Under the pieces are notes generated by a model. The model was not told where the DNA came from. It made no database searches and saw nothing but the letters and a program-made list of their open reading frames with translations. From an uncultured Gammaproteobacteria bacterium (GTDB lineage: Bacteria > Pseudomonadota > Gammaproteobacteria > JAKDMP01): DNA of 64,000 bases. The position numbers and the translations under genes were made by a program. Numbering within the stretch: position 1 is the stretch's first letter; every line of letters begins with the position of its first letter. This document shows, piece after piece, positions 1 through 64,000 of this stretch. The stretch spans positions 3,683-67,682 of the forward strand of contig CAZPJI010000009.1 in assembly GCA_964586925.1 (NCBI GenBank), written 5' to 3'.

Positions 1-192
1 TCCCCGGCGCCGGATGCCAGTCCCTTCGTCGAGGTGGGCCAGAGCGTGAAGGAAGGTGACGTGTTGTGCATCATCGAGGCGATGAAGATGATGAACCAGA
101 TCACCGCCGACCGCGCCGGCACGGTCAAGGCCATCGAGGTGGAAAACGGCGACCCGGTCGAGTTCGGCCAGACCTTGATCCTGCTCGGATAA
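1..192 (+). CDS. accB: Acetyl-CoA carboxylase biotin carboxyl carrier protein, 3' partial
   Basis: Frame 1 translates to ...[57 protein letters not shown]. The EAMKMM biotinyl-lysine motif is present. The stop codon TAA is at 190-192, immediately upstream of accC. Confidence 0.9.
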
Positions 193-202
193 GGGGCTGC
201 CC

Positions 203-1546
203 ATGTTTGACAAGATTTTGATCGCTAACCGCGGCGAGATTGCCTTACGGATCCTGCGTGCCTGTCGCGAACTCGGCGTCCGCACGGTCGCGGCCTATTC
301 GACCGCGGACCGCGACCTCAAGCACGTGCTGCTCGCCGACGAGGCCGTGTGCATCGGCCCGCCCGCCGCGGCGAAGAGCTATCTCGACATCCCGGCGCTG
401 ATATCCGTAGCGGAAGTCACCGATGCCGAAGCGATTCATCCCGGTTACGGCTTCCTTGCCGAAAACGCCGATTTCGCCGAGCGCGTGGAGCAGAGCGGGT
501 TCGTGTTCATCGGCCCGCGCGCGGAAACAATCCGCCTGATGGGCGACAAGGTGTCCGCCAAGCAGGCCATGCGCGAGGCCGGCGTGCCCACCGTGCCCGG
601 CTCGGACGGCGCCTTGCCCAACGACCTGGCCGAGGTGCAGAAGATCGCCCGCTCGGTGGGCTACCCCGTTCTGCTCAAGGCAGCGGCCGGCGGTGGCGGC
701 CGCGGCATGCGCGTGGTGCACAGCGAGGCCGGGCTCGGCAACGCGCTCACGCTGGTCAAGTCCGAGGCCAAGGCGGCCTTCGGCGATGACAGCATCTATC
801 TCGAGAAATACCTGGGCCATCCGCGTCATGTGGAAATCCAGGTCCTGGGCGACGGCAAGGGCCATGCGATTCACCTGGGCGAGCGCGATTGCTCCATGCA
901 GCGGCGCCACCAGAAAGTGATCGAGGAAGCGCCGGGGCCCGGCATCACCCCGAAGCAGCGTGCGGCGATCGGCAAGCGCTGCGTCGAGGCCTGCCAGCGC
1001 ATCAAGTACCGCGGCGCGGGCACCTTCGAGTTCCTGTTCGAGGACGGCGAGTTTTATTTCATCGAGATGAACACGCGCATTCAGGTCGAGCATCCGGTGA
1101 CCGAGTTCATCACCGGTGTGGACTTGGTGGCGGAGCAGATTCGCATCGCTGCCGGAGAGGGACTTTCACGGCGCCAGGAGGACATCGAGTTCCGTGGTCA
1201 TGCGATCGAGGCGCGCATCAATGCCGAGGATCCGAAAACGTTCACCCCGTCTCCCGGCAAGGTCACCGAATGGCATGCCCCGGGTGGACCCGGCGTACGC
1301 GTGGATTCGCATCTGTATGCCGGCTATTCTGTGCCGCCTTACTACGATTCTCTGATCGGCAAGCTGGTCGTGTGGGGCGAGGACCGTGCGACGGCGCTGG
1401 CGCGCATGCGCACGGCGCTCGACGAGATGGTGGTCGAGGGGATCCATACCAACATCGACCTGCACAAGAGCCTGGTACACGATGCCGCGTTCATCGCCGG
1501 CGGCACAGACATCCACTACCTTGAGCACAAACTCGAGCGACGCTGA
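203..1546 (+). CDS. accC: Biotin carboxylase (acetyl-CoA carboxylase subunit)
   Basis: 447 aa. It carries the ATP-grasp motifs [17 protein letters not shown] and [10 protein letters not shown], and shows full-length colinearity with AccC. It sits in the classic accB-accC arrangement. Confidence 0.95.
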
Positions 1547-1568
1547 GCCTCGCGCCGCTCGCATAGAG

Positions 1569-2414
1569 TTGCGGGTCCGGACCACGGCGGAAGAGGCGTG
1601 GTCGCTCAGCGACGCCCTGGAATCTCTGGGCGCGCTCAGCGTTACGCTCGAGCCCCTGGGAAACAGCGCCCCGCAGTTGGAGCCGGCACCCGGGACCACG
1701 CCGTTGTGGCCGGAGCTCGAACTCCGCGCGCTTTTCGCGCGGAGCCGAGAGGCCGGTCGCGCCACGGAGCAACTGCGTGCGGATGGCTTTGATCTGGTGC
1801 TCGCCGAGTGTCCTGAACGCGACTGGGTGGCGGTGGGACGTGCCGGCCTGGAGCCTTTCGAGGTGGACGGCAAGTTGTGGATCGTACCCGACTGGTGCGA
1901 GACGCCCGACACGGAGCTGCCGGTGGTTCGCATCGCCCCGGGCCTCGCTTTCGGCACGGGCAGCCATCCCACGACGGCGCTCTGCCTCGAATGGCTGGTC
2001 AGTCATGAACTTGCCGGGAAGCGTGTCATTGATTACGGCGCAGGCTCGGGCATCCTGGCGTTGGCCGCAGCGCGGCTGGGTGCCGTCGATGTCATCGCCG
2101 TGGATAACGAGCCTCAGGCGATTGTGGCGGTGTGCACCAATGCCGAACTCAATAACCTGGAGGTCTCTGCCGTTGCGCCTGAGAAACTCATGACCGGCGA
2201 GGCGGATATCATCGTCGCCAACATCCTGGCGAGACCATTGGTTTCGTTGGCCCCCGTTTTGCTGGATCATCTGGCTGCCGGTGGGGCACTGGTTCTGTCC
2301 GGCATCACCCGCGATCAGGCCGATGTCGTAGCGGCGGCCTATGCGCCCGCGGCCCATGTGGTGGGCATGCGAAACCGGGGAGACTGGGTCTGCATGGAAT
2401 TGCGGCGGAACTGA
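1569..2414 (+). CDS. prmA: Ribosomal protein L11 methyltransferase
   Basis: The C-terminal methyltransferase fold (GTGSHPTTALCLEWL, DYGAGSGILALAA) aligns with E. coli PrmA along the whole length. The ORF-track start at 1386 lies inside accC, so the start was moved to an in-frame TTG at 1569 that matches the PrmA N-terminus. No ATG is available, so the start is uncertain. Confidence 0.8.
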   Translation: MRVRTTAEEAWSLSDALESLGALSVTLEPLGNSAPQLEPAPGTTPLWPELELRALFARSREAGRATEQLRADGFDLVLAECPERDWVAVGRAGLEPFEVDGKLWIVPDWCETPDTELPVVRIAPGLAFGTGSHPTTALCLEWLVSHELAGKRVIDYGAGSGILALAAARLGAVDVIAVDNEPQAIVAVCTNAELNNLEVSAVAPEKLMTGEADIIVANILARPLVSLAPVLLDHLAAGGALVLSGITRDQADVVAAAYAPAAHVVGMRNRGDWVCMELRRN

Positions 2415-2455
2415 CCGGTCTGCCCGCCCAACCGATCTGCGGATAAACTGAACGC

Positions 2456-3634
2456 ATGGTTACCCAGTGCACGGCCTGTCAGGTCTGGTTCAAGGTTACG
2501 CGCGAGCATTTGCATGCCGCGCACGGCCTCGTGCGCTGTAGTGCCTGCAATACCGTATTCAACGCACTGGCCACATTGCGTCATGACACGCCGGAAGGCG
2601 CCGTTCTCGCGGGCAGCACGACCGCTGTTGGCGGTGTAACCGCAGTCGGTGTCGCACAGCCATCGTCCCGGGAAGACGAAATACCGAAAGTCGAGAGGGG
2701 AGCAGATGCAGAGCCGGCCGAAAAGCAGTCGCGCGCCAGGGGGGATGATGAGGATACGATGCGGGACGGGTTGCAGCTGCAGCCCGCGGACGAAAGCGGA
2801 TCTCCAGGGGGCGAGTCTTATTTGGGCATGCCGATCGAGGAGCCGGGGCCGCAACCTGAGTCTGAATCCGTGCCGGAAATTGCGCAGGAAACCGACAGTC
2901 CGACTTCCGCGCAGGAAACTCTAAACGAGCTCGATCTCTACCTGGCCACGGCACTGGATGATACCGGTATCGATAAGCGTCCAACCGAGACACGGGACGA
3001 GATGGGTGACACAGACACGAGCTCCGGACCGACAGCGCCGCCGGAAGAGGCACTCGACAGCCAGCGGGGAGCGGACATATCGGAAGTGGAGCTGGAAGCC
3101 GGAAAAACGGCTGCGCAGCAGGGAATCGGGGAAGAAAACCGGAACAGCGAAATGGCGCCGATGCCAGCCACGGAACGCGGCGAGCGCTGGCAGCGACGCT
3201 TGTGGAGTCTCGTACTGGGGCTGGCCTCCCTGGCCCTGGCTGGCCAGATCGTTTATGCGCAACGCGAGGCGCTGGGCCGCATGTTCGGCCAGCCGCGCTC
3301 CGCACCGGTGCTCCGTCAATACGCCATCTCGGGCGCCGCGTTGGATGCCGCACAGCAAGGGGTTCTGGTTCTGAAAGGCGCGCTGGTGAATCAGGGACGC
3401 CGTGCGCAACCCTTGCCGCTGATCCGTGTGACCTTGACCGACCGCTACGGTGATACGGTGGGCGCGCGAATTTTATCGCCGCCTCAATATGGCGCCGGTC
3501 AAAAAACCTTGTTGCAAGCGCACCAGCACTTTATGTTCCACGTCAAGCTTGCAGATCCGGGTTCAAGCGCCGTAGGATTCAGCCTTGTGTTGTGCAAACA
3601 TCGTGGGCATTCAATTCTGTGCCAGGACTCATAG
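2456..3634 (+). CDS. DUF3426 / MJ0042-type zinc-ribbon protein with a highly acidic low-complexity central region
   Basis: The N-terminus has CxxC...CxxC (CTACQVWFKV...RCSACNTVF), a zinc ribbon. A D/E/P-rich linker occupies the middle, then a predicted TM segment (LWSLVLGLASLALAG). The C-terminal domain is DUF3426-like (RVTLTDRYGDTVGARI). The gene sits at the conserved prmA-downstream position. Confidence 0.7.
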   Translation: MVTQCTACQVWFKVTREHLHAAHGLVRCSACNTVFNALATLRHDTPEGAVLAGSTTAVGGVTAVGVAQPSSREDEIPKVERGADAEPAEKQSRARGDDEDTMRDGLQLQPADESGSPGGESYLGMPIEEPGPQPESESVPEIAQETDSPTSAQETLNELDLYLATALDDTGIDKRPTETRDEMGDTDTSSGPTAPPEEALDSQRGADISEVELEAGKTAAQQGIGEENRNSEMAPMPATERGERWQRRLWSLVLGLASLALAGQIVYAQREALGRMFGQPRSAPVLRQYAISGAALDAAQQGVLVLKGALVNQGRRAQPLPLIRVTLTDRYGDTVGARILSPPQYGAGQKTLLQAHQHFMFHVKLADPGSSAVGFSLVLCKHRGHSILCQDS

Positions 3635-3668
3635 TCACAACGGGTAGCAACTATATGGGGCTGGAAAG

Positions 3669-3965
3669 TTGACACTCGAAGCATTAGTGCAGACGCAGGA
3701 CGCGCAGTTGGTAAAAACTGAAACCACATCGCCGGATCAACAGCCGTTGCGCGAATGCCTGGCGCAGCACCTGGATGCTTATTTCAGCGAATTGGATGGC
3801 GAGGTTTCCGGGACGCTCTACAAGCTCGTGATCGCCGAAATCGAGCCGCCGCTCTTCGAGCACGTGCTCAAGCATACGCGCGGTAACGTCAGCCGGGCCG
3901 CGGAAATGCTCGGTATTCACCGTTCCACTCTGCGGCGCAAGCTGATCAACTACGGGCTGATCTAA
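3669..3965 (+). CDS. fis: DNA-binding protein Fis (nucleoid-associated, HTH)
   Basis: 98 aa. PLRECLAQHLDAYF...LYKLVIAEIEPPLFEHVLKHTRGNVSRAAEMLGIHRSTLRRKLINYGLI aligns residue-for-residue with E. coli Fis. It has a TTG start. Confidence 0.85.
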   Translation: MTLEALVQTQDAQLVKTETTSPDQQPLRECLAQHLDAYFSELDGEVSGTLYKLVIAEIEPPLFEHVLKHTRGNVSRAAEMLGIHRSTLRRKLINYGLI

Positions 3966-4032
3966 ATTCCCCTATATTCGGGGCTAAGCCTGCCGGGCAC
4001 GTATAATTGGCCCCCGCGATCAGACCGGTTCT

Positions 4033-5592
4033 TTGCCCATGTCCTCCGAACGGCCCATCCGCCGCGCCCTGCTGTCCGTGTCCGACAAGACGGGGCTCGC
4101 CGATTTTTCCCGCGAACTCAGCGCTGCGGGCGTTGAACTGATTTCCACCGGCGGCAGTGCGCGCGAGTTGCGCGCGGCCGGGCTGTCCGTAATGGACGTG
4201 TCCGAAGTGACCGGCGTCAGCGAAATGATGGGCGGGCGCGTCAAAACGCTCCATCCCCGCATCCATGGCGGTATCCTGGCCCGCCGTGGGGAAGACGAGC
4301 CGGAACTCGAGCGCCATGGGATTACACCCATCGACCTCGTCGTCACCAACCTTTACCCCTTCGAGGTTACGATCGCCAGGGAAGGCGTCGGCGAAGCCGA
4401 AGCGGTCGAGCAGATCGACATTGGCGGGCCGGCGATGATCCGTGCCGCCGCGAAGAATTTCTCCGCAGTGACCGTGGTGGTCGATCCCGCGGATTATCCG
4501 GCTGTAGCTGCCAGCATCCGCGAACAGGGCGGGGTGAGTCTCGAGGAGCGCCGCCGGCTCGCCGCCAAGGCGTTTGCCCGAACCGCCGCGTATGACGCTG
4601 CCATCGAGCGCTGGTTTGACCGCGACGGCGATGCTTTTCCGAGTATTTATGCGCCGCGATTCGAGCGGATCAGCGAATTGCGCTACGGAGAAAACCCGCA
4701 TCAACGCGCCGCCCTTTATCGCGAAGCGCAGGCGGGTGCCGGCACCGTGGTCAACGTCCGCCAGCACCAGGGCAAGGCCTTGTCTTTCAATAACCTGGCC
4801 GACACGGAAGCAGCGCTCCATGCCGCAAGCGGATTCGCCGCCCCCACCTGCGTCATCGTCAAACACCTCAATCCCTGCGGCATAGCCAGTGCGGAGAACC
4901 TGCACGCCGCCTATACGAAGGCCTTTGCCTGCGATCCGACTTCGGCGTTCGGCGGCATTATTGCCTGCAACCGCATGCTCGACGCTGAGACGGCAAAAGC
5001 GATCGTGGCCAACCAGTTCGTCGAAGTCATCGTTGCGCCGGATGTCACCGACGATGCGCTTTCGGCTTTATCCGCCAAGCCGAATGTGCGTGTCCTGTCC
5101 TGTGGCGATCTCGCCGAACGCCGGGAAACGCTCGAATTGCGCCAGTTGGCCGGCGGCGTTTTGCTGCAGGATGCGGATCCGCTGCGTCCGCTCTCTGCCG
5201 ACGCGGAAGTCGTGTCACGGCGCTCGCCTGACGAGTCCGAATGGCAAGCCATGGACTTTGCCTGGCGCGCCGTGCAGGCCGTCCGTTCCAATGCCATCGT
5301 GCTGGCTACCGAAAACGCGACCATCGGCATCGGCGCCGGCCAGATGAGCCGGGTTCTGGCGGTGCGCATCGCCGGAATCAAGGCCGAAGAGGGTGGACAC
5401 GATACGACGGGCGCCGTGCTCGCCAGCGATGCCTTCTTCCCGTTCCGCGACAATATCGACGAAGCGGCGAAAATGGGGATACGCGCCATCGTTCAGCCGG
5501 GTGGCTCGCGCCGTGATCCAGAGGTGATCGAGGCGGCGGATGGGCATGGGATAGCCATGATCTTCACCCACGAACGCCACTTCCGCCACTGA
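4033..5592 (+). CDS. purH: Bifunctional AICAR transformylase / IMP cyclohydrolase
   Basis: 519 aa. N-terminal MGS-like domain (RALLSVSDKTGL, GGILARR) and C-terminal AICARFT domain. Full length. Confidence 0.95.
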   Translation: MPMSSERPIRRALLSVSDKTGLADFSRELSAAGVELISTGGSARELRAAGLSVMDVSEVTGVSEMMGGRVKTLHPRIHGGILARRGEDEPELERHGITPIDLVVTNLYPFEVTIAREGVGEAEAVEQIDIGGPAMIRAAAKNFSAVTVVVDPADYPAVAASIREQGGVSLEERRRLAAKAFARTAAYDAAIERWFDRDGDAFPSIYAPRFERISELRYGENPHQRAALYREAQAGAGTVVNVRQHQGKALSFNNLADTEAALHAASGFAAPTCVIVKHLNPCGIASAENLHAAYTKAFACDPTSAFGGIIACNRMLDAETAKAIVANQFVEVIVAPDVTDDALSALSAKPNVRVLSCGDLAERRETLELRQLAGGVLLQDADPLRPLSADAEVVSRRSPDESEWQAMDFAWRAVQAVRSNAIVLATENATIGIGAGQMSRVLAVRIAGIKAEEGGHDTTGAVLASDAFFPFRDNIDEAAKMGIRAIVQPGGSRRDPEVIEAADGHGIAMIFTHERHFRH

Positions 5593-5614
5593 GACGGCGT
5601 CAGTTGGCCGATAA

Positions 5615-5915
5615 CTTTGTTGCGGGCCTCTCTGCGCTGCTCATGCACTTCTAGTGCACTCCGCTGCTCGCGAGCCCCGCGCCGCGTTCTCGCCCAACTG
5701 ACGCCGTCTCTGCGTCTCCGTTGAAAGCTGCGGGCGCTGCTTATGTACTGATGCGTATACTCCGTTGCTCGCAAGGGCTGCGCCGTGCGCTCGAACAACT
5801 CAGGCCACCTCAGCGTCTTCGTTGAAAGCTGTAGGTGCTGCTCATCATGTACTGACAAATGCACTCCGCTGCAGCGAGGGCTGCGTCGCATTCTCTCTTG
5901 ACCGTGGTCAGCGCG
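5615..5915. repeat. Three tandem copies of a ~100-bp intergenic repeat (period 99-102 bp)
   Basis: Each copy contains the core GCTGCT(C/T)ATG(C/T)ACT ... (G/A)T(G/A)CACTCCG(C/T)TGC(T)CGCGAG/CAAG. The core starts at 5655, 5755 and 5857. A second conserved block CGTCT(C/T)CGTTGAAAGCTG(C/T)(G/A)GG(C/T)GCTGCT lies at 5716 and 5813. Confidence 0.8.
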
Positions 5916-5975
5916 TGTGCGCGATAGCAGGTTTGGTCATGGTCCGGGTGCGGCACGTGTGCTACATTCAAACGA

Positions 5976-6761
5976 ATGGATGAATCGTCCTCGTCAGCCC
6001 CGGCCAAGGCGCCAGCTGCGCCGCCGCCACTGCATGTCCTGGCGGATGACGGAGGGCGCCGGGCGTTGTTTCTGGATTTCGATGGGACGTTGGTCGATCT
6101 GGCGCCTTCGCCGGAGGAAATCAACGTACCTCCGGAATTGCCCCGTTTGCTTCAGGAACTGGCAACGGATTTCGCCGGCGCCTTGGCCATTTTCACTGGC
6201 CGCACGTTGGCCAATCTGGATCGCCACCTTGGAATCCATTTGCCGGCTGCGGGTCAGCACGGCGTCCAACGACGCCTGAAAGCGGACGAGCAACCACAGG
6301 AAATCCCCTTGCCCTCGCTGGACGGGGCGCGTTCCAGGCTGCATGAACTGATCGCGGCCTGGCCCCGACTGTTGGTCGAAGACAAGGGCTCGACGCTGGC
6401 CGTGCATTACCGCGCCGATCCCGGGGCCAGGGAACAGGTTCATGCCCTGTTCGAGGAGATCGTTGCCGCCTCCGGGAATACTCTGGAGATACAGGAAGGC
6501 AAATATGTCTATGAGCTGCGTCCCGCGGGCGTCGACAAGGGCGTGGCCTTGAACGCTTTTATGCAAACGCCGCCCTTTGCCGGGTGCCTGCCTCTGGTGG
6601 TGGGTGATGACGTGACCGATGAAGCCGCTTTCGAAGCGGCCCTGCGCGCCGGCGGGTCTGCGGTGAAGGTCGGTGAAGGGGTGACATGTGCACCGTGGAG
6701 CATCGCTAGCCCGTATAAGGTGCGCATCTGGCTGCAAGCTATGTTGGAGGCCGGCCGATGA
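5976..6761 (+). CDS. otsB: Trehalose-6-phosphate phosphatase (HAD superfamily)
   Basis: HAD motif I LFLDFDGTLVD. The length (~260 aa) and its position immediately upstream of otsA with an ATGA overlap support the call. Confidence 0.85.
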   Translation: MDESSSSAPAKAPAAPPPLHVLADDGGRRALFLDFDGTLVDLAPSPEEINVPPELPRLLQELATDFAGALAIFTGRTLANLDRHLGIHLPAAGQHGVQRRLKADEQPQEIPLPSLDGARSRLHELIAAWPRLLVEDKGSTLAVHYRADPGAREQVHALFEEIVAASGNTLEIQEGKYVYELRPAGVDKGVALNAFMQTPPFAGCLPLVVGDDVTDEAAFEAALRAGGSAVKVGEGVTCAPWSIASPYKVRIWLQAMLEAGR

Positions 6762-8155
6762 GTGTTTCGGGTTCACGCCTGGTGGTGGTATCGAATCGCG
6801 TGGCCGTGCCACGGGCGGGGCGTCCCGCCTCCGGCGGTCTTGCTGTGGCCGTCAATTCTGCGCTCGCCGAGCGGGGCGGCCTGTGGTTCGGTTGGAATGG
6901 CCGCGTTGTGTCGGAGCGTCCTTCGCGTCTGTCGCATCAGCAACGCGGCAACGTCGAATATGCCACCACGGCGCTCAGCTCTGCCGACCATGCGGATTAT
7001 TACCTGGGGTTCGCCAACCGCGTGCTGTGGCCCCTGATGCATGAGAGGCTTGCGATGCTGACCTACCGGCGCCATTATGAGAAGGCTTACCGTAGCACCA
7101 ACGCATGGTTTGCCGAGAGCTTGATGCGCCTGATGCAGCCCAACGACATGGTATGGGTTCACGATTATCACCTTGTGCCGCTCGCCTCCGAATTGCGTCA
7201 GCGCGGCTTTCGGGGTTCGATCGGTTTTTTCCTGCACACCCCGTTTCCTCCGCTCGACATATTGCGTTGCCTGCCCATCTATCGCACATTCCTCGAGTGG
7301 TTGTGCGCCTATGACCTGATCGGGCTGCAAACCGACATAGACCGGCATGCGTTTCTCGATGCGGTTGCTTATGACCTGCATGCGCGCCGGAGCCGCGGGG
7401 GAGGGGTTCGTTTCAATGGACGGGAGACGGCAACAGGTGTTTTCCCGGTAGGCGCGGATGTCGATGAAATCGTGGACCAGGCGCGCCGTGGACGCAGTTC
7501 GCGCCAGGTGCGCTCCTTGAAGCAGAGTCTGGCGGGGCGGCGCCTGATCATCGGGGCGGATCGGCTGGATTACTCGAAGGGACTGATTGAGCGCTTGTGT
7601 GCCTATGAGCACTTGCTTGATGAGCACAAGGAGCTGCACGGGGACATCGTGTATCTGCAGGTTGCCGAACCGTCCCGCTCAGAGGTCCCAGAGTACCTGG
7701 AAATGCGCCACAGGCTGGACCAGATGGCGGGTGAAATCATTGGCAAGCACGCGCGCTTCGACTGGATGCCCATCCGTTACATGAGCCAGCGAATCCGGCG
7801 CCCGACGCTTCTTGCGTTTTTCTCGGCGGCCCGGGTCGGACTTGTCACGCCGTTGCGTGATGGCATGAACCTGGTTGCCAAGGAATACGTGTCCGCCCAG
7901 GAGCCGGGAGACCCGGGTGTGCTGGTGCTTTCGGAATTGGCAGGTGCCGCGCGGGAGCTCGATGCCGCCATGCTGGTCAATCCCTATGACGTCGAGGCTA
8001 CGGGGGATGCTATCGCGCAGGCCCTGAACATGCCACTCGATGAACGCCATGCGCGCTGGAAGCAGCTCATGGCCACGGTGCGCAAGAACGATATTCTCAC
8101 CTGGAGCGAGCGGTATCTGGGGCGCTTGGAAGCGACCCGGCATGGGACGCAGTGA
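6758..8155 (+). CDS. otsA: Alpha,alpha-trehalose-phosphate synthase (GT20)
   Basis: 465 aa. [10 protein letters not shown]-terminus, WVHDYHL, and GT20 family colinearity. Confidence 0.9.
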
Positions 8156-9123
8156 TGCAGAGACTGATCGGTGATATCGGTGGAACAAATACCCGCCTGG
8201 CCCTGGTGCAGGAAGGCACCGAATGGTCGCACATGCAGAGTTTCCGCAACGACGAATACGACTCCTTGGAAGCGGTCATCGAGCATTACCTGCAGTCGCA
8301 CGACGCCCATCCCGATGCCGCGGCGTTGGCAGTGGCAGGTCCAGTGCGCGATGACCGGGTGCGACTCACCAATCGTGGCTGGGTGGTCGATGCCATAGGG
8401 TTGAAGCGGAAATTTTCCCTTGAATACTGCCGCGTGGTGAACGATTTTTCGGCGGTGGCCATGGGTATCCCCGCGCTGGAAGGGGATGTTCTTGAGCAAC
8501 TGGGGGGAGATCGACCCAACAGCGAGGCGCCGATTGCTATCGTGGGGCCGGGCACAGGCCTGGGCGTAGGCGGGATCGTGCCGGGCGACGGCGGAGGGCG
8601 CATTCTCGTGACCGAAGGCGGCCACGCGAGCTTGCCGGCGAATGACGATCAGCAAGCGGCGATCCTGGGCACCCTGCGCCGGCGATTCGGGCACGTGTCC
8701 CGCGAGAGAGTTATTTCCGGCCAGGGCATAGAAAACCTCTATAGGGCGTTGGCCGAGATACAGGGGCTTGATGTCGAGCCGCTCTCCGCGGCCGAGATAG
8801 GCGAAGCAGCAGCCGGGCGCGATGACACGCTGGCCAACGAGACCTTGGACCAGTTTTTCCGATTCCTCGGAGCAGTCGCAGGCGATCTTGCGCTGTCCTA
8901 TGGCGCGTTCGGGGGCGTTTACCTGGCAGGCGGGATCGTACCGCGTTACCTGCAGAGATTCCGCGATTCCGGATTCCGGCAAGCGTTCGAGGCCAAGGGC
9001 CGGATGAGTGAATACCTGAAACCGATTCCTGTTTTCGTTATCCTGCACGAGGAAGTAGAATTGCTCGGGCTTGCGGCAAGTCTTGATGCCCGCGAAAAAA
9101 CAGTTCCCTGGCCCCATCTGTGA
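8152..9123 (+). CDS. glk: Glucokinase
   Basis: 323 aa. The N-terminal LIGDIGGTNTRLALV is the glucokinase ATP-binding motif. It is translationally coupled to otsA by an ATGA overlap. Confidence 0.85.
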   Translation: MMQRLIGDIGGTNTRLALVQEGTEWSHMQSFRNDEYDSLEAVIEHYLQSHDAHPDAAALAVAGPVRDDRVRLTNRGWVVDAIGLKRKFSLEYCRVVNDFSAVAMGIPALEGDVLEQLGGDRPNSEAPIAIVGPGTGLGVGGIVPGDGGGRILVTEGGHASLPANDDQQAAILGTLRRRFGHVSRERVISGQGIENLYRALAEIQGLDVEPLSAAEIGEAAAGRDDTLANETLDQFFRFLGAVAGDLALSYGAFGGVYLAGGIVPRYLQRFRDSGFRQAFEAKGRMSEYLKPIPVFVILHEEVELLGLAASLDAREKTVPWPHL

Positions 9124-9133
9124 GTCAATTGAA

Positions 9134-9991
9134 ATGAATAGGCCCGAAGCGCCAGATAACATTTTGATCAGCCTGATTATTCCCACGTATAACCGCGAAG
9201 AGCTGCTTGTGAACACGTTGCGCTGTGCCTTCGGTCAGGATCGTGACGATTACGAGATCGTGGTGGTCGATCAGACACAGGAGCACGAACCGGCTACCCG
9301 CGATTTTTTGAATGAAAATGCCGGGCGAATAAACTTGGTTCGTTTGCCAACCCCTTCGGTTACTGCGGCTCGCAACGCGGGCATGCGTGTTGCCCGGGGT
9401 GATTTTTTCGTGTTTATCGATGACGATACGAGTTTCGAACCGGATTTTCTTTCCCGTCATCTCGAAGCCCATACGGACGGCATGGGTGCAGTGCAGGGAC
9501 GAGTTACCGAGGACGGCTCTCCGGAGCATGATCACCCTACCTGGGTCAATCGCTGGATTCGCTTCCGGGGCGGAGACAATTGTCCGCATGACGGGACAAC
9601 CAATAACCTGACTGGCTGTAATTTTTCCGTACGGCGCGAAGTGAACGAAAAGATTGGTGGCTTCGACGAGCGTTACATGGGCGTTGCTGTGCGTGAGGAA
9701 TCGGATTACGCCCAGCGGATTATAGCTGCCGGTTACCGCATCGCTTATTCGGCACAGGCTGCAGTATTTCACCATCGCTCGAATCGTGGTGGACACGGCG
9801 AGGGGGGGGATCCCATATTTTTCAACCCCGCGTATTATCAAAGTGAGCTACTTTTTGCCCGTAAGCATTTTTCACCGTTGTCTGTGGCGTTATACCGGGT
9901 GCGGTTAAGATTGCGAGGACGACGTGCGATCAGGCGCCTTGTCAGACAAGCTGATAAAGCAGTGGACAGGGCGTTAAAAATCAAGGAATAA
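9134..9991 (+). CDS. Family 2 glycosyltransferase
   Basis: LISLIIPTYNREELL is the GT-A DXD-fold N-terminus, and a DDD motif (FIDDDTSF) is present. The ATG at 9134 (MNRPEAPDN) is preferred over the ORF-track start at 9071, which overlaps glk. Confidence 0.75.
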   Translation: MNRPEAPDNILISLIIPTYNREELLVNTLRCAFGQDRDDYEIVVVDQTQEHEPATRDFLNENAGRINLVRLPTPSVTAARNAGMRVARGDFFVFIDDDTSFEPDFLSRHLEAHTDGMGAVQGRVTEDGSPEHDHPTWVNRWIRFRGGDNCPHDGTTNNLTGCNFSVRREVNEKIGGFDERYMGVAVREESDYAQRIIAAGYRIAYSAQAAVFHHRSNRGGHGEGGDPIFFNPAYYQSELLFARKHFSPLSVALYRVRLRLRGRRAIRRLVRQADKAVDRALKIKE

Positions 9992-10025
9992 GCCAGCCGC
10001 TCTTTGCCATGCTGCTGCATTGAGT

Positions 10026-11198
10026 TCAGTGTGCGGATGGCTGTCCGTTGGCGCACCAGCGTTGCGGATTGAGGGTCTTGCCCTTGTAACGAATCTGGAA
10101 GTACAGCATGGGTTTTTTCTGGCCGCCGCTGGCTCCGACCGTGGCCACCAGATCGCCCGGTTTCACCCAATCGCCGACCTGCTTGTAGATGGTTTCGTTG
10201 TGGCCGTATACGGTCAGGTAACCGGCGCCGTGATCGATCATGAGCACCAGGCCGTAGTAGGGCAGCCAGCCTGCGTAAGCGACACGACCGTAAGCGATGG
10301 CGTGAATCGCGGTACCTGTCGGGGCGGCGATGCGCACGGCCTCCCAGGTCAGGTTGCCGCCGGCACGGCTGCTGCCGTAACGATTGACGAGGCGTCCGGC
10401 GATCGGCCAGGGGAGGCGGCCCCGCAGCTTTCCGAAATCCACGTCGTCGAGCAGGTTGGAGGGCACATCGGCAAGGTCCTGATTGACCGAATCGATTAGT
10501 TTCGAGAGACGGCGGGCGTCGCGTTGCAGACGTGCGGCGCGGTCGTGTTTGCTGGCGATGTCCCTATCGAGCTGTTTGATTACGGTCTGGCGCGTTTGCC
10601 GCGTCTTTTTGAGATCGGCAAGCGAGTCTTGCCGTTGCTGCATAGCACGGGTGAGGTCGGAGGCGGTGGCGGCCAACTGCTGCTGCAGCGACTGGTAGTG
10701 CTCGATGGTCTGGCTCAGGGCCATCAGGTGTGCTGCCCGTGCCTTGGAGTAATACCCGTAGTAGCCGAGCATGCGAGCCACGGTGGCCGGATCGTTACCA
10801 TTGAGTGCCAGCTTGAGTTGGGGTTCGCGGCCGAGGACAAAGGCCGCACGCAAGGCTGCTGCCAGCTCCTTGCTGGCTGTTTGCGCCTGCCCTTTGGCCT
10901 GTGCGCTTTTGGCTTGCAATTTCTGTTGTCTGGCTTCGAGCGAACGCATTCGCGTATTGAGTTTGTCCAGGGCCCGGGTCGTTTCCGCGATTTTTCGCTC
11001 CAGTGCCGAGAGCTGCGCCTGGATCCGGTGTTTGCGCTTCAGATCCGAGGCTTCCTGGGCCTGCAGGCGGGCGATCTGGGTGCGCAAGCGCTTGAGTTTG
11101 GCGGGTTGCTCGCTGCTGGCACGAGCTGCGGGAGATGCTGCGGTACAGGTGAGCAGCAGCCCAGCGAGCAGGCCGGCGAGGCGTAACGACCGGTTCAA
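10026..11198 (-). CDS. envC: Murein hydrolase activator EnvC-like protein (coiled-coil + LytM/M23 domain)
   Basis: Signal peptide, then a long Q/A/L/R-rich coiled coil. The C-terminal M23 domain has GIDIAAPTGTAIHAIAYGRVAYAG and DHGAGYLTVYGH. Confidence 0.8.
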   Translation of the reverse strand: MNRSLRLAGLLAGLLLTCTAASPAARASSEQPAKLKRLRTQIARLQAQEASDLKRKHRIQAQLSALERKIAETTRALDKLNTRMRSLEARQQKLQAKSAQAKGQAQTASKELAAALRAAFVLGREPQLKLALNGNDPATVARMLGYYGYYSKARAAHLMALSQTIEHYQSLQQQLAATASDLTRAMQQRQDSLADLKKTRQTRQTVIKQLDRDIASKHDRAARLQRDARRLSKLIDSVNQDLADVPSNLLDDVDFGKLRGRLPWPIAGRLVNRYGSSRAGGNLTWEAVRIAAPTGTAIHAIAYGRVAYAGWLPYYGLVLMIDHGAGYLTVYGHNETIYKQVGDWVKPGDLVATVGASGGQKKPMLYFQIRYKGKTLNPQRWCANGQPSAH

Positions 11199-11743
11199 CG
11201 GCGGTGCCGGAAGGTGCCGATCAGTTGGGTCTGCGCCAGCACGTGGCCCGCGATGGCCTGGAGCACCCTCTCGCGGTTCGGATTCACCCCTGTCAGATCT
11301 CGGTCGGTATCCAGCGCATACAGGGTGAAGATGTAACGATGCCGTCCTGCCGGCGGGCAGGGCGGCGTGTAACCCGTGTGCCCGGTGCTGTTCACGCCTT
11401 CACGGCTTCCCGGCGGCAGCGATGCGCTCTGCGCTTCGCCCAAGTGGTTGGTCGAAGCCGGCAGATAAGCGACGACCCAGTGGATGTAGGTATGGGTGGG
11501 CGGATGGTCGGGATCGGGCGCGTCGGGATCCGTCACGATCAACGCATAGCCTCGGGTGCCTTCGGGTGCGCCGTGCCACACCAGCGGTGGTGAAACTCCG
11601 GTCCCCTTGCAGGTGAAACGTTGCGGCAGTTCGCCGTGGTCGGTAAAGAGGGGTGAAGACAGCGTCAGGGCAGAGGCACTGGGGCTCATGGCTATCCCTG
11701 CGAGCATGCCCAGCAAGGCGGCAGCGAATGAGAATCGTGGCAT
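11195..11743 (-). CDS. YbhB/YbcL family Raf-kinase-inhibitor-like (PEBP) protein, secreted
   Basis: Signal peptide; PEBP motifs YALIVTDPDAPDP and HRYIFTLYALD. Confidence 0.8.
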   Translation of the reverse strand: MPRFSFAAALLGMLAGIAMSPSASALTLSSPLFTDHGELPQRFTCKGTGVSPPLVWHGAPEGTRGYALIVTDPDAPDPDHPPTHTYIHWVVAYLPASTNHLGEAQSASLPPGSREGVNSTGHTGYTPPCPPAGRHRYIFTLYALDTDRDLTGVNPNRERVLQAIAGHVLAQTQLIGTFRHRR

Positions 11744-11811
11744 GGCATCAGTGTGTGTTTCGGACCCCTGGAAAGTCTAACTGAACCCGGCCATGAGGGC
11801 GGGGATGGGCA

Positions 11812-12375
11812 TCAGTTGCCGGCATGGATGACGATGGCATGCAGCTTGTGGCGGGCCAGTTTGTCGCGCAGGCCGTTGAGCTTCTCGAGATCGCTGAGTG
11901 GGCCGATGCGCACGCGGTGCCAGGTCTCGCTCTGGACGTCCACGGCCTGTACGCTGGACTGGATTCCCCACAGCGCTAATTGCGCCTTGAGCGCTTCCGC
12001 CGCTTTCGCGTCGCGGAAGGAAGCCACTTGCAGGATGTAGCTGCCGGCTTGTGCCACGGGTTGGGTGGCCGGCGGTGTGGCGACCTCGCGGCTTTCGCCC
12101 GAGGTTAGGATCTGGGTCGGATGCTTGAGAAGCTGATAAAAGTCGAAGTGAGGTCCCGAGGACGTCGACGCCGCACCCGGGCGGGTCTTGGACAGTTTTT
12201 TGCCCAGGGACTTGGCGTGTTGTAGCGTGCTGGTTTCGGCATGGTGCAAGGCGCGCTTGATACCCGGGAAAGCGACGACGAGGATTACCGCGATGACGCC
12301 GCCCGCGATGAACCACAAAAACCCCGAGCCGCGGCGCTTGCCGCTTTCCTGAGGTTCTTTGAGGTCGGGCTTCAC
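11812..12375 (-). CDS. SPOR domain-containing cell-division protein (FtsN/DedD-like)
   Basis: Cytoplasmic basic N-terminus, one TM segment (FLWFIAGGVIAVILVVAF), and a C-terminal SPOR domain (SYILQVASFRDAKAAEALKAQLALWG). It sits downstream of argS, as in many proteobacteria. Confidence 0.75.
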   Translation of the reverse strand: MKPDLKEPQESGKRRGSGFLWFIAGGVIAVILVVAFPGIKRALHHAETSTLQHAKSLGKKLSKTRPGAASTSSGPHFDFYQLLKHPTQILTSGESREVATPPATQPVAQAGSYILQVASFRDAKAAEALKAQLALWGIQSSVQAVDVQSETWHRVRIGPLSDLEKLNGLRDKLARHKLHAIVIHAGN

Positions 12376-14102
12376 ATCTGCTCCGGCGCACTAACGCCAA
12401 GCAGGCCGAGCCCCGCGGACAGGGTGTTGCTGCAGGCCCGGGCCAGGCTGAGACGGGCGTTGCGCATGGCGGCCTCGTCAGTGATAAACGTACAGCTGTT
12501 GTACCAGACATGGAAGGCCTGCGCCACCTCGCCGAGGTAATGCACGACCTGGTGGGGCGCACGCTCGGCGGCCGCGGAGGCGACGACTTCGGGCAGGCGC
12601 GACAGTTGCAGGATCAGCGTCAGTTCCGTGGCGGCGGTCAGCGGAGCCAGCTCAGCCGTATCCCCGGGCGGCACCCATTCCAGGCCCTTTTCGTCGAGTT
12701 GGCGAAACACGCTGGCGATGCGCGCATGCGCGTACTGCACGTAGTAAACGGGATTGTCGTTGGTGTGCGACTTGGCCAATTCAACATCGAATTCCAGATG
12801 CTGGTCGTTGGAACGCGACAGATAGAAAAAGCGCGTGGCGTCGGTGCCGATTTCGCTGATCAGGTCATTGAGGGTGACGAAGTTGCCGCTACGCTTGCCC
12901 ATGCGCCCCGAGGAGAGGGTGACGAACTGGATCAGACGGGCTTCGAAGGCGTCGCTGCGCCCGGTCAGGGCCTCGATGGCTGCCGCTACCCGAGCGATAT
13001 AGCCATGGTGGTCTGCGCCCCACACGTCGAGCAACAGATCATGGCCGCGCTCGAGTTTGTTGAGGTGGTAAGCGACGTCACTGGCGAAATAGGTGGTGCT
13101 GCCGTCGCTGCGCTTGAGCACACGGTCTTTTTCGTCACCCAGTTCGGACGTGCGCAGCCACAGTGCGCCGTCGGCCTCGTAGGTATGGCCGCGTTTGTCC
13201 AGTTCCTGCAAGGCATGGTCGACCGCTCCCCCGGAGGTCAGGTCGGCTTCGGAGAACCAGCGGTCGAATTCGACGTGAAAGTCCTCCAGTGTCTTGCGGA
13301 TGGCTTGCGTCTGTAATGTCAGCGCATGCGCTTTGAGCGTTTCATAGTCGTTGCCGAGCAGGGAGCGTGCCCGCGCGATCAGGGCATCGACATGCGCCTC
13401 CTTGTCGCCCTCGGGAGCGTCAGCAGGGAGTCCCTTTGAAACTTCGGCCCAGGGATGATGCAAGCGTTTCGTGAGATCAGCGGGCAAGGCCTGGGCCGTG
13501 TGCGCAATGTAGTCGCCGGGGTAGGCCGCCTGCGGCAGCACGGGCGATTCGCCGGCTTCCGTTAGGGCCGCGAGCCACACGCTGATCGTGAGTATATCGG
13601 TCTGGCGGCCGGCGTCGTTGACGTAATACTCCTTGTCCACCTGGTGACCGGCGGCGGCAAGGATCCGCGCAAGGCTGTCGCCGTAGGCGGCGCCGCGGCC
13701 GTGACCGATGTGCAGGGGGCCGGTCGGGTTGGCGGAGACGAACTCGACCAGGATGCGCTGGGCATTCGAGTTGTCTTGTTCGCCCCAACGGTTGCCGGCA
13801 GCGAGTATTTCCTGCAACTGATGATGGTAGGCGGCAGGGGCCAGGAAGAAATTGACAAAGCCGGGGCCGGCTATCTCGCAGCGGGTCACGAGCGGCGAAT
13901 CGGGCAAGGCTTCCACCAGGCGCTCGGCAATGGTCCGCGGCGGCTGCTTGAGTGTGCGCGCCAGCACCAGGGCGGCGTTGGTCGCGAAATCGCCGTGGCC
14001 CTTGCCGCGGGCACGTTCGACCGCCACGGCGCCGCGGGCGTCGGCGGGCACTTCGAGAGTGTCCAGAGCCTGGGAGACCAGGGATTCAATCAGGTTTTTC
14101 AT
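12372..14102 (-). CDS. argS: Arginine--tRNA ligase
   Basis: 576 aa. Class I HIGH motif (PTGPLHIGHGRGA) and a KMSK-like motif (GRMGKRSGNFVT). Confidence 0.95.
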   Translation of the reverse strand: MKNLIESLVSQALDTLEVPADARGAVAVERARGKGHGDFATNAALVLARTLKQPPRTIAERLVEALPDSPLVTRCEIAGPGFVNFFLAPAAYHHQLQEILAAGNRWGEQDNSNAQRILVEFVSANPTGPLHIGHGRGAAYGDSLARILAAAGHQVDKEYYVNDAGRQTDILTISVWLAALTEAGESPVLPQAAYPGDYIAHTAQALPADLTKRLHHPWAEVSKGLPADAPEGDKEAHVDALIARARSLLGNDYETLKAHALTLQTQAIRKTLEDFHVEFDRWFSEADLTSGGAVDHALQELDKRGHTYEADGALWLRTSELGDEKDRVLKRSDGSTTYFASDVAYHLNKLERGHDLLLDVWGADHHGYIARVAAAIEALTGRSDAFEARLIQFVTLSSGRMGKRSGNFVTLNDLISEIGTDATRFFYLSRSNDQHLEFDVELAKSHTNDNPVYYVQYAHARIASVFRQLDEKGLEWVPPGDTAELAPLTAATELTLILQLSRLPEVVASAAAERAPHQVVHYLGEVAQAFHVWYNSCTFITDEAAMRNARLSLARACSNTLSAGLGLLGVSAPEQM

Positions 14103-14164
14103 GGCATCAATGTCGCTTCAGCGCGCAGGCACGCATTGTAAGGAAAACATCGGTCGGGCTGGCG

Positions 14165-16822
14165 TCAGGCCAGGGTTCGCTGGACGATTTCGTACACATC
14201 GGCGGACAGCGACTTCGAGGCTGCCATGCGTTCCAGTTCCGTGCGCATTTTGTCCCGGCGTGTCTCGTCGTAAGATCGCCAGCGCGCGAAGCATTTGACC
14301 AAGCGTGCCGCCACCTGCGGGTTGACGGCGTCGATGGCGAGCACCTGGTCGGCGATGAAACGGTAACCGGCGCCGTCGGCACGATGGAACCCGACGTGGT
14401 TCTGGTGCGCGAATGCGCCCAACAGGGCGCGGACGCGATTGGGGTTGCGCAGCGTGAAGACGGGATCCTTCATCAACTCCTGCACGCGCTCCAGCGTGTC
14501 CGGCGCCGGGCGCATGGCCTGCAGCGCGAACCATTTGTCCAATACCAATGGATGTTTGGCGTATTGCTGCCGGAACTGCTTGCTGGCTTCGCTGAACAAT
14601 TCATCTTCGTGTTCACTCAGGCTACGCAGGGCGCTCAGCCGTTCGGTCATGTTGTCGGCGGCATTGAATTGTGATCGGGCCCGTTCCCGGTGTTCCTTAT
14701 TCCCCAGTGCCGTCAGCAGCTCCAGTGCCGCGCCGTGCAGGCTGCGCCGGGCGGCATGTTCCGGTTCATAGCGGAAAGGCTCCCGGCTCTGCGTGGCGTT
14801 CCACGTCTTGAACAGACGCTCTTCCAGGCCTCTAGCCAGCGCCGTGCGCAAGGCGTCTCTCGCCTCATGCAGTGCGTCGATGTCCACGGTATCGTAGGCC
14901 AATGCCAGGCTGGCCTCGTTCGGCAAGGTCAGCATTTCCGCGATCAGGTTGGGGTCTTCACTGTCCGCTGCATCGAGCATCGCCGCCATGGACGCCACGA
15001 TGGCCTCCGTGGTTTCCACCGCGGGCCGCGCGTTCTCGACATGACGCCGGATGGCGTTGGCGATCAATTTCTGCAGGTTGTCCCAGCGGCTGAAGGCATC
15101 GTCGTCGTGACGCACCAGGAAGGCTAGTTCCTCGTCGCTGTAGTCGAACTCGAGTTTGACCGGTGCGGAAAAGCCTCGTAGCAGTGAGGGCACGGGCGGT
15201 GATTCAATACCCGTGAATACGAAGCTCTGAGCCATGTCCTGTAACCAGAGCGTACGCTCGGTCGGCGCGTCCCCGCTGGATTCGCCTTCCAGAACGAGAG
15301 GCAGTGCCCGGCCGTTTTGGTTAATGAGGCTAACGGCGACGGGGATCAGCAGGGCGGGTTTCTCCGATGCCGGTTGTCCCGGGCTGTCGCCGTGGATCTG
15401 TTCCAGGTCCAGGACATAGCTTTTTGCGTCGGCATCGTAATGGCCCTGCGCTTTTACCCGGGGTGTTCCCGTGACCGCATACCAGCGGGCAAACTGGGTG
15501 AGGTCGACGCCGTTGGCATCGGCCATCGCCGCGAGGAAATCGTCAGTCGTGACCGCTTGGCCATCGTGGCGTTCGAAGTAGAGGTCCATGCCGCGGCGGA
15601 AACCCTCCTCGCCCAGCAGGGTTTGATACATGCGCACGACCTCGGAGCCCTTCTCGTAGACGGTGGCGGTGTAGAAGTTGTTGATCTCGATGTACTGGTC
15701 AGGCCGCACAGGGTGCGCGATCGGGCCGGAATCCTCGGCGAACTGGAACTGGCGCAGGAAGCGGACGTCGTCGATGCGCTTGACCGCGGAACGTGTCATT
15801 TCCCGGGAAAAGCTCTGCTCGCGGAAAACCGTCAGGCCTTCCTTCAATGACAACTGGAACCAGTCGCGGCAGGTTATCCGGTTGCCGGTCCAGTTATGAA
15901 AATACTCGTGCCCGATCACGGCCTCGATGCTGGTGTAGTCCTGATCCGTGGCGACGTCGGGATCGGCGAGCACGTACTTGGAGTTGAACAGGTTGAGTCC
16001 CTTGTTTTCCATCGCCCCCATGTTGAAATCGTCCACCGCGACGATCATGAAAGTGTCGAGGTCGTATTCGCGACCATAGCGTTGCTCGTCCCAGGCCATG
16101 GCGCGTTTCAGCGAGGCCAGGGCATGATGGGCCCGTTCGCGGTTGTGTTGTTCGACATACAGTCTCAGTGCAACGGTGCGCCCCGATGCGGTGCGGAACT
16201 CGTCCTCGAGGCAGGCGAGGTCGGCTGCAACGAGGGCGAAAAGATAGGACGGCTTGGGATGCGGGTCGTGCCACTCCGCGAAGTGGCGGCCGTTATCCAG
16301 TGCGCCTTCCGCTTTCAGGTCGCCGTTGGACAACAGGATCGGGTAGCGTTCGCGCGAGGCTTCCACGCGCACATCGAAGCGGGAGAGCACATCCGGGCGA
16401 TCGAGATAGAATGTGATGCGCCGAAAGCCTTCGGCTTCGCACTGAGAGCAGAAATTGCCGGACGATTTGTACAACCCCGACAGGGCCGTATTTGTCTCGG
16501 GGTGTATACGCACCCGGCTGGTCAGGATGAACTGTTCCGGCGGCGAGTGAATCAGGAGGGCCTCGTCTCCGACCTGGTAGCGCTCGGGCGCCAACGGCTC
16601 GTCGTTGATGCGCAGTTCCAGCAGCTCCAGTCCGATGCCATCAAGGATCAGCGGATCCGCTGGTTTGATCGCTTTCGGATTGCGGCGCATGGCCAAACGC
16701 GCGGTGACTACCGAGCCTTCCTCCTCCAGGTCGAACAGAAGGGACGTGGAGTCGATCAGGTACGGCGGCGGGGTATAGTCTTCACGGTGTATGACGGTGC
16801 GCGGACCCGGATCGAGGAGCAT
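14165..16822 (-). CDS. pepN: Aminopeptidase N (M1 family)
   Basis: HEYFHNWTGNRITCRDWFQLSLKEGLTVF contains the HEXXH-18-E zinc motif, and GAMEN is present. The N-terminus MLLDPGPRTVIHREDYTPPPYLIDSTSLLFDL aligns with E. coli PepN, so the start was trimmed from 16888 to 16822. Confidence 0.9.
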   Translation of the reverse strand: MLLDPGPRTVIHREDYTPPPYLIDSTSLLFDLEEEGSVVTARLAMRRNPKAIKPADPLILDGIGLELLELRINDEPLAPERYQVGDEALLIHSPPEQFILTSRVRIHPETNTALSGLYKSSGNFCSQCEAEGFRRITFYLDRPDVLSRFDVRVEASRERYPILLSNGDLKAEGALDNGRHFAEWHDPHPKPSYLFALVAADLACLEDEFRTASGRTVALRLYVEQHNRERAHHALASLKRAMAWDEQRYGREYDLDTFMIVAVDDFNMGAMENKGLNLFNSKYVLADPDVATDQDYTSIEAVIGHEYFHNWTGNRITCRDWFQLSLKEGLTVFREQSFSREMTRSAVKRIDDVRFLRQFQFAEDSGPIAHPVRPDQYIEINNFYTATVYEKGSEVVRMYQTLLGEEGFRRGMDLYFERHDGQAVTTDDFLAAMADANGVDLTQFARWYAVTGTPRVKAQGHYDADAKSYVLDLEQIHGDSPGQPASEKPALLIPVAVSLINQNGRALPLVLEGESSGDAPTERTLWLQDMAQSFVFTGIESPPVPSLLRGFSAPVKLEFDYSDEELAFLVRHDDDAFSRWDNLQKLIANAIRRHVENARPAVETTEAIVASMAAMLDAADSEDPNLIAEMLTLPNEASLALAYDTVDIDALHEARDALRTALARGLEERLFKTWNATQSREPFRYEPEHAARRSLHGAALELLTALGNKEHRERARSQFNAADNMTERLSALRSLSEHEDELFSEASKQFRQQYAKHPLVLDKWFALQAMRPAPDTLERVQELMKDPVFTLRNPNRVRALLGAFAHQNHVGFHRADGAGYRFIADQVLAIDAVNPQVAARLVKCFARWRSYDETRRDKMRTELERMAASKSLSADVYEIVQRTLA

Positions 16823-16862
16823 GATTGACCAGTCGGTTGAAGTTGAATCACCCATTATAAGT

Positions 16863-18011
16863 GTGCCTGCGAAGGTACCGCAGGGCATTTACGTGCACGT
16901 GCCGTGGTGCGTGCGAAAGTGCCCGTACTGCGATTTCAACTCGCATGTTGCCCCGGCGGACGGAGCACCTTTTTCGGATTATGCGCGAGCACTGGTGGCG
17001 GACCTTGAATACGAGCTGAGCATTCGTCCGCCGGGGGTAGCTCCGCAAACCTTGTTTTTCGGCGGCGGAACGCCCAGCCTGTTGCCGCCGGAGGTGGTGG
17101 GCGGTTTGATCGAGCGCATCCGGGCTCTGAGCGGCCTGGCCGGAGATGCGGAAATAACCCTGGAAGCCAATCCCGGCACGATAGAGCGCGGCCGCTTCGC
17201 AGACTATGCGGCGGCTGGGGTCAATCGCGTGTCGCTGGGTGCCCAGAGCTTCGATGACGGACTCCTGCGCCGCATTGGCAGAATCCATTCCGCTGCCGAA
17301 ACACTGCGGTCGGTTGACGAACTGGCCGCGGCGGGAATGGAAAACTACAACCTGGACCTGATGTATGGCCTCCCGGGCCAGGATGAGACGGCTGCGCTGG
17401 CCGATCTCGACCAAGCTATCGCCTGCGGTCCGGCGCATGTATCGTGGTATGAGCTCACTCTGGAACCCGGCACCGTCTTTTACCGCCGTCCGCCGCGTTT
17501 GCCCGGAGAAGATGATTTGGTCTGCATGGAGTCAGCGGGCCGAACGCGACTTGCGGAGGCGGGCTACCGGCGTTACGAGGTCTCGGCCTATGCCCGGGAT
17601 GGCGCGCATTGCCGGCACAATCTGACTTACTGGACATATGGCGATTATATCGGCGTTGGTCCGGGCGCCCATGGCAAGCATTCGGGGCAAGGCTCCATTC
17701 GGCGTACGGAGCGGATTCGCTCGCCTGTGCGTTGGTTGCGCCTGGCGGGCCACGCCGAAGCCTGTTCCGAGCGTGAAGTCCGACAGAACGAGCGTGTTTT
17801 CGAGTATCTGCTGGGAGCGCTGCGTCTGACCGAGGGGTTCGCTTGGGCTGATTTTGAGCGCCGTACCGGTCTCCCACGTGCATGTCTGGAACCGCAGTTG
17901 TCCCAGGCACTGGCCGAAGGGTTGCTGGAATCGATCCCTGGCGGGGTGCGACCGACCGGTTATGGTATGCGTTATCTGAATGAGCTCCAAGCGCGTTTTC
18001 TACCCGACTGA
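16863..18011 (+). CDS. hemW: Radical SAM heme chaperone HemW (coproporphyrinogen III oxidase-like)
   Basis: Radical SAM CxxxCxxC (CVRKCPYCDF) and the HemN C-terminal domain. A GTG start at 16863 reproduces the YggW/HemW N-terminal spacing (M-PAKVPQGIYVHVPWC). The alternative ATG at 16821 would overlap the pepN start codon by 2 nt. Confidence 0.8.
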   Translation: MPAKVPQGIYVHVPWCVRKCPYCDFNSHVAPADGAPFSDYARALVADLEYELSIRPPGVAPQTLFFGGGTPSLLPPEVVGGLIERIRALSGLAGDAEITLEANPGTIERGRFADYAAAGVNRVSLGAQSFDDGLLRRIGRIHSAAETLRSVDELAAAGMENYNLDLMYGLPGQDETAALADLDQAIACGPAHVSWYELTLEPGTVFYRRPPRLPGEDDLVCMESAGRTRLAEAGYRRYEVSAYARDGAHCRHNLTYWTYGDYIGVGPGAHGKHSGQGSIRRTERIRSPVRWLRLAGHAEACSEREVRQNERVFEYLLGALRLTEGFAWADFERRTGLPRACLEPQLSQALAEGLLESIPGGVRPTGYGMRYLNELQARFLPD

Positions 18012-18437
18012 ATAGGGTTCTCCATCGTAGAAACAACGGGTTATGCACTGCCTTTGAACCCTTGCTCAGAAAACGCGGCTTAGCGGTATTGTTACAGTTG
18101 GATAACAGACCGGAGAAATTATAACCTATTGATAAATATATAATTATTAAGAGTTGGCGAAAAATGCGTCAATCCAAAGATGAACGCATTCTGAAACCTG
18201 AATGACAACAATTTCGTCAATTCGTCCACAAAGTTTTCCACAGGGGTTGTGGAAGAATCGGTTTTCCCATTGGCTTAGAGGTAGTTAGGGGGATTTCGTG
18301 AGAATGGCTTTGCGATTTACTGCCTAACTTAAAATTGCCGATACAAAGGCAACTGAAGTGAGAAATGAAAAGCAGGAGCCCTGGACTCCATGGCCCGGAT
18401 AGCTGGTACAATATCCTGCTTTACGGCCCTTTTTGCG

Positions 18438-18650
18438 ACCATGAAAGAAGGCATACATCCTGCATACAATGAAATCGACGTGACCTGCAGCTGCGGCAAC
18501 ACCTTCAAGTTGCGTTCCACGCTGACGGAAGCCCTGCACGTCGAAGTGTGTTCGGCCTGCCATCCGTTCTACACGGGCAAGCAGAAGATCGTTGACACCG
18601 CCGGGCGTGTGGACAAGTTCCGCCGCAAGTACGGCGCGTCCGCCAACTGA
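18438..18650 (+). CDS. rpmE: 50S ribosomal protein L31, zinc-ribbon (C+) form
   Basis: [22 protein letters not shown]...[12 protein letters not shown] carries 4 Cys for Zn binding. The ORF-track start at 18390 is an upstream extension. A TGgTACAAT extended -10 lies at 18404-18413. Confidence 0.9.
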
Positions 18651-18774
18651 GCAACGGCCCAGCCGTACGCTATGATTGCGCGCCGGCTTGACGCTGGCCG
18701 CGTTTGGGGAAAGTCCGGCTTGCCCAAAAGACGGCGAGTGGGCGTTACCCACTGAAACACTAAGGAGATTGGTG

Positions 18775-20073
<1,299 letters not shown>

Positions 20074-20228
20074 TCGCCCAGGTGCGTCGCTAAAAACTCT
20101 CGCCAAGACGCAAAGACCGCCGAGAATCTATTTTTGCGGGCGTGGCTAATCGTAGCCTGGTAAGTGGTTGGTTCGTAATAGGAAATCTTTGCGGCTCTGC
20201 GCCTTTGCGAGAATTCCTTTTGCAGGTC

Positions 20229-20837
20229 TCAGCCGGTTACGGACTGGCGGTTTTCCGCGATCAGTTGCTCCAGCGCCGCTTTGCCGATGCGCTGCATCGG
20301 ATGGCCGTCCACGGCATCCATGGGCGCCTCGCGCAGCTCTTTCAGGTTGAAAACCGTGATTTCCACAACCTGGCCGTCGATCGAAAAAGCGAACATGGGA
20401 ACGTCGCGCACACTTCCGTTGCGCCAGCTGTGGCGGCGGGTGTTTTCCTCGTAATGTACGCCCAGATCGGCCAATCGAAAGACCAGGCGCTCGGGCGGTT
20501 CCACAAATACATGCAGTTCCACGCGGGCGTGAGCCGTGGCGACTTCTGCGAGGATGGCGCCGGTAGCGCGGGTTTCCATGTCTTCCAGCCGTTGCATGAC
20601 GTCCAGCGCCAGCCTGCGCAGCCGGTCCAGGCGCTCCGGTTGGGAGGAGGCTTCAAACAGTCGCTGATGTTCTATAAGGGCCGTTTCGATTTCCCGATTG
20701 GTGGGCAGATGCTTGAGCGCAAGCCCGAGGTGCGCGGCCGCTTTTTGCTTGGCGCCGAGAAAGTCATGCCGGCCTTCCTCGGCGATAATGCGCGCCGCTT
20801 CCTGGGCCAACAGGCGTCTGGCATGCTCGGGTTTCAT
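20229..20837 (-). CDS. Conserved hypothetical protein (202 aa), co-directional with and 4 nt downstream of mrcA
   Basis: Long ORF with coding-like composition and no recognisable motif. The first half is alpha-helical and charged. Confidence 0.5.
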   Translation of the reverse strand: MKPEHARRLLAQEAARIIAEEGRHDFLGAKQKAAAHLGLALKHLPTNREIETALIEHQRLFEASSQPERLDRLRRLALDVMQRLEDMETRATGAILAEVATAHARVELHVFVEPPERLVFRLADLGVHYEENTRRHSWRNGSVRDVPMFAFSIDGQVVEITVFNLKELREAPMDAVDGHPMQRIGKAALEQLIAENRQSVTG

Positions 20838-20840
20838 GGC

Positions 20841-23330
20841 TTAGCCGCCTCCACCTCCGCCCCCGTACAGGCTGGGGGTTTTCTGTGACTGGCTCATCGG
20901 AGGCAGGTTGTCGCTGCGATAGATTTCCCAGATCGCATTCGGGTCACCCGCATTGCAGCGCAGGCCGGTTTTCGAGTCGATGCGGACGGTGACCAGGCCT
21001 TCGGGCATGGGAGTTGGGTTTTCCGGCACGCCTTCCAACGCCGGGCCCATGAAGCTGATCCACATGGGCAAGGCAGCACGTGCGCCGGATTCACCCGGGC
21101 CCAGTGAGTGGGGCTGATCGTAGCCGACCCAGGTCACGGTGACCAACCGCGGGCCAAAACCGTCGAACCAGGCGTTGGAGAAATCGTTGGTGGTGCCGGT
21201 CTTCCCAGCCAGATCGTCGCGGCCGAGGCTGCGTGCGGCGCGGCCCGTGCCGCTGGTGATGACACTGTGCAACATGTTTGCCATGAGATAGGCGTTCTGC
21301 GGGGGCAAAGTGCGAGGTGCAAGCCTCGGCACGTTGGTCGGCTGTGAGACCAGCACTTGTGCCGAGTGTTTGGCGGCTGCCGTCTGGCTCGCCGCCGCAA
21401 CCGCGGAGGCGGGTGAGGAGACACTCATGGGAGCACTGGGCGCGGTGGCCGCAACCGTGGCCTCCGCAGGCACGGGAGCCGTTGCGGCGGTGGAGGCCGA
21501 ACAGGGTCCGCATGCGACCCAGGGGTTGGCTTGCGCGAGAAGCGCTCCGCCCGGCCCGGTCACGCGTTGGATGTAATACGGCCGTACCAGAAAGCCCCCA
21601 TTGGCGAACACGGCATAGCCGCGAGCCATGGTGAGGGGACTGAGGCTGGCGCTACCGAGCACCAGGGTCAGGTTATGCGGCAGCTCGTCGGGCGTGAAGC
21701 CGAAGCGTCGGGCCCAGTCGATGGCCTTGTCGACGCCGATACGCTGGAGAATACGCACCGACACAATGTTGACCGAATGCACGAGCCCTTCTCGCAGGCG
21801 CATCATGCCCGAAAAGTTTTTCTCGTAATTGCGTGGGCGCCACAGGTCCGATAATTGCTGGTTGGCTACCGAGACAAAAGGCGCGTTGGATATCAGTGTG
21901 GAAGCGGTCAAGCCTTGGTTCAGGGCAGCGGAGTAGACAAAGGGTTTGAACGATGAGCCTAGTCCCCGGCGGGCCTGGATCGCCCGGTTGAATTTGCTTT
22001 GCTGAAAAGAGAAACCGCCGTCCAGCGCAACGATGGCCCCATCATAGGGATCGATGGACACCAATGCGCCCTGTACCTGCGGGATTTGCCCGAGTTCCCA
22101 GCCTGATTTGCCGTTATTTATCGCATAGACCACGTCGCCACGCTTGAGGAAGACGTCGGCCTTGTCAGCATTCCCGGCGGCCCAGTTGAGCCCTTGCCAA
22201 TCGATTTGGACAGCACCGTGGCCCTGGACGTAAGCGGCGACCGATTTGTCCTTGACCTGCGTGATCACGGCGGGTTGCAGATTGGCTACCGCCGGTGTTG
22301 TGGTGACAGCCGCCGCCAGAGTGGCCGTTTCAGGGTGGGGCGGCAGCTTGATTTGCGCCACCGGCCCGCGCCAGCCCTTCTCGCGGTCGAGGCGTTCGAG
22401 GTTGGCGACAACGGCTTTCTCCGCGGCTTTCTGCAGTTTGGCGTCGATCGTCGTGACGACCTGAAAGCCCGCGGTGTAGGCGCTTTCACCGTATTGGCTG
22501 GTGATGTAGTCACGAACCATTTCCGCTACATAGGGTGCGGACACGGTGACTTGAGGGCCGTGGGGCTTGGCCGTGATCGGGGCGGACATGGCACGCTGGT
22601 AGGCGCTTTGGTCGATATAGCCCAGATCGTGCATGCGTCCGAGCACATAGGCGCGGCGTTCGAGCGCACGCTTCGGATCGGCCAGGGGATTGAAAGCCGA
22701 GGGTGCCTTGGGCAGGCCGGCGATCATCGCCATCTGGGCCAGATCCAGTTGCCAGACCGTCTTGCCGTAATAGAGTTCAGCCGCGGCACCCACGCCGTAG
22801 GCGTGATTGCCGAGGTAAATCTTGTTCAGGTAGAGGCGCAGAATGTCTTCCTTGGACAACTCGTGCTCGATGCGCTGGGCGAGGAAGACTTCGCGGAGTT
22901 TGCGGATATAGAGCTTTTTGCGTGTGAGGAAGAAATTGCGCGCAACCTGCATGGTAATGGTGCTGGCGCCCTGTGACTTGCGCCCGGTTTCGATCAGATT
23001 GATCGCCGCACGGACCATACTGCGTGGATCGACGCCCGAGTGCTCGAAGAAACGGTCATCCTCGGCGGACATGAAAGCTTCAATCAGCAAAGGGGGGATT
23101 TGCTGGTACTCAAGCGGGATACGGTGCTTGGAACCGAATACCGCCATCAGCTTTCCGTCACGTGTGTAAATGCGCAACGGCACCTGCAGGTGAATGTCTT
23201 TGAGCACCGCCACCGACGGCAAACTGGGGACTACATACAGATAAATACCGACTAGGCCGACCAATCCGGCCAGGGACAGGGCGGCGGTGGCAATGAGGCT
23301 GTAGCGCAGTATTTGGCGGCGTCGGATCAT
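20841..23330 (-). CDS. mrcA: Penicillin-binding protein 1A (bifunctional transglycosylase/transpeptidase)
   Basis: GT51 motifs (EDDRFFEHSGVD, GASTITMQVARN) and transpeptidase SxxK (SSFKPF), SxN and KTGTT. The C-terminus ends in an unusual GGGGGGG tail. An ATG start at 23330 (MIRRRQIL) is preferred over TTG at 23348. Confidence 0.9.
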   Translation of the reverse strand: MIRRRQILRYSLIATAALSLAGLVGLVGIYLYVVPSLPSVAVLKDIHLQVPLRIYTRDGKLMAVFGSKHRIPLEYQQIPPLLIEAFMSAEDDRFFEHSGVDPRSMVRAAINLIETGRKSQGASTITMQVARNFFLTRKKLYIRKLREVFLAQRIEHELSKEDILRLYLNKIYLGNHAYGVGAAAELYYGKTVWQLDLAQMAMIAGLPKAPSAFNPLADPKRALERRAYVLGRMHDLGYIDQSAYQRAMSAPITAKPHGPQVTVSAPYVAEMVRDYITSQYGESAYTAGFQVVTTIDAKLQKAAEKAVVANLERLDREKGWRGPVAQIKLPPHPETATLAAAVTTTPAVANLQPAVITQVKDKSVAAYVQGHGAVQIDWQGLNWAAGNADKADVFLKRGDVVYAINNGKSGWELGQIPQVQGALVSIDPYDGAIVALDGGFSFQQSKFNRAIQARRGLGSSFKPFVYSAALNQGLTASTLISNAPFVSVANQQLSDLWRPRNYEKNFSGMMRLREGLVHSVNIVSVRILQRIGVDKAIDWARRFGFTPDELPHNLTLVLGSASLSPLTMARGYAVFANGGFLVRPYYIQRVTGPGGALLAQANPWVACGPCSASTAATAPVPAEATVAATAPSAPMSVSSPASAVAAASQTAAAKHSAQVLVSQPTNVPRLAPRTLPPQNAYLMANMLHSVITSGTGRAARSLGRDDLAGKTGTTNDFSNAWFDGFGPRLVTVTWVGYDQPHSLGPGESGARAALPMWISFMGPALEGVPENPTPMPEGLVTVRIDSKTGLRCNAGDPNAIWEIYRSDNLPPMSQSQKTPSLYGGGGGGG

Positions 23331-23464
23331 CGGAGGATTCCTACACAATTAATCGAATTTTGCATGACTTGCATTGACATCTTCAACCAATGCCTTATAG
23401 TTGGACATCAGGTCCCCTTGGGGTTGGGGCTCCGCATGGTGCGGGGCCAAGAGAGAATCAGATT

Positions 23465-24526
23465 ATGGCACGTAAACCACGAACCAAACCTGTGCTCGGC
23501 TTGGACATCAGTACCTCCTCGGTAAAGGTGGTAGAACTGGCCAAGGCCGGCTCATCCTATCGTGCGCAGACCTATGCGGTCGAGCCGATGCCTGACAATG
23601 CCATTGTCGACAAAGTCATCGTGAATATCGAGGGCGTCGGCGAAGCTGTGCGCCGTGCTTACAAGCGCTCGCGCAGCCGCCTCAAGGACGCGGCGATCGC
23701 TATCGGCGGGGCAACAGTCATCACCAAGACCGTACAGATTCCCAAGGGTCTGAACGCGCGCGAGCAGACGGAACAAATCGAATTGATGCTGCCGCGCATC
23801 ATTCCATTCGCGCTCGAAGAAGTGTCCTATGACTTCGAGGAGATTGGTCCTTCCGCAAGCGACGAGAACAGCACGGATATCCTGCTGGTGGCCACCCGGC
23901 GCGACAATGTTGAGCATCGCCAGGCCGTGCTCGAGGTTGCGGGCCTGAAGGCCGCCATAGTGGATTGCGAAGTCTTCGCGCTGGAGAATGCCTACAAATT
24001 ACTGGACGATGCGGTAAACGATAAAGATGAGGACAATGTTGTTGCCCTAGTCGACTTCGGCTCTGCAACCACGTCTTTCAGCGTGTTTGAAAACGGGCGC
24101 ATCATTTATACCCGCGACCAGGCATTTGGCGGCAGGCAACTGACAGACGCGATCATGCAGCGCTACAACCTCTCGTACGAGGATGCCGGACGCGCCAAGA
24201 GGCGCGGAGGACTGCCCGAGTCTTATCATGAAGAAGTCCTGGTGCCTTTCATCAACGACATGGCCCAGCAGGTCAACCGGGCACTGCAATTTTTCTATGC
24301 GGCGACTACCGAGCATACGAAGGTCAAGCAGGTTTTCATTTGCGGCGGCTGCGCATCGATTCCCGAGGCAGCTGAGCACATCGGCGAAAGACTGGACTTG
24401 CCGACCCGAGTTGCCAATCCGTTCACATCGCTCAAGCTGACAGGCCGCGCCCAGGCACAGGGTATCGAACAGGATGCGCCGGGGCTGATGGTTGCGTGCG
24501 GCTTGGCCATGAGGAGTTTCAGCTGA
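23465..24526 (+). CDS. pilM: Type IV pilus assembly protein PilM (actin-like ATPase fold)
   Basis: MARKPRTKPVLGLDISTSSVKVVEL is the PilM N-terminus. It is divergent from mrcA, the classic ponA/pilMNOPQ arrangement. Confidence 0.9.
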   Translation: MARKPRTKPVLGLDISTSSVKVVELAKAGSSYRAQTYAVEPMPDNAIVDKVIVNIEGVGEAVRRAYKRSRSRLKDAAIAIGGATVITKTVQIPKGLNAREQTEQIELMLPRIIPFALEEVSYDFEEIGPSASDENSTDILLVATRRDNVEHRQAVLEVAGLKAAIVDCEVFALENAYKLLDDAVNDKDEDNVVALVDFGSATTSFSVFENGRIIYTRDQAFGGRQLTDAIMQRYNLSYEDAGRAKRRGGLPESYHEEVLVPFINDMAQQVNRALQFFYAATTEHTKVKQVFICGGCASIPEAAEHIGERLDLPTRVANPFTSLKLTGRAQAQGIEQDAPGLMVACGLAMRSFS

Positions 24527-25107
24527 TGGCGCGCATAAACCTATTGCCTTGGCGTGAATGGGAGAACAGCCAGCGGCGCCAGCGTTTTTTGCTCTCGCTG
24601 GTGCTTTCGCTGGTCGTGGGTATCGTGATTATTGTGTGGGGGACGTTCATGGTAGGCGGTGCCATGAGTATTCAGCAGGGTCGCAACGCCTACCTGCGCC
24701 AGCAGCTTGCTCAGCTGGATCAGAAGATCAAGACGATCAAGGATCTCAAGAAGGAGCGCGAGTCGCTTTTGCGGCGCATGCGGGTGATCGAGAAGCTGGA
24801 GCAAAGCCGCTCGCAGGTGGTTCATTTGTTTGACCAGCTTACCCGCACGGTTCCGGACAGCGTTTATCTCACCGGGTTGAGAAACCATGATGGCGTATTG
24901 TCGATAGACGGCGTGGCCCAATCACCTGCCGGCGTCTCCACATACATGCAGAATATTGCACACTCGCCGTGGTTGGGCGATCCTAATCTGACGGTGGTCC
25001 GCACGCAAAGCGAGGGCAAACTGAGCCGCAGTGAATTCACTGTGACAACCAAACTGATACAGCCATCCGACAAGAAAGGCAAAGATGCCGATGGAGGTGG
25101 GTCATGA
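24526..25107 (+). CDS. pilN: Type IV pilus assembly protein PilN
   Basis: MARINLLPWRE is the conserved PilN N-terminus. One TM segment. The start overlaps the pilM stop. Confidence 0.85.
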   Translation: MARINLLPWREWENSQRRQRFLLSLVLSLVVGIVIIVWGTFMVGGAMSIQQGRNAYLRQQLAQLDQKIKTIKDLKKERESLLRRMRVIEKLEQSRSQVVHLFDQLTRTVPDSVYLTGLRNHDGVLSIDGVAQSPAGVSTYMQNIAHSPWLGDPNLTVVRTQSEGKLSRSEFTVTTKLIQPSDKKGKDADGGGS

Positions 25108-25742
25108 ATTTTCAGGACCTGAACAATCTCGATCTGCGTGATATCAATTTCTCCAATGTCGGAGAATGGCCCTTGGCAGGGCGTCTATTCGTAATGGCAA
25201 TAATTGTGGTCATCGTACTTGCGATCGGCTACTTTCTGGTCATACGCGGCAAACTGGAAGACCTCCACTATGCGCAGCAAGAGGAAGTGTCGCTCAAGCA
25301 GAAATTCGAAGCCAAGCAGCGCCTGGCGGCCAATCTCGATGCCTACAAGGCGCAGCTTGCCCAGATGCACAAGGATTTTGGTGCTCTTCTGAGGCAATTG
25401 CCCAGCAAGACGGAAATCGAGGCGCTGTTACGCGATGTGTCCCAGACTGCGCAGGAAGACGGTCTGGCACAGCAACTGTTTCAACCCGGCAAGGAACAGC
25501 GCAAAGGCTTTTATGCCTACAAGCCGATTTCGATGGGCTACCGGGGCAGCTATCAACAGATCGCCAAGTTTGTGAGCGATGTCTCGTCGTTGCCCCGTAT
25601 CGTCACCGTGCGTAATTTCGAGATGGCGCCCATCAAGAAAGACGATGGTAGCGAGCTGAATTTCTCCGTCACCGCCTATACCTACCGCTACCTCAGCGAA
25701 GGCGGTGTGGTCGTGAATAAAGGACGGAGGGGTAGACGATGA
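25104..25742 (+). CDS. pilO: Type IV pilus assembly protein PilO
   Basis: Position in the operon, a single N-terminal TM segment, a coiled coil, and ATGA coupling to pilN. Confidence 0.8.
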   Translation: MNFQDLNNLDLRDINFSNVGEWPLAGRLFVMAIIVVIVLAIGYFLVIRGKLEDLHYAQQEEVSLKQKFEAKQRLAANLDAYKAQLAQMHKDFGALLRQLPSKTEIEALLRDVSQTAQEDGLAQQLFQPGKEQRKGFYAYKPISMGYRGSYQQIAKFVSDVSSLPRIVTVRNFEMAPIKKDDGSELNFSVTAYTYRYLSEGGVVVNKGRRGRR

Positions 25743-26254
25743 ATGCCGCGAGCATGCGTCGTGTGGCCGTGTGTTTGGCCATATTTTGTGCCCTGCCACT
25801 TGCGGGCTGTGGGGATCAGGCTGCCCTGCAAGCCTGGGTGGCGCACGTCAAGGCGCGTCCGGGCGGAAGAATAGCACCGGTACCCAAGCCAAAACCCTAC
25901 GAGGGTTATATCTACTCGGCGGGTGGGCTGCGGTCGCCGTTCATTCCTTCATCCAAGCCGGATAACAGTGTTCGTCCCAATGCTCACAAAAAACAGTTCC
26001 TGGAGCAGTTCCCACTGGATTCATTGAAGCTGGTGGGTGAGATTCAAATCAACGGCACCAACTACGCATTGATCGAAGACCCGCAGGGGTTGGTCCACAA
26101 GGTCACTAAAGGTAATTACATGGGGCAGAACAACGGCCGCATCACGGCGATTCTGCCGAACGGGATCAGGTTGACTGAAATTGTGCCCAATGGCAGCGGC
26201 GGGTGGCTCAAGCGCCCCGCGTCGCTCTCGCTGGCACAAAAGTCTGGAGGCTAA
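25739..26254 (+). CDS. pilP: Type IV pilus assembly lipoprotein PilP
   Basis: Lipobox LAGC, a size of 171 aa, and position between pilO and pilQ. Confidence 0.8.
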   Translation: MNAASMRRVAVCLAIFCALPLAGCGDQAALQAWVAHVKARPGGRIAPVPKPKPYEGYIYSAGGLRSPFIPSSKPDNSVRPNAHKKQFLEQFPLDSLKLVGEIQINGTNYALIEDPQGLVHKVTKGNYMGQNNGRITAILPNGIRLTEIVPNGSGGWLKRPASLSLAQKSGG

Positions 26255-26257
26255 ATA

Positions 26258-28402
26258 ATGAAACACCATGCATACAAAGGCTTGATGGCAGCTACCCTGG
26301 CTGCGGCGTTTATCGGCTTTGCAGTAGGGCAGGCGCAGGCCGATCAGACACGGTCCCTGACATCTGTCAAGACAGTCACTCTGCCAAGCGGTGCCGTCGA
26401 GGTCGACATGACGCTCAACCAGGCGGCTCCCAAGCCCCTTTCGTTCAGCGTTGACCATCCGGCCATGATAGTGCTTGATCTTCCGGGTACCGGTGTGGGG
26501 CTCTCGCAGAACCAGAAGATGTTCAACGTGGGCGATCTGACCAGCGTGCAGGTGGCGGCAACCAGTAGCCGCACTCGCGTCGTGCTCAATCTGCAGTCGA
26601 TGACCGCCTACAAAACGCGTATCGACGGCAATCATGTTTACGTAACCCTCGGCGGTGGCAAGAGCCAGATGGCCAGCAACAAGATGAATGCCGGGGAGAA
26701 TACTTTTGGGCCCAAGTCGGGCAGTTCATCCGGTGCCCGCCAACAAGTGACCGGCACGGACTTGACCGGTGTCCATTTCCATCGCATGCCTGACGGAGGT
26801 GGCCGTGTTGAGATTGGTCTGCCGGGTCCGGACGTCAGCGGGAACGTCAACCAGGTAGGCGATCGCATCACGGTGCATTTCCCCGGTGCTACCGTTCCGA
26901 AGAAATTGGAAGAAAGTCTGGGGGTAAGCGACTTCGCGACCCCGGTATCCACCATCACAACCCGCAACACGCCCAATGGCGCGGAGGTCGTGATCAAGGG
27001 TTCGGGCAACTTCACCCAGATGGCTTTCCAGGCCAACAACACTTTTGCGGTCGAATTGAAGCCGGTCACGCTCGCCCAGCAAGCCACTGCGCTGAAGCAG
27101 TACAAGGGCAAGAAGCTGACCTTGAACTTCCAGAACATACCGGTGCGTTCGGTACTGCAGATTCTTGCCGATTTCACCGGCAAGAATATCGTCGTATCCG
27201 GCAATGTAGGCGGTAATATTACGCTGCGCTTGCACGATGTTCCCTGGGACGAGGCGCTGCACATCATTCTCCAGACACAGGGTCTGGCCATGCGCCAGAG
27301 CAATGACGTCATCATGGTGGCCCCGGCATCGGTTTTTGCCAGCCAGGAACAGAGTCAACTGGAAGCGAGAAACCAGATTGAAAAACTGGTACCGCTGTCC
27401 ACGGCCTATATCCAGGTGAACTACGCCAAGGCGGGAGACCTGGCTGATTTGATCAAGTCGCAGAAAACTTCCTTGCTTTCGCCCCGTGGCTCCATAACGA
27501 CCGATGCGCGTACGAATACCCTGATTGTTCAGGACACCAATGAGCACATCGACCAGGTGCGCAAGCTCGTGCATGTGCTAGACATTCCAGTGAAGCAGGT
27601 GCTTATCGAATCCCGCATCGTAGTTGCCAGTAATACCTATCAGGAGTCGCTCGGTGCGCGCTTCGGCATTACAGGCGTACAGACTGGTGCCAACAGCACT
27701 ATTGCGACGACCGGGAGCTTGACCGGTACCCAGCAGATGCTGAACGGGCAGTCTGCCGGTTCGCCCGGACCCTACCCGACGCCGACAAACCTTAATGATT
27801 TGCTGAACGTAAATCTGCCGGCCTCCAACGCTGGCGGGTCGGTAGGCCAGCTTGCGGTCGCGATACTCAACCACAATTTTGAAGTGGATCTGGAGCTTTC
27901 GGCGCTCCAGGCGGAAGGAAAAGGCGAGGTGGTATCCAGTCCGCACGTGATTACGGCCAATCAGCAGCAGGCCCATATCGAGCAAGGTGTGGAGATTCCC
28001 TATCAGAATGCGGCATCCAGCGGTGCCACGACGGTTCAGTTCAAGAAGGCCGTTTTGAGCCTCGACGTGACGCCACAGATCACGCCGGACAACCGGATAA
28101 TGATGAAAATCGAGGTTCGCAAAGATAACGTGGGTCAGACGGTGCAAACCGCCAATGGTGGTTCGGTGCCCAGTATCGACACGCGCCGGGTCAACACGCA
28201 GGTGCTTGTTGATAATGGCGATACTGTGGTGTTGGGCGGCATTTACGAGACTAATGTGACGAACTCTGTTAGCAAAGTCCCGCTGCTGGGCGATATCCCC
28301 TTGCTGGGCTTCCTCTTCCGTCAGAAGTCGAAGACCAACAATAAGGACGAGCTGCTGATTTTCGTTACACCCAAGATACTTGCTGACAGCTTGAGCCAGT
28401 AA
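26258..28402 (+). CDS. pilQ: Type IV pilus secretin PilQ
   Basis: 714 aa. AMIN, N0/N1 and a C-terminal secretin domain (VLVDNGDTVVLGGI...VPLLGDIPLLGFLFR). Confidence 0.9.
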   Translation: MKHHAYKGLMAATLAAAFIGFAVGQAQADQTRSLTSVKTVTLPSGAVEVDMTLNQAAPKPLSFSVDHPAMIVLDLPGTGVGLSQNQKMFNVGDLTSVQVAATSSRTRVVLNLQSMTAYKTRIDGNHVYVTLGGGKSQMASNKMNAGENTFGPKSGSSSGARQQVTGTDLTGVHFHRMPDGGGRVEIGLPGPDVSGNVNQVGDRITVHFPGATVPKKLEESLGVSDFATPVSTITTRNTPNGAEVVIKGSGNFTQMAFQANNTFAVELKPVTLAQQATALKQYKGKKLTLNFQNIPVRSVLQILADFTGKNIVVSGNVGGNITLRLHDVPWDEALHIILQTQGLAMRQSNDVIMVAPASVFASQEQSQLEARNQIEKLVPLSTAYIQVNYAKAGDLADLIKSQKTSLLSPRGSITTDARTNTLIVQDTNEHIDQVRKLVHVLDIPVKQVLIESRIVVASNTYQESLGARFGITGVQTGANSTIATTGSLTGTQQMLNGQSAGSPGPYPTPTNLNDLLNVNLPASNAGGSVGQLAVAILNHNFEVDLELSALQAEGKGEVVSSPHVITANQQQAHIEQGVEIPYQNAASSGATTVQFKKAVLSLDVTPQITPDNRIMMKIEVRKDNVGQTVQTANGGSVPSIDTRRVNTQVLVDNGDTVVLGGIYETNVTNSVSKVPLLGDIPLLGFLFRQKSKTNNKDELLIFVTPKILADSLSQ

Positions 28403-28437
28403 TTACGAATACGAGCCGGGTTCTCGAAGGGGTAGTT

Positions 28438-30168
28438 ATGAAAAAGAAATTTGCATTGATCGCAGTATGCAGCTTGGTTTTCACCCTCGCGGGCTGCGGT
28501 GGCAACAGTTCCTCGCTGGGTAGCGGCGGTAGCAGTAGCGGCGGTACCGGGACCGGTGGTGGCGGTTCGTCCGGTGGTCCCGTCGAATTCGGCAGCGGCA
28601 GCGGCTCCAGTTTTGTCCAGGGCGTACTGGGCGTGTCTGTGCCCAGTCTTTCGGCCGGCGGTTCGACCACGATTTCCGCTTCGTTACAGAACTCCGATGG
28701 TACTCCTTACACCACTTCGGCGACGGTGACGTTCACTTCACCGTGCTACCAGAACGGGTTGGCCACTTTTTCCAGTAACGGCACGACTACGAACAGCGTC
28801 AGCACGAGTACTGGCCAGGCCAATATTACCTACACAGCCCAGGGTTGTAGTGGCAGCGATACCATCACAGCCACGACCTCGGCGGGGGGGATTAATTTGA
28901 CCGCCGTGGGGACGGTGACCGTAGCCGGCGCGTCAGCCGGCTCGATCCAATTCGTGTCCGCAAACCCGGCCACCATTTCCCTCCAAGGTGGTGGCGGGCA
29001 GACCACCTCAACGGTCATTTTCAAGGTCTCGGATGCCTCGGGTAGCCCTGTGCCCAACGTTAAGGTCCAGTTTTCCCCGAATACCACGGTAGGAGGCATC
29101 GTACTGACCCCCACGAGTGCCACGACAAACAATTCCGGCCAGGTGCAGACCGTGCTCCAGGCCGGCACCCAGCACACAACGGTACGTATAACCGCCCAGA
29201 CTACGAATCAGGCGGGCACTACGATTTCCACCCAGTCGCCCGGCATCGACATCAGTACGGGGATTCCCACCGAGAAGAATTTCTCGCTCTCCATCAGCAA
29301 GCACAATGTCGAGGGCTTCGACTATGATGGCGTGACCGACACCGTGACGGTACTCCTGGCGGACCGTTTCAATAACCCGGTTCCTGACGGCACTGCGGTG
29401 TCGTTCACGACCAATGGCGGACATATTGATCCCTCCTGCACGACAACGAACGGCACTTGTTCGGTGACCTGGACCAGTGCTAATCCCAGGCCTTCGGGCT
29501 CCGGCCTCTCCGTGCTGGGGCACGCGGAAATCCTGGCTTACACTACGGGCGAAGAGAGTTTCACGGATGCCAACGGTGATGGCGTATTCGACGATAACGA
29601 CCAATTCAGTCTCTATACCGGATCGGGCGACAACTTCTTTGGTCCGCCTGCGCAGGACGACATCGGCGAAGTTTACCTGGACCAGGATGAGTCCGGGTCA
29701 TATAAGACCGGCGACTATTTCTTCGACTTTAATCAGGACGGTGTCAGGAATGGGCCGGACGGTAAATACCATGGCCAAGGATGCGTGGGCACGGCCACGG
29801 TTCAATGCGGCACATCCACCCTGGGTATTGGCGAACAGAGCTGCATCGTGATGTCCGGATCGAATCTGTTCATATCCGGTCCGACCAGCTTGAGCGTTGG
29901 CCAGACGGCCACCTATACGATCACGGACGAGAATGGCAATGTCCCTGCCGTCGGTACGGGGCTGGGGATAAATTCCAGTGGTCCCTCGGTAACCATTCTT
30001 CAGACGTCAGTACCGGATATCGGTTGCGGCAGCTCTCCGCCAGGCTCCGGAGTTTACTCCTTCCAAGTTTCAGTGTCTTCTACGTCAGCTACGGGCAGCT
30101 TCCTAATCAAAGCGACGGACCCCGTCTCGGGAACGGTAAGCTACAGCCTACCGATTCAGGTCAACTAA
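28438..30168 (+). CDS. Large surface lipoprotein with tandem bacterial Ig-like (Big/invasin-like) domains
   Basis: Lipoprotein signal MKKKFALIAVCSLVFTLAGC followed by a G/S-rich linker. Repeated ~90-aa beta-rich modules (TxTAxxxxG..ITAxT motifs) resemble Big_1-type domains. It is inserted between pilQ and aroK. Confidence 0.7.
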   Translation: MKKKFALIAVCSLVFTLAGCGGNSSSLGSGGSSSGGTGTGGGGSSGGPVEFGSGSGSSFVQGVLGVSVPSLSAGGSTTISASLQNSDGTPYTTSATVTFTSPCYQNGLATFSSNGTTTNSVSTSTGQANITYTAQGCSGSDTITATTSAGGINLTAVGTVTVAGASAGSIQFVSANPATISLQGGGGQTTSTVIFKVSDASGSPVPNVKVQFSPNTTVGGIVLTPTSATTNNSGQVQTVLQAGTQHTTVRITAQTTNQAGTTISTQSPGIDISTGIPTEKNFSLSISKHNVEGFDYDGVTDTVTVLLADRFNNPVPDGTAVSFTTNGGHIDPSCTTTNGTCSVTWTSANPRPSGSGLSVLGHAEILAYTTGEESFTDANGDGVFDDNDQFSLYTGSGDNFFGPPAQDDIGEVYLDQDESGSYKTGDYFFDFNQDGVRNGPDGKYHGQGCVGTATVQCGTSTLGIGEQSCIVMSGSNLFISGPTSLSVGQTATYTITDENGNVPAVGTGLGINSSGPSVTILQTSVPDIGCGSSPPGSGVYSFQVSVSSTSATGSFLIKATDPVSGTVSYSLPIQVN

Positions 30169-30176
30169 TTGATGGT

Positions 30177-30209
30177 GAACGGGTGTCCGCCTATGTTGGA
30201 CACCCGTTC
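30177..30209 (+). terminator. Perfect 12-bp stem hairpin (GAACGGGTGTCC-N9-GGACACCCGTTC) immediately downstream of the Ig-like lipoprotein gene
   Basis: Seen directly in the sequence. No U-tract follows, so this is either a rho-dependent/stability element or a regulatory hairpin ahead of aroK. Confidence 0.45.
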
Positions 30210-30306
30210 AAGGCACTGCCGAAAATCCGGGTTGCCTCCACACGACCCGATTGACTCCATCCATCTGGATGTCTCATAGCCGGGCTCGTGGAAAAAATAA
30301 TTCTTT

Positions 30307-30828
30307 ATGCCGTTCAAAGGAAATGAATCGATAGCGCTCGTTGGTTTGCCGGGGAGCGGCAAGTCGCGTGTGGGCGAATTGGTGGCTGAACGTCTCGGCT
30401 GGGTCTTTGCCGATACCGACTGCATCATCGAGACCCGAACTGCAATGACCATCGGCGAGCTCGTGGCGACCGAAGGATGGACGTGTTTTCGTAGTCATGA
30501 GCGGCAGGTGCTCGCAGAGCAATTGCAGCAGGAGCGTATCGTTATCGCTACCGGTGGGGGGGTTGTCGAATCACCGGAGAACCGCATGGCCATGAAGGCC
30601 GCCGGGCTGGTCTTCTGGCTGCAGGCGCCTTCAAAGCTCCTGCTGGAGAGGTTGGCGCGGGATACCACGAAACGACCGCTGTTGAGCGGTTCGACAGCAG
30701 AGCGGTTGGCGGAACTGGTAGGACGACGTGAGCCTTTGTATGCGGCTATCGCCGACCATCGAATCGATACCGGTGAGCTGGACGAAACCGCGGTTGCGGA
30801 TATGATTGCAGCTATCGCGCACCAGTAA
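30307..30828 (+). CDS. aroK: Shikimate kinase
   Basis: Walker A (GLPGSGKSRVG), 173 aa. Confidence 0.9.
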   Translation: MPFKGNESIALVGLPGSGKSRVGELVAERLGWVFADTDCIIETRTAMTIGELVATEGWTCFRSHERQVLAEQLQQERIVIATGGGVVESPENRMAMKAAGLVFWLQAPSKLLLERLARDTTKRPLLSGSTAERLAELVGRREPLYAAIADHRIDTGELDETAVADMIAAIAHQ

Positions 30829-30842
30829 CAGGAGCAGACACG

Positions 30843-31928
30843 TTGAGACAATTGCGTGAACCCGGTGTGGGTTATCCCGTATGGATCGGAAGTGGGAGTG
30901 AGCCCGCGGGTGCGTTGAATACCTTGGCGACTGGGCGTGATGTGATGGTCCTGAGCGATCGCAACGTGGCTCCACACCATCTGGACAACCTGTGCCAGGG
31001 CCTTGACAGTGCGGTGCGGATCGAAAAACTGGTCCTGCCGGCAGGCGAGGACAGCAAGTCGCTCACCGGTTTTTCGCGAGTGCTCGACACGCTCATCGAC
31101 GCTGCATTTCATCGTGATGCCTTGCTGGTAGCGTTGGGGGGCGGGGTGATAGGCGACCTTGGCGGTTATGCAGCGGCTTGCTACCAACGCGGCATTGACT
31201 GGGTCGCGGTGCCGACCACTTTGCTGGCCCAGGTCGATGCTGCGATCGGCGGAAAGACTGCGATCAACCATGCCCAGGGCAAGAACCTTATCGGCGCCTT
31301 CCACGATCCCTTGGCCGTCTGGGCCGATCCCTCGCGCCTGGATAGTCTCGCGACGAGGGAATACCGTTCAGGCATCGCCGAAGTTATTAAGTACGGCCTC
31401 GGCCTGGACGGCGATTTCTTTGCCTGGCTGGAGGAGAATGCCGAAGCACTGGACGGGCGTCGGTCGGACGTGCTCACAACCGCCATCGAGACCAGCGCGC
31501 GCACCAAGTTGAAGGTTGTAGCCGCCGACCGGACGGAGCGTGGGAGCCGTGCCCTGCTCAACTTGGGACATACACTGGGCCATGCACTGGAAACGGCCTT
31601 GGGACACGGTACTTGGTTGCACGGCGAAGCCGTGGCCGTGGGCCTGCTTGTGGCCGCCGAACTTTCAGCACGGCGAGGGACATTGGAGCGGGGATCAGTC
31701 TCGCGGTTACGTGCATTGCTTCAGGCCTTCAACCTGCCCGTGAAATTCCCCGCGGACGTTGACCACGATACTCTCGCACACGCCTTGGAACTGGACAAGA
31801 AAATCCTTTCGGGCCGCTTGCGGTTTATCGGCCTGGAAGCACTCGGCAAGGCGGCTGTCTGGAGCGATGTGGAACAGGGCGAATTCTTCGCAGCGGTCAA
31901 TGCCGCGCAAGAAGCGGGCGCCGGCTGA
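30843..31928 (+). CDS. aroB: 3-dehydroquinate synthase
   Basis: 361 aa. NAD-binding GGGVIGDLGGYAAA and the characteristic AIGGKTAINH. Confidence 0.9.
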   Translation: MRQLREPGVGYPVWIGSGSEPAGALNTLATGRDVMVLSDRNVAPHHLDNLCQGLDSAVRIEKLVLPAGEDSKSLTGFSRVLDTLIDAAFHRDALLVALGGGVIGDLGGYAAACYQRGIDWVAVPTTLLAQVDAAIGGKTAINHAQGKNLIGAFHDPLAVWADPSRLDSLATREYRSGIAEVIKYGLGLDGDFFAWLEENAEALDGRRSDVLTTAIETSARTKLKVVAADRTERGSRALLNLGHTLGHALETALGHGTWLHGEAVAVGLLVAAELSARRGTLERGSVSRLRALLQAFNLPVKFPADVDHDTLAHALELDKKILSGRLRFIGLEALGKAAVWSDVEQGEFFAAVNAAQEAGAG

Positions 31929-31949
31929 TAAAATGCCGCGAATTCGACT

Positions 31950-32675
31950 GTGGTGCGACCGGTGCCAGCCATTGATCCCAGAGACCGATTAATTTTCGCG
32001 CTGGACGTGCCCACGCCCGACGCGGCACGCGCCCTGGTGGACCGGCTCGGCGAAACGGTCAGCTTCTACAAGGTCGGCCTGGAATTGTTCACAGCTGGGG
32101 ATGGCCCGCAGCTGGTGCGCGACCTCAAGGCGGCCGGCAAGAAGGTCTTTGTGGATCTCAAGCTCTTCGACGTCCCTGCGACCGTGGCGCGGGCCGTGTC
32201 CCGACTGGCTGATCTCGGGGCTGATTTCATGACCGTGCATGGCAACCAGGCCATGATGGAAGCCGCGGCCCAAGCCAAGGGCGCGAGCAAGGTGCTCGCC
32301 GTGACGGCCCTGACCAGCCTCGATCAGGGTGACTTGGACGATATGGGCTTCCAGTGCGATATCCCCGCGCTCGTCGCCTCACGCGCCAGACGGGCGCTGG
32401 AAGCCGGGCTGGACGGCGTCGTTGCCTCGGGCCATGAAGCCGCGATGCTGCGTCAAAAGCTGGGCTCCAGACTCATGATCGTGACCCCGGGCATACGTCC
32501 TGTGCTCAATCGCGCCGCGGACGACCAGAAGCGCGTGCTCAGCCCGGCCGAAGCGATCGCGGCAGGTGCCGATTATCTGGTGGTTGGGCGTCCCATCCGC
32601 GACGCCGAAGATCCGTGCGCGGCGGCCAGCGCGATTATTGAAGAAATCAAAGAGGCGGTGTCCCATGCCGGTTAG
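31950..32675 (+). CDS. pyrF: Orotidine 5'-phosphate decarboxylase
   Basis: LIFALDVP and VDLKLFD (catalytic Lys). 241 aa. Confidence 0.85.
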   Translation: MVRPVPAIDPRDRLIFALDVPTPDAARALVDRLGETVSFYKVGLELFTAGDGPQLVRDLKAAGKKVFVDLKLFDVPATVARAVSRLADLGADFMTVHGNQAMMEAAAQAKGASKVLAVTALTSLDQGDLDDMGFQCDIPALVASRARRALEAGLDGVVASGHEAAMLRQKLGSRLMIVTPGIRPVLNRAADDQKRVLSPAEAIAAGADYLVVGRPIRDAEDPCAAASAIIEEIKEAVSHAG

Positions 32676-33717
32676 CAATCATGACTTCCTGTGCGCCTTG
32701 CGGCGCGAACCGGTCAGCCGTCGCCCGGTCTGGATCATGCGTCAGGCGGGCCGTTACCTTCCGGAGTATCGGGCCATCCGTGAGCAGGCCGGGAGTTTCC
32801 TGAACCTGATGCAGACTCCGGAGTTGGCGGCCGAGGTCACGCTGCAGCCGCTGCGCCGCTATGATCTCGATGCCGCGATCATCTTTGCGGACATACTGAC
32901 CATCCCCGACGCCATGGGTCTGGGGCTGAGTTTCGTGGCCGGCGAGGGCCCGCGCTTCGAGCGGACCTTGACGCGCAAGTCCGAGGCCGACGCTCTGCCG
33001 CTGCCCGACCCCGAGCGAGACTTGGGCTATGTGTTGGCAAGCATCAGCACTGTCGCCCGGGAACTGGACGGCAGCAAGCCCCTGATCGGTTTCTCAGGCG
33101 GCCCCTGGACGCTGGCAGCCTACATGCTCGAGGGGCGGTCAGGCGGTGGCGAGTTCAAGCGTGCGCGCGGAGCGTTGCACTCGGATCCCGAGTTGGGCCA
33201 GGCCATCACGGCGCGGCTCGTGCCCGCCATAGCCGATTACCTGATCGCTCAGGCGCGGGCGGGAGCCGATGCCCTGATGATCTTCGAGAGCTGGGCGGGT
33301 TTGTTGACTCCCGACGGTTTTCGGCGATACTGCCTGGAGCCGGTGGCGGCGATCGTGGAACGTCTCAAGGCCGATCCCGACGCACGTGACAAGCCGTTGA
33401 TCGTCTTCCCCAAGGGGGCCCACCAGCATGCCGCGGAACTGTCGCGTCTCGGTTTGGACGCGCTTGGCCTCGACTGGACGGCCAGCCTGGGCGAAATACG
33501 TAAGGCCGCGGAAGGACGGATAGCTTTGCAGGGCAACCTCGATCCCGCGGCCCTGGTTGCGCCCGAGCCGCAACTGCGAGCCGCCGTGCGCGCGGTCATC
33601 GACGACTACGGCCAAGGCCCGGGTCACGTATTCAACCTCGGTCACGGCATCACGCCCGACATCGACCCCGAACAGCTCGCCATCGTCATCGACGAAGTCC
33701 ACAAAAGCGCGGTCTGA
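32665..33717 (+). CDS. hemE: Uroporphyrinogen decarboxylase
   Basis: PVWIMRQAGRYLPEYR is the URO-D signature. The start was trimmed to the ATG at 32665 (MPVSNHDFL), which overlaps the pyrF 3' end by 11 nt. Confidence 0.9.
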   Translation: MPVSNHDFLCALRREPVSRRPVWIMRQAGRYLPEYRAIREQAGSFLNLMQTPELAAEVTLQPLRRYDLDAAIIFADILTIPDAMGLGLSFVAGEGPRFERTLTRKSEADALPLPDPERDLGYVLASISTVARELDGSKPLIGFSGGPWTLAAYMLEGRSGGGEFKRARGALHSDPELGQAITARLVPAIADYLIAQARAGADALMIFESWAGLLTPDGFRRYCLEPVAAIVERLKADPDARDKPLIVFPKGAHQHAAELSRLGLDALGLDWTASLGEIRKAAEGRIALQGNLDPAALVAPEPQLRAAVRAVIDDYGQGPGHVFNLGHGITPDIDPEQLAIVIDEVHKSAV

Positions 33718-33887
33718 AAACTTTCACAAAGACGTCAGGAAAGCGCCTATTCGAAGTTTGCCATGCGCGCTGCATGATGTGATTGCCAGCAAATCCTTGA
33801 CCCGGATTGTGCCTGACCGTAATCGGGTAATCCTGTGACTAGCTTGCCTCGGAACAAGGTAATGCGGGATTCAAAAGATGCGCTCGA

Positions 33888-34166
33888 CTACTTGCGTTCA
33901 GTTCGGTTTATTTCTGACTTAAGGCGGGTGGCAATACGCTTTCTTGCAACTTCGTCAAGCCGGGTTTCTGCGGTTGCTGATTCCAGGACCTTGCGAAAAT
34001 GACCGGATTTCATCCACCGGCGCAGGAGGGCGAGCTGCTTCTTGTATTGCTGACAACCGTCACACATGTGCAGGTGAAGTCGCAGCATAAGCCGGCTATG
34101 CCAACTGATCGGGTGATCCATTTGATCGGATAGGGTGCGGGCCGCTTCGGCGCAGGTCATCATCAC
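33888..34166 (-). CDS. Zinc-finger (zf-HC2/ZAS-type) anti-sigma factor, soluble
   Basis: 92 aa with HLHMCDGCQQY (H-x3-C-x2-C). A 4-nt overlap couples it to the upstream ECF sigma gene. Confidence 0.7.
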   Translation of the reverse strand: MMMTCAEAARTLSDQMDHPISWHSRLMLRLHLHMCDGCQQYKKQLALLRRWMKSGHFRKVLESATAETRLDEVARKRIATRLKSEINRTERK

Positions 34167-34813
34167 GCTTCATTTCCTGTCGATGGTTGGGAGAACCATG
34201 AGCGTTGTATGCAGTCACGCAGTCCGAGACGTGCGCGATGCAGTCTGACCCACAGATTGGATTTGGAAATACCTATGGAATCACAGACCTCATCGCTGTC
34301 CACGTCGTCGATCTCGATCAATCTGATGGCGACCGAAAGCGTTTTTGGAAGACCGTTGATACAGCGCTCGATCATATTCCAGAACTGGTCGTGCTCTACC
34401 ATGCTGTCAGGGTCTTGCCAAATACCCGGCGGCTTCCGCCAGGCACCTGAGCTGTCGAAGTTGCGTTCCAGAAGCGTATCGTTTCCGGGTTCGATTTCGA
34501 TCTGGATTTCGCGTGTGTTATGTCGGAATTGATCGAGTATCTTGTGCTTGAGGATTCCGAACAACCAGGTCTTTTCACTGGATTTGCCTTGATATTTGCT
34601 ACAGGCGTTAAGGGCTGCAAGTAAACATTCCTGTACGGCATCCTCGGCTTGGGTGCGATGGCGCAATCGTGCATACGCATAGCGAAACATTTCATCCCCG
34701 TATCTGTCCAGCCAGCTTTCTGGATCCAGTTCGTTTTCCCGGGAGGCTTTCTCTGGTGAGTCTTTCACAATAGGATCTCCATCTGGAGGAGGAAGGTTGC
34801 CATCGGCATTCAT
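34163..34813 (-). CDS. ECF (sigma-70 family group 4) RNA polymerase sigma factor
   Basis: Region 2 (FRYAYARLRHRTQAEDAVQECLLAALN) and region 4 HTH (SDEVCDSIGISKSNLWVRLHRARLGLRDC). Confidence 0.85.
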   Translation of the reverse strand: MNADGNLPPPDGDPIVKDSPEKASRENELDPESWLDRYGDEMFRYAYARLRHRTQAEDAVQECLLAALNACSKYQGKSSEKTWLFGILKHKILDQFRHNTREIQIEIEPGNDTLLERNFDSSGAWRKPPGIWQDPDSMVEHDQFWNMIERCINGLPKTLSVAIRLIEIDDVDSDEVCDSIGISKSNLWVRLHRARLGLRDCIQRSWFSQPSTGNEA

Positions 34814-35028
34814 GCGGTTTCTTCAGTGCAACGTCTTGCAATGCATTCCGAATGCGTTTCGATAGCCGAAACCATCTTCCTGACCAGTGCGGGGCGAGAG
34901 AATGACGGGTCGTCCATGTAGTTATTCACACTTGCGGCTGAGAATATTAATACCATAAAAACAATGGCGATCACACCTCCTGCAAACAGGAGATACTCCG
35001 CCACTTGTTTGGAATGTCCTCTGAACAT
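34810..35028 (-). CDS. Small single-pass membrane protein (72 aa) translationally coupled upstream of the ECF sigma gene
   Basis: The hydrophobic core LLFAGGVIAIVFMVLIF, then a Cys/His-containing tail (HSECIARRC). An ATGA overlap couples it to the sigma gene. Confidence 0.45.
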   Translation of the reverse strand: MFRGHSKQVAEYLLFAGGVIAIVFMVLIFSAASVNNYMDDPSFSRPALVRKMVSAIETHSECIARRCTEETA

Positions 35029-35111
35029 GTTCCTCTCCTTGAGTTCTGCATTGGATCATCCCTGCCAAGCTTCCGTTGCTCTCCGTTGTGCAAAGCAATG
35101 GAAAGGGGTGA

Positions 35112-36077
35112 TCATCGAGATATTGCCACCTTCGATGCGCTCAAAATGGGGTTTGATCGAGACCGTTTACCTGTGCCGGTAAGCGTCACGTAACCGGCAC
35201 CGAGAATCGCTCCGTACACGAGGCTGAGCACCAGTAAAAGTGCGACGCCTACCCATCCGAAACGCCATGCGAAGAGACCGGCGTGTCCGAGAGGCGCAAC
35301 TGTCAACATAGCGAGCAACCAGGCGCCGAAACCGAATAAGGCACCACGTACGGCTGAGTGGCCCGGGAGGTGCGGATAGAGCCAGGCGAAGGCCAGCCCC
35401 CCGATGACGATTGCCGCAATGAGGAATATCATCCATCCGCCGATAACACCTGTATGGGTGGCTTTGCCGATCAGCATCGCTGGGTCGAGCCCCGGCAATA
35501 CACCGTTTAGTGTCTTGAGCAGCAGGATGGCGCTGAGTGCGGCAGTCGCCATGAATGCGGCGCCTCCGCCGCCCAACCAGCGGTTGAGGTCTGCGTATGC
35601 GAGCGTTGAGTCGGCGGGTTTGAAGCCACTCGGGAAAAGCCGTGTGAGCAAGTGATCCAGAGAGAGCCGGCCCGGGCCGTAAAAGGTCAGTGCCAATAGC
35701 ATGAGTCCCCAGGCTTGGTGGTCCGGGAAACCCGTTGACCAGATGTCGGGGTAAGATGCGACGGCAATGATGTTGTAGACGAACAGGAAACCGGAAACGT
35801 ATCGCCCCATCAGACCGAAAGCCAGAAGCGCCGGAAACACGAGTTCTGCGAAAGTGCCGGTATAAGCGGCGACGGCAGGGCTGAGCAGGGGAGTGTGGTA
35901 GACGTATTTAAACAGCGCAATAGTGCCGGGCATGTCCGCAATTTTGGTCAACCCGGAACGGAAAAAGGCTTCGGCGATCCATAGTCTCATGAGAAGCATG
36001 GCAAGGGGTGTCGAATAGGCGAGCCAAGCGTTCACCCGTTGGGATAATCCCAGTCCGCTTCGTACGATGTTCTTCAT
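35112..36077 (-). CDS. DoxX-family integral membrane protein (bufferin-operon BufD-like)
   Basis: Multiple TM helices. DoxX-like N-terminus (LAMLLMRLWIAEAFFRSGLTKI). The ATG at 36077 with a GGAGA RBS is preferred over 36140. Confidence 0.75.
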   Translation of the reverse strand: MKNIVRSGLGLSQRVNAWLAYSTPLAMLLMRLWIAEAFFRSGLTKIADMPGTIALFKYVYHTPLLSPAVAAYTGTFAELVFPALLAFGLMGRYVSGFLFVYNIIAVASYPDIWSTGFPDHQAWGLMLLALTFYGPGRLSLDHLLTRLFPSGFKPADSTLAYADLNRWLGGGGAAFMATAALSAILLLKTLNGVLPGLDPAMLIGKATHTGVIGGWMIFLIAAIVIGGLAFAWLYPHLPGHSAVRGALFGFGAWLLAMLTVAPLGHAGLFAWRFGWVGVALLLVLSLVYGAILGAGYVTLTGTGKRSRSNPILSASKVAISR

Positions 36078-36862
36078 CTTGATTCTCCGAGTGTCGATGT
36101 GGCGGCGAAGATGCCAGCCGTATGGTGGCGTTGTAAGCACGCCTCAAGGTCGAACGAATCGCTCGATTCTTCGGCGCATGCCAGTGCCGCAGTCAAGCAC
36201 GCCCCGTTCGCGCAGGCGTCGAGAAACACATACTCTCCGGCATCCAGTGCCAGTACCAGAACGTCGTCATGAGGTCGTACGATCAAAACGCGCTCGCTAC
36301 CAGCGTTCAGCGCAGGTGGTTCGCCGGGCTCGTCCTCGAGGCAGTAACGCCACAGCGTCAGGACCGGGTATTGAGACGCCACAAGCCGGACGCTCGGATG
36401 GATCGGCAGCCGTTCGTTGCCGGGGAGAATCGAGGCCGGGTCGAATGGATTGGCGTCGGCCGCGAGCAGCGCTTCCTGTCGTGCCCATTCGAGCCGGGCG
36501 ATGTCGGCCAGATAGGGGATATTTGCCGCCTCGGGAAGGTGAGCCAGAAAATCGGCGAAGCCGGCACCGTATCGATTGAGATCTCCGTACGAGGAAGGAT
36601 GTGCGCCTACGAAACGTTGGGTGGCGCCTTCGAAAAAGTCGTCGCCCACGAGTCGCGCCACGGCGGGGAAGCTCGTAAGCAGGGCATCGGTGAAATTGAG
36701 CAGGTAACTGTTGCGGTACACGGCCATGCGTGCTGCTGGCGTCAGTCCGGCGCCGTGCACCCATTGCAGCACGCGGCTATCTTCGCCGCGAACGTGGCGG
36801 ACAAATTCCTGCTGGGTTTCAAGCAGCGCAGGCACGTGTTCTCTCCAAAATCGACTCGGCAT
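36074..36862 (-). CDS. DUF2063 domain protein (MNIO partner, BufC/MbnC-like)
   Basis: N-terminal DUF2063 signature (LTPAARMAVYRNSYLLNFTDALLTSFPAVARLVGDDFFEGATQRFVGAHPSSYGDLNRYG). It overlaps the 3' end of the DUF692 gene. Confidence 0.8.
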   Translation of the reverse strand: MPSRFWREHVPALLETQQEFVRHVRGEDSRVLQWVHGAGLTPAARMAVYRNSYLLNFTDALLTSFPAVARLVGDDFFEGATQRFVGAHPSSYGDLNRYGAGFADFLAHLPEAANIPYLADIARLEWARQEALLAADANPFDPASILPGNERLPIHPSVRLVASQYPVLTLWRYCLEDEPGEPPALNAGSERVLIVRPHDDVLVLALDAGEYVFLDACANGACLTAALACAEESSDSFDLEACLQRHHTAGIFAATSTLGESR

Positions 36863-37697
36863 GATTTGCTTCGTCCAACAGGGTCTCCAGCGGCGGGATG
36901 TCGCGGTCCCACTCGATCAGGGTCGGTCGCGGTCCCAGGCGCCCGATGGCATGGGTATAAAGATCCCAGACCGGCGTCGCGACGCGCCTGCTGTGCGTGT
37001 CGATGAGTAGGGTCACGCCTTGCACATCTTTGCGAATGTGTCCGGCAAGATGAATTTCCTCGATCGCTTTGACCGGCATCGCGTTCAGATAGTGGTATGC
37101 GTCGAAAGCGTGGTTGACCGCGTTCACGTAGATATTGTTGATGTCGAGCAGAATGCCGCAGCCGCTGCGCTGAGCGAGTTCTGCCAGAAATTCCCATTCC
37201 GGGATGATTGAGTCTGTGAATTCAAGGTAGCTGGATACGTTCTCGATCAGGATTCGCCGGCCGAGAAATTCCTGCGTCTGCTCGACGCGTTCAACGATGT
37301 GGGTAAGCGCCTCCGCCGTATAGGGCAGGGGCAGGAGGTCGTTAAGGTGTACGCCTCCGGCAGCACCCCAGCATAGATGCTCGGAAACCAGGCCGGGAGA
37401 AAACCGATCGACCAGGGACTTTAATTGTGCAAGATGCATGTCGTCGAGCGGGTCCGTCGAGCCCAGTCCCAGGCCTACCCCATGCAGGCTCAGCGGGTAC
37501 TCGCAACGCACTTTTTCCAACAGTCGCAATGTCGGACCACCGGCGGCAAAAAAGTTTTCGCTATGGACTTCAATGAAACCAACTGCCGGTCGACGCTCAA
37601 GTAGTTGGGAGTGATGCGGCGGCCTGAGGCCGATCCCGGCGTGTGCCGGGATCGACTCCAGTGCCGGACACGAATGCTGTCGCGCCGGGGATGACAT
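36819..37697 (-). CDS. DUF692 / MNIO (multinuclear non-heme iron-dependent oxidase, MbnB/BufB-like; TIM-barrel)
   Basis: GIGLRPPHHSQL...VGFIEVHSENFFAAGG...YPLSLHGVGLGLGS...VSEHLCW...DLLPLPYT...RRILIENVSSYLEF matches the HI1600/MbnB family consensus. Confidence 0.85.
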   Translation of the reverse strand: MSSPARQHSCPALESIPAHAGIGLRPPHHSQLLERRPAVGFIEVHSENFFAAGGPTLRLLEKVRCEYPLSLHGVGLGLGSTDPLDDMHLAQLKSLVDRFSPGLVSEHLCWGAAGGVHLNDLLPLPYTAEALTHIVERVEQTQEFLGRRILIENVSSYLEFTDSIIPEWEFLAELAQRSGCGILLDINNIYVNAVNHAFDAYHYLNAMPVKAIEEIHLAGHIRKDVQGVTLLIDTHSRRVATPVWDLYTHAIGRLGPRPTLIEWDRDIPPLETLLDEANHAESILERTRACAA

Positions 37698-38008
37698 CAG
37701 CCGGCGTTACCGGGTGTGGTGCTGCCGCCCGCGATCTTATGACATAGCCCCGCCGGAACGAGCAGAAATGCGCTCGGATCGCGGGCCTTTTTATCCTGTC
37801 CGGCGCAGGAGTGCCCCGGCGATTGGCAATCGTTCTTGAAGGCCGCGTTGATGCCGTAGCATTTTTCCATGCTGGTGCTGGTGGGCATTGTTTTCATCGC
37901 GTGTGCCTGGCTCATGTTGCCGGCAAAAGCGCCTTGAGTGCCCGCAAGAGTGCTTGCCGCGACGAGGCTGGCAAGGGCCGATTTGATGACGAGTGAACGT
38001 TTATCCAT
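37697..38008 (-). CDS. DUF2282-type Cys-rich secreted precursor peptide (bufferin BufA-like)
   Basis: 104 aa. Sec signal peptide (MDKRSLVIKSALASLVAASTLAGTQGAFA), then a core with four Cys in the conserved pattern EKCYG-x8-NDC-x5-HSCAG-x17-GLC. RBS GGAGA ahead of the ATG at 38008. An ATGA overlap couples it to the MNIO gene. Confidence 0.75.
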   Translation of the reverse strand: MDKRSLVIKSALASLVAASTLAGTQGAFAGNMSQAHAMKTMPTSTSMEKCYGINAAFKNDCQSPGHSCAGQDKKARDPSAFLLVPAGLCHKIAGGSTTPGNAG

Positions 38009-38079
38009 GAAAATATCTCCAATAAATACAAGTACATAAAAGTCACAACCCGCTTTGTTATTGGGATGCAACTGCGAGT

Positions 38080-38107
38080 TAGTCGGGTGAAAGATAGATT
38101 CCTTACA
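38080..38107 (-). promoter_or_regulatory. Candidate ECF-type promoter (GTAAGG-N15/16-CGAC) about 70 nt upstream of the precursor gene
   Basis: The reverse complement reads tGTAAGGaatctatctttcaccCGACtaac. It resembles the GTAACC-N16-CGAA class of ECF promoters. This is inference only. Confidence 0.3.
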
Positions 38108-38481
38108 AAAATTCCACTGCATGGCAGATTTAGAGGAACAACAGGGGATGCTCACCCCTCGCCCTTTTCATAAGAGACTGTTTTCTCCGCCGGATGGCAT
38201 AAGGACTATTTAGCCCGGTGGGGCTGAGGGCTACCTGGACCGTTCCCGGCTTTCAGGCACGGCCAAGTGAACGATAGTCTTGGGGGCGCGGGGGGATGAA
38301 TAAGTTGGCCGTGGGCTTTGCGACAGTAACCCGAGAAGAGTCGTTCGCTGATCCGCCAGGACGGATCTCGAGGGTTATGGAGTACCAGTCAAGTGTTTTC
38401 TTTTGCGCCTTCGCGAGCTGCATTCCTTGCCGGCCTATCACCGGGTCGTCAGCGTCGAGGGCCGGGTCGCTGCCTTCCTGC

Positions 38482-40170
38482 TCAGTTGCCCCCGTGGTTC
38501 TGGGGCAGTTGTGCCTCGCGCAGTTCCTTGCGCAGAATCTTGCCGACGTTGGACTTGGGCAACTCGTCGCGGAACTCGACGTGCTTGGGCACCTTGTAGC
38601 CGGTCAGGTTTTCGTGCGCGTAGGCGATGATGTCTTTCTCGGTCAGTTTGGGATCCTTGCTGACCACGAAGACCTTGACCGCCTCATTGGAATGCTTGTC
38701 GGGTACGCCGATGGCGGCGACTTCGACAATGCCGGGCATGTGGGCGAGCACATCCTCGACTTCATTCGGATACACATTGAAGCCCGAGACTACGATCATG
38801 TCCTTCTTGCGGTCGATCAGGTAGGCATAGCCGTTTTCGTCCACGCGTGCCACATCGCCCGTGCGCAGGAAACCGTCTTTGAGAAAAACCTTCTTCGTCT
38901 CATCCGGGCGGTTCCAGTAGCCGCGCATGACCTGAGGGCCGCGCACGCACAATTCTCCGGATTCACCCACTGCGACTTCTTCGCCCTCGTCGTTGCGGAT
39001 GGAAATGTCCGTCGAGGGAACCGGCAGGCCGATGGAGCCGGTGTAGTCCTTGATCGTCAGCGGGTTGGCGGTGACCACGGGCGAGGTTTCGGTCAGGCCG
39101 TAGCCCTCGATCAGCGGGATGCCGGTGAGTTTTTTCCAGCGCGCGGCGACGGCGCGCTGTACGGCCATGCCGCCGCCGAGCGCGAACTTAACATGTGAGA
39201 AGTCCAGGCTGTTGAAGTCATCATTGTTCAATAGCGCGTTATAGAGGGTATTGACACCGCTTATGGCCGTCCATTGCGTTTTCTTCAGCGTCTTGACGAA
39301 GTCCGGGATATCTCGCGGGTTGGTGATGAGTATGTTTTCACCGCCGAAGTGAATCATCACGAAGGCGTTTACCGTCAGCGAAAAGATGTGATAGAGCGGC
39401 AATGCCGTGATGATTTTTTCCTCGCCGAATTCGAACAGATCACCGATCCAGGCGCTGAGTTGCAGCGCGTTGGCGATCATGTTGCCATGCGTCAGTTCCG
39501 CACCCTTGGCCACACCCGTCGTGCCGCCGGTGTATTGCAGGAAGGCCAGGCTGTCATGATCAAGCTCTGTTTCCGGCAACTCGTGCCGGCTGCCGGCCTG
39601 GAGGCAGTCCTTGAAGCCGATTGCGCCCTCGATGGTCCAGTCGGGCACCATGTGCTTCACCTTCTTGACCACGAAATTGATCACGCTGCCCTTGAGGCCG
39701 GGCAGCATGTCGCCCATGCGCGTCACGATCACATGCTTGATGTCGGTGCCTTCCATGGCCTGCTCGAGCGTGTGCGCAAAATTGTCCAGCACGATAGCGG
39801 CCGTGGCACCGGAATCCTTAAGCTGGTGCGCCATTTCGCGGCGCGTGTAGAGCGGGTTGAAATTGACCGCGACCAGGCCGGCGCGCAGTACGCCGCAAAG
39901 CGCAACCGCGTACTGCAGGATATTGGGCATGATCAGGGCGATCCGGTCGCCCGCCTGCAGACCGAGTTCCCCACGCAGAAAGGCGCCGAAGGTAGCGCTC
40001 TGGCGGTCGAGTTCGGCATAGCTGATTGCGTGGCCAAAGTTGGAGAAAGCGGGACGGTCCGGATACTGGCTGAATGCTTCCTGCATGAGATCCACGAGCG
40101 ATGAGTAGCGGCTCATGTCAATCTTTTCTGGCACACCTTCGGGGTAGTTCTTCAGCCAGATTTTTTTCAT
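38482..40170 (-). CDS. fadD: Long-chain-fatty-acid--CoA ligase
   Basis: 562 aa. AMP-binding motif (YTGGTTGVAKGA) and the FadD-like N-terminus MKKIWLKNYPEGVP. Confidence 0.9.
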   Translation of the reverse strand: MKKIWLKNYPEGVPEKIDMSRYSSLVDLMQEAFSQYPDRPAFSNFGHAISYAELDRQSATFGAFLRGELGLQAGDRIALIMPNILQYAVALCGVLRAGLVAVNFNPLYTRREMAHQLKDSGATAAIVLDNFAHTLEQAMEGTDIKHVIVTRMGDMLPGLKGSVINFVVKKVKHMVPDWTIEGAIGFKDCLQAGSRHELPETELDHDSLAFLQYTGGTTGVAKGAELTHGNMIANALQLSAWIGDLFEFGEEKIITALPLYHIFSLTVNAFVMIHFGGENILITNPRDIPDFVKTLKKTQWTAISGVNTLYNALLNNDDFNSLDFSHVKFALGGGMAVQRAVAARWKKLTGIPLIEGYGLTETSPVVTANPLTIKDYTGSIGLPVPSTDISIRNDEGEEVAVGESGELCVRGPQVMRGYWNRPDETKKVFLKDGFLRTGDVARVDENGYAYLIDRKKDMIVVSGFNVYPNEVEDVLAHMPGIVEVAAIGVPDKHSNEAVKVFVVSKDPKLTEKDIIAYAHENLTGYKVPKHVEFRDELPKSNVGKILRKELREAQLPQNHGGN

Positions 40171-40245
40171 GGTGTTTCTCCGTAATATTGGATTCAGTCA
40201 GTCGACTTATTGACTTGAAGAATGCCAGTTTACAGCCTCAATGCG

Positions 40246-41217
40246 TCAGTCTACCCGGTTGCGGCGTTGCGAAGCTCGCCAAGCCGTTATATTCGCTGCA
40301 ATTTCCGTGATGGCTCGCTGCCTCGCCTCGCGTGCGGCCCAGGCGATATGTGGGGTGACGAGGCAGTTATCGAGGGCGGGGTCGAGCAGGGGGTTGCCGG
40401 CCGGCGGCGGTTCACTGCTCAGTACGTCCAGTCCGGCGGCGCCGATCTCGTGCCGGGCCAGTGCCCGCGCCAGGGCCGCCTCGTCGACCAGGGCGCCGCG
40501 AGCCGTGTTGATCAGCAGGGCGTCGCGTTTCATCAGGGCCAACGCGTCGGCATCGATCAGCGCGCGTGTCTCCTCGGTCAGCGGCGCATGCAGGCTGAGC
40601 ACGTCGGCTTCGGCGAGGGCCTGTTCGAAGTCCACGCGCCCGGGGCGTGGCGGTTGTCCCTTGCGTTCGGCCACGATCACGCGCATGCCGAAGACCCGGG
40701 CGCGTTCCGCCACTGCCCGGCCCAGGGTGCCATAGCCCACGATGGCCAGGGTCTTGCCGGCCAGTTCCCGGATTGGGAAGTCCAGTACGGAGAACGTCTT
40801 GCTGTGTGTCCAGTCGCCGGCGCGTACGCTGTGCCGGTAATCGATGAGGTGTACCGTCAGTGCGAGGATCAATGCAAAGGCGTGCTGGGCTACGGAGTCC
40901 GTACAGTAATCGCGAATGTTGGCTACACCGATGCCAAGTTCACGCGCTGCCGCCAGGTCCACGTTGTCGGTGCCCGTGGCCGCCAGGCAGATGAGTCCCG
41001 GGCGTGCAGTTTCGAGTATGTCGGCGTCCAGGCGGGTTTTGTTGATGATGACTACGCCGGCGTTCGGTATGCGTGCGATGACGTCATCCGCTGCGGTGAC
41101 CGGCCAGGACTCGAATGTGTCAACGGTCTTGCGCAACGGGGTCAGGTCGAGGTCGCCGCGGTCGACGGTGGCCAGATCGAGGAAGACAGCGCTGACGGGA
41201 CCGGTTTGTCGGGGCAT
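40246..41217 (-). CDS. D-isomer-specific 2-hydroxyacid dehydrogenase (glycerate/hydroxypyruvate reductase-like)
   Basis: NAD-binding GxGxxG (LAIVGYGTLGRAVA) and catalytic-domain colinearity. The ATG at 41217 is preferred. Confidence 0.8.
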   Translation of the reverse strand: MPRQTGPVSAVFLDLATVDRGDLDLTPLRKTVDTFESWPVTAADDVIARIPNAGVVIINKTRLDADILETARPGLICLAATGTDNVDLAAARELGIGVANIRDYCTDSVAQHAFALILALTVHLIDYRHSVRAGDWTHSKTFSVLDFPIRELAGKTLAIVGYGTLGRAVAERARVFGMRVIVAERKGQPPRPGRVDFEQALAEADVLSLHAPLTEETRALIDADALALMKRDALLINTARGALVDEAALARALARHEIGAAGLDVLSSEPPPAGNPLLDPALDNCLVTPHIAWAAREARQRAITEIAANITAWRASQRRNRVD

Positions 41218-41276
41218 TGCATGCTCGTGCGTCGCAAAGCCCCAAGTATAAGGACAGCCTGTGTCCGAACGCCGAT

Positions 41277-43265
41277 TCAACCGCCGAGGAGAATGTTTTC
41301 CGCTTGTTCTATGGCTTCCGGCGTGCCGTAGAGCACCAGCGTGTCCGTGGGCTGCAGCACGGTCTCCGGCCCCGGGTCACGGCCCACGATGCCGGCCCGG
41401 CGCAACGCGGTGACGTTGATGCCCAATTCCTCCAGTTGCAATTCGCCCAGCGTACGGCCGGTGGACTGGGCCCCGGGGCCGAGGGTGATCGCGTCGAGCT
41501 GTTCACGGAATGCGTGCGTGTCATCGAGGGGAGCGGCGTCGCCACGCCGGTAGACGTTACGCATCAGCGAGTAGCGCTGGGAGCGCACTTCGGTGACATG
41601 GCGCAGGATGCGGCGCATGGGTACGCCCAGCAGCGCGAGCAGGTGCGAGGCCACCATGAGGCTGGCCTCCAGGGTCTCGGGGATCACCTCATCGGCGCCG
41701 GCCGCACGCAGCTCTTCCAGGTGTGAGTCGTCGCGTGTGCGCACCAGAATGGGCAGGTCTTGTCGCAATCGGCGCACGCTGTCGATGATCACCATCGCAG
41801 TGTCCACACTCCAGTATGTGATTACCAGTGCCCGTGCGCGGAGAATGCCGGCGGCTTCGAGCACCGCGGTCTGCCGCGCATCGCCGAAGTAGACAGGGTC
41901 GCCGCCGGCATGGGCTTCGCGCACCCGCTTGGGGTCCAGGTCCAGCGCCACATAGGGAAAGCCTTCCTCGTCGAGGAAGCGCGCGAGGTTCTGTCCGACG
42001 CGGCCGAAGCCGGCGAGGATGACGTGTCCGGCGACCTCGCTTTCCTGGATGGCCAGAGCTGCCGTGTCTATGTCCTCGTCGGGCAGGACGGAGTCGGGGG
42101 ACAGATGCGCGGCAATCGCCGAGTTGTAGCGCACCAGAAATGGGCTCACGATCATGCTCAGCACGAGGATGTTCAACGCGACCTGCGCGGTCGTGCCCGA
42201 AAGATAACCGTGCGATAGTCCGAGCGTCAGCAAAGCGAGGCCGAATTCGCCGCCCTGGCCGAGGACCAGGCCCGTGCGCAGCGCTTCGCGCAGCGGCGCA
42301 CGTAACAGGCGGCTGGCGAGCAGCACGATCAGTGTCTTGAACAGGATCAAGGCCAGGGTGCCCAGCAGGATGACGGCTGTGTGAGTTAAATACAGGCGTG
42401 GGTTGGCATACATGCCGACGGTGACAAAAAACAGGCCCAGGAGGATGTCGCGGAAGGGACGGATATCGGCCTCGATCTGGGGCCGGTAAGCACTCTCGGC
42501 GAGGATTGCGCCGGCGACGAAGGCGCCCAGCGCCAGCGATAGGCCGGTAGCCTGGGTGGCCCAGGCGGATGCCAGCGTTATAAGTAACGAGGTGAGCAGG
42601 AATAGCTCGCCCGAGTGACTGCGGGAGATCTCTACCAGTAGCGGTCGCACGACGAAGCGGGCGGCGAGGATCATGATCACGACAACGGCTACGCCTTTCC
42701 CGAGGACGATGGCCAGCGTGATGGCCGAAGAGGCCCAGCTGCCATGGCCGTTGGCGAGAGCCGGAATCAGGATCAGCAGCGGAATAACGGCCAGGTCCTG
42801 GAACAGGAGCACACCGATCGCCAGGCGCCCGTGGATTTGGCGCAATTCGAGTTGTTCGCCGAGCTGCTTGGCGACCAGGGCTGTGGACGACATGGCAACG
42901 GCGCCCGCGAGCAGTACCGCGATTACCGGCCTTGCACCCGCAAAAAAGTAAAGCGCCAGTGCCGCGAGCGCCATGCTGACACCGACCTGCAATCCCCCGA
43001 GCAGGAATACTTCCCGCCGCATTGCGATGAGCCGGTTGAGTGAGAACTCGAGCCCGATGGTGAACAACAAAAAGACGATGCCGAATTCGCTCAGTGCCGC
43101 GGTGGTCGCATCGTGAGGCACCCAGGCCAGCACGTGCGGGCCCACGCAAATACCCGCGACGAGATACCCGAGGGCGGTGGGCAATCGTAAACGCCTGATC
43201 AGCCATACGGCAGCGACCGCAATGACGAGCAGGATCAGGATCCCGCCCAAGGCTTCCGGATTCAC
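41277..43265 (-). CDS. kefB: CPA2-family monovalent cation:H+ antiporter with C-terminal RCK/TrkA-N domain (KefB/KefC-like K+ efflux)
   Basis: 662 aa. 12-13 TM helices colinear with E. coli KefB (LFQDLAVIPLL), then a Rossmann RCK domain (HVILAGFGRVGQNLARFL). GTG start. Confidence 0.8.
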   Translation of the reverse strand: MNPEALGGILILLVIAVAAVWLIRRLRLPTALGYLVAGICVGPHVLAWVPHDATTAALSEFGIVFLLFTIGLEFSLNRLIAMRREVFLLGGLQVGVSMALAALALYFFAGARPVIAVLLAGAVAMSSTALVAKQLGEQLELRQIHGRLAIGVLLFQDLAVIPLLILIPALANGHGSWASSAITLAIVLGKGVAVVVIMILAARFVVRPLLVEISRSHSGELFLLTSLLITLASAWATQATGLSLALGAFVAGAILAESAYRPQIEADIRPFRDILLGLFFVTVGMYANPRLYLTHTAVILLGTLALILFKTLIVLLASRLLRAPLREALRTGLVLGQGGEFGLALLTLGLSHGYLSGTTAQVALNILVLSMIVSPFLVRYNSAIAAHLSPDSVLPDEDIDTAALAIQESEVAGHVILAGFGRVGQNLARFLDEEGFPYVALDLDPKRVREAHAGGDPVYFGDARQTAVLEAAGILRARALVITYWSVDTAMVIIDSVRRLRQDLPILVRTRDDSHLEELRAAGADEVIPETLEASLMVASHLLALLGVPMRRILRHVTEVRSQRYSLMRNVYRRGDAAPLDDTHAFREQLDAITLGPGAQSTGRTLGELQLEELGINVTALRRAGIVGRDPGPETVLQPTDTLVLYGTPEAIEQAENILLGG

Positions 43266-43379
43266 GGGGTACCCCCTCGTTGGACCATGGCGTCCGGTCC
43301 CGTTTCGTACACCTCTAGCTTATACTGTTGTCATGCTGATTCATGCAGTCAGGGCGGAAGGTGATGCCCGCAGTGGCAC

Positions 43380-43637
43380 TTACTAACCCGACCGGTAGTA
43401 AAGCCTCACTCAGAGCTCCTGCGCCGTTCGCCGACAAGGCGCGTTCGCGCCGGCGTAGTCGTTCTACGCCAAGCGGGCGCAACGTCGGCGGCGGGCGGCT
43501 CAGGGGCTCCCTGCGGGCGGGACGGTGCCGGGCGCCTGCGGCGTTACGCGGGCTTGAAAGGGAATCACCCTTCCTGCGCCCGCGTGCCTTGCATGCACAC
43601 CGGCACCGTCTCGCTGAGTGTGGCTTTACTACCGGTC
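43380..43637. mobile_element. MITE-like element: 36-bp terminal inverted repeats flanking a ~185-bp GC-rich structured core, located in the kup promoter
   Basis: Left arm 43380-43415 TTACTAACCCGACCGGTAGTAAAGCCTCACTCAGAG. The right arm 43600-43637 is its reverse complement with 2 mismatches. Each arm contains its own TTACTA/TAGTAA hairpin. Confidence 0.6.
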
Positions 43638-43668
43638 GGGTTAGTAATCCGTCCAAAGCAGAGCAATA

Positions 43669-45864
43669 ATGCTGTTCCAAAAGCTTTTATCCAAGCCGCA
43701 AGGGGGCGAGGACGACGCTCAGGATTCCGAGCGCCGCCGCCAGTTGTGGTTGTCTTTCCTCTCCTTGGGCGTCGTGTTCGGCGACATTGGCACGAGCCCA
43801 CTCTATGCCGTCCGGGAGTCGCTGCATGCCATCGGTCATGCGCCGACGAAGGAAGAAGTGCTGGGCATCATCTCGCTCGTGATCTGGGCGCTGATCCTGG
43901 TCATCTGTTTCAAATACCAGACATTCGTGTTGCGCGCGGATAATCGCGGCGACGGCGGGATCATCGCACTTGTGGCCTTGCTGCGCCATCGCAACCGCCC
44001 GGGCGCGGAGCGCCAGCCGGTAGGCGCTCCCCAGCGTTCGCGACGCCAATGGGTGGCTGCCGGGGCCTGGGTGTTGGTACTGGGTACTTTCGGGGCCTCG
44101 CTGCTCTACGGCGACGGCATGATCACCCCGGCCATTACCGTGCTCTCGGCCGTGGAAGGCCTGCATGTGGCAACGCCCAGCCTGGGGCATCTCATCATTC
44201 CCATCACGTGCGCCATCCTGTTTTTCCTGTTCTGGTTTCAGCGCAAGGGAACCTCCGGTGTCGCCACCTGGTTTGCGCCGATCATGGTGGTGTGGTTTCT
44301 GACCCTTGCGGGCCTGGGGATAGCCTCCCTGATGCGTGCGCCGGGTGTCCTGGCTGCTTTCAACCCGTTGCACGCCGTGGATTTCTTTCTCTCGCACGAA
44401 GAATTGGGCTTTATCGTGCTCGGTTCAGTCTTCCTGGTCGTGACGGGCGGTGAAGTGCTCTATGCGGATCTGGGGCATTTCGGCGCACCCCCGGTGCGCC
44501 GCGCCTGGTTTGCACTGGTATTTCCGGCCCTGTTGATGAATTATCTGGGCCAGGGGGCGATGGCGATCCGGCACCCTGAAGCGGTTCCTGACCTGTTCTA
44601 TTCACTGGCACCGGGATTTGGCGGGAATTTTTCCATTTTTGCACTGACGTTGCTGGCGACCGTGGCCGGCGTCATCGCTTCCCAGGCGGCGATCTCGGGC
44701 GCGTTCTCGCTCATGACACAGGCCATTGGTCTGAACATCAGCCCCCGAGTCAAGATCGAACGCACCTCGCGCACCGAACGTGGCCAGGTCTACATTCCCT
44801 CGCTCAACGTCATACTGATGATTGCCTGCATCCTGTTGGTGCTGACGTTCCGCAGTTCCAGCAACCTGGCGGGCGCATACGGGGTGGCGATCAGTACGGA
44901 CATGCTGATCACGACGCTGCTGATGTATATCGTGATGCGGCGCTTGTGGCATTGGTCCTGGTGGAAGACGATTCCACTGATCGCCGTTTTCCTGGCGATG
45001 GATATCCCGTTCTGGGGCGCCAACATGATCAAGCTCGACCAGGGCGGCTGGGTGCCGATCATGATCGCGCTGATCGCTTTTGCGATCATGCGGGTCTGGA
45101 CCAAAAACCGCGAACGGCTGATCCGCACCCTGCGCTCGCGGACGGACAATGTCGCCGTATTCCTCGACCGTCTTGGGCATCACATGCCTAAGCGGGTGCC
45201 GGGTACGGCTGTGTTCCTGGCAGCGCCGGGTCTGGGGATCCCGCCCATGCTCAAGTACCATCTGCGCCACAACCAGGTGCTGCACGAGCAGGTGTTGCTG
45301 CTTTCGGTCATGATCTCCGATGAACCGACCGTCAAGGCTCGCGGGCGTCTGGATGTCGTGCCGCTCGGCTATGGTTTCTACCAGGTGACCATGCATTTCG
45401 GGTTCAAGCAGGAGCAGAACGTGTTGATTGGCCTCAAGCTCGCGGCCGAGCAGGGCTTGCTTGACATTGATCCCGAGCGGCTGACGTTCTACATCGGCCG
45501 TGAAACGCTGATGCCTGCCAGTTACGGGGGGCCCCTGCATGGCCCCCGGCAATGGTTTGCCCGGCACTGGCGCAAGTGGCGGCGGTTGCCCGAGCCCGAG
45601 CGTACCGGAGGACAGGAAGTGGGCATCATGCAGGCCATCTCGGAGCGGGTGTTCGTGCTGATGCATCGCAATGCGATGCGTGCTACCGACTTCTTCAAGA
45701 TTCCGGATGACCGTACGGTGGAATTCGGTTTGCGCGTCAGTACCACGGCGCTTACCCGGGAAGAGCAGCTGGAACGACAGCGCCAGCGTGCAGAAGCACT
45801 GGCGCAGACGGACGTGCATGCGGACAATTCCGCAACGTCACCCAAGGCGGGCGAAACTGCCTGA
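43669..45864 (+). CDS. kup: KUP/HAK/KT family potassium uptake protein
   Basis: 731 aa. The N-terminal K+ transporter signature (GVVFGDIGTSPLYA, GDGGIIAL) and 12 TM helices. Confidence 0.9.
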   Translation: MLFQKLLSKPQGGEDDAQDSERRRQLWLSFLSLGVVFGDIGTSPLYAVRESLHAIGHAPTKEEVLGIISLVIWALILVICFKYQTFVLRADNRGDGGIIALVALLRHRNRPGAERQPVGAPQRSRRQWVAAGAWVLVLGTFGASLLYGDGMITPAITVLSAVEGLHVATPSLGHLIIPITCAILFFLFWFQRKGTSGVATWFAPIMVVWFLTLAGLGIASLMRAPGVLAAFNPLHAVDFFLSHEELGFIVLGSVFLVVTGGEVLYADLGHFGAPPVRRAWFALVFPALLMNYLGQGAMAIRHPEAVPDLFYSLAPGFGGNFSIFALTLLATVAGVIASQAAISGAFSLMTQAIGLNISPRVKIERTSRTERGQVYIPSLNVILMIACILLVLTFRSSSNLAGAYGVAISTDMLITTLLMYIVMRRLWHWSWWKTIPLIAVFLAMDIPFWGANMIKLDQGGWVPIMIALIAFAIMRVWTKNRERLIRTLRSRTDNVAVFLDRLGHHMPKRVPGTAVFLAAPGLGIPPMLKYHLRHNQVLHEQVLLLSVMISDEPTVKARGRLDVVPLGYGFYQVTMHFGFKQEQNVLIGLKLAAEQGLLDIDPERLTFYIGRETLMPASYGGPLHGPRQWFARHWRKWRRLPEPERTGGQEVGIMQAISERVFVLMHRNAMRATDFFKIPDDRTVEFGLRVSTTALTREEQLERQRQRAEALAQTDVHADNSATSPKAGETA

Positions 45865-45898
45865 CCGCAGCCGTTTTCAACACAGACCAAGGAGGTGC

Positions 45899-46885
45899 AT
45901 GATGCAATACCGGCGTCTCGGCCGTTCCGGCCTCAAGGTGTCCGCCCTTTCCTTCGGCTCCTGGGTTACCTTCTCCAACCAGGTGGACCGCAAGCGGGCG
46001 GAAGAGATGCTCGCGCACGCCTATGCAGCGGGGGTCAACTTTTTCGATAATGCGGAGGTGTACGCCCACGGCCAATCCGAGCTGGTCATGGGCGAGGCTC
46101 TCAAGCGGTTGGCATTCGACCGCGACACTTGGTGCGTTTCCAGCAAGGTCTTCTTTGGCCGTGTGATGGAGCCACGGCCCACGCAGCGGGGCCTGGCGCG
46201 CAAGCACCTCATGGACGCCTGCTATGCCGCCTTGCGGCGTCTGCAGGTGGATTACCTGGACCTGTATTTCTGCCACCGCCCCGACCCGGATACACCGATC
46301 GAGGAAGTGGTTCGCACCATGAATACGCTGATCGCCCAGGGCAAGATCTTGTACTGGGGAACCTCGGAGTGGAGCGCGGCCGAGATCGCCACGGCGCATG
46401 CGCACGCCCTGCGGCTGGGGCTCGAGGGGCCGACCATGGAGCAGCCCCAGTACAACCTGTTCCATCGCCGGCGCATGGAGATCGAATACGCACCCGTGTT
46501 CAGCGAATACGGGTTGGGTACGACCATCTGGTCGCCACTTGCCTCCGGAATACTCAGCGGCAAGTATGCCGACGGCATACCCCCGGACTCGCGCTTCAAC
46601 GTCAAAGGTTATGAATGGTTGCGCGACAGGATCGAGAGCGAGCGCGGGCGTGCCCAGATCCAGGCCGCGAGCGAGGTGGCGACAATCGCCCGGCAACTCG
46701 ACGCAACGCCGGCTCAGCTTGCGCTGGCCTGGTGTCTGGCCAAGCCCAATGTCTCCACGGTGATCCTGGGTGCATCGCGGTTGTCACAACTGGAGGAAAA
46801 CCTTGGTGCGCTAGCCGTGTATGAGCGCCTGGACCCGTCCGTTATCGAGCGCCTGGAAGCACTCACCGAAGCTGTTGCGGACTGA
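45899..46885 (+). CDS. Aldo/keto reductase, voltage-gated K+ channel beta-subunit-like (AKR6/Tas family)
   Basis: MMQYRRLGRSGLKVSALSFGSWVTF is the Kv-beta/AKR N-terminus, and the protein has a TIM-barrel length of 328 aa. The ORF-track start at 45671 is an upstream extension. Confidence 0.8.
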   Translation: MMQYRRLGRSGLKVSALSFGSWVTFSNQVDRKRAEEMLAHAYAAGVNFFDNAEVYAHGQSELVMGEALKRLAFDRDTWCVSSKVFFGRVMEPRPTQRGLARKHLMDACYAALRRLQVDYLDLYFCHRPDPDTPIEEVVRTMNTLIAQGKILYWGTSEWSAAEIATAHAHALRLGLEGPTMEQPQYNLFHRRRMEIEYAPVFSEYGLGTTIWSPLASGILSGKYADGIPPDSRFNVKGYEWLRDRIESERGRAQIQAASEVATIARQLDATPAQLALAWCLAKPNVSTVILGASRLSQLEENLGALAVYERLDPSVIERLEALTEAVAD

Positions 46886-46907
46886 AGTTCCGGTCTGGAT
46901 GGCGCAG

Positions 46908-47501
46908 CTAGCCGCGTGACCAGACCAGACAGCGGTTGTTGGCGGGCATGGCGGCATCGGCTCGAAGCGAAAAGCCTGCGCTGCGCGCCAGGGCGTCAAC
47001 GGCTTCGAAATCGCGGATGCCCCGGTGCGGTACCTGCCTTTTAAGCCACTCATCGAAAGCGGCGTTACTCTTGCTGGTGAAGCGGCCGCCGTAGTTGAAA
47101 GGTCCGTAAATCACGATCCTGGCATTTTCGGCGAGCAGCGTGCCGTTACCCGCGAATAGCCGTTCTACTTCCGGCCAGCTCATGATGTGCAGTGTGTTGG
47201 CGCTGAATAGCGCATCGTAGCCGCCGACCGGCCAGTCGGCATCGTTGACGTCGAAACTCAAGGGCGCCGGTGTGTTGTCCAGTCCTGCAGCAACGAGCCT
47301 GGACGCAAGGTCCGGGAGGTTTTCCGGGCGTTCCGTAGCCTGCCACTGTAAATGCGGCAGGGCGGCCGCGAAATATTCGGCATGCTGCCCGGTGCCGCTG
47401 CCGATTTCGAAGACCCGTGTGCAGTCGGCGAAATGCTCCCGCAGCACGGCGAGAATGGGATCGCGGTTACGTTCGCAGGAAGGAGAACTCGGCAGCGTCA
47501 T
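46908..47501 (-). CDS. DUF938 family class I SAM-dependent methyltransferase-like protein
   Basis: 197 aa. Motif I VFEIGSGTGQHAEYFA. The small DUF938 architecture. Confidence 0.7.
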   Translation of the reverse strand: MTLPSSPSCERNRDPILAVLREHFADCTRVFEIGSGTGQHAEYFAAALPHLQWQATERPENLPDLASRLVAAGLDNTPAPLSFDVNDADWPVGGYDALFSANTLHIMSWPEVERLFAGNGTLLAENARIVIYGPFNYGGRFTSKSNAAFDEWLKRQVPHRGIRDFEAVDALARSAGFSLRADAAMPANNRCLVWSRG

Positions 47502-47519
47502 GCAATAAGCGTAACAGGC

Positions 47520-47948
47520 TTACTGGAAGCAGCTATCGGGTTGTCGCCCCAGAACCCGAAAGAGCAGCATGCCGCCGGCCAGGCCGAGCGTGAATACCAC
47601 TGCCTCCCATGATCCCTGGGCCATGGCCGCGATGCCGGGTCCGGGGCAGAAGCCGCCGAGGCCCCAGCCGATACCGAATAGGGCGGCGCCGCCAATGAGT
47701 GGAATGTCGATGTACTTGCGAGTAGGCAGCTGAAAGCCTCCGCCGAGCAGTGGGTGGGGACGGCGCAGGATAAAGTGGAAGCTGATCAGGGTTACGAGCA
47801 CGGCTCCGCCCATGACCAGGGCCAGGGTCGGGTCCCACGTGCCGCTGAAGTCCAGGAAATCGATGATCTTCGCCGGGTTGGTCATTTGCGCCAGCGCGAG
47901 CCCGAATCCGAACAGCAGGCCCGAGGCGAGACTGATGAGATTCTTCAT
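47520..47948 (-). CDS. YeeE/YedE family sulfur-compound transporter, half-size subunit (DUF6691-like)
   Basis: 142 aa, 4 TM helices, and the conserved GGFCPG loop. The ATG at 47948 with a GGAG RBS is preferred over 48056. Confidence 0.75.
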   Translation of the reverse strand: MKNLISLASGLLFGFGLALAQMTNPAKIIDFLDFSGTWDPTLALVMGGAVLVTLISFHFILRRPHPLLGGGFQLPTRKYIDIPLIGGAALFGIGWGLGGFCPGPGIAAMAQGSWEAVVFTLGLAGGMLLFRVLGRQPDSCFQ

Positions 47949-48382
47949 CAGAAGACTCCGAACAGGTGACGCAGTGTGAACACGGTCAGCGTGCCGGTGG
48001 CCATAAAGGTCAGCGTCGCGACCAGGGAACGCATGGAGAGGCGTCCCAGGCCGCATACGCCGTGACCGCTGGTGCAGCCGCAGCCCATGGCGGTGCCGTA
48101 ACCTACGAGCAGTCCGGCTAACAGGAATGTCGGCCAGGGCAGTGCGGCGTGGAATGCGCGGTGGCCGGGCACCAGCCAGAATTCAAGGGCGGCGCCGCCG
48201 ATTAGGCCTAGCAGGAAAAGCCAGTCCTGCATGCGCGTCTTATCAGGGCGGTGCAACGCACTATCGAAGATTCCGCTGACGCCGGCGATTTTGCCGTTCA
48301 GCCCAAGCAGCAGCGTGGCCGAGACGCCGATGAATAATCCGCCGATGAACCCGCTGACCGGTGTGAAATTGATGATGGTCAC
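47948..48382 (-). CDS. YeeE/YedE family sulfur-compound transporter, half-size subunit
   Basis: 144 aa, 4 TM helices, and the conserved Cys loop GCGCTSGHGVCG. GTG start. An ATGA-type overlap couples it to the downstream half. Confidence 0.75.
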   Translation of the reverse strand: MTIINFTPVSGFIGGLFIGVSATLLLGLNGKIAGVSGIFDSALHRPDKTRMQDWLFLLGLIGGAALEFWLVPGHRAFHAALPWPTFLLAGLLVGYGTAMGCGCTSGHGVCGLGRLSMRSLVATLTFMATGTLTVFTLRHLFGVF

Positions 48383-49287
48383 AGGTTGTCGGACTTCTTG
48401 CCGGTGATGGTGGAGAAGGCCTGGGGCTGGTTGAGCGGCACCTTGATGTAGCGGGCGCCATTGTCTTCGGGGGGCGGAAAATCGCCGCCCCGGACGTTGA
48501 GCTGCACCGATGGAATGATCAGCGTGGGCAGGTCGAGCGTCCGATCGCGCTCGTTGCGCATGGCGATGAAATCCTTCTTGTCGCGTCCGTGACCGACATG
48601 GATGTTATGGCGTTTCTCGTCGCCTACGGTCGTCTCGTTCATGTGCTCCCGGCCGCCGGGGGCGTAGTCGTGCAATACGAAGAGACGGGTCGAATCGGGC
48701 AGGGCGAATACGCGCTGGATCGAATCGTAAAGCGTGGCCGCATCGCCGCCCGGGAAGTCGCACCTTGCGGTGCCGCCGTCCGGCATGAACAGGGTGTCGC
48801 CGACGAAAGCGGCGTCGCCGATCAGATAGGTGAGGTGATCCGGAGTGTGGCCCGGAGTAGCGATGGCTCGTGCTGGGATATTGCCGACCTTGAAGCTTTC
48901 TCCGTCCTCGAACAGGTGGTCGAACTGCGAGCCATCGGGCTGGAACCCGCGCTCCAGGTTGAATACGTCGCGGAAATGTTTCTGTACGTTCCGGATACCC
49001 TTGCCGATGCCCAGGGTGCCGCCGGTCCTGGATTTGACATAGGTACCTGCAGCAACGTGATCGGCGTGTGCGTGGGTCTCGAGGATCCATTGCACCTCCA
49101 ATCCCTGTTCTTTCAGGAACAGCAGGATCTGATCGGCATAATGCGTGGAGGTGCGTCCCGAGATGGCCTCGTAATGCATGACGCTGTCGATCACGGCCGC
49201 CTTGCGGGTATCTTCGTCCCAGACCACGTAGGAAAAGGTCGAACTCTCAGGATGGAAAAATGCCTTGATCAGGGGGATGTCAGCCAT
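48379..49287 (-). CDS. MBL-fold metallo-hydrolase, probable persulfide dioxygenase (ETHE1/Blh-like)
   Basis: HxHxDH motif (ETHAHADH) with downstream His/Asp metal ligands. 302 aa. It sits in a sulfur-handling gene context. Confidence 0.65.
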   Translation of the reverse strand: MADIPLIKAFFHPESSTFSYVVWDEDTRKAAVIDSVMHYEAISGRTSTHYADQILLFLKEQGLEVQWILETHAHADHVAAGTYVKSRTGGTLGIGKGIRNVQKHFRDVFNLERGFQPDGSQFDHLFEDGESFKVGNIPARAIATPGHTPDHLTYLIGDAAFVGDTLFMPDGGTARCDFPGGDAATLYDSIQRVFALPDSTRLFVLHDYAPGGREHMNETTVGDEKRHNIHVGHGRDKKDFIAMRNERDRTLDLPTLIIPSVQLNVRGGDFPPPEDNGARYIKVPLNQPQAFSTITGKKSDNL

Positions 49288-49380
49288 GTAACTGTGATTT
49301 CACGAAATGAGAATAATTTATTAGACAACACTAAATTAGTCAAGTAAAATGAATAAAACCGGCTCCGCAGGTACCCGTAA

Positions 49381-49749
49381 TTGGCTAGGAAACAGACTGC
49401 ACCTACTCTAGAGGAAGACCAGGCCCAGCCCTCTTCGCAGGACATAGCCCAGATGGAAGACCACGCCAGCGATGCGGCACATTTGCTTAAGCATCTTGCG
49501 CACGAGTCACGGCTGCTGATTCTTTGTCTGCTCTGGGAAAGGGAGTTGACCGTCGGCGAAATCAATGAGCGCGTACAGCTAAGCCAATCGGCACTCTCCC
49601 AGCATCTCGCTCTGCTACGCGAGAAGGGGCTGGTCAGCAGCCGCCGGCAATCACAGAATATTTTTTACAAGCTCGCCGATCCCAAGACATTACGGATTCT
49701 TGCCACGTTGCATGAGCTGTACTGTAGGGATGGAGGTAAGAAACCCTGA
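49381..49749 (+). CDS. ArsR/SmtB-family transcriptional regulator, BigR/SqrR-like two-cysteine (persulfide-sensing) type
   Basis: wHTH region LAHESRLLILCLLWERELTVGEINERVQLSQSALSQHLALLREKGLV. One Cys in helix alpha2 (ILCLL) and one near the C-terminus (ELYCRDG) match the SqrR/BigR sensor pair. The start is ambiguous: TTG at 49381 or ATG at 49453. Confidence 0.65.
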   Translation: MARKQTAPTLEEDQAQPSSQDIAQMEDHASDAAHLLKHLAHESRLLILCLLWERELTVGEINERVQLSQSALSQHLALLREKGLVSSRRQSQNIFYKLADPKTLRILATLHELYCRDGGKKP

Positions 49750-49757
49750 TTTATGCG

Positions 49758-50546
49758 TTGATCGGAGCTTTGTGCGTAGGTTTGAGTCTGGGTCTTCTGG
49801 GTTCGGGCGGATCGATCTTGACCGTGCCCGTACTCGTCTACCTATTGCACCAGTCACCGAAGGTGGCTATTGCGGGTTCCTTGGCCATCGTAGGCGCCAT
49901 CGCTTTGATTGGTGCTGCACGCTACGCGCACCAGGGCCTTGTCAGTTGGCGTCATGTCCTGCTGTTCGGCCTACCGGGCGTGTTCGCGACCTATGGCGGG
50001 GCCTGGGTGTCGAAGTTCGTGCCGGGCACCGTTCAGTTGGTGGTATTTGCCCTGGTCATGGCGCTTGCCGCCTGGGGCATGTTGAAGTCCCCGGTGAAAA
50101 AGCCTTCCGCGGAGGATGAAACCGGTCATGCCGAGAAGCCCCTCTTCTGGCTGATCATGGCGGGACTGGGGGTTGGGATCATTACCGGTTTCGTTGGGGT
50201 GGGCGGCGGTTTCTTGCTGGTGCCGGCCCTGGTCTTCCTCGGCGGATTGCCGATGCATAGGGGGATCGCGACGAGCCTGGCGGTGATTGTGATCAATTCG
50301 GCCAGTGGGTTTTACAAGCAGTTCGATGTCGTCACCGGTGCAGGGCACTCGCTCGACTGGCGCGTTATCGGCATTTTCATCCTGGTGGGTGGCATTGGCA
50401 GCCTGGTCGGCAACACCATAGCCCGTCGTATTCCCCAGCACCGCTTGCGCCAGGTGTTTGGAGTGTTTCTGATCCTGATGTGCGGTTTTATCCTTTGGCG
50501 GACAGTGCCAGAATTGCTGCACCATGCGGGATTGCATCATGTCTGA
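49758..50546 (+). CDS. TauE/SafE (DUF81) family sulfite/anion exporter
   Basis: 262 aa, 7-8 TM helices, and the duplicated motif GSGGSILTVPVLVYLL / GVGGGFLLVPALVFL. TTG start. Confidence 0.8.
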   Translation: MIGALCVGLSLGLLGSGGSILTVPVLVYLLHQSPKVAIAGSLAIVGAIALIGAARYAHQGLVSWRHVLLFGLPGVFATYGGAWVSKFVPGTVQLVVFALVMALAAWGMLKSPVKKPSAEDETGHAEKPLFWLIMAGLGVGIITGFVGVGGGFLLVPALVFLGGLPMHRGIATSLAVIVINSASGFYKQFDVVTGAGHSLDWRVIGIFILVGGIGSLVGNTIARRIPQHRLRQVFGVFLILMCGFILWRTVPELLHHAGLHHV

Positions 50547-50571
50547 CCCTATCCGAGGAGGAGTGTTTACT

Positions 50572-51021
50572 ATGCCGCTCGAGGTTCGTCATTTACCCAA
50601 TCTGAAGCAGCCCGAAGAGAACCTATTCAGCTGCGGGCAGCCAAGCCGTGAAGCGCTCGAGGCGCTGTGCAAATCGGGATGCGAGGTGATCGTCAATTTA
50701 TGCCCGCCCGCGGAGTGCGGGGATTTCGACGAAGCCGACTGTGTGCGTCAACTGGGACTTACCTATCACAATATCCCGATCGCGGGACCCGGTGATCTCG
50801 GGCCGGAAGCAGTGGATGCGCTCGACCGCATCCTGCAAGAGGCGGCCGGGCGGCCGGTCGTCATTCACTGTGCGAGCGGCAATCGCGTGGGCGCGTTGCT
50901 GGCGTTGCATGCCTGCTGGAAACGGGGCACAAGCCCGGAAGAAGCGATTGCCTACGGAGAGAAATCGGGACTGACATCGCCCGGGCTGCGCGATGCGGTG
51001 TTGCGGATTCTGAAGCGCTGA
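50572..51021 (+). CDS. DUF442 / TIGR01244-family protein-tyrosine-phosphatase-fold sulfurtransferase-like domain protein
   Basis: CX5R active-site loop VIHCASGNRVG. About 150 aa. In BigR-regulated Blh proteins this is the domain fused N-terminal to the MBL hydrolase. AGGAGG RBS at 50553-50558. Confidence 0.65.
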   Translation: MPLEVRHLPNLKQPEENLFSCGQPSREALEALCKSGCEVIVNLCPPAECGDFDEADCVRQLGLTYHNIPIAGPGDLGPEAVDALDRILQEAAGRPVVIHCASGNRVGALLALHACWKRGTSPEEAIAYGEKSGLTSPGLRDAVLRILKR

Positions 51022-51072
51022 GCGCCAGTGGCCGTGGGCCGGTGGGGCATTCGATCCCATCGGCAGGCAGGC

Positions 51073-51106
51073 AAAAAAAGGGGCCGCATTGCGGCCCCTT
51101 CGCTTT
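51073..51106. terminator. Bidirectional rho-independent terminator between convergent genes
   Basis: AAAAAAA-GGGGCCGC-ATT-GCGGCCCC-TTCGCTTTT. An 8-bp GC stem with an A-tract on one side and a T-tract on the other. Confidence 0.7.
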
Positions 51107-51127
51107 TGCAGCGTTTTCCGTTACGCC

Positions 51128-54100
51128 TCAGTCGTTACCACCGCAGGTGGTCTTGGCCGGGCACGGTGGATAGTTCGGCTGCGGCGGGTAGGCCGGTAGC
51201 CAGGACGGCTGCGCCGGCAGTTTCACCGGATGCGCCTCGATCTTCTGCATCAGGACGTCCACGGCCGTCTGCAACTGCGGGTCTTTGCCCGACATCACGG
51301 CTCCTGGTGTGTTGTCGACCTTGATGTTCGGCTCCACCCCCACGTTTTCGACGATCCAGGCAGACTTGGTGTCGTACATCGATTCCTCGGGAATCGTGAT
51401 GTAGCCGCCGTCCATCAGCGGCCAGTAGCCGCGGATGCCGCGTACGCCACCCCAGGTGCGTTCGCCGATCGCCGGGCCGAGGCCCATCTGCTTGAACTTC
51501 CAGGGGAAGATGTCCCCGTCGGAAGCCGAGTAGTGGTTGATCAGAACGGCCTTGTAGCCGAGGGCGATCGCGTTCTGTGGCGCCGGACCGTCCTGGCGGC
51601 CGGCGAACAGCGACACCAGTTTGCGCTTCAGTCGTTCGAGCACGATGGGGTCGATGAACCCGCCGCCATTGTAGCGGTCATCGATGATCAGGCCCTGTTT
51701 CATCAGCTGCGGGTAGAACTGACGCATGAACTGGTCCATACCGAGCTCTTCCATGTCGCTGAGATAGATATAGCCGATCTTGCCCCCGGAAAGCCGGTTC
51801 ACTTCCTCGCGGTTGTGCTTGATCCAGGCATGCAGCCACAAGGGCAGGGCGTTTTTGATCGGCTTGACCCGGATCGTCCACGCGTTGCGGCCTGCGGCGT
51901 TATCCGCAAGCTTGAGCGTCACGGTGGTGCCGAGCGTATTGACCAGGAAGCGATACGGGTTTTCCGGTGCCCTCAGCTCCTGACCGTTGATGGCGAGTAC
52001 GTAATCGCCTTCGGCAACCTTCATGCCCGGTTGATCCAGCGGGGCGGTGTAGCCGTCAAGGGTATTGTCACCCTTGTAGATGCGGGAGAAGTAATACCGG
52101 CCCGATTTGGCGTCGAGCGCGAAGTTGGCGCCGAGCATGCCGGTGCCGATGTACTTCGGTGCGTCCGGAGTGTCGCCGCCACCCACGTAGGTATGACTGT
52201 TCTGCAGCGAACCGATCATCTCGCCGATCAGGTAGTTGAGATCCTGGCGGCAGGTGACCAGCGGCAGCAGCGCGGCGTAGCGCTTGCCGATCGCGTTCCA
52301 GTCCTTGCCGTTCATCTTGGGGTTGACGAAGAAGTTGTGCTCCAGGCGCCAGGCGTTCCAGTACATCTCCTTCCACTCCGCCACCGGATCGACCCGCATC
52401 TGCATGTGTGACAGGTCCAGCTTGTCGCCGCTGCCGTCGCTCATATCGGCGGAACGGATATACCAGTCGTTTCCGGTCTGGTAAAGGAGGGACTTGCCGT
52501 TGGCGGAGAGGGCAAAGTCGCTCACCCCGGCCACCAGTTGCTTGCCTTTGCGCTTGTCCATGTCATAGGCCATGAGCGCGGGCGTTTCGCCGGGCAGCGT
52601 GTTGCCGAGGATCGGATTGGGGTAAGTGGTGTAGAAGACGACGCCGTTGGATTCGGCCACGTTGCCGATGTTGGCCGTCGGCACCGGCAGGGGCACGGCG
52701 CGCTGGGCGAGGCCGTCGAAGTCGATCTTCACGCGGACGGGGCCCTTGCTTTTCGCGCTTTTGCCGGTCTTCCCGTTTTCCGTGGCGCTTGCCTGACGCG
52801 GGGCGAATGGCGACGGGGTCCCGGCCTCGAGGGTGGTCACGTAGAGGCCGTCCGGTTTCATGTTGGCCACGTTGAATTCGTTGCTCGAGAAGGCCGGGTT
52901 CTGGTGCCGCGCGGAGACAAAGTAGAGGTATTTGCCATTGCTGGAGAACACCGGATTGGAATTGTCGAACCACGAGTTCGTGACCTGGTGCACGGAATGC
53001 GAACTCACCCCGTAGATGAACAGGGCACGCATGCCGTTGGGCTGGGACTCGGAATAAGCGAGCCAGCCGGAGTCGGGCGAGAAGGAGAAGTCCTTCATCT
53101 CGCGCCACTTGTCATGTGCGACCTTGAACATCTTGCGCGAGGCCACATTGAGCAGCCACAGCGTCTTGGAACTGTCGGAGAAGGCCATCCATTTGCCGTT
53201 CGGGGACCAGGTGGGGCCGTAGTAGGAGCTGTCGTCGGTCGAGGTCAGCAGGGTTTCCTTGCCGCCGGTCGCCGGGCGCATCGCAATTTCGCTTGCGCCG
53301 CTGGCATCGGTGACGTAGGCGACCGTCTTGCCATCCGGACTCCACGACGGGTACTGTTCGCGGGCGCCGGTGGTCTGTGTGATGTCGGTGGTATCCCCAT
53401 GCTTTGCCGGAACCGTGAAGATGTCCCCGCGGGCGCCGAAGACCGCCAGCTTGCCGTTCGGGGCAATGTCGGCCGAGCGGATCATCTGACTGGCGTCATA
53501 CCAGTACGGCCGGGTGCGGATGCCGTCATTGGGTACGGTCACCGGCACCTCGACGAGCTGCTCGGAAGGCAGCTTCAAGACGTAAAGCTTTCCCTGGTCG
53601 GCGAAGGTGATACCTGTGTTGCCGAGGCTGGGCCAGTCAACGTCGTAATTCTTGAAGTGCGTGACCTGGCGGAACTGCTGTGTCTTCAGCGAGTAGGCCC
53701 ACAGATTCATGGTGTGGTTAGGCCCCTCGTCAGATGCATAGTAAATCGTGTCGCCGAACCACATCGGGTCGATGTCGCTGCCTTTCCAGTGCGTGATGCG
53801 GTCTACTTTCTTGGTCTTGAAATCGTAGGTCCAGACGTCCTGCGCCAGGCCACCGTAGTAGTGCTTCCAGGTACGGAAATTGCGGAAGATGCGGTTATAG
53901 GCGATCTTCGTGCCATCGGCGTTAAAGCTAAGCATTCCCCCCTTGGGCAACGGCATTGCGATCGGCAGACCACCGTCCACGGGGACTTCGAACAGGCGCC
54001 CGAACCACGAGTTGTAGGTATCGCGACGGCTGAGGAATACGATGTCCTTGCTGTCCCGGGTCCAGGTCACGACCATGTTGTTGGGTCCCCAGCGCATGGG

Positions 54101-54469
54101 GGCATGGGGCGTGACGTCGGAATCGTAAGTCAGGCGTTTGACTTGGCCGCCATCGGCTGGCATGACGTAAACATCGGTCTGGCCAGCATACTCGCCCGTG
54201 AAGGCGATCCACTTGCCGTTTGGTGAAAAGCGCGGCATTTGGTCGTAGCCGGGATCGGCGGTCAGGCGGTGGGCCTCGCCGCCGGTCATACCGACTTTCC
54301 ACAAGTTGCCACCGGCTTCGAAAACGATGCTGTTGCCATGCAGGGTGGGGAATCGTACGAGAGCCTGCTGGCTTCCGGTCTGGGCCTGCGCGGCGGCAGG
54401 CAGCAGCAGTAAGGCAAGAAAACTTGCGCCTGCACTGAGCAGGGCGAGGCGGCGGGAACAAAACATCAT
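51128..54469 (-). CDS. Tricorn protease homolog (TolB-like beta-propellers + PDZ + S41 C-terminal peptidase), periplasmic
   Basis: 1113 aa. Signal peptide. The N-terminus has repeated WD40/TolB-like blades (SPDGKWIAF, SPDGKTVAY, SPNGKWMAF). The C-terminus has the S41 domain with catalytic Ser (GASDGDIFP). Confidence 0.75.
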   Translation of the reverse strand: MMFCSRRLALLSAGASFLALLLLPAAAQAQTGSQQALVRFPTLHGNSIVFEAGGNLWKVGMTGGEAHRLTADPGYDQMPRFSPNGKWIAFTGEYAGQTDVYVMPADGGQVKRLTYDSDVTPHAPMRWGPNNMVVTWTRDSKDIVFLSRRDTYNSWFGRLFEVPVDGGLPIAMPLPKGGMLSFNADGTKIAYNRIFRNFRTWKHYYGGLAQDVWTYDFKTKKVDRITHWKGSDIDPMWFGDTIYYASDEGPNHTMNLWAYSLKTQQFRQVTHFKNYDVDWPSLGNTGITFADQGKLYVLKLPSEQLVEVPVTVPNDGIRTRPYWYDASQMIRSADIAPNGKLAVFGARGDIFTVPAKHGDTTDITQTTGAREQYPSWSPDGKTVAYVTDASGASEIAMRPATGGKETLLTSTDDSSYYGPTWSPNGKWMAFSDSSKTLWLLNVASRKMFKVAHDKWREMKDFSFSPDSGWLAYSESQPNGMRALFIYGVSSHSVHQVTNSWFDNSNPVFSSNGKYLYFVSARHQNPAFSSNEFNVANMKPDGLYVTTLEAGTPSPFAPRQASATENGKTGKSAKSKGPVRVKIDFDGLAQRAVPLPVPTANIGNVAESNGVVFYTTYPNPILGNTLPGETPALMAYDMDKRKGKQLVAGVSDFALSANGKSLLYQTGNDWYIRSADMSDGSGDKLDLSHMQMRVDPVAEWKEMYWNAWRLEHNFFVNPKMNGKDWNAIGKRYAALLPLVTCRQDLNYLIGEMIGSLQNSHTYVGGGDTPDAPKYIGTGMLGANFALDAKSGRYYFSRIYKGDNTLDGYTAPLDQPGMKVAEGDYVLAINGQELRAPENPYRFLVNTLGTTVTLKLADNAAGRNAWTIRVKPIKNALPLWLHAWIKHNREEVNRLSGGKIGYIYLSDMEELGMDQFMRQFYPQLMKQGLIIDDRYNGGGFIDPIVLERLKRKLVSLFAGRQDGPAPQNAIALGYKAVLINHYSASDGDIFPWKFKQMGLGPAIGERTWGGVRGIRGYWPLMDGGYITIPEESMYDTKSAWIVENVGVEPNIKVDNTPGAVMSGKDPQLQTAVDVLMQKIEAHPVKLPAQPSWLPAYPPQPNYPPCPAKTTCGGND

Positions 54470-54594
54470 GGTATTCGCTCCAAGGAAGAAACCAGGGTAG
54501 GACGGCTTTGCCGCCCCCCAGGGTGGTAAAGCCGCAATTATTCAAGTAGGCTACCGCATTTATACGTTTCCATACAACTGAAGGTAAACCGATT

Positions 54595-55182
54595 ATGCGA
54601 CGACTTTCCGCAGCAACATTTCTCATTCTGGCGTTGGCAGCGGCGCCCCTGGCCCTGGCTGCCGGCAACAACACCAAGGTGGGTGTTATAGACGCCCAGA
54701 GCGTGCTGCAGCGTAGCCAGGCCGGACAGGAAGTCATGCAGCAACTGAAGGCTTACGGCACCCAATTACGGTCTCAGATCAAGGCTCAAGGTGAGAAGCT
54801 GCAAAAGGAGCGCGACGATTATGAGCGCAATTCCAAGATCGAGGGCAAGGCTGAACGGAAGAAAGCTCAGCAGACGTTGAGCGAGCATTTTCAGTCCTTC
54901 CAGGAGGCGCAGCAGAAAGCCAGCCATGCTTTCGATGAGAGGCGTGCTGCTTACATGATCCCCTTGCGGGGCAAGCTGCAAGATCTGGTCCAGAAATATG
55001 CTAAGGAGCATGGTTTCGGGATGATCATTGATGCGTCGGCCGTCATCTACAATAAGGACGATCTTGACATTACCGACGCAGTGCTCAAGGCCTTCAACAA
55101 GGCCCAGCCCCACGCGCCCAAGCCAGATACAGCGGCTGCTGCGAAGGCTGCTGCCGCCGCCGCCGGAGGGCCGGGGAACTAA
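54595..55182 (+). CDS. OmpH/Skp-family periplasmic chaperone
   Basis: Signal peptide. KVGVIDAQSVLQRSQAGQ is the OmpH motif. A long charged coiled coil. 195 aa. Confidence 0.75.
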   Translation: MRRLSAATFLILALAAAPLALAAGNNTKVGVIDAQSVLQRSQAGQEVMQQLKAYGTQLRSQIKAQGEKLQKERDDYERNSKIEGKAERKKAQQTLSEHFQSFQEAQQKASHAFDERRAAYMIPLRGKLQDLVQKYAKEHGFGMIIDASAVIYNKDDLDITDAVLKAFNKAQPHAPKPDTAAAAKAAAAAAGGPGN

Positions 55183-55185
55183 GGC

Positions 55186-55971
55186 TTGAACCGCACTCCA
55201 ACACGTGTCCGCACGCCAGTCCGGCGTGCGAGGCGTGTGCTTGCGTTGACGTTCGCCCTGGCCGTTGCCGGCACGGCTTTCGCGGCCCCTCCCAAACCGG
55301 TTGCCGATGCCCTGGCCCAGATTTCGGCCAGCGGGAACAAGCTTGCCGATAGCTGGCGCTACAAGCAGACGATTACAGGCACCCAGCAGAGCGAAAAGCT
55401 GGCCTACGATGCTTCACAACCGGAAGGCCGGCGCTGGACGGTGCTCAGCGTCAATGGCAAAAAGCCGAGTCCGGAAAAGGCGCGTGAGCTGGCCGGGCAG
55501 GCCAAGCAAACTCATGGAAAAGGCCACAGTGATTCTCTCGCCATGGGTGTAGACAGCTGGCTGAACGCGAGTCACTATCGGTTGGTCGACTCCACTGGTA
55601 ATCACCTGGTCTACCAGATCGAGCCGCAGCCGGGCGCACATGCGGATGCAGCCACCACCAACATGCTCAAGCATCTGTCTGGACAATTCGTGGTGGCCAA
55701 GGAGGATCACCGACCCCTCTCGCTCACACTGGATAATTTCGAGTCCTTTTCACCGCGTTTCGGAGTCGAGATCAAGAGCTTCCAGTTGAAGATACGTTTC
55801 ATCCGGCTTGCGGCCGGGGAGCGGCCTGTCGTGGCGCAGGAAGTCGACACGCAAGCCAAGGGCAAGGTCTTCTGGATCAAAAGCTTCGATGCCAGGACCA
55901 AGGTCGTGCTTTCGGATTTTGCCCCCGTCGATGGTGCTCGCACTGTCCCGGCCGCCGCAGCTACGCACTGA
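55186..55971 (+). CDS. Secreted hypothetical protein (261 aa)
   Basis: TTG start and an Arg-rich n-region with a signal peptide (RVLALTFALAVAGTAFA). No family recognised. It is co-directional with skp. Confidence 0.5.
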   Translation: MNRTPTRVRTPVRRARRVLALTFALAVAGTAFAAPPKPVADALAQISASGNKLADSWRYKQTITGTQQSEKLAYDASQPEGRRWTVLSVNGKKPSPEKARELAGQAKQTHGKGHSDSLAMGVDSWLNASHYRLVDSTGNHLVYQIEPQPGAHADAATTNMLKHLSGQFVVAKEDHRPLSLTLDNFESFSPRFGVEIKSFQLKIRFIRLAAGERPVVAQEVDTQAKGKVFWIKSFDARTKVVLSDFAPVDGARTVPAAAATH

Positions 55972-56004
55972 CCGGTCCAACCAAAACCAGGGCGCCGGAT
56001 TCTG

Positions 56005-56355
56005 TTAGCGGCTGCAGTCTTCGTCGACGCCGCTGACTCCATCGATCGAAGAAATTATGCCAATGGCCCGCGAGCGCAGTTGTTCGCTGGGGAACGTGCC
56101 GCACAGGGACACTTCTCCGTGGTTTACGAAAAAGCGCAAGTGCAGCGCCTTCAGCTCGGTGTCCTCGGCAAGCGTTTTGCGCACGCGCAGGGCGATCTGC
56201 CTGTCCGCATCCTTCTGTTTGGCCTGCTCGCGGGCATAGTCGCCACTCCACTGCGTCTGGGATTTTCCGCCGGATGTCGTGGTGACGACGCACCCAGACG
56301 TTGCCAGCAAGGCTGCCGTCAGCGTCAGTCCCAGAAACGTTTTAGTTGTCATCAT
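56005..56355 (-). CDS. BON-domain lipoprotein
   Basis: Lipobox LATSGC. C-terminal BON domain (LRFFVNHGEVSLCGTFPSEQLRSRAIGIISSIDGVSGVD). Confidence 0.7.
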   Translation of the reverse strand: MMTTKTFLGLTLTAALLATSGCVVTTTSGGKSQTQWSGDYAREQAKQKDADRQIALRVRKTLAEDTELKALHLRFFVNHGEVSLCGTFPSEQLRSRAIGIISSIDGVSGVDEDCSR

Positions 56356-57190
56356 CCCGATCCACGATCTTTTTTACGCCTAATCTTAAATTAATGTGCC
56401 CCACGCCCACTTTCAAGGTGTAAGTGGTTTTGCCCTGGCCGGTCAGTTTCTGTAAGGCAGCGGTGAAATGCCGTTCGAATCCCTTCGTGTTCTGGTGGCC
56501 ATTTACGTCAAATTTGATGTGGCCCACGCCGGCTGTGAGGTTGACATCGCCGTAGTCATTGTCGATCACATCGGCATTGATGTCGCCTACGCCGACATTG
56601 GCGTTGAGTGGCCCCTGTTGCAGGCCCACGTTGAGCTTGCCGACGCCGATCTTGGCATTCAGCCCGCCGGCGAGACCCTGAACCGTGGCTTTGCCCACGC
56701 CTACTATCAAATTCAGTGCCAGCCGGGCCGGAAGGCTTACTGTCCAGTTACTCTTCCAGCCGGGGTTGTGGTCGTTGACATTTATGTGCACTGATCCGTT
56801 GGCCGGGTTTTCGGGGAACATGTTGTTGCTGTCTGAAGACTTGTCACCGGATTCCAGGCTGACCACGAGTGTGTCTCCGTCGCGGTGCGTGACCAGATGC
56901 AGGCCGGGAGGCAGTGCATTTGCCGATTTTCCGGCGGTCCAGTCAAAAATGAAATGCATGTCCTCGCCCGCCGTAGTGGCGGTCTTGATCACCACTTTGT
57001 CGTCTTCGTTTGTGGTGATTTTGATTTTGCCGACCTTGACCGTGAATTTGACGTTCTTGAGGCCACTGGCGTCTAAGGCACTTGAAAAAGTCTGCTCCAT
57101 AGGTGCCTTAGTGGTTTTACCGGGCTGAGCGGCGAAGGCCAGCGGTGATAGGGTCAAGGTCAGTGCAGCGATGATGAGTTTGCGATACAT
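56342..57190 (-). CDS. Secreted beta-helix 'putative adhesin' family protein (DUF4097/DUF2807-like)
   Basis: Signal peptide (MYRKLIIAALTLTLSPLAFA). Repeated GVG-x-(I/L/V)-x-(V/L) rungs (KIGVGKLNVGL, NVGVGDINADV, TAGVGHIKFDV, KVGVGHINLRL) suggest a beta-helix. The start was trimmed to 57190 (GGAGA RBS). Confidence 0.65.
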   Translation of the reverse strand: MYRKLIIAALTLTLSPLAFAAQPGKTTKAPMEQTFSSALDASGLKNVKFTVKVGKIKITTNEDDKVVIKTATTAGEDMHFIFDWTAGKSANALPPGLHLVTHRDGDTLVVSLESGDKSSDSNNMFPENPANGSVHINVNDHNPGWKSNWTVSLPARLALNLIVGVGKATVQGLAGGLNAKIGVGKLNVGLQQGPLNANVGVGDINADVIDNDYGDVNLTAGVGHIKFDVNGHQNTKGFERHFTAALQKLTGQGKTTYTLKVGVGHINLRLGVKKIVDRDDDN

Positions 57191-57204
57191 GGTGATCTCC
57201 GGGA

Positions 57205-58119
57205 TCAAGAGGACGCCGAATAACGGCGTGCAATCACGGCGAGTGCGATCAGTCCAAGGCCGATGACAATGCCTATCCACATGGAGGGCGTGGCCAGGAA
57301 TTGACTGATTAGTCCCGCGCCTGAATAGAGCGGGTTGGCACTGGTGGCGGCCTGGGCCAGGTTGGCTGAGGAGGGAACCAGTTGGCTGCTGAGAGTGAGG
57401 CTCGGCCACCCGTTGAAGATGGGCGAATTAGCCAGATGGCTGCCGACGAACTGGAAGATATGGGAACTCTGGGTGATGATCAACTCCGCCACGCCGGCTA
57501 CAGCAGGGACGATGATGGCCCAGATTAATGGGTGACCGCGCGGGGACACCGCCGAGACCAACAGCAACCAGCCGTAGTAGGGGAGCCACCACAGCGCCTG
57601 CACGAACAATGCATAAGCGAAGAATACCCAGGTTCCAAACAGCGAGCCGGGAGAGGCGAATACGCTGAAGCCGGCGGCACCTCGCGCACTGGCAGCGGTG
57701 GCGAGCGCCAACAAAGAGATCAGATGCCCCACGATCATGGCGATCAGTACCAACAGCGAACCCACAAACATGGCCATGGCCGCCTTGCTGATGACCGTCG
57801 CGGTATCGGAAACGGGAAGGGAACGCCAGAACAGCACGCTGCCGTCTTTGCGGTCGTCATAGAGCGAGCCGCTGAGGTAACCCAGCATCGACAGGCTGTA
57901 GAAAAGGAAGATGAAATTGCCGATGCTTAGGCCCAGGATGGCGACACCTGCGGCACTGGCCCGGCCCGTGGGATGCAGTGTGGTGAAGGCGCCGCCGACG
58001 GCAATGCCCAGCACGGCGCTTGCCAGTACGATGATTCCGAACAGGATTCCAATCATGATGTAGAAATTGCCGCGGTTCTCCCACAGTTCACGGCGTACCA
58101 GGGTCAATGCGGTATTCAT
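57205..58119 (-). CDS. ABC-2 type transporter permease
   Basis: 304 aa, 6 TM helices. An ATGA overlap couples it to the upstream ATPase gene. Confidence 0.75.
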   Translation of the reverse strand: MNTALTLVRRELWENRGNFYIMIGILFGIIVLASAVLGIAVGGAFTTLHPTGRASAAGVAILGLSIGNFIFLFYSLSMLGYLSGSLYDDRKDGSVLFWRSLPVSDTATVISKAAMAMFVGSLLVLIAMIVGHLISLLALATAASARGAAGFSVFASPGSLFGTWVFFAYALFVQALWWLPYYGWLLLVSAVSPRGHPLIWAIIVPAVAGVAELIITQSSHIFQFVGSHLANSPIFNGWPSLTLSSQLVPSSANLAQAATSANPLYSGAGLISQFLATPSMWIGIVIGLGLIALAVIARRYSASS

Positions 58120-58973
58120 GCTTGCTTCTCCTGCATCTTGGCAGTGAACAAATCGGCTACGCGGGTGGGGCTGACTTCGCCCAGCGATTGGAGCTTCTCG
58201 GCAGGAACGCCCTCAAAGAGAAAAACGTGCTGGCCGAGCAGGACGTTTTCCTGAATGGGCTTGAGCTTTCTTGCCGCCTCGACGTTGTCCCGCTTGACGG
58301 CGACCGTGGCGTAGCGCGCGTTGATGTCGTCCATGCTGGAGTCGAGCATGATCCGCCCCTGGTTGATAAATACCACGTCGGTCAGGATGTGCTCGATTTC
58401 CTCGATCTGGTGCGTCGACACGATGATCGTCCGGTTCTCGTCGAAGTAATCATTGAGCAGATTGGTATAGAAGGTCTTGCGAAAGAGGATGTCCAGGCCC
58501 AGGGTCGGCTCGTCGAGCACCAGCAGGCTCGCGTCGATGGCCATGACCAGGGCCAGATGGACCTGCACTTTCATGCCCTTGGACAGGGTCTTGATGCGTC
58601 GGCTGGTGTCTATGCCGGTCTGCTTGAGGAAATTCTCGGCGCGCTTCCGCGAAAAGTTCGGGTGCACGGCTTCGGTGTATGTGAGGATCTGGTTGATCCG
58701 GGCCCATTTAGGCAATGTGGCCGTATCGGCAATGAACGCCACGTCGCGCATCAGTTTGACGCGCTCGCTCCAGGGGTGTTGGCCCAGTACGTCCAGATCG
58801 CCGTCGACCCGCAGCAGGCCGGTCAGGGCACGCAGCAGGGTGGTCTTCCCGGCCCCGTTCGGACCGATGAGGCCCACGATGCGTCCGCGCTCGACTTCCA
58901 GCGAAACGTCATTCAGAGCTTGCGTCTTGCGGTAAGACTTTCTGAGGTCCTTGGCTTTGATGACGGCATCCAT
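58116..58973 (-). CDS. ABC transporter ATP-binding protein
   Basis: Walker A GPNGAGKTT, ABC signature LSKGMKVQV, and Walker B LLVLDEPTLGLD. The start was trimmed to 58973 (MDAVIKAKDL), overlapping the stop of the GntR gene. Confidence 0.85.
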   Translation of the reverse strand: MDAVIKAKDLRKSYRKTQALNDVSLEVERGRIVGLIGPNGAGKTTLLRALTGLLRVDGDLDVLGQHPWSERVKLMRDVAFIADTATLPKWARINQILTYTEAVHPNFSRKRAENFLKQTGIDTSRRIKTLSKGMKVQVHLALVMAIDASLLVLDEPTLGLDILFRKTFYTNLLNDYFDENRTIIVSTHQIEEIEHILTDVVFINQGRIMLDSSMDDINARYATVAVKRDNVEAARKLKPIQENVLLGQHVFLFEGVPAEKLQSLGEVSPTRVADLFTAKMQEKQA

Positions 58974-59335
58974 CAGTCGTCTCCATTCAGGTGTTTGAGC
59001 AAAGTCGCGGCGTCGAGGCCGAGCCGTTCGATACGTGCCACGATCCGTGGCCACTCGTCCTTGAGGAATAGATCGCGTTCGCTGGAAGCGAGCTTGCGCC
59101 CGGCTCCCTCGCGCACGAACATGCCCAGCCCGCGCCGCTTCTCCACCAGATCCTGGGCCACCAGGAGCTGGTAGGACTTGAGTACGGTGAGTGGGTTGAT
59201 CTGGTAGTCGGCGGCAACCTGTCTCACCGACGGCAGAGCGTCGCCATCCTTCAGCGTACCGTCCAGCATCATTTGTATGATGCGGTCCTTCAGCTGAAGG
59301 TAGATGGGTTCGTTGCTGTTCCATTCGGTGTTCAC
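58973..59335 (-). CDS. GntR-family transcriptional regulator, YtrA subfamily (short C-terminal domain)
   Basis: 120 aa. N-terminal wHTH IYLQLKDRIIQMMLDGTLKDGDALPSVRQVAADYQINPLTVLKSYQLL. It is the first gene of the GntR-ABC operon. Confidence 0.8.
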   Translation of the reverse strand: MNTEWNSNEPIYLQLKDRIIQMMLDGTLKDGDALPSVRQVAADYQINPLTVLKSYQLLVAQDLVEKRRGLGMFVREGAGRKLASSERDLFLKDEWPRIVARIERLGLDAATLLKHLNGDD

Positions 59336-59355
59336 AGACGATCCTCGTTGTAAGC

Positions 59356-59397
59356 TTCTATGCTTCGATACATAGTGTTATATAGAAGTATAACACT
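59356..59397. promoter_or_regulatory. Nested perfect palindromes in the GntR-operon promoter, a likely YtrA-type operator
   Basis: AGTGTTATA-TAGAAG-TATAACACT at 59374-59397 is a 9-bp perfect inverted repeat. It is nested with CTTCTAT...ATAGAAG at 59356-59388. It lies 20-60 bp upstream of the GntR start codon. Confidence 0.6.
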
Positions 59398-59418
59398 ACT
59401 GCCAAAAAAATCAAGCCA

Positions 59419-59709
59419 TCACTTTATCGTGACTGACTTAGGCGATTCCTGCACTGATATAACCACGACTTCCTGTGCCGTTTGGTCGCTCAATTGCTGA
59501 TCCAAAGCCATTTTGAAGGTATGGATACCGGAATTCAATGCTTCCTCGATGTTTCTGGCCCGCAGACGGTTCTGCGCCACCGAGGTCATCTGGTTGAGTG
59601 TAAGCCGGGCACGCTCACTGCGAACCACGGATTCGGTGCTGTAGGAGCCCGGCTGAGCCGGAGTGAAGGCGAGGCCGGAGGCCAGGGCGATTACGGACAA
59701 GGTCAACAT
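59419..59709 (-). CDS. Small secreted hypothetical protein (96 aa)
   Basis: Signal peptide MLTLSVIALASGLAFTPA. Coding-like composition. An imperfect 20-bp palindrome sharing TATAACA with the GntR operator lies 28 bp upstream. Confidence 0.45.
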   Translation of the reverse strand: MLTLSVIALASGLAFTPAQPGSYSTESVVRSERARLTLNQMTSVAQNRLRARNIEEALNSGIHTFKMALDQQLSDQTAQEVVVISVQESPKSVTIK

Positions 59710-59886
59710 GGTGGTTTCCTCTATGCGGTGGGTAACTGTTGTAGATAACTATAACACCAAATCTCAAAAAGTCAAGACTTTTTCAAAGCGCCGCGGAAGG
59801 GGCGTTAAAATGTGCGCCGGATCAGCGGTAGCGCGGCTTTCCCGGCGCTTCCGGTCTTCATCGAATTCATCCCAAGGAGTCCTTTC

Positions 59887-60864
59887 ATGACCCAACCCGT
59901 CCGTATTGCCGTCACCGGCGCCGCCGGCCAGATCGGCTATGCCCTGCTGTTCCGTATTGCCGCCGGCGACATGCTCGGCCCGGATCAGCCCGTGATCCTG
60001 CATTTGCTGGAAATCACCCCGGCGCTCGAGGCGCTCAAGGGCGTGGTGATGGAGCTCAATGACTGCGCCTTCCCGTTACTGGCCGACGTCGTCGCGACTG
60101 ACGATGCCAACGTAGCCTTCAAGGATGTCGACTACGCGCTGCTGGTGGGCGCGCGCCCGCGCGGTGCGGGCATGGAGCGTAAGGACCTGCTTTCCGCCAA
60201 CGGCGCAATTTTCGGCCCGCAGGGCAAGGCCTTGAACGACCACGCCAAACGCGACGTGAAGGTGCTGGTGGTCGGCAACCCAGCCAATACCAACGCCCTG
60301 ATCGCCCAGGCCAATGCCCCGGACCTGGATCCGAAGTGCTTCACGGCGATGGTGCGCCTGGACCATAACCGGGCGATGAGCCAGCTGGCCGAAAAGACCG
60401 GCACGCACAACACGGACATCAAGAACATGATCATCTGGGGCAACCACAGCTCCACCCAGTATCCCGACATCCACCACGCTACGGTGCAGGGCAAGTCGGC
60501 CACGGATCTGGTGGACCAGACCTGGTACGAGAACGATTTCATCCCCACCGTTCAGCAACGCGGCGCGGCGATCATCAAGGCCCGCGGCGCTTCCAGTGCC
60601 GCCTCCGCGGCTTCCGCAGCGATCGACCACATGCGCACGTGGGCGCTTGGTACGCCCGAGGGCGAATGGGTCTCGATGGGCATCCCCGCCGACGGCAGCT
60701 ACGGGATCGAGCCGGGCATCATCTATGGCTATCCGGTAACCTGCAAGGACGGCAAGTACGACATCGTCCAGGGCCTCGAGATCAACGAGTTCTCGCGTGC
60801 CCGCATGGATGCCACCGACAAGGAGCTTCGCGAGGAGCGCGAGGCCGTTGCCGACCTGATCTGA
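59887..60864 (+). CDS. mdh: Malate dehydrogenase (LDH-like MDH2 family)
   Basis: [32 protein letters not shown] (NAD-binding) and [11 protein letters not shown]. 325 aa. Confidence 0.9.
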
Positions 60865-60903
60865 GGCCGGGTGCCCGCCCGGGTACGCAATCGGTTAATA
60901 CGA

Positions 60904-60931
60904 GTGCCGGCAGGGATGCCGGCACTTTTTT
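60904..60931 (+). terminator. Rho-independent terminator of mdh
   Basis: GTGCCGGCA-GGGA-TGCCGGCAC followed by TTTTTT. Confidence 0.8.
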
Positions 60932-61337
60932 CCCAGAAACTCTCGCAAAGGCGCTAAGGCCGCAAGCTACAAACTTTCGCAACGGCACCACGACGCAACG
61001 ATAGTGCGAGATGAAAAAGGCTGGGCAAAGGAGAGGGCATGAGTTTAGCTCTCAGCTGAAATGTCGGGACTGGATTACTCGCTGCACCGCTTGCCCTCGG
61101 ACCACGCGCCACGCGCATGTTGTCTCCGGCCTTTGCCGGAATGACGAGATCCTGTAGAAGCTGCGGTCCCCGCCGCGATAGGCTTATCGAATTCCTCTCC
61201 GGTTTCCCCCTTGCTTGCAACACAAAGGGGACGGATAAATCTTTTTTTTCTTGGCGGTCTCTGCGACTTGGCGAGATTTTTATTCGTGGCGTCGTTGCGA
61301 AATATAAAGCCGCAGTCCACTACGACTCGGAAATCAA

Positions 61338-61355
61338 TTCAAACACCCGTTTGAA
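61338..61355. promoter_or_regulatory. PsrA-type (TetR) fatty-acid-degradation operator TTCAAAC-N4-GTTTGAA upstream of fadE
   Basis: A perfect inverted repeat matching the (C/G)AAAC-N2-4-GTTTG(C/G) PsrA box. It lies 78 bp upstream of the fadE ATG. Confidence 0.5.
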
Positions 61356-61432
61356 TCAGATGGGAAATCGCGCTATCTTAGGGGCATTATCCGGCACGCG
61401 TTGCCGGGGTATTTGCATCTACGAGGTGTGAC

Positions 61433-63973
61433 ATGAATGCTGTTTTCTCGCTCGCGACGTTAATCGGCGGTGCCGGGGTGTTCGTCGTGGCGTCGCTACT
61501 CGAACTCTTCAAGCGTGCGGTCGTCCTTGTCGGATTGGCTCTAGCGGCAATCATTGGTTTGGTGGCGGGCCTTGTGTGGCGGATCGCGGTCTGGATTGGC
61601 CGTGCAACGGGTCTCAAGCTGTTGCGGCGGAAGCTGTTTACCGCGCCGATACTGGGCCTGTTCCGCAAGGTGCTGCCACCGATTTCCGATACCGAGCGGG
61701 TCGCCCTGGATGCCGGCGGCGTCTGGTGGGAACGTGAGATATTCTCCGGCCACCCCGATTGGAGCAAGCTTCATTCCATGGCCCCTCCGGCGCTGACCGC
61801 CGAGGAAAAAGCCTTCCTGGACGGTCCCTGCGAAGAGTTGTGCCGACGTCTCGATGAATGGAAGATCACCCATGCCTGGGCGGATTTGCCCCCGGATATC
61901 TGGGACTTTCTGCGCAAGAACAAATTCTTCGCCATGATCATTCCCAAACGCTACGGCGGCCTGGAGTTTTCCAACTTCGCGCATTCACAGGTGCTGCTGA
62001 AGATTTCCAGCAGGAGTCCGACGACGGGCTCGATAGTTTCGGTCCCCAACTCGCTCGGCCCGGCCGAACTGCTATTGCACTATGGCACCGATGCGCAGCG
62101 CGACTACTACCTGCCCAGGCTGGCGGAAGGAATGGAAATTCCATGTTTTGCGCTGACCTCACCCACGGCCGGGTCGGATGCCACCTCGATCCGGGATACC
62201 GGTGTGGTGTGCAAAGGCCTATGGCAGGGCAAGGAAGTGGTCGGCATCCGCCTGAATTGGGACAAGCGCTACATTACCCTGGCGCCGATAGCGACCCTGC
62301 TGGGCCTGGCGTTCAAACTCTACGATCCCGAGCATCTGATCGGCGAGAAAGACGAGTACGGCATTACCTGCGCGTTGATACCGACTTATCTCCCCGGCAT
62401 CACCATCGGGCGCCGTCATTTCCCCATGGACGTGCCGTTCCAGAACGGTCCGACCCAGGGCAAGGATGTTTTCGTCCCGGTAGACCACATCATCGGCGGC
62501 GCGAAGATGGCCGGCCATGGCTGGCGCATGCTGGTGGAGAACCTGTCCGTGGGACGCTCGATCTCACTGCCTACCAATGCGACCGGCTGCTCCAAGCTGG
62601 CCTTGTACGCCACCGGGGCCTATGCCCGGGTGCGCAAGCAATTCCGTGTGCCGATCAGCGCCTTCGAGGGCGTGCAGGAGGTACTTGCACGCATGGGGTC
62701 TACCGTCTACGTCATGGACGCCACGCGGCGCATGACACTCGCCTCGCTCGACCAGGGCGAACGGCCCGCGGTCGCGTCCGCGATCGTCAAATATCACCTG
62801 ACCGAGTTTGGCCGTGTCGTGGCGAACGATGCGATGGACGTCCACGGTGGCAAGGGCATCATCCTGGGCGAAGGCAACTACCTCGCAAGCGGCTGGCGTT
62901 CGGTGCCGATCGCGATCACGGTTGAGGGCGCCAACATCATGACCCGCTGCCTGATGATCTTCGGGCAGGGTGCGATCCGCGCCCATCCCTACATCCTCGA
63001 GGAGATGGAAGCCGCCCAGGCGCAGGACAAGAACAAGGGACTCAAGGCTTTCGACAACGTGTTTTTCCGCCACATCGGTTTCCTGCTCGGCAATGCCGCG
63101 CGCTCCGTGCTGGCCGCGGCGAGTGGCGGACGTGGCCTTCGGGGCATACCGCAGGACAGCGTGCTGGCGGCACGCTACCGCCAGTTGGCTCGCTACAGTG
63201 CGTCTTTCGCGTTGCTGTCAGACGCGGCCATGCTCAGCCTCGGTGGCGCGCTGAAGCGGCGCGAACGCCTGTCGGCTCGCCTCGGCGACGTGTTGAGTGA
63301 TCTCTACATGGGTTCGGCTGTGCTCAAGCGCTATGCCGAGGATGGCGAGCCTGCTGAGGAGCGCATCGTCGTTGAATATGCGCTCGACGAGATCGCCTGC
63401 CGAATAGAGGACCGGTTGAGTGAAGTGATTCAGAACCTGCCCAATCGGGCACTCGCCGGGTTGCTCTCGGTCCTGGTTCTGCCTTTCGGGCGTCGCGCTC
63501 ATATGCCGAGCGACAGCCAGACCGTGGCGGTAGCGGATTTGTTCAGCAGCACCAGCTCTGTACGCAATCGTTTGTGTGAGGACATCTTCACGAGCGATTC
63601 CAATCATGTCATTGGCTGGTTGAAGGAAGCCCTGGAATTGGCCGAATGGGCCGAGCCGATCGAAAAGCGTATCAGCCATGCCGAGCGGAAAGGGCAGCTC
63701 GAAGTCGAACCGGGCGCAGACGAAGCGGCCTTGGTCGAGGCAGCGGTGAGCGCCGGACTGGCCTCAGCCGATGAAGGTGAGCGCCTGCGCCACTATCATG
63801 AACTGGTCGCGCGTATTGTTGCCGTCGACGATTTCGAATCGGAGGTGCTGGCCGCCCAGCCTCTGGAAGAGAACGAAAATCGTCGCATGCAGGCTTGGCG
63901 CGAGGCGGAGCTGAAGAAGTTCCAGGGCGCGAGTAGTGCTGCCGGAATGGTGCGCGCGGCCTCAGGCGATTGA
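61433..63973 (+). CDS. fadE: Acyl-CoA dehydrogenase FadE (long N- and C-terminal extensions)
   Basis: 846 aa. N-terminal membrane-associated segment, ACAD core (GITCALIPT..., KYHLTEFGRVVANDAMDVHGGKG), and a C-terminal DUF1974-like domain. Confidence 0.9.
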   Translation: MNAVFSLATLIGGAGVFVVASLLELFKRAVVLVGLALAAIIGLVAGLVWRIAVWIGRATGLKLLRRKLFTAPILGLFRKVLPPISDTERVALDAGGVWWEREIFSGHPDWSKLHSMAPPALTAEEKAFLDGPCEELCRRLDEWKITHAWADLPPDIWDFLRKNKFFAMIIPKRYGGLEFSNFAHSQVLLKISSRSPTTGSIVSVPNSLGPAELLLHYGTDAQRDYYLPRLAEGMEIPCFALTSPTAGSDATSIRDTGVVCKGLWQGKEVVGIRLNWDKRYITLAPIATLLGLAFKLYDPEHLIGEKDEYGITCALIPTYLPGITIGRRHFPMDVPFQNGPTQGKDVFVPVDHIIGGAKMAGHGWRMLVENLSVGRSISLPTNATGCSKLALYATGAYARVRKQFRVPISAFEGVQEVLARMGSTVYVMDATRRMTLASLDQGERPAVASAIVKYHLTEFGRVVANDAMDVHGGKGIILGEGNYLASGWRSVPIAITVEGANIMTRCLMIFGQGAIRAHPYILEEMEAAQAQDKNKGLKAFDNVFFRHIGFLLGNAARSVLAAASGGRGLRGIPQDSVLAARYRQLARYSASFALLSDAAMLSLGGALKRRERLSARLGDVLSDLYMGSAVLKRYAEDGEPAEERIVVEYALDEIACRIEDRLSEVIQNLPNRALAGLLSVLVLPFGRRAHMPSDSQTVAVADLFSSTSSVRNRLCEDIFTSDSNHVIGWLKEALELAEWAEPIEKRISHAERKGQLEVEPGADEAALVEAAVSAGLASADEGERLRHYHELVARIVAVDDFESEVLAAQPLEENENRRMQAWREAELKKFQGASSAAGMVRAASGD

Positions 63974-64000
63974 TTCGGCGCCTGAGGCATCCAGGCGGGC

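Follow-up and report, generated by a model that had tools for sequence, protein, structure and literature searches.

Does the gene lying between pilQ and aroK in this gammaproteobacterial locus belong to the type IV pilus machine, and what might its product do there? The known components of the type IVa pilus outer-membrane module (PilQ, PilF, TsaP, FimV and, as the latest additions, SlkA/B) come from a few model organisms, and a sixth gene conserved in the operon would contribute a candidate part, or an adhesin expressed alongside, absent from those models. Should its product be unrelated to pili, the locus would show how far gene-order conservation misleads. We analyzed the gene within a 64-kb window (the whole stretch of DNA studied here), in which it is surrounded by the following features:

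20841-23348, minus strand: ponA (Pfam and NCBIfam check)
23374-23401, plus strand: sigma-70-like promoter match in the ponA-pilM intergenic region, TTGACA-16-TATAGT, 11/12 positions
23390-24526, plus strand: pilM (Pfam PilM_2)
24496-25107, plus strand: pilN (Pfam PilN)
25104-25742, plus strand: pilO (Pfam PilO)
25739-26254, plus strand: pilP (Pfam PilP)
26258-28402, plus strand: pilQ (Pfam AMIN, STN, Secretin_N and Secretin; TIGR02515 PilQ, 524 bits), stop codon at 28400-28402
23390-28402, plus strand: pilM-pilN-pilO-pilP-pilQ as a whole, the type IVa pilus alignment complex and secretin
28427-28432, plus strand: Shine-Dalgarno-like AAGGGG, 5 nt upstream of the lipoprotein ATG, inside the 35-nt spacer that follows pilQ
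28438-30168, plus strand: lipoprotein open reading frame, 576 aa (sequence read directly)
30176-30210, plus strand: strong hairpin, 8 nt past the stop codon, with 13 Watson-Crick pairs, one G-U pair and a 7-nt loop (RNAfold)
30307-30828, plus strand: aroK (Pfam and NCBIfam)
30843-31928, plus strand: aroB (Pfam and NCBIfam)

Further flanking genes include pyrF and hemE (Pfam/NCBIfam), and no known RNA families or tRNAs were found in the 64-kb window. In E. coli, aroK and aroB lie directly 3′ of the secretin gene, and they are also near it here; we checked that hofQ directly adjoins aroK in E. coli K-12, which bears out the departure from pilQ-aroK adjacency that an earlier note on this DNA had pointed to. 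The same note had described the gene as inserted into the block, a misleading term given that the order pilMNOPQ-lipoprotein gene-aroK-aroB was found in 70 of 80 species-representative genomes, at protein identities down to ~40%, and that the G+C content of the gene equals that of its neighbors. These two observations rule out a recent horizontal insertion, and the gene is an old, vertically inherited operon member. The order recurs in 20 of the 42 metagenome loci with readable context, the median gap between pilQ and the lipoprotein gene is ~32 nt, and, from genome to genome, the identity of the lipoprotein correlates with that of PilQ (r = 0.86). The pilMNOPQ-linked gene is carried by a large assemblage of Gammaproteobacteria from soil and sediment, mostly uncultured, although a cultured carrier exists (assembly GCA_003427375.1, locus L004). 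The earlier note had set two things against its own proposal, namely, the same position in all related genomes and the lack of a predicted Ig-like fold; the former holds for these 70 of 80 relatives and the latter does not, an Ig-like fold being predicted.

The layout of transcription signals also places the gene at the end of the pil operon. The promoter match at 23374-23401 likely marks where pil transcription begins; the longest-ORF start of pilM falls within it and the PilM_2 match starts at residue 37, so that the true pilM start is probably downstream. Neither a terminator-like nor a promoter-like site was found between pilQ and the lipoprotein gene. Downstream of the latter, the perfect 12-bp inverted repeat reported earlier is present (arms 30177-30188 and 30198-30209) and, within an 81-nt stretch, folds at -36.5 kcal/mol (z-score of -5.1, RNAfold). 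No U-tract follows this hairpin in the window, so that it was rejected as a canonical intrinsic terminator; several orthologous loci have a hairpin with a U-tract. A dispersed REP-like repeat was likewise rejected, as no second copy occurs within the 64-kb window. A strong hairpin 3′ of the lipoprotein gene is conserved in 66 orthologous loci, with a median best 50-nt folding energy of -28.6, versus -18.9 for coding controls and -16.3 after pilQ (Mann-Whitney p = 3e-25). The hairpin is the probable 3′ end, or a stabilizer, of the pil transcript, and its position after the lipoprotein gene rather than after pilQ makes this gene the terminal one of the operon in the clade. Taken together, a shared strand, a short spacer, a terminator-like hairpin only after the gene and conservation across species predict co-transcription, the lipoprotein gene closing the pilMNOPQ unit as its sixth member in this clade.

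The product itself reads as a lipoprotein, as the earlier note had proposed from its LAGC lipobox; the open reading frame, the length of 576 aa, the N-terminus and Cys20 agree with that description. Its architecture, combining sequence features and an AlphaFold model (pLDDT 87.5, pTM 0.71; beta-sandwiches at residues ~49-167, 168-274, 275-372 and 461-576), is as follows:

28438-28497, plus strand: type II (lipoprotein) signal peptide, residues 1-20, with a KKK n-region, a hydrophobic core, cleavage between LAG and C, and Gly after the Cys
28498-28581, plus strand: disordered Gly/Ser/Thr tether, residues 21-48, with low-complexity composition running to about residue 58
28582-28938, plus strand: domain 1, beta-sandwich (AlphaFold) with an invariant Cys103-Cys137 pair, mean pairwise identity 0.54
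28939-29259, plus strand: domain 2, Big_1/Invasin_D3-type Ig-like, mean pairwise identity 0.57
29260-29553, plus strand: domain 3, Big_1/Invasin_D3-type Ig-like, with a DRFNNPVPDG motif and an invariant Cys334-Cys341 pair
29554-29817, plus strand: coil-rich acidic insert, residues 373-460, with three EF-hand-like loops and an invariant Cys449-Cys457 pair
29818-30165, plus strand: domain 4, C-terminal beta-sandwich, pLDDT ~94-98, the most variable part

The N-terminus consists of MKKKFALIAVCSLVFTLAG followed by C, with the lipobox L-A-G-C and Cys20 as the predicted lipidated residue, and shows the charged n-region, h-region and lipobox ([LVI][ASTVI][GAS]C within the first ~35 residues) by which signal peptidase II substrates were recognized. 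Cys20 is invariant (53/53 orthologues), and a lipobox was found in most of 120 homologues among the matches listed and in 38/43 short and 68/94 long cluster representatives; among the homologues listed, the lipobox is near-universally followed by Gly. Since the residue after the Cys is Gly and not Asp, the E. coli-type inner-membrane retention signal is absent and the Lol pathway should deliver the lipoprotein to the outer membrane, a targeting that we infer from these residues. The default outcome of this pathway is a lipoprotein that faces the periplasm from the outer membrane. In the model, residues 1-44 are disordered (pLDDT < 50), and the composition of residues 21-58 agrees with the long Gly/Ser linker described earlier; across the family, the length (~20-40 aa) and composition of this tether are conserved and its sequence is not.

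About four Ig-like repeats had been anticipated, and the model indeed contains four beta-sandwiches, two of which score above the Pfam cut-offs. Matches to Big_1 (PF02369; 44.3 bits, cut-off 34.9) and Invasin_D3 (PF09134; 38.7 bits, cut-off 33) are confined to domains 2 and 3, with E values of 4.5e-9 and 5.7e-7, respectively, for domain 2 scanned alone; domain 1 has no significant Pfam match. Foldseek with the full model retrieved from the PDB only generic tandem-Ig arrays at TM-scores of 0.26 or less, invasin (1cwv) and FdeC (4e9l) among them, and domain 4 resembled nothing beyond weakly matching, generic Ig V-set-like folds; no PDB match with an E value below 1e-3 was obtained when residues 362-576 were modeled separately. 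A bacterial alpha-2-macroglobulin, marked by an extended series of MG domains with a thioester and a bait region, was considered and rejected, as MG4 scored below threshold (17.4 bits versus a cut-off of 24.7), no A2M or thioester domain was found, and the Foldseek matches to C3/C5 are of the same generic tandem-Ig kind (TM-score of 0.26 or less). A sequence profile search of the PDB yielded no relative, the only hits being to signal peptides and, weakly, to an Ig domain of a sialidase; NCBIfam family models yielded only a sub-threshold signal-peptide match to LptM and Pfam gave domains only. Our literature searches turned up no account of an Ig-domain lipoprotein encoded 3′ of pilQ.

Between domains 3 and 4, three 12-residue loops (377-388, 414-425 and 430-441) fit the EF-hand-like pattern D-x-[DN]-x-[DNS]-G-x-x-[DNK]-x-x-[DE], with acidic or amide residues at positions 1, 3, 5, 9 and 12 and Gly at position 6. 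The pattern was read by eye from the sequence and alignments A1 and A2, and no profile detects the loops (Dockerin_1, E = 2.2); they are kept across orthologues. The insert has neither a Pfam match nor a PDB fold match and shows no regular secondary structure at pLDDT 68-93 in the model; it is predicted to be a Ca2+-binding module. In the orthologue alignments, the three Cys pairs (103-137, 334-341 and 449-457) and the acidic loops are invariant. Variation is concentrated in the C-terminal domain, the stalk being conserved, with a mean pairwise identity of 0.33 for domain 4 versus 0.54-0.57 for domains 1-3.

Relatives of the lipoprotein extend well beyond this operon. The superfamily comprises ~2,400 sequence clusters, almost all of them lipoproteins, and includes giant lipoproteins of up to 4,280 aa in which the cassette is repeated many times and which are too long for a periplasm. 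One separate subfamily is found within or next to Tad clusters, in three gene arrangements (L097, L098, L099 and L163), with tadD and a small outer-membrane barrel gene as neighbors, and forms a clade apart from the pilQ-linked one in a rough neighbor-joining tree. Another relative (L134) heads an MSHA-like cluster, directly before an mshM-like gene and the secretin gene. Among the ~970-aa paralogues, one (L007) adjoins GspA/GspB-like genes, and a consistent secretin-assembly link was sought in this group, where two others (L088 and L092) had no such neighbors. Relatives also stand alone among unrelated genes in 15 of the 42 metagenome loci and 3 of the 80 genome loci, indicating that the family does not depend on pili. 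Four members inside the pilQ-linked clade (L041, L126, L146 and L164) have moved to other locations.

As the conserved last gene of pilMNOPQ, with relatives in two other kinds of pilus cluster, the gene encodes a plausible, so far undescribed candidate for a pilus accessory. The earlier link to the type IV pilus machine is supported by the conserved gene order, by the hairpin that follows the lipoprotein gene and not pilQ, and by the Tad and MSHA-like subfamilies, which further strengthen this case. An adhesin-like nature is in turn supported by the Big_1/Invasin_D3 domains, the 1cwv and 4e9l matches, the giant relatives, the conserved stalk with its variable tip, and the invariant loops and Cys pairs. 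We therefore favor, tentatively and with slightly more doubt than conviction, an outer-membrane-tethered, calcium-stabilized, adhesin-like binding arm that would work with the pilus, its topology and role being inferred. The analysis shows the fold, the lipoprotein signal, the structure of the gene, its place in the operon and its conservation, and from these it predicts outer-membrane targeting, Ca2+ binding, surface exposure and a binding function. The product would be cleaved and lipidated at Cys20 and delivered by Lol to the outer membrane, where a Gly/Ser tether of 28-38 residues would bear a rigid arm of four Ig-like beta-sandwiches. The three EF-hand-like loops of the domain 3-4 region may bind Ca2+ and, together with three disulfides, stiffen the arm; the distal, variable domain 4 would be the likely contact surface, with domains 1-3 conserved. 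Made together with the secretin, the arm would sit at the outer-membrane end of the pilus machine, possibly exposed at the surface, and its short-range attachment could complement the long-range pilus. Several observations weigh against such an arm: no surface-display route for a lipoprotein is evident in the 64-kb window, synteny can persist without a functional link, as it does for aroK and aroB beside the secretin gene in both E. coli and this organism, the variability of domain 4 could reflect simple weak constraint, and the stand-alone relatives are not tied to pili.

Default Lol sorting would place the protein in the right compartment for a different task, that of a periplasmic, outer-membrane-anchored secretin accessory whose lipid sits in the inner leaflet and whose tether allows the Ig arm to run along the exterior of the PilQ barrel or periplasmic rings as a belt or strut, stabilizing, spacing or helping to assemble the secretin in a pilotin- or scaffold-like manner. 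We regard this as possible but rather doubtful. The gene is co-directional with pilQ and immediately downstream of it, relatives adjoin secretin or secretin-assembly genes elsewhere (TadD with the outer-membrane barrel, the mshM-like gene with the secretin in L134, the GspA/GspB-like genes beside L007), and a precedent exists in GspP (DR_1364), an Ig-fold lipoprotein that forms a 15-mer belt around the secretin of Deinococcus radiodurans (PMC10828601). However, the protein is devoid of TPR, PulS/OutS or LysM features in profile searches, exceeds by far the size of known pilotins and of the 155-aa GspP, and found no relative in the PDB profile search, while its distal domain is poorly conserved and the giant multi-cassette and stand-alone relatives are ill suited to a dedicated machine part. 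Furthermore, Tad clusters with a paralogue still contain TadD, the known pilotin of this system.

The stand-alone and relocated relatives fit better with a general envelope lipoprotein without a tie to pili, which would have reached its place between pilQ and aroK a single time, in an ancestor, and stayed there because the block seldom rearranges, much as the unrelated aroK and aroB have long persisted by the secretin gene; many family members indeed stand alone among housekeeping genes. We consider this unlikely, because inertia alone hardly explains a Tad-linked subfamily in three arrangements plus an MSHA-like member, and because the terminator-like hairpin has shifted from after the secretin gene to after the lipoprotein gene, which follows pilQ by a short spacer with a ribosome-binding site and without a promoter match. 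By analogy with pullulanase in type II secretion, the lipoprotein could also be cargo rather than a part, moved to the surface through the secretin by the pilus machine. As in PulA, the lipid-modified Cys is followed by a Gly/Ser-rich tether; its domains are of extracellular type, and family members lie next to secretin genes in three filament systems. PulA, however, has Asp after the Cys, which retains it in the inner membrane for pick-up, whereas the lipoprotein has Gly; with stand-alone relatives as well, such export, proposed by analogy, appears highly improbable. A broader proposal, which we also hold to be unlikely, is that the family is a general, so far unnoticed partner of type IV filament secretins at the outer membrane, which type IVa, Tad and MSHA-type pili would each have recruited on their own, and that it acts either as a secretin-bound belt or strut of Ig domains or as a surface lipoprotein at the pilus exit, possibly helped by the secretin or the Tad-paired small barrel.

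Known systems resemble the lipoprotein in part. Leptospira LigA and LigB are surface adhesins and lipoproteins of tandem bacterial Ig-like domains that bind Ca2+; they belong to spirochaetes, consist of Big_2 rather than Big_1 domains and have no known pilus-operon link. Invasin, intimin and FdeC carry an N-terminal beta-barrel anchor and a lectin-like tip, and their tandem Big_1/Invasin_D3 domains, shared with the lipoprotein, form a rod. The lipoprotein differs by its lipid anchor without a barrel and by an Ig-like tip preceded by EF-hand-like loops; an inverse autotransporter of the intimin/invasin type was rejected, as Pfam revealed neither barrel nor lectin domain and the protein begins with a lipoprotein signal and ends in an Ig-like sandwich. 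The pilotins PilF, PilW and Tgl are alpha-helical TPR proteins of ~250 aa, encoded away from pilMNOPQ in Pseudomonas. Like these PilQ-tied outer-membrane lipoproteins, the protein is a lipoprotein predicted to reach the outer membrane; unlike them, it is all-beta, 576 aa long, without a TPR match and encoded inside the operon. With no TPR or PulS_OutS match (Pfam, NCBIfam) and an almost helix-free model, it lacks the fold of known pilotins of the PilF/PilW/Tgl or PulS/OutS/AspS type, and the earlier "pilotin-like" label thus finds no support. PilF is required for PilQ multimerization and localization (Koo et al. 2008, as cited in PMC13392014). In Pseudomonas aeruginosa, TsaP and SlkA/SlkB interact with the secretin as accessories of the PilQ channel; the description is of periplasmic proteins, not lipoproteins, and slkA and slkB are separate genes (PA5122/PA5123) outside the pilMNOPQ operon (PMC13392014); a TsaP-type protein was also rejected, as the lipoprotein has no LysM or FlgT match in Pfam. 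GspP differs in having a single IPT/TIG domain within its 155 aa and showed no sequence relationship to the lipoprotein family in the PDB profile search, but it too is a lipoprotein of Ig-like fold and, attached to its secretin, replaces the usual helical pilotin belt (PMC10828601).

With good confidence, the lipoprotein gene between pilQ and aroK is a real gene. Its ATG lies 35 nt from the pilQ stop and 5 nt downstream of a ribosome-binding motif (AAGGGG), and its product carries a textbook lipoprotein signal, MKKKFALIAVCSLVFTLAG followed by the lipobox Cys and then directly by Gly. Residues 21-58 are Gly/Ser-rich by composition. Its surroundings, assigned with Pfam/NCBIfam, are as follows.

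Upstream: ponA (reverse strand), pilM, pilN, pilO, pilP, pilQ
23374-23401: strong promoter-like site before pilM, near-consensus (TTGACA-16-TATAGT)
28438-30168, forward strand: lipoprotein gene, 576 aa
Downstream: aroK, aroB, pyrF, hemE

The window PilQ matches TIGR02515 at 524 bits. E. coli K-12 shows the order mrcA / hofMNOPQ-aroK-aroB with no gene between hofQ and aroK, and Pseudomonas aeruginosa presumably likewise has nothing between its secretin gene and aroK; relative to them, the window lipoprotein gene is extra. The earlier note's description of the gene as inserted into this block did not hold up as a local event. A homologue search gave >3,000 relatives, and orthologues of ~580 aa with 58% and 43% identity occupy the same position. 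Scanning one genome per species yielded 324 genomes with a relative, and contexts were counted in the best 80 loci: pilMNOPQ lay directly upstream in 70, with aroK-aroB next wherever the contig was long enough; 6 ended upstream of the gene (aroK downstream in 5 of these), 1 was rearranged (L081), and 3 carried the gene alone amid unrelated genes (L041, L077, and L078). The G+C content of the gene (0.55-0.60) is in line with that of its neighbours, and across genomes its product's identity follows PilQ identity (r = 0.86) at ~4 points below. Carriers are mostly labelled Steroidobacteraceae or unclassified Gammaproteobacteria. We assign the gene, with good confidence, to the pil operon of this clade as its conserved last member.

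Some loci showed peculiarities of their own. Within the pilQ-linked clade, L081 has aroK between pilQ and the lipoprotein gene, which lies ~3.5 kb from pilQ, and L084 has a gap of ~800 nt after pilQ. In a relative with 58% identity (L002/L003, 10615-11192), a MazE-antitoxin / PIN-toxin pair sits between aroB and pyrF, so that block does accept insertions. Two gammaproteobacterial pil blocks were binned as 'Mycobacterium sp.' (L035) and 'Candidatus Dormiibacterota' (L049), probably by error; the match statistics of L035 are identical to those of Steroidobacteraceae locus L036.

The window's pilQ-lipoprotein spacer showed nothing resembling a promoter or a terminator. The 12-bp hairpin announced by the earlier note is present, with 12 perfect pairs (30177-30188 / 30198-30209) that extend to 14 (30176-30210; folding z-score -5.1); its inverted repeat is unique within the window, and no U-tract was found 3' of it. 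Among the relatives, median spacers were 32 nt from pilQ to the lipoprotein gene (70 loci) and 81 nt from there to aroK (68 loci). At 66 loci, the most stable 50-nt fold in the 100 nt that follow the lipoprotein stop codon had a median dG of -28.6 kcal/mol; the corresponding medians were -18.9 for coding controls and -16.3 downstream of the pilQ stop (Mann-Whitney p = 3e-25), and several orthologous loci have a classic GC stem plus U-tract there. In the simplest reading of these sequence features, pilM through the lipoprotein gene would form one predicted transcription unit ending at the hairpin. In the window region 23374-23462, the longest pilM ORF begins at 23390, within the promoter-like match, and its PilM_2 domain starts at residue 37; relatives' PilM measures ~354 aa, and the true start is probably ~20-25 codons downstream.

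An AlphaFold model of the lipoprotein, computed from an alignment of 53 orthologues (pLDDT 87.5, pTM 0.71), bore out the beta-sandwich repeats proposed earlier, with four of them after a disordered N-terminus (residues 1-44).

About residues 49-167, 168-274, 275-372, and 461-576: beta-sandwich domains 1 to 4
Residues 373-460: coil-rich insert
From residue 377: acidic 12-residue loop 1 of the insert, DANGDGVFDDND
From residue 414: acidic 12-residue loop 2 of the insert, DQDESGSYKTGD
From residue 430: acidic 12-residue loop 3 of the insert, DFNQDGVRNGPD

Two of the suggested Big/invasin profiles scored above cut-off in Pfam (Big_1, 44.3 bits versus 34.9; Invasin_D3, 38.7 bits versus 33), with matches in domains 2 and 3 only when scanned domain by domain. 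All three loops fit an EF-hand-like pattern and are kept across orthologue alignments, suggesting that the insert may bind Ca2+. Cys pairs 103/137, 334/341, and 449/457 are invariant (53/53 sequences), which fits folding outside the cytoplasm. Mean pairwise identity among the orthologues is highest in domains 1-3 (0.54-0.57), intermediate in the insert (0.48), and lowest in domain 4 (0.33). Foldseek searches of the PDB with the full model returned only generic tandem-Ig arrays at TM-scores <=0.26 (complement MG domains, SbsB, invasin 1cwv, and FdeC 4e9l); residues 362-576 modelled separately (pLDDT 82) had no PDB match with E <1e-3, and a family profile search found no relative among PDB sequences. 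We assign, with good confidence, a four-Ig-domain architecture plus an acidic, Cys-bridged insert.

With equal confidence, the protein is one of a large family of uncharacterised lipoproteins. When 1.84 billion cluster representatives were scanned in full with HMMER, 5,619 matched at E <=1e-3 and 2,406 at E <=1e-30. Most have a lipobox, and many are 550-600 aa long, whereas others, with many copies of the cassette, reach 4,280 aa. Pfam matches of members are to Ig-like domains only, mainly Big_1 and Invasin_D3, and paralogues of ~970 aa carry two copies of a segment comprising domains 2 and 3 and the putative calcium insert. The 72%-identical orthologue P0007 bears the JGI name 'methionine-rich copper-binding protein CopC', probably a misannotation; no CopC match was seen in the window lipoprotein.

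The paralogues differ in context. The informative one is P0051 (989 aa, 37% identity), whose gene closes the co-directional run of a complete Tad cluster (rcpC-rcpA-tadE-tadG-tadZ-tadA-tadB-tadC-tadD-outer-membrane barrel-paralogue), L007 adjoins GspA/GspB-like genes, L095 (799 aa) again has aroK-aroB downstream, and L088, L092, and L094 sit amid unrelated genes. A metagenome scan seeded with long forms added 80 loci, 42 with readable context: 20 were pilQ/aroK-linked; 3 were Tad-linked, within the cluster between tadG and tadD (L098 and L099) or convergent with it (L163); 3, on short contigs, were immediately preceded by that small outer-membrane barrel gene; 1 (L134) headed an MSHA-like cluster (AAA_22, Secretin_N_2+Secretin, TPR, MshEN+T2SSE, T2SSF); and 15 had no pilus genes within 6 kb, three of these stand-alone loci adjoining housekeeping genes. 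In a rough neighbour-joining tree of the family core region, computed without bootstrap support, Tad-linked and barrel-adjacent members group together in a separate clade; the large pilQ-linked group lies outside it and includes a few displaced stand-alone members. The ~228-aa barrel gene (Pfam OMP_b-brl) repeatedly precedes the Tad-subfamily lipoprotein gene (L097, 9261-9947; likewise L103, L114, L133, and L163), and this conserved pair could serve to anchor the lipoprotein or to display it.

A link to the pilus is supported by the operon structure and the separate Tad and MSHA-like associations; the stand-alone relatives count against it, as do aroK/aroB at the same locus, which show that neighbouring genes can stay together without shared function. 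We tentatively favour an outer-membrane-tethered, calcium-stiffened binding arm acting with the pilus, because the domains are of extracellular adhesin type, the giant relatives are too large for the periplasm, and variation is greatest in the distal domain. Its main rival places the protein in the periplasm, as a belt or strut on the secretin, and has a precedent in GspP of Deinococcus radiodurans, an Ig-fold lipoprotein (PMC10828601); we consider this less likely. As for the pilotin-like accessory of the earlier note, a pilotin in the strict sense is unlikely, as the protein lacks the fold features of pilotins and Tad clusters carrying a paralogue retain TadD.

Elsewhere in the window, a cluster at 34163-38008 (reverse strand) resembles a bufferin-type copper-related RiPP locus, encoding, by annotations from matching contig L001, an ECF sigma factor, a small ORF, a DoxX+DUF6789 protein, HvfC_N, MbnB_TglH_ChrH, and a BufA1-family precursor. 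A 1,113-aa Tricorn-like protease (51128-54469, reverse; PD40 repeats, Tricorn_C1, PDZ_Tricorn, Peptidase_S41) is followed on the opposite strand by an OmpH/Skp-like chaperone gene (54595-55182). Four ORFs of 248-369 aa had no Pfam match at E <=1e-5: 11777-12562 (reverse) and 20142-20888, 40222-41331, and 55186-55971 (forward).

A literature search found no description of an Ig-domain lipoprotein gene downstream of pilQ, and source databases label the relatives 'hypothetical' or 'Ig-like domain-containing'. According to a 2026 paper (PMC13392014), PilQ and TsaP make up the secretin complex of Pseudomonas aeruginosa, PilF and FimV act in secretin assembly, and SlkA/B are further, plug proteins. 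None of PilQ, TsaP, PilF, FimV, or SlkA/B is an Ig-domain lipoprotein. We regard the window lipoprotein as a new candidate accessory for this familiar machine, composed of domain types already known.

Follow-up and report, generated by a model that had tools for sequence, protein, structure and literature searches.

What does the run of ORFs at 33888-38008 of the window (the whole stretch of DNA that was analysed, 64 kb) produce, and how would its expression be controlled? An ORF check of the window found seven ORFs there, all co-directional on the minus strand, and the calls of an independent gene caller on an identical public contig agreed for all seven. The initial annotation had taken them for a complete bufferin-type MNIO RiPP operon, and this reading held: the ORFs are present and the family profiles were matched far above chance. 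Judged from its sequence, the locus is very probably a bufferin-1 (BufA1/DUF2282-type) RiPP cluster, bufA-bufB-bufC-bufD, joined by co-directional genes for an ECF sigma factor and a cytoplasmic ZAS anti-sigma of the Neisseria sigmaE/MseR type, and working as proposed below. The gene order from 5' to 3' is bufA, bufB, bufC, doxX, 72-aa ORF, ECF sigma, ZAS anti-sigma, and the features are as follows.

38078..38106, minus strand: predicted sigmaE (ECF) promoter, with -35 GTAAGGAAT (38106-38098), a 12-nt spacer and -10 CGACTAAC (38085-38078)
37697..38008, minus strand: bufA, 103-aa bufferin-1 precursor with a Sec-type signal peptide (MDKRSLVIKSALASLVAASTLAGTQGAFA followed by G) and a DUF2282 core
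36819..37697, minus strand: bufB, 292-aa multinuclear non-haem iron oxidase (MNIO, formerly DUF692)
36074..36862, minus strand: bufC, DUF2063 partner of the MNIO, 262 aa, or 253 aa from GTG 36835
35112..36077, minus strand: bufD variant, 321-aa DoxX::DUF6789 fusion (DoxX ~35757-35999; C-terminal DUF6789 membrane domain ~35172-35576)
34810..35028, minus strand: orphan ORF of 72 aa that has a single strongly hydrophobic segment and carries HSECIARRC at its C terminus; coding status uncertain
34163..34813, minus strand: ECF sigma factor, 216 aa with ATG 34813 as start or 201 aa with GTG 34768
33888..34163, minus strand: soluble ZAS anti-sigma of MseR type, 91 aa, with Cys4 and His30-x3-Cys34-x2-Cys37

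In the profile searches that had been proposed as a check of the annotation, the product of 36819-37697 matched MNIO (DUF692) and that of 37697-38008 matched DUF2282. BufA scored 70.8 bits against Pfam DUF2282 (cut-off 22.4), covering model positions 1-52 of 53, and its core holds four Cys (C50, C61, C68 and C89) that are kept in 65-67 of 67 relatives alongside EKCxG, NDC, HxCAG and GxC motifs. BufB scored 364 bits against Pfam MbnB_TglH_ChrH and 393.8 bits against the NCBIfam MNIO_BufB equivalog, passing its cut-off of 310; the nearest solved structure is 3bww (DUF692; E 1.3e-47). HvfB, ApyH, MbnB and ChrH were tried as other identities for this protein, and each model scored under its own cut-off. 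BufC was matched by Pfam DUF2063 with 84.7 bits and by NCBIfam RiPP_RRE_HvfC with 55.3 bits over residues 16-234, under that model's cut-off of 142, and PDB 3DEE was not retrieved with a profile built from relatives of BufC.

The DoxX gene reported earlier for the operon was recovered (Pfam DoxX, 51.5 bits), but its fusion to DUF6789 (44.1 bits, cut-off 27.1) in a single ORF had been overlooked. Among 209 DUF6789 clusters at 50% identity, drawn from 1.84e9 representatives, only one has the fused form. This fused cluster is that of P0002, an independent DoxX::DUF6789 fusion that is 63% identical and lies within another bufABC operon. In the closest relative, L082, the operon ends at doxX::DUF6789.

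The genes overlap by 1 nt at the bufA/bufB junction (TGATG at 37697, read from the sequence), by 44 nt at bufB/bufC (17 nt if GTG 36835 is the bufC start), by an ATGA at bufC/doxX (36077-36074) and by 1-4 nt at the junction of the ECF and ZAS genes. These overlaps indicate one transcription unit. The 72-aa ORF is separated from doxX by an 83-nt gap, and it shares an ATGA with the sigma gene only if that gene starts at ATG 34813; the start favoured by the gene caller, GTG 34768, is preceded by a GGAG at a distance of 8 nt and puts 42 nt between the two frames. Downstream of the anti-sigma gene, a search for an intrinsic terminator found none. GC3 is 0.65-0.68 in the buf genes, 0.60 in the ZAS gene, 0.55 in the ECF gene and 0.49 in the 72-aa ORF, with 0.69-0.79 in the flanking genes. 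With their lower GC3, the sigma and anti-sigma genes and the intervening 72-codon ORF look like a regulatory module that was acquired separately from the buf genes.

Both regulators could be assigned to families. The sigma factor matched Sigma70_r2 (53.7 bits), Sigma70_r4_2 (33.8 bits) and TIGR02943 (165.3 bits, cut-off 162.2), and it is 38-44% identical to the ECF genes adjoining bufABC(D) in 25 related loci. The anti-sigma matched zf-HC2 (23.1 bits) and NF052368 'antisigmaE' (59.5 bits, cut-off 50), and no hydrophobic segment was found in it (maximum 0.18). The numbering of its Cys4, His30, Cys34 and Cys37 is identical to that of N. meningitidis MseR, NMB2145 (PMC2893595). Of 80 related genomic loci, 25 have an ECF+ZAS pair adjoining bufABC(D), and in one of them, L031, the pair and the buf genes stand in the same order as here. 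The initial annotation was thus right to call the anti-sigma a soluble zf-HC2 (ZAS) protein, but wrong to see in it a departure from characterised systems, since the MseR/HrsE type is known and recurs in these 25 loci; the difference is from Caulobacter SigF/NrsF only. MseR of N. meningitidis and HrsE of H. influenzae are characterised ZAS anti-sigmas that control homologous MNIO/DUF2063/DoxX operons (PMC2893595, PMC7907618).

The predicted promoter lies ~70 nt ahead of the ATG start of bufA and agrees with the sigmaE consensus GTMAGBWTT-N12-13-CGTCTAAH, which is that of Neisseria (PMC2893595), at 8 of 9 and 7 of 8 positions. It is the sole match on either strand of the 64 kb, with 0 in 100 shuffles, a uniqueness statistic that is partly circular as the pattern was refined after the site was seen. 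The enrichment across loci is independent of the window: GTAAG[AG]A-N12-16-GAC precedes bufA in 21 of the 25 related loci with ECF+ZAS and in 2 of the 35 without (60 loci). The motif was also found before bufA in L082 and, in L039 and L045, ahead of a second precursor that resembles BufA2. This sigmaE-type sequence had escaped the initial annotation. The presence of such a motif upstream of bufA, co-occurring with ECF+ZAS at related loci, points to autoregulation of the operon.

For the working of the locus, the chemistry and function of the bufferin steps were taken from the characterised Caulobacter system (PMC11626156), and the other steps, apart from the promoter motif found in silico, follow from homology as well. 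At rest, the anti-sigma would hold the sigma factor via a Zn/Cys centre of Cys4, His30, Cys34 and Cys37. An oxidative or thiol-reactive stress signal, possibly copper, would free the sigma factor, which would then guide RNA polymerase to GTAAGGAAT-N12-CGACTAAC upstream of bufA. The circuit is predicted to be autoregulated because the sigma and anti-sigma genes end the same transcription unit. In the cytoplasm, the iron oxidase BufB and its DUF2063 partner BufC would turn the central C61 and C68 of BufA into 5-thiooxazoles. Sec would export the precursor, with signal-peptide cleavage after AFA29, the outer C50 and C89 would form a disulfide, and the mature periplasmic protein of ~74 residues would buffer copper. 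The DoxX::DUF6789 protein is a putative accessory membrane component; in Caulobacter, DoxX is not needed for modification.

Two other readings bear on this control. The ECF/ZAS pair could be a mere neighbour that controls other genes and leaves the buf genes to a different regulator, and the 83-nt gap ahead of the 72-aa ORF could indeed divide two transcription units. We consider this very improbable, given that the window's sole sigmaE-type promoter is the one ahead of bufA, that, across the 60 loci, the motif goes together with ECF+ZAS, and that the equivalent Neisseria operon is co-transcribed and autoregulated. It is less far-fetched, though still rather unlikely, that the same genes form primarily an oxidative/hypochlorite stress module like those of Neisseria sigmaE and Haemophilus RpoE2, with thiol-bearing heterocycles and DoxX giving envelope redox protection and copper binding being incidental. 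The anti-sigma belongs to the redox-type ZAS class and carries the additional Cys4 that MseR cannot do without; in H. influenzae, HOCl/H2O2 induces RpoE2, which governs both msrAB and the DoxX/MNIO operon; and there is a link between homologues of DoxX and oxidative and sulphur stress (PMC12452194). The homologous sigma factors have been tied to HOCl/H2O2 oxidative stress and msrAB, not to copper (PMC2893595, PMC7907618), and for the sigmaE system of N. meningitidis no inducer was found (PMC2893595). Copper homeostasis is favoured by the characterised DUF2282 bufferins, which bind Cu(I)/Cu(II) and protect Caulobacter from copper, and by the induction of gig operons by metals; moreover, neither an msrAB gene nor a second sigmaE-type promoter was found in the 64-kb window.

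The remaining alternative concerns the 72-codon ORF, which had been annotated as an extra single-TM protein with a Cys/His tail. The ORF and its hydrophobic segment stand (hydropathy peak 2.72 over 19 residues), but its novelty is not supported, and it may not be a gene at all. There is about an even chance that 34810-35111 is an untranslated spacer from a foreign ECF/ZAS module inserted 3' of a four-gene buf operon, possibly with a weak internal promoter that gives the sigma and anti-sigma genes a basal level of expression. Only the ORF itself was found among 5.8 billion clusters, no family was matched, and no positional equivalent was seen in related co-directional loci, including L031, L002, L005 and L006. 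Its GC at codon positions 1/2/3 (0.49/0.44/0.49) is flat and the lowest of the locus. The end of the L082 operon at doxX::DUF6789 and the basal rpoE-mseR transcript that exists in Neisseria without induction of the full operon are in keeping with such an insertion. Coding is favoured by a strong Shine-Dalgarno AAGGAG at the ideal spacing of 6 nt before ATG 35028, a clean transmembrane segment and the ATGA that it may share with the sigma gene, and a search of the spacer 34810-35111 for a sigma-70-like promoter found none.

The bufferin-1 operon is thus complete but ordinary within its known family, and its type of sigma/anti-sigma switch has already been studied in Neisseria; its oddities, the rare membrane-protein fusion and the orphan 72-codon frame, are both minor. 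The founding bufferin-1 system is the Caulobacter vibrioides buf1 operon, bufA1B1C1D1, CCNA_03363-03366 (PMC11626156). It shares the gene order, the ECF sigma control, the MNIO BufB, the DUF2063 BufC, the DoxX BufD and a DUF2282 precursor with a Sec signal and four Cys of near-identical spacing (11/7/21 here, 11/8/21 in Caulobacter Buf1; PMC11626156), and the D-C and S-C-A flanks match those of Caulobacter CysII and CysIII. In Caulobacter, however, regulation is by SigF and the polytopic membrane anti-sigma NrsF, encoded nearby, whereas here a cytoplasmic ZAS lies at the 3' end of the operon, BufD is fused to DUF6789 and there is an extra orphan ORF.

In regulation, the locus resembles the rpoE operon of Neisseria meningitidis and N. 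gonorrhoeae, NMB2140-NMB2145 (NGO1948-NGO1943), a single co-directional set of DoxX, precursor, MNIO, DUF2063, ECF sigma and small soluble ZAS genes (PMC2893595) with the identical Cys4/His30/Cys34/Cys37 and an autoregulated GTAAGG...CGTC-type promoter. Its product is gonophorin (PMC13097082), and its precursor is of the EGKCG-repeat (oxazolin/gonophorin) class rather than DUF2282; DoxX is the first gene and unfused there, and the regulon also has msrAB. In Haemophilus influenzae, the sigma factor RpoE2, paired with HrsE as its small cytoplasmic ZAS, likewise controls an MNIO/DUF2063/DoxX cluster, the hvf (oxazolin) operon (PMC7907618, PMC11252979), and the pair has been placed in ECF group 13 (PMC7907618). 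There the regulator genes are unlinked to the MNIO operon and the precursor is of the EGKCG type, whereas the MNIO here scores as BufB (393.8 bits, above the cut-off) and not as HvfB (256 bits, below the cut-off of 360). Methanobactin MbnABC is alike in that an MNIO-superfamily enzyme acts on Cys of a ribosomal peptide to yield a copper ligand. BufB, however, scores 61 bits on the MbnB equivalog (cut-off 325), the locus has no MbnA or MbnC, and its precursor, unlike a leader/core peptide that is secreted as a chalkophore, is a small protein exported by Sec.

Judged by its sequence, the locus at 33888-38008 of the window is an ordinary bufferin-1 gene cluster with a regulator of known type, and the initial annotation had recognised it correctly. 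All seven minus-strand ORFs that it had placed there were found at their coordinates, and a gene caller reported the same seven on a public contig (Logan SRR8557214) that is 100% identical. The family assignments obtained by profile search are unambiguous. The annotation had proposed such searches as a refutation test, and both DUF2282 and DUF692/MNIO were matched, which favours the bufferin reading.

The precursor gene, bufA, matches PF10048 (DUF2282) with 70.8 bits against a cut-off of 22.4, over positions 1-52 of the 53 in the model. Its cysteines C50, C61, C68 and C89, spaced 11/7/21, are kept in 65-67 of 67 relatives taken from related loci. By inspection only, the N-terminus is of Sec type, MDKRSLVIKSALASLVAASTLAGTQGAFA↓G, with K3, R4 and K9 in the n-region and a hydrophobic core reaching a hydropathy maximum of 2.02; residues 27-30, A-F-A↓G, form the cleavage motif. 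The product of bufB scored 364 bits with MbnB_TglH_ChrH and 393.8 bits with the MNIO_BufB equivalog NF050167 (cut-off 310), and fell under the cut-off for every other MNIO equivalog (HvfB, ApyH, MbnB and ChrH). Among solved structures 3bww, a DUF692 protein, is the nearest (E = 1.3e-47), and its best relatives, 62-63% identical, come from MAGs (Gammaproteobacteria/Acidiferrobacterales/Chromatiales). The bufC gene, which overlaps bufB, matches PF09836 (DUF2063) with 84.7 bits (cut-off 27.2). For a C-terminal RRE-like part of BufC the support is a sub-threshold HvfC match (55.3 against 142), and in the PDB 3DEE and TglI were missed both with the BufC sequence by itself and with a profile of 16 sequences.

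Gene junctions of the locus (minus strand), read from the sequence
bufA/bufB: TGATG, overlap of 1 nt
bufB/bufC: overlap of 17-44 nt, according to the bufC start
bufC/doxX: ATGA overlap
doxX/72-aa ORF: gap of 83 nt, then AAGGAG-N6-ATG
72-aa ORF/ECF sigma: ATGA, only with the sigma start ATG at 34813
ECF sigma/ZAS anti-sigma: overlap of 1-4 nt

The sigma start picked by the gene caller was GTG at 34768, with its own GGAG. The description of the genes as mostly translationally coupled is therefore right for six of them and ambiguous for the 72-aa ORF. The locus is flanked on one side by pilOPQ, aroK, aroB, pyrF and hemE and on the other by fadD, a 2-hydroxyacid dehydrogenase, a kefB-like gene and kup. 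The rest of the window is ordinary chromosome, and "accessory position" is a fair description of the locus. A scan of ten large ORFs in the flanks showed no copper-resistance genes; there were no paralogues of the seven genes elsewhere in the window, and no match to Rfam families anywhere in it. Neither an intrinsic terminator nor an unusually stable structure was found 3' of the anti-sigma gene, and the intergenic gaps of the operon hold no sigma-70-like promoter. Two other features of the window were recorded in passing:

28438-30168, plus strand: a protein of 576 aa that carries invasin/intimin-like Big_1 repeats, inserted between pilQ and aroK, where pilMNOPQ-aroK-aroB is the usual arrangement
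51128-54469, minus strand: a large tricorn-like protease (1113 aa) that combines PD40 beta-propeller repeats with Tricorn C1, PDZ and Peptidase_S41 domains, unrelated to the buf locus

The ECF sigma factor has both region 2 and region 4 (Sigma70_r2, 53.7 bits; Sigma70_r4_2, 33.8 bits) and scored 165.3 bits with TIGR02943 (cut-off 162.2). The 91-aa anti-sigma factor encoded directly downstream matches zf-HC2 (23.1 bits) and NF052368 "antisigmaE" (59.5 bits, cut-off 50). His30, Cys34 and Cys37 make up its H-x3-C-x2-C ZAS motif, Cys4 lies near the N-terminus, and hydropathy gave no transmembrane segment. This soluble ZAS protein had been presented as a departure from characterised systems, which is true against Caulobacter only. 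The MseR type is known, and a recognisable ECF+ZAS pair adjoins bufABC(D) in 25 of 80 genomic loci encoding BufB relatives. Such a pair beside bufferin genes is common, not novel. It is placed divergently in most Burkholderiales loci, co-directionally and upstream in three others (L002, L005 and L006), and in the same order as in the window in one more (L031).

Upstream of bufA, about 70 nt 5' of its start, a sigmaE-type promoter was predicted:

38106-38078, minus strand: GTAAGGAAT-N12-CGACTAAC

The site matches the Neisseria sigmaE consensus (GTMAGBWTT at -35, a spacer of N12-13 and CGTCTAAH at -10; PMC2893595) at 8/9 and 7/8 positions. When the pattern was relaxed, it occurred once on both strands of the 64 kb and in 0 of 100 shuffles; it had been fitted after the site was seen, which makes the figure for uniqueness within the window partly circular, and for this reason the comparative evidence is the stronger. 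Of the 25 loci that have ECF+ZAS, 21 show GTAAG[AG]A-N12-16-GAC upstream of bufA, compared with 2 of the 35 that lack the pair; this core had been read from the upstream sequences and re-tested after a stricter regular expression demanding CG[ACT]CNA was found in only 2 of the 25. Given the motif in the window and its enrichment across loci, it is very probable that the sigma factor of the operon drives its transcription from a sigmaE-type promoter, in an autoregulatory loop. The same motif precedes bufA in the closest relative (L082), which has no regulator genes in the vicinity. It also lies 5' of a second, multi-Cys BufA2-like precursor in two Betaproteobacteria MAGs, where a second MNIO/DUF2063 pair follows that precursor (L039:10534-12579 and L045:10169-12237); in these MAGs, two bufferin operons are thus probably under the control of a single ECF/ZAS pair. 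The motif, tGTAAGGA-N12-14-CGAC, is cross-phylum and could serve for regulon mapping in many Proteobacteria.

A second copy of the motif, GTAAGGAACTGGCCATCACGCCGACCAAC, was observed in the 3' part of the ECF coding sequence, where region 4.2 (...CKELAITPTN) is encoded, in about 17 related loci, for example L053:5140, L059:5121, L060:5143, L071:5136, L075:5157 and L005:5223. This copy precedes the first long ORF that contains the ZAS gene by roughly 2-125 nt, with ORF starts uncurated; the ECF gene of the window has no such copy (34260-34300). The second copy could be an internal sigma-dependent promoter that provides negative feedback via the anti-sigma factor, or it could be mere codon conservation. 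The codon preceding it always ends in GT, high-GC genomes included, and this hints at selection acting on the DNA.

GC3 across the locus and its flanks
Flanking housekeeping genes: 0.69-0.79
bufABC-doxX: 0.65-0.68
ZAS anti-sigma: 0.60
ECF sigma: 0.55
72-aa ORF: 0.49

These steps in GC3, recorded at 34163-35111, together with the lack of the last three ORFs (72-aa ORF, ECF and ZAS) in L082 and the variable position of the ECF/ZAS module among genomes, suggest separate acquisition of the regulatory module and its spacer ORF, which joined a pre-existing four-gene buf operon. In other genomes the module may lie downstream, upstream, divergent or unlinked, and this variable placement shows that it travels separately from the biosynthetic genes.

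Only two things are unusual at the locus, the orphan ORF and a DoxX::DUF6789 fusion, and for now both are mere curiosities. The fusion, which the initial annotation had overlooked, is real and very rare. The fourth gene encodes a 321-aa product with DoxX as its N-terminal half (PF07681, 51.5 bits, cut-off 23.6) and a DUF6789 membrane domain as its C-terminal half (44.1 bits, cut-off 27.1). A 63%-identical fusion (P0002) ends another bufA-bufB-bufC operon, that of L082, from an unrelated metagenome. When 1.84 billion cluster representatives were scanned exhaustively with HMMER, the DUF6789 half had 209 relatives at E <= 1e-3, nearly all of them stand-alone proteins of 140-165 aa, and a single cluster at 50% identity, the present one, accounts for the only DoxX fusion among them; when the domain by itself was used in a word-indexed search, there were no matches. 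The domain was present in 0 of 80 related bufferin loci, and a stand-alone relative had no DoxX or buf neighbours at ten metagenome loci. AlphaFold gave a poor model of the full-length protein (pLDDT 59), and a confident model of DUF6789 had no structural neighbour in the PDB. As a family, DUF6789 (35112-35630 on the minus strand, plus the 209 relatives) comprises a small set of uncharacterised membrane proteins, about 150 aa long, in which W66, G96, W104, P113 and G140 are invariant in an alignment of relatives (A2).

The existence of the 72-aa ORF as a gene is favoured by a good Shine-Dalgarno sequence, a strongly hydrophobic stretch with a hydropathy maximum of 2.72 and its call by a gene finder. 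It fits no family, permissive Pfam searches giving noise only (E of 0.1 or worse), and the only homologue among 5.8 billion clusters was the ORF itself; the three public copies do not differ from the window (100% identity). Four co-directional loci have no ORF in the equivalent position, and L082 does not have it. Its GC by codon position is 0.49/0.44/0.49, next to a GC3 of 0.55-0.79 in neighbouring genes. The chances that it is expressed as a protein are about even.

The fusion is among the few clues to the role of DoxX in bufferin clusters. Taken jointly, the fusion might be a Rosetta-stone link of DoxX to a second membrane module and the 72-aa ORF a membrane sensor, a combination that we consider quite improbable. 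DoxX would then act with the uncharacterised four-helix membrane module (DUF6789); the two could, for instance, form a redox device in the membrane that is linked to quinones and keeps the thiol/disulfide state of exported bufferin, and the single-pass 72-aa protein, with its H-x2-C-x4-C tail, would be a lineage-specific sensor that passes a periplasmic signal on to the cytoplasmic ZAS anti-sigma factor.

Gene content, precursor features, regulator type and promoter motif were established in silico, and the remaining steps of the proposed pathway are taken from characterised homologues. BufB with BufC would oxidise C61 and C68 to 5-thiooxazoles, with -4 Da each, by analogy with Caulobacter (PMC11626156); a recent preprint re-examines and supports this chemistry (bioRxiv 10.64898/2025.12.15.693703). 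The precursor would be exported by Sec and cut after A29, a disulfide would join C50 and C89, and mature BufA may chelate copper in the periplasm (PMC11626156). The Zn-Cys anti-sigma factor, like its homologues, would keep the sigma factor bound until freed by a thiol-reactive signal. In the main rival reading, the releasing signal would be oxidants instead of copper.

Three known systems were compared with the locus and set aside. The oxazolin/gonophorin/fontiphorin (HvfABCX) cluster was rejected with a BufA that has no EGKCG repeat and scores of 256 bits against 360 for HvfB, 55 against 142 for HvfC and 51 against 80 for HvfX. Methanobactin (MbnABC) was rejected with 61.4 bits against 325 for TIGR04159 and neither MbnC nor MbnA, and SigF/NrsF-type regulation with no NrsF (DUF1109) match in any of the seven products (Pfam, NCBIfam). 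In Caulobacter Buf1, CysII and CysIII become 5-thiooxazoles and CysI and CysIV form a disulfide (PMC11626156). Its Cys spacing of 11/8/21 is close to that of BufA, and D-C and S-C-A contexts are common to both. The regulators differ, since Caulobacter buf1 is under SigF and the polytopic membrane protein NrsF, whereas the window encodes a soluble zf-HC2 anti-sigma factor. The residue numbers of Cys4/His30/Cys34/Cys37 are exactly those of MseR (NMB2145) of N. meningitidis, in which the cysteines at these positions matter for anti-sigmaE activity (PMC2893595). The mseR gene lies in an operon, NMB2140-2145, with genes for DoxX, an MNIO and a DUF2063 protein, whose autoregulation is experimental (PMC2893595) and whose product is gonophorin, of the EGKCG type (PMC13097082). 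The Neisseria-type sigmaE/MseR class is called ECF group 13 in PMC7907618, and RpoE2/HrsE of H. influenzae is a further characterised sigma/ZAS pair (PMC7907618). With bufferin clusters known by the thousand, and descriptions available for the biosynthetic core as well as the regulator type, the discovery value is small; what the comparison provides is an explicit tie between the Neisseria-type sigmaE/MseR switch and the DUF2282 (Buf1) class.

Follow-up and report, generated by a model that had tools for sequence, protein, structure and literature searches.

A Predicted Neisseria-Type Sigma/ZAS Anti-Sigma Switch in a Bufferin Operon of an Uncultured Gammaproteobacterium

Organization of the Locus

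The window, meaning the whole 64-kb stretch of DNA (64,000 nucleotides) that was analyzed, carries on its minus strand at 33888-38106 a tightly packed single-strand row of ORFs running from bufA to the gene for an anti-sigma factor, with neighboring genes either overlapping or separated by short gaps. The row begins with a bufA1-type precursor gene (37697..38008) encoding a DUF2282 protein of 103 aa with a signal peptide, identified from a gene call and a match to Pfam PF10048 (69.7 bits). This is followed by the gene for the MNIO maturase BufB (36819..37697), which scores 393.8 bits against NCBIfam NF050167 MNIO_BufB with a cut-off of 310 and also matches Pfam PF05114, and by the gene for a DUF2063 partner of the BufC/HvfC type (36074..36835; gene call of 253 aa; Pfam PF09836, 84.7 bits). 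The fourth gene (35112..36077) encodes a DoxX membrane protein of 321 aa with a C-terminal DUF6789 fusion, for which Pfam gives 51.5 bits for DoxX (residues 48-128) and 44.1 bits for DUF6789 (residues 189-323). All four domains of a Buf1 cluster, namely the DUF2282 precursor, MNIO BufB, the DUF2063 partner and DoxX, are therefore present and in order.

Downstream of doxX on the same minus strand lie a 72-aa orphan ORF (34810..35028), a gene for an ECF sigma factor (34163..34768) and a gene for a putative soluble ZAS anti-sigma factor (33888..34163). A search of the stretch from doxX to the anti-sigma gene revealed nothing resembling a terminator. The identical locus is present in three or four metagenome assemblies. 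When the single DoxX-DUF6789 protein was used as query, a genome scan gave no match and a metagenome scan returned one truncated DoxX match. No match to DUF1109 was found in any of the seven operon proteins, such that the locus is not of the SigF/NrsF type, and no msrAB target is visible in the 64-kb window.

The Sigma Factor and the Anti-Sigma Factor

The sigma ORF spans 34163-34813 and encodes 216 aa when read from its ATG. A GTG at 34768, giving a protein of 201 aa and having GGAG 8 nt upstream, was favored by one gene caller and by the alignment of 21 homologues; other gene calls (loci L003 and L004) take the ATG start. From these comparisons the 216-aa ATG start at 34813 appears the less likely one. 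The protein passes TIGR02943 with 165.3 bits against a cut-off of 162.2 and matches PF04542 (53.7 bits) and PF08281 (33.8 bits), confirming the ECF sigma gene proposed in the initial annotation with both its Sigma-2 and sigma-4 domains (Sigma70_r2 and r4_2).

The ORF for the anti-sigma factor occupies 33888-34166 and encodes 92 aa when read from a GTG, while an ATG at 34163 gives 91 aa. The ATG is the likely start, since the M-x-x-C beginning that it creates is common to every relative; the length of 92 aa first reported is correct for the ORF from the GTG, but the relatives favor a protein of 91 aa. The start of the anti-sigma gene overlaps the sigma stop at 34163-34166, with the same overlap being seen in the relatives. 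Counted from the ATG, the protein has Cys4 and the motif H30-LHM-C34-DG-C37, and these four residues are invariant in an alignment of the five closest homologues and present in approximately 45 wider homologues from related loci. Its 91 residues include 3 Cys and 6 Met.

The anti-sigma factor scores 23.1 bits against Pfam zf-HC2 (cut-off 22.2) and 59.5 bits over residues 2-49 against NCBIfam NF052368 'antisigmaE' (cut-off 50), a cut-off that the relatives at L013, L015 and L025 also exceed. The match to TIGR03988 antisig_RsrA is weak (E 0.007; 16 bits vs a family cut-off of 62.5). The highest 19-residue Kyte-Doolittle mean of the protein is 0.18, therefore no transmembrane helix is expected, and its homologues are all 49-110 aa long with a 19-residue hydropathy mean never above 1.3, indicating a soluble family. 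A single-sequence AF2 model places helices at residues 4-14, 21-33 and 37-53, where a class I anti-sigma-domain fold would have them, but with low confidence (pLDDT 65). Foldseek comparison of this low-confidence model with the PDB gave no match with E <2, a profile search against PDB sequences returned only noise and a word-indexed homologue search found only the protein itself.

Sigma and anti-sigma are clearly real genes, both passing family models and having conserved homologues. On its sequence, the anti-sigma factor is assigned to the soluble ZAS proteins of the Neisseria MseR type, with zinc binding predicted from the conserved Cys/His positions. The earlier description of a soluble zinc anti-sigma factor with an HxxxCxxC motif and no transmembrane helix is borne out by the zf-HC2 match, by H30, C34 and C37 and by the hydropathy maximum, and the cytoplasmic sensing derived from it is a reasonable reading for a soluble ZAS protein.

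The Promoter Upstream of bufA

A predicted ECF-sigma-dependent operon promoter is located at 38078..38106 on the minus strand, with GTAAGGAAT as its -35 element, a 12-nt spacer and CGACTAAC as its -10 element. In full the site reads GTAAGGAAT-CTATCTTTCACC-CGACTAAC and is preceded by a T-rich stretch, which places the candidate promoter TGTAAGGAAT-N12-CGACTAAC approximately 70 nt upstream of the bufA ATG. In Neisseria, the published sigmaE consensus consists of GTMAGBWTT, a spacer of 12-13 nt and CGTCTAAH, and 38078-38106 is the best match to it in the window, with 2 mismatches. The exact string GTAAGG-N15-CGAC has one single occurrence in the 64 kb, which is the bufA site. When scored with a weight matrix for which 28 intergenic sites of relatives were the only input, the bufA site reached 37.5 bits compared to 9.3 bits for the next site in the window and a maximum of 17.6 bits in 30 shuffled windows. 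No copy of the motif was found in front of the 72-aa ORF or the sigma gene.

The motif is strongly enriched in related loci, with 54 occurrences across 53 loci (1.05 Mb) against approximately 2 expected, and in the relatives it stands before known or likely target operons. In the loci of the closest sigma homologues it precedes a divergent DUF302 gene, while at L009 and L011 a copy also precedes the operon that follows the anti-sigma gene. The proposal that the sigma/anti-sigma pair regulates the RiPP operon, made initially from the gene content, is supported by this sigma-type promoter in front of bufA.

In the relatives, the promoter motif was also observed within the sigma gene itself, approximately 100 nt before the stop, where it is formed by the codons of a region-4 peptide C-K-x-L-x-I-x-(A/P/S/T)-T-N. 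Where residue 2 of this peptide is Lys, the Cys codon is TGT in 26/28 sequences (23% background), the Lys codon is AAG in 28/28 (56% background) and codon 8 ends in G in 27/27 (38% background), and where residue 2 is not Lys the Cys codon is TGC in 14/18, all of these being counts over related sequences and hence not independent. At ten loci with the order sigma-antisigma-precursor-MNIO, no strong site other than the internal one (22-29 bits) lies upstream of the anti-sigma and RiPP genes. Where the bufferin operon possesses an intergenic site of its own, as at L025 and in the window, the internal site has decayed, and the sigma peptide of the window reads CDSIGISKSN. That codon bias keeps the motif, that the internal site is the only strong one at these ten loci and that it decays where an intergenic site exists together suggest a sigma-dependent promoter embedded in the sigma coding sequence, which in the relatives would drive the anti-sigma and metallophore genes.

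Linkage of the Switch to MNIO Clusters in Relatives

Scanning of species-representative genomes with the sigma alignment yielded 45 loci of the same sigma family with 33-46% identity. An MseR-type gene lies immediately downstream of the sigma gene in approximately 38 of these sampled loci, and an MNIO gene is found within approximately 1 kb in 14 of the 45. Most of the 14 MNIO-linked loci carry a precursor of the HvfA 'KCGExKCG' type and not a DUF2282 protein. Methylobacillus sp. MM3 (L015) exemplifies relatives in which the genes run sigma-antisigma-hvfA-MNIO. The closest relatives of the sigma factor, metagenomic sequences with 60-70% identity, have no bufferin neighbors and are accompanied instead by the divergent DUF302 operon. 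As these closest relatives lie away from bufferin genes, what the window shows is a bufferin operon to which a mobile two-gene switch has been attached in a lineage-specific manner.

The 72-aa ORF and Alternative Readings

The ATG of the 72-aa ORF is preceded at 5-6 nt by AAGGAGAGG, a strong Shine-Dalgarno sequence. The encoded protein is hydrophobic at residues ~12-30, with one predicted transmembrane helix, and ends in HSECIARRC (H-x2-C-x4-C); AF2 models helices at residues 5-38 and 45-71, with residues 11-30 confident (pLDDT >90). No family match was found in Pfam or NCBIfam. A search of 5.8 billion clusters found no homologues, an exhaustive phmmer search of 1.84 billion representative proteins none save a spurious 452-aa match (E = 6e-4) and tblastn (E up to 10) none in approximately 55 related sigma loci, 14 of which have MNIO clusters. 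The only copies found are identical ones from the same organism. In the closest sigma relatives there is no room for the ORF, nor is there space for it at L013 and L054, where doxX lies directly upstream of sigma. Judged by these searches, the 72-aa ORF is an orphan and not a conserved component of the switch.

Two other identities for this region were considered and set aside. That the spacer forms a structured RNA or a leader was rejected, with a z-score of -1.1 and a Rfam Trp_leader match below threshold. The ORF as a second 'CxxxxC' RiPP precursor, despite its C-x4-C and signal-like N-terminus, was judged unlikely because it has no homology, carries a hydrophobic stretch of approximately 19 residues resembling an anchor and is positioned after doxX rather than before the MNIO gene.

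The 72-aa ORF is probably a translated, lineage-specific small membrane protein, an assignment held with modest confidence. Of the 23 AAGGAG sites in the window, only those of three long genes and of the 72-aa ORF stand before an ORF reaching 60 codons or more, and elsewhere in the window AAGGAG correctly spaced from an ATG is found only at real genes or at very short ORFs (4-24 codons). In shuffled versions of the 343-nt spacer an ATG ORF of at least 72 codons arose in 4.4% of trials, falling to 0.2% when a Shine-Dalgarno 5-mer was included, and the frame of the ORF has the best codon score among the six. These observations count against the ORF having arisen by chance in an AT-richer spacer, a junction remnant dating from the attachment of the sigma/anti-sigma pair to the bufferin operon at its 3' end; such a chance origin is nonetheless a substantial possibility, if not the favored one. 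The ORF's GC content of 47.5% and GC3 of 0.49 (49%) are like those of the flanking intergenic DNA (50-53%), with GC3 being 55-80% in the other operon and neighboring genes checked. Its codon score of -0.15 is below that of 98% of the true-gene chunks of the window and is exceeded by 26% of spurious ORFs. The ORF is moreover an orphan whose one known SNP, from four metagenomic copies, is non-synonymous (D39E), and the sigma gene of the closest relatives is preceded by a promoter region of 150-190 nt instead. Under the chance-ORF reading, basal expression of sigma and anti-sigma might come from a weak constitutive promoter within the spacer; counting against that reading, searches of the doxX-sigma spacer found no sigma-70-like promoter for basal sigma expression, no terminator and no stable RNA structure.

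It is improbable that the 72-aa protein acts as a His/Cys sensor of metal or redox state, anchored in the membrane or located in the periplasm, that is translationally coupled to sigma and relays an envelope signal to the anti-sigma factor. The rarity of such an ORF with its Shine-Dalgarno sequence in shuffled spacers would be consistent with a functional protein, as would the confidently modeled helix, with a positive N-terminus that would place the H-x2-C-x4-C tail in the periplasm. Yet the protein and cluster searches and the related loci are devoid of homologues, the switches of relatives work without the protein and its codon usage is poor. The initial annotation had proposed this ORF as the missing membrane or metal sensor, a role that the searches do not support, and the absence of the ORF from related loci in the tblastn comparison is the outcome that it had itself named as refuting the idea. 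The ATGA coupling that it described is present in the sequence as an overlap with the sigma ORF but applies only with the less likely 216-aa start, and as the homologue-backed GTG of sigma lies 41 nt downstream such coupling is doubtful. Likewise improbable is that the ORF encodes a recent small membrane protein whose H-x2-C-x4-C tail, lying in the periplasm, binds copper or responds to the redox state of the envelope, thereby modulating the bufferin pathway or the sigma switch in this lineage; if true, a known module would have gained an accessory factor de novo. Finally, the sigma/anti-sigma pair could merely be a neighbor that controls, for example, methionine sulfoxide reductases elsewhere, with another regulator driving the bufferin genes. 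The closest sigma relatives do adjoin DUF302 and transporter genes rather than bufferin genes, and the Neisseria regulon also takes in msrAB, but the sole strong sigma-type promoter of the 64 kb is the one immediately in front of bufA, the genes follow one another closely on a single strand and members of this sigma family are repeatedly found linked to MNIO clusters, making such a bystander role very unlikely.

A Model for Regulation

Taken together, it is likely that 33888-38106 forms one autoregulated operon, predicted to be co-transcribed, under the control of a Neisseria-type sigma/ZAS switch. The simplest reading is that one sigma-dependent transcript extends from bufA through the anti-sigma gene, in which case the single transcript would have the order P(sigma)-bufA-bufB-bufC-doxX/DUF6789-ORF72-sigma-antisigma. 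At rest, by analogy with MseR and RsrA, the anti-sigma factor would hold sigma via its N-terminal anti-sigma domain, which would be stabilized by the Cys4/His30/Cys34/Cys37 site. An oxidant or thiol-reactive species would then modify the thiols, and perhaps the six methionines too, such that sigma is freed and could transcribe from TGTAAGGAAT-N12-CGACTAAC upstream of bufA. The output would be a periplasmic copper-binding bufferin together with its maturation enzymes, while the same transcript would yield more sigma, giving positive feedback, and more anti-sigma factor, resetting the switch as in Neisseria.

The best guess for the signal is that reactive chlorine or another thiol-reactive stress, which may itself be secondary to copper, would modify the Zn-thiolate site, by oxidation or in another way. 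In Neisseria meningitidis, H2O2, diamide and singlet oxygen failed to induce the sigmaE/MseR system (PMC2893595), and gonococci switch on msrAB as well as the ecf operon upon contact with neutrophils.

Comparison With Known Systems

Like the sigma factor of the window, Caulobacter vibrioides SigF is an ECF sigma factor whose gene adjoins a DUF2282-DUF692-DUF2063-DoxX cluster, and SigF induces buf1 and buf2 under stress. The anti-sigma factors are unrelated: NrsF of Caulobacter is a DUF1109 membrane protein with six helices and an extracytoplasmic sensing function, whereas that of the window is a soluble zinc-finger protein of 91 aa. The contrast drawn at the outset between this locus and Caulobacter regulation is therefore correct as to the membrane location of NrsF, but does not amount to a novelty, the Neisseria arrangement having been characterized in 2006-2010. 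The bufferin surveys of 2024-2025 that were consulted name sigma factors and NrsF in Buf1 clusters with the ZAS family going unmentioned, and this omission may be the reason that ZAS control seemed new.

SigR/RsrA of Streptomyces coelicolor, the prototype soluble ZAS redox switch, has a soluble anti-sigma factor in which the H-x3-C-x2-C motif and another Cys, 26 residues upstream, are spaced as in that of the window. It differs in sigma group and regulon, and the oxidants that trigger RsrA failed on the Neisseria relative (PMC2893595). In Pseudomonas aeruginosa, FroR/FroI comprises an ECF sigma factor and a small Met-/Cys-rich anti-sigma factor, is induced by HOCl and chloramines and has a regulon that includes methionine sulfoxide reductases. 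The composition of FroI is reminiscent of the anti-sigma factor of the window with its 6 Met and 3 Cys in 91 residues, and FroR/FroI with froABCD is offered as a lead only for a related system. A link between froABCD and bufferins was discarded, the literature match having been to the word 'buffering'.

IncFII plasmids of Klebsiella quasipneumoniae and Enterobacter (e.g., NZ_AP026424.1) carry a sigma/zf-HC2 pair beside DUF2282-DUF692-DUF2063-DoxX-CMD-MsrP-MsrQ, such that both this pair and that of the window adjoin a complete bufferin cluster. The plasmid sigma factor is 38% identical to that of the window, and the anti-sigma factor 46% identical over the N-terminal 48 residues. The plasmid pair differs in its convergent arrangement, in an anti-sigma factor of only 68 aa and in having MsrPQ within the operon, and the GTAAGG-N15-CGWC motif was not found at the plasmid locus. 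With the related loci described above, these plasmids identify the ZAS switch as a recurrent regulator of MNIO metallophore clusters with precursors of both the BufA1 and HvfA types, in Proteobacteria and on clinical plasmids.

The closest parallel is with Neisseria. MseR of N. meningitidis (NMB2145) has Cys4/His30/Cys34/Cys37 and inhibits sigmaE (NMB2144) (Hopman et al., 2010, PMC2893595), with mutation of Cys4, Cys34 or Cys37 weakening or abolishing its anti-sigma activity (PMC2893595). MseR is co-transcribed with NMB2140-2143 (PMC2893595), whose counterparts in Neisseria gonorrhoeae encode DoxX, a periplasmic protein, DUF692 and DUF2063 (PMC2954202); such a gene set today goes by the name of bufferin cluster. 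That a bufferin-type operon can be under cytoplasmic ZAS control is thus already documented, and the mechanism is of a known kind.

Like the window, the Neisseria locus pairs an ECF sigma gene (sigmaE or Ecf, NMB2144/NGO1944) with an overlapping gene for a small soluble ZAS protein (MseR, NMB2145/NGO1943), and the two anti-sigma factors have the same four Cys/His positions, those of Neisseria being taken from the publication. The Neisseria unit is autoregulated, with sigma and MseR co-transcribed with bufferin-type genes, as would be the case in the window. The Neisseria promoter, GTAAGGTT-N12-13-CGTCTAA, corresponds to GTAAGGAAT-N12-CGACTAAC in the window. The gene order is doxX-bufA-bufB-bufC-ecf-mseR in Neisseria vs bufA-bufB-bufC-doxX-ORF72-sigma-antisigma in the window, and only the window has DoxX fused to DUF6789 and the extra orphan ORF. 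The bufferin operon of this uncultured bacterium can thus be assigned a predicted Neisseria-type cytoplasmic ZAS switch rather than one of the Caulobacter membrane-sensor type, and the defined promoter motif makes regulon prediction possible in such genomes.

Promoter Motif Within the Sigma Gene

The ECF sigma gene of relatives contains the sigma-dependent promoter motif TGTAAGG-N15-CGAC(C/T)AAT within its own coding sequence, as at the related loci L005 (6484-6513), L015 (6436-6465), L024 (6457-6486) and L029 (6472-6501) and at about 25 further loci. The codons holding the motif encode the region-4 peptide CKxLxIx(A/P/S/T)TN, and codon choice here is strongly biased among these related, hence non-independent, sequences, with TGT in 26 of 28, AAG in all 28 and a codon 8 ending in G in 27 of 27. 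As judged from this codon usage the motif is kept by synonymous codon choice in the sigma genes of relatives. At ten loci with the gene order sigma, anti-sigma, precursor and MNIO maturase, no strong site other than the intragenic one precedes the anti-sigma and RiPP genes, and the motif is probably an internal promoter. It is missing from the window sigma gene at the corresponding position (~34262-34291, minus strand).

Gene Content of Related Loci

The closest relatives of the window's sigma/anti-sigma pair (L007:5362-5946, L009:912-1477, L011:293-857, L094 and L096; 60-70% identity) adjoin a divergent DUF302 gene carrying its own motif copy, with some having a further copy ahead of a downstream operon encoding an outer-membrane Phenol_MetA_deg-like protein, an MFS transporter and a HAD hydrolase. 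No bufferin genes were found near the pair in these five relatives, indicating that the regulon of the switch varies among close lineages.

In acidobacterial and verrucomicrobial loci one sigma gene is followed by two tandem MseR-type anti-sigma genes (L021:4027-4663, L022:6708-7357 and L023:6654-7365), each with a motif copy before or after it, and 5 kb of L023 holds six copies. In Thiobacillus MAGs, HvfA-type 'GKCGEGKCG' precursors adjoin members of the window's sigma family (L029:6886-7320, L031:6903-7334); these precursors include an internal EF-hand-like calcium-binding segment matching lanmodulin and XopAW models.

In Klebsiella quasipneumoniae and Enterobacter, conjugative IncFII plasmids also carry a sigma/zf-HC2 pair (L098/L100; NZ_AP026424.1, 23096-28851), facing a DUF2282-DUF692-DUF2063-DoxX-CMD-MsrP-MsrQ operon in which mobile DNA brings bufferin genes together with genes for the repair of methionine sulfoxide in the periplasm. 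A search of these plasmid loci for GTAAGG-N15-CGWC gave no match.

Features of the Window Operon

Within the 72-aa ORF, a weak match to the Rfam Trp_leader family (34955-35009, minus strand; E 0.009) is probably due to chance, scoring 28.5 bits against a gathering score of 41, with the folding energy of the spacer carrying the ORF not unusual (z -1.1). The window's DoxX protein (35112-36077, minus strand; 321 aa) carries a C-terminal DUF6789 membrane domain, whereas the DoxX genes of related loci match only the DoxX half of this fusion.

Follow-up and report, generated by a model that had tools for sequence, protein, structure and literature searches.

A predicted bufferin-1 precursor gene, bufA1, at the head of a compact seven-gene unit in an uncultured gammaproteobacterium

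Results

Judged from its sequence, the open reading frame on the minus strand at 37697-38008 of the window (the whole 64-kb stretch of DNA that was analysed) is bufA1, an ordinary BufA1 (DUF2282, PF10048) bufferin-1 precursor gene in a standard operon that has some local peculiarities. Bufferins, for which captophorins is a synonym, are copper-binding peptides made on the ribosome and modified after translation, and these enzyme-modified peptides serve bacteria as a sponge for excess periplasmic copper. Taken as a whole, the reading of bufA1 as a bufferin-1 precursor gene that is the first of a compact seven-gene unit and acts by the mechanism proposed below is very probably correct.

37697..38008, minus strand: bufA1, 103-aa bufferin-1 precursor, with the TGA stop counted in the coordinates; identified by PF10048 and independent gene calls

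Identity of the bufA1 product

In a Pfam profile search the bufA1 product matched PF10048 (DUF2282/BufA1) with 70.8 bits (cut-off 22.4), and residues 47-96 aligned with positions 1-52 of the 53 in the profile. A sequence-only reading of this DNA had put the gene forward as a RiPP substrate candidate of the DUF2282 bufferin-1 type, which is borne out by this match together with the BufB, DUF2063 and DoxX neighbours; the product length of 104 aa given there was one too many, as the gene has 104 codons including the stop. The search for homologues returned 951 proteins. Homologues were 88-117 aa long, with alignments that begin at M1, and close relatives carry the NCBI name 'BufA1 family periplasmic bufferin-type metallophore'. 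The nearest relatives in the genome collection were metagenome-assembled genomes of uncultured Gammaproteobacteria, with BufA identities of at most 61%. The product reached only 22.4 bits with the BufA2 model (NCBIfam NF050166), for which the cut-off is 60. No second bufferin or MNIO gene was found in the 64-kb window by tblastn and a six-frame search for the cysteine pattern.

The bufA1 operon

The seven genes lie on one strand in the order bufA-bufB-bufC-bufD(doxX-DUF6789)-orf72-sigma-antisigma.

36819..37697, minus strand: bufB, MNIO (DUF692) bufferin maturase, 292 aa; NF050167 and PF05114 matches
36074..36862, minus strand: bufC, DUF2063/HvfC_N partner protein, 262 aa from ATG 36862; PF09836
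35112..36077, minus strand: bufD, DoxX membrane protein with C-terminal DUF6789 fusion, 321 aa; PF07681 and PF20587
34810..35028, minus strand: orf72, 72-aa predicted single-pass membrane protein with C-terminal C-x4-C; gene call in an independent assembly
34163..34813, minus strand: ECF sigma factor, TIGR02943 family; TIGR02943, Sigma70_r2 and r4_2 domains
33888..34166, minus strand: small soluble zinc-finger (H-x3-C-x2-C) anti-sigma, 91-92 aa; zf-HC2 and NF052368

The bufA stop TGA and the bufB ATG have one base in common (TGATG, 37695-37699), and the bufB product scored 393.8 bits with NCBIfam NF050167 MNIO_BufB (cut-off 310) and 364 bits with Pfam PF05114; both the overlap and the MNIO_BufB match uphold the earlier claim that the precursor is coupled to an MNIO. 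The bufC product matched PF09836 with 84.7 bits (cut-off 27.2), and an independent gene call starts bufC at 36835, giving 253 aa. The start of bufD overlaps the bufC stop, and its product joins PF07681 DoxX (51.5 bits) to PF20587 DUF6789 (44.1 bits), a fusion that was seen elsewhere in a single protein cluster (P0274, locus L082). DUF6789 neighbours were recurrent, and a literature search on DUF6789 returned nothing relevant. BufC scored 55 against the NCBIfam HvfC equivalog cut-off of 142, and DoxX 51 against the HvfX cut-off of 80; since these models belong to the sister EGKCG branch, the sub-cut-off scores are not evidence against Buf1 membership.

Synteny was assessed in 81 loci, comprising 80 related genome loci and L001, a copy of the window sequence from another assembly. 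Of these, 76 contain bufB, 73 bufC and 69 doxX, and the order bufA-bufB-bufC-doxX recurred in about 70 of the 80 related loci. The remaining small gene, orf72, has a AGGAGAGG ribosome-binding site, and its stop overlaps the start of the sigma gene (ATGA). It gave no Pfam or NCBIfam match and no homologue in 83 related loci, and its membership of the bufferin system is uncertain. Comparison of the 83-nt gap that precedes orf72 with the region upstream of bufA yielded no convincing shared promoter motif.

Predicted promoter and regulators

An ECF-type promoter is predicted upstream of bufA1.

38079..38106, minus strand: predicted ECF-type promoter GTAAGG-N15-CGACTAA, from conserved upstream blocks

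Its -35 element, GTAAGG, lies at 38101-38106 and its -10 element, CGACTAA, at 38079-38085. These boxes were the sole conserved blocks in the alignment of the bufA upstream region with the closest loci (L082, L083 and L084). In 15 of the 80 related loci the pattern GTAA[GT]-N15-18-CGAC precedes bufA at a distance of 70-105 nt, whereas the background rate is 0.004 per 130 nt; the 15 include all six loci with a homologue of the sigma encoded in the window. This conservation suggests that GTAAGG-N15-CGACTAA functions as a promoter, with a predicted transcription start near 38072, about 64 nt upstream of the bufA1 ATG. The likely driver would be the operon's own ECF sigma (TIGR02943, 165.3 bits, cut-off 162.2), freed by the soluble zinc-finger anti-sigma, and such a self-driven arrangement would give positive feedback. 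The anti-sigma matched zf-HC2 with 23.1 bits (cut-off 22.2) and NCBIfam NF052368 with 59.5 bits (cut-off 50), and a HLHMCDGC motif is visible in it.

Other regulatory scans were performed. A sigma-70 promoter scan returned no match upstream of bufA, and an Rfam scan of 33500-38700 identified no riboswitch or leader there. The 4 terminator-like matches do not exceed the 4.4 expected by chance; a stem-loop at 38143-38159 may be the terminator of the upstream fadD-like gene. Three candidates were rejected. A Trp_leader match inside orf72 (34955-35009) scored 28.5 bits against a gathering score of 41 and was judged a chance match; further TGTAA-N16-19-CGAC sites at 23636 and 27646 have no CGACTAA box, and the 3 matches found against 1.0 expected do not rise above chance; and the ECF18-type consensus GCATCC...CGTAT (PMC13492112) was represented upstream of bufA by two GCATCC sequences with no -10 match and no conservation.

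The form of the promoter is similar to the sigmaF site of Caulobacter vibrioides, GTAACC-N16-CGAA (PMC3511200), yet the regulators differ. In Caulobacter the anti-sigma is the six-transmembrane NrsF (DUF1109), encoded in a separate sigF operon, whereas here it is soluble and its gene closes the buf operon at the 3' end. Regulators that depart in this way from the SigF and membrane NrsF paradigm mean that the inducing signal could differ too. In the gig operons (gigPABT of Cupriavidus metallidurans and the GIG cluster of Legionella pneumophila), which are likewise four-gene Buf1-type clusters, expression is metal-induced and an ECF sigma/anti-sigma pair is adjacent (RpoQ/RsqA in C. metallidurans). 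The anti-sigma of the C. metallidurans gig operon is membrane-bound and divergent, whereas the sigma gene here is co-oriented, downstream and in the same gene string (PMC13492112). In C. metallidurans it was not possible to demonstrate that gig depends on RpoQ (PMC13492112).

Because the operon has a soluble zinc-finger anti-sigma and not a periplasm-sensing NrsF, a non-copper trigger is conceivable. The bufA1 product would then be a genuine bufferin-type peptide whose physiological metal or trigger is something else, for example cytoplasmic thiol-reactive stress, with Cd, Au, Hg, chromate and disulfide stress as candidates. Consistent with this, the anti-sigma is an HxxxCxxC protein in which no hydrophobic or membrane segment was found; chromate and cadmium, besides copper, induce the Caulobacter buf operons (PMC3511200); gig operons are gold-responsive, and MerC-Buf1 fusions hint at other metals (PMC11626156; PMC12452194). 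We nevertheless regard a non-copper role as unlikely: Buf1 offered a metal mixture was copper-selective (PMC11626156), the precursor has a Met-rich arm typical of periplasmic Cu(I) binders, and no mercury, cadmium or gold resistance genes adjoin the operon.

Signal peptide and Met-rich arm

The N-terminal part of the precursor comprises two segments.

37922..38008, minus strand: predicted Sec signal peptide, residues 1-29; AFA|GN cleavage predicted from n, h and c regions and small -3/-1 residues
37862..37921, minus strand: Met/His-rich arm, residues 30-49 (GNMSQAHAMKTMPTSTSMEK); an MxxM motif is present, and the segment has 4 Met and 1 His in all

In a heuristic check of the N-terminus, MDKR reads as an n-region; a hydrophobic h-region follows over roughly residues 5-22, where the maximum Kyte-Doolittle 11-residue mean is 2.04, and residues 27-29 are A-F-A. 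Among 121 aligned relatives, Ala occupied position -3 in 86 and position -1 in 94. Neither a twin-Arg motif nor a lipobox Cys was found in the N-terminus, and in the AF2 model (mean pLDDT 62) residues 4-22 are helical and are followed by a disordered linker. The cleavable signal peptide proposed earlier is thereby supported on heuristic grounds, and its core of about 75 aa is close to the 74 aa predicted to remain after A29. The precursor would be exported by Sec and cut by signal peptidase I after Ala29, which accords with the absence of the signal peptide from mature Caulobacter Buf1 (PMC11626156). The mature Caulobacter peptide has 68 aa, whereas the 74-aa peptide predicted here has a Met-rich N-terminal arm. 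In the 121 aligned relatives Met made up 20.9% of the arm spacer vs 1.7% of the DUF2282 domain; at least 3 Met occurred in the spacer of 79 of 120 homologues. The arm may have a role in Cu(I) capture, and so, speculatively, may the invariant His66. A literature search for a Met-rich arm in bufferins returned nothing relevant.

The signal peptide bears on the idea that the product stays unmodified, as a small Cys-containing protein of the periplasm or one anchored in the membrane, and that the MNIO acts on something else. The old Pfam description of DUF2282 was 'predicted integral membrane protein', and a sizeable share of Buf1 genes elsewhere have no MNIO linkage (PMC12452194). However, the only hydrophobic segment runs into the conserved AxA cleavage motif at its end, and cleavage and modification of Buf1 have been demonstrated experimentally (PMC11626156). 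The one-base bufA/bufB overlap, the gene order kept across related loci, and the lack of any other Cys-rich candidate substrate within the 64-kb window also argue against this alternative, which is very improbable. The preferred reading of bufA1 as the substrate of BufB was retained.

Cysteine pattern and predicted modification

The four cysteines of the product lie in the DUF2282 domain.

37721..37870, minus strand: DUF2282 domain, residues 47-96 (Pfam envelope 47-96)
37859-37861, minus strand: CysI codon, C50, in the DUF2282 domain
37826-37828, minus strand: CysII codon, C61, in the DUF2282 domain
37805-37807, minus strand: CysIII codon, C68, in the DUF2282 domain
37742-37744, minus strand: CysIV codon, C89, in the DUF2282 domain

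The cysteine spacing is C-x10-C-x6-C-x20-C, and the x6 form was present in 120 of the 120 best homologues. The sequence-only reading had given C-x10-C-x7-C-x20-C; its four cysteines and its x10 and x20 spacings stood, but the middle spacing is x6. The four-Cys pattern is far above chance, with one occurrence in the 64-kb window, in the bufA1 frame. Among 150 diverse representatives the loop between CysII and CysIII was x6 in 115, x7 in 11 and x8 in 12; in Caulobacter Buf1 it is x7 (Cys12/23/31/52, PMC11626156), so that the loop here is one residue shorter. The invariant columns are C50, N54, A55, N59, D60, C61, H66, C68, A69, G70, D77, P85, G87, C89, G94 and G95, and conservation of the cysteine pattern in orthologues was complete (120 of 120). 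The SCAG motif, described earlier as invariant, is so in practice (S 99%, CAG 100%), whereas of the supposedly invariant EKCYG only C (100%), Y (87%) and G (99%) are well kept, with K at 47% and E not the majority residue.

In the AF2 model, C50 lies in a strand at residues 47-51 and a second strand spans 81-85; residues 55-58 form a helical turn, and a further turn at about 89-91 includes C89. The pLDDT is 85-88 over residues 81-100. At the moderate overall confidence of the model, these predicted strands and short helices tentatively match the published description of the Buf1 model, in which a two-stranded beta sheet is joined by a short helix and CysI sits on strand 1 and CysIV on the helix. 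Neither a PDB sequence search nor Foldseek of the AF2 model against the PDB identified structural relatives, hence the bufA1 fold has no solved structure.

In C. vibrioides Buf1, CysII and CysIII become 5-thiooxazoles and CysI and CysIV form a disulfide; BufB and BufC are required, and DoxX is not (PMC11626156). Copper is bound 1:1 (KD for Cu(II), ~6e-15 M; for Cu(I), ~7e-20 M; PMC11626156), and the 5-thiooxazole assignment was later confirmed (10.64898/2025.12.15.693703; PMC13097082). Within the BufA1 family, copper binding and protection from copper stress are known from C. vibrioides Buf1 alone. By homology with Buf1, a relative with one residue more in its CysII-CysIII loop, on which this Cys-by-Cys assignment of roles rests, BufB and BufC would oxidise Cys61 and Cys68 to 5-thiooxazoles in the cytoplasm, each conversion being a 4-electron oxidation. 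After export, the 74-aa product would form a small two-stranded-sheet domain with a Cys50-Cys89 disulfide, and the two thiooxazoles would provide a 2N+2S site that chelates Cu(I) and Cu(II) very tightly, buffering periplasmic copper. The predicted mass of the modified mature peptide is 7539.43 Da vs an unmodified monoisotopic mass of 7549.51 Da, the -10 Da corresponding to two thiooxazoles and one disulfide. The tryptic peptide NDCQSPGHSCAGQDK (residues 59-73) holds both Cys61 and Cys68.

An oxazolone-thioamide, as installed by the MNIO of methanobactin, was weighed against the 5-thiooxazoles. The two isomers are hard to distinguish, and oxazolone-thioamide was the structure first assigned to oxazolin and MovA (PMC13097082). 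These assignments were revised to 5-thiooxazole (PMC13097082), selective labelling confirmed 5-thiooxazole in bufferins (PMC13097082; 10.64898/2025.12.15.693703), and the window's MNIO, with its high score on the BufB model, reached only 61.4 bits on the MbnB model TIGR04159 (cut-off 325). Oxazolone-thioamide formation is therefore exceedingly improbable, and 5-thiooxazoles remain the predicted products.

Translation start

The start of bufA1 is placed at ATG 38008.

38016..38020, minus strand: Shine-Dalgarno GGAGA, read from the sequence, 7 nt before ATG 38008

The sequence-only reading had noted a strong ribosome-binding site and moved the start to 38008 from that of an open reading frame 147 nt longer; both points were confirmed, the mechanical ORF starting at GTG 38155. 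The GGAGA site, the drop in GC upstream (GC 0.40 and GC3 0.45 in the 147-nt extension vs 0.60 and 0.68 in bufA1), the aligned homologue N-termini in which M1 is an invariant column, the identical 103-aa protein called independently in NCBI and Logan assemblies, and the position of the predicted promoter support ATG 38008 as the true start. The sequence shows the 103-aa precursor to start from this ATG, with bufB coupled to it translationally via TGATG. That the real gene is instead the longer 152-aa ORF, whose frame is open from 38155 and in which the hydrophobic segment would be internal, is scarcely credible given its aberrant composition, the lack of an RBS at both GTG 38155 and ATG 38122, the predicted promoter downstream of both, homologue lengths and alignments that fit ATG 38008, upstream DNA of the closest loci in which nothing but the promoter boxes is kept and indels interrupt the rest, and the similar over-extension of the annotated Caulobacter CC3254 at its N-terminus (PMC3511200).

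Discussion

The closest known system is bufferin 1 of C. vibrioides (BufA1, CCNA_03363 / CC3254; buf1ABCD, PMC11626156). Both precursors have a DUF2282 domain, a Sec signal peptide (predicted here) and four cysteines, and both clusters have the order precursor, MNIO, DUF2063, DoxX, with an ECF sigma/anti-sigma pair nearby; the one-base bufA/bufB overlap and the DoxX-DUF6789 fusion set the present locus apart from Caulobacter buf1. BufA2 bufferins (BUF_6/12Cys) share a Sec-exported precursor, a closely related MNIO with DUF2063 and, in BufA2, copper binding through thiooxazoles, but they have six or twelve cysteines, in contrast to four here, and no DoxX or sigma/anti-sigma in the cluster.

The EGKCG-repeat captophorins (oxazolin, fontiphorin, gonophorin and bulbicupramide) also share the MNIO-plus-DUF2063 5-thiooxazole chemistry, often a DoxX neighbour, and a copper-related role (PMC13097082). 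Their precursors have many repeats and are predicted to be unstructured, whereas the bufA1 product has a single DUF2282 domain, predicted to be folded, with one EKCYG and no EGKCG repeats. This EKCYG, whose E and K vary from relative to relative, resembles EGKCG in looks only; its cysteine is CysI, the predicted disulfide partner and not a modified residue. Methanobactins (MbnA/MbnB/MbnC) are RiPPs that likewise bind copper and whose Cys residues are modified by an MNIO, but they carry oxazolone-thioamide groups. They derive from short precursors that depend on a leader and are not exported by Sec, and their MNIO works with MbnC, in contrast to DUF2063 here.

The local peculiarities allow a tentative proposal, possible but doubtful, that the x6-loop BufA1 subfamily is a functionally distinct variant, combining a C-Q-S-P-G-H-S-C loop, a Met-arm antenna, a self-amplifying operon and recruitment of DUF6789. 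The invariant loop, with its His two residues before CysIII, may be one distinguishing element. The disordered arm, with ~21% Met, could be an antenna that captures Cu(I) and passes it on to the thiooxazole site. In this lineage the operon's own ECF sigma may read GTAAGG-N15-CGACTAA while held by a soluble, cytoplasmic thiol/zinc-sensing anti-sigma, and the membrane domain DUF6789 joined to DoxX may be an accessory component of the bufferin pathway.

A RiPP precursor was here correctly recognised from raw sequence without tools. The practical value is modest: a gene start, a predicted mature peptide and its mass, and a candidate promoter for expressing this bufferin. bufA1 is one more example, from an uncultured lineage, in the largest family of MNIO-modified peptides, and its Met-rich arm, DoxX-DUF6789 fusion and link between an ECF/zinc-finger anti-sigma module and a conserved promoter motif could guide work on the role of DoxX and its partners and on metal sensing by bufferin operons.

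Identity of the bufA product

The bufA gene encodes a 103-residue protein, BufA1 (MDKRSLVIKSALASLVAASTLAGTQGAFAGNMSQAHAMKTMPTSTSMEKCYGINAAFKNDCQSPGHSCAGQDKKARDPSAFLLVPAGLCHKIAGGSTTPGNAG), that scored 70.8 bits against Pfam PF10048 (DUF2282, renamed BufA1; cut-off 22.4). PF10048 was present in all 951 relatives found in a search of 5.8 billion proteins, several of which are named 'BufA1 family periplasmic bufferin-type metallophore' by NCBI, and a profile search of 1.84 billion cluster representatives returned 1046 clusters at an E-value of <=0.001. BufA2, the EGKCG captophorins and methanobactin were excluded as the family by their own models or motifs. The sequence-only reading of a secreted, four-Cys DUF2282 bufferin-1 precursor was supported, and all sequence-testable defining features of BufA1 were found, with three small factual corrections. 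One concerns length: the 104 aa originally given included the stop codon.

The cysteines, at residues 50, 61, 68 and 89 (CysI to CysIV), are arranged as C-x10-C-x6-C-x20-C. The x10 and x20 spacings had been read correctly, but the middle loop is x6 and not x7, which is the spacing of Caulobacter Buf1 (Cys12/23/31/52; PMC11626156). The x10/x6/x20 pattern was present in 120/120 best homologues. Of the 150 top-ranking representatives at 50% identity, 115 carried x6, 11 x7 and 12 x8; x6, the loop of the window peptide, is thus the prevailing type in this set, and the Caulobacter peptide studied by experiment has a less common one. Across 121 aligned sequences, C50, N54, A55, N59, D60, C61, H66, C68, A69, G70, D77, P85, G87, C89, G94 and G95 were invariant. 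The SCAG motif was conserved as claimed, whereas the supposedly invariant EKCYG held for C (100%), Y (87%) and G (99%) but not for K (47%) or E, which is not the majority residue.

Translation start of bufA

The bufA ORF runs on the minus strand from ATG 38008 to a TGA stop at 37697-37699, and the ORF-track ORF is indeed 147 nt longer, beginning at GTG 38155. Five lines of evidence (composition and RBS, homologues, gene calls, upstream conservation and promoter position) favored the re-called start at 38008. The extension has a GC of 0.40 and a GC3 of 0.45, versus 0.60 and 0.68 in the bufA gene. The RBS is GGAGA, 7 nt upstream of the bufA ATG, and none precedes GTG 38155 or ATG 38122. BufA1 homologues are 88-117 aa long with Met1 as an invariant alignment column, and independent gene calling gave the identical 103-aa protein in one NCBI and one Logan assembly. 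In the closest loci, the DNA upstream of bufA is conserved at two short boxes only and not as coding sequence; these boxes, a putative promoter, lie downstream of both alternative starts. With its GC drop, missing RBS, the homologue N-termini and a putative promoter downstream of its start, the 152-aa ORF from GTG 38155 is unlikely to be a real gene. The same N-terminal over-extension was reported in 2012 for Caulobacter CC3254 (PMC3511200).

Predicted signal peptide and Met-rich arm

The signal peptide was judged by heuristics (n/h/c regions and family alignment). An n-region (MDKR) is followed by a hydrophobic core at about residues 5-22 and by A-F-A at residues 27-29, with Ala at -3 in 86/121 and at -1 in 94/121 family members; no twin-arginine motif or lipobox was found at the N-terminus. 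These features agree with the cleavable signal peptide proposed earlier, and if it is cut after Ala29, the mature peptide would be 74 aa long. AlphaFold2 (33-sequence alignment, mean pLDDT 62) placed an N-terminal helix at 4-22, disorder at 22-40, strands at 47-51 and 81-85 and short helical turns, broadly consistent with the way the Buf1 model has been described in print. The hydrophobic helix could also be read as the anchor of an unmodified membrane protein, which is unlikely given the conserved Ala at -3/-1.

Between the predicted cleavage site and CysI lie residues 30-49 (37862-37921, minus strand); of these 20, four are Met, with MKTM among them, and one is His. Family-wide, Met makes up 20.9% of this spacer versus 1.7% of the DUF2282 domain. 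Met runs such as MKMTPAMMKMKK occur in the spacers of many relatives. The spacer is reminiscent of the Met motifs found in periplasmic Cu(I) proteins and might serve as an arm that binds Cu(I); it is not mentioned in the bufferin literature searched.

Predicted modification

The chemistry predicted for the window peptide is that shown experimentally for C. vibrioides Buf1. In that system, BufB and BufC are both needed, and together suffice, to turn CysII and CysIII into 5-thiooxazoles (-4.03 Da each); a disulfide links CysI to CysIV; the signal peptide is cleaved off, but modification does not depend on it; DoxX is not required; and one copper is bound via 2 N and 2 S, the KD being ~6e-15 M with Cu(II) and ~7e-20 M with Cu(I) (PMC11626156). 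Later work confirmed the 5-thiooxazole assignment in bufferins and carried it over to the EGKCG branch (10.64898/2025.12.15.693703; PMC13097082); set against it, oxazolone-thioamide chemistry would be unlikely. By analogy, Cys61 and Cys68 would carry the modification and Cys50 and Cys89 the disulfide, with a computed mature monoisotopic mass of 7539.43 Da modified versus 7549.51 Da unmodified.

Some DUF2282 cluster representatives from the profile search (P0168, P0186, P0209, P0222) lack CysIII, with C-x10-C followed by no Cys before CysIV, e.g. CFGINAAGKNDCRTATTAGPGK...C. Such relatives would offer only one modifiable Cys, and so may form a distinct bufferin subtype.

Organization of the buf operon

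The minus-strand gene string is compact, and most junctions overlap.

Genes of the minus-strand string
37697-38008, minus: bufA, PF10048
36819-37697, minus: bufB, MNIO maturase; NCBIfam MNIO_BufB equivalog, 393.8 bits (cut-off 310); Pfam MbnB_TglH_ChrH, 364 bits
36074-36862, minus: bufC, DUF2063/HvfC_N
35112-36077, minus: bufD, DoxX with a C-terminal DUF6789 domain
34810-35028, minus: 72-aa single-pass membrane ORF, one predicted transmembrane helix
34163-34813, minus: ECF sigma, TIGR02943 family
33888-34166, minus: zinc-finger (HxxxCxxC) anti-sigma, 91-92 aa, without a membrane segment

The proposed coupling to the MNIO gene holds, because the bufA stop and the bufB ATG share one base (TGATG). 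This overlap is common to the window, L082 (a sister locus) and L084; elsewhere a gap of ~10-180 nt separates the two genes. Across 81 loci (80 related genome loci and L001, a second assembly's copy of the window sequence), the same gene order was found for bufB in 76, bufC in 73 and doxX in 69. No second bufferin or MNIO gene was found within the 64-kb window, and the flanks are housekeeping genes (hemE, pyrF, acyl-CoA ligase, 2-hydroxyacid dehydrogenase, KefB- and Kup-type transporters). An identical buf1 locus is present on three contigs (L071, L073, L074) of the Pseudogulbenkiania subflava DSM 22618 assembly, two of them at identical contig coordinates, reflecting either a true multi-copy region or assembly duplication.

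The 72-aa ORF is preceded by a strong RBS (AGGAGAGG) and has a C-terminal C-x4-C, a low GC of 0.47 and a stop that overlaps the sigma gene start (ATGA). It matched no family, and comparison with 83 related loci gave no homologue. An Rfam Trp_leader match below threshold falls within it (34955-35009) and is probably due to chance.

The DoxX-DUF6789 fusion was found only in the window and in one 63% identical protein (L082, 4133-5068). Separate DUF6789-like genes lie on the bufA strand, 0.2-5.4 kb from bufA in the ±6-kb flanks, in five other buf1 loci (L024 ~7628-8098; L044 ~109-594; L047 ~8983-9500; L048 ~9532-9810; L051 ~2250-2718). Several of the encoded proteins are very Met-rich, e.g. MPMAGAGLFGMHMGMMAP. 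This distribution points to DUF6789 as a putative, unrecognised accessory component of bufferin systems.

Proposed regulation of bufA

No sigma-70-type promoter was found upstream of bufA. A bipartite ECF-type motif, TGTAAGGAATCTATCTTTCACCCGACTAA, lies at 38079-38107 (minus strand). An alignment of the region upstream of bufA in the window with those of the three closest loci showed no conserved blocks other than GTAAGG and CGAC(T/A)A, which are 15 nt apart. GTAA[GT]-N15-18-CGAC occurred 70-105 nt upstream of bufA in 15/80 related loci, against a background of 0.004 per 130 nt, and was present in 6/6 loci with a homologue of the window sigma (36-40% identical) versus 9/74 loci without one. Motif positions include L004 5905, L006 5901, L016 5896, L051 2808, L060 5847, L071 5915 and L082 ~2090. 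The window motif is similar to GTAACC-N16-CGAA, the sigmaF site that drives buf1 in Caulobacter and that was defined by experiment. Because the boxes are conserved, enriched, co-occur with the sigma homologue and resemble the sigmaF site, we propose the operon's own ECF sigma as the factor that recognizes this putative bufA promoter. Since the sigma gene sits downstream in bufA's own gene string, this would produce more sigma, a positive feedback that would be gated by the soluble thiol/zinc-type anti-sigma.

The sigma and anti-sigma genes close the operon (33888-34813, minus strand), and the anti-sigma carries the motif HLHMCDGC. Published Buf1 clusters encode a membrane anti-sigma of the NrsF (DUF1109) type, whereas that of the window is a soluble zinc-finger protein; it differs likewise from NrsF, the membrane sensor in Caulobacter itself, and from the membrane-bound RsqA of Cupriavidus. 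Homologous pairs near buf1 in L004, L060 and L071/L073/L074 are in opposite orientation, and L051 has a sigma homologue with no anti-sigma match. Several extra copies of the motif, in the form (T)GTAA[G/T]-N15-18-CGAC(TAA), were seen in L071 and suggest that it serves a small regulon. The acyl-CoA ligase gene upstream ends at 38482; in the interval from there to the putative bufA promoter, a stem-loop (GGGGTGAGCATCCCC, 38143-38159, minus strand) followed by a T-rich tract is plausibly the terminator of the ligase gene and would insulate the buf operon.

By its sequence, the window peptide is a BufA1, an added member of a well-described kind. Only the Met-rich arm, the DoxX-DUF6789 fusion with the separate DUF6789 genes, and the one-base bufA/bufB overlap go beyond the literature searched.
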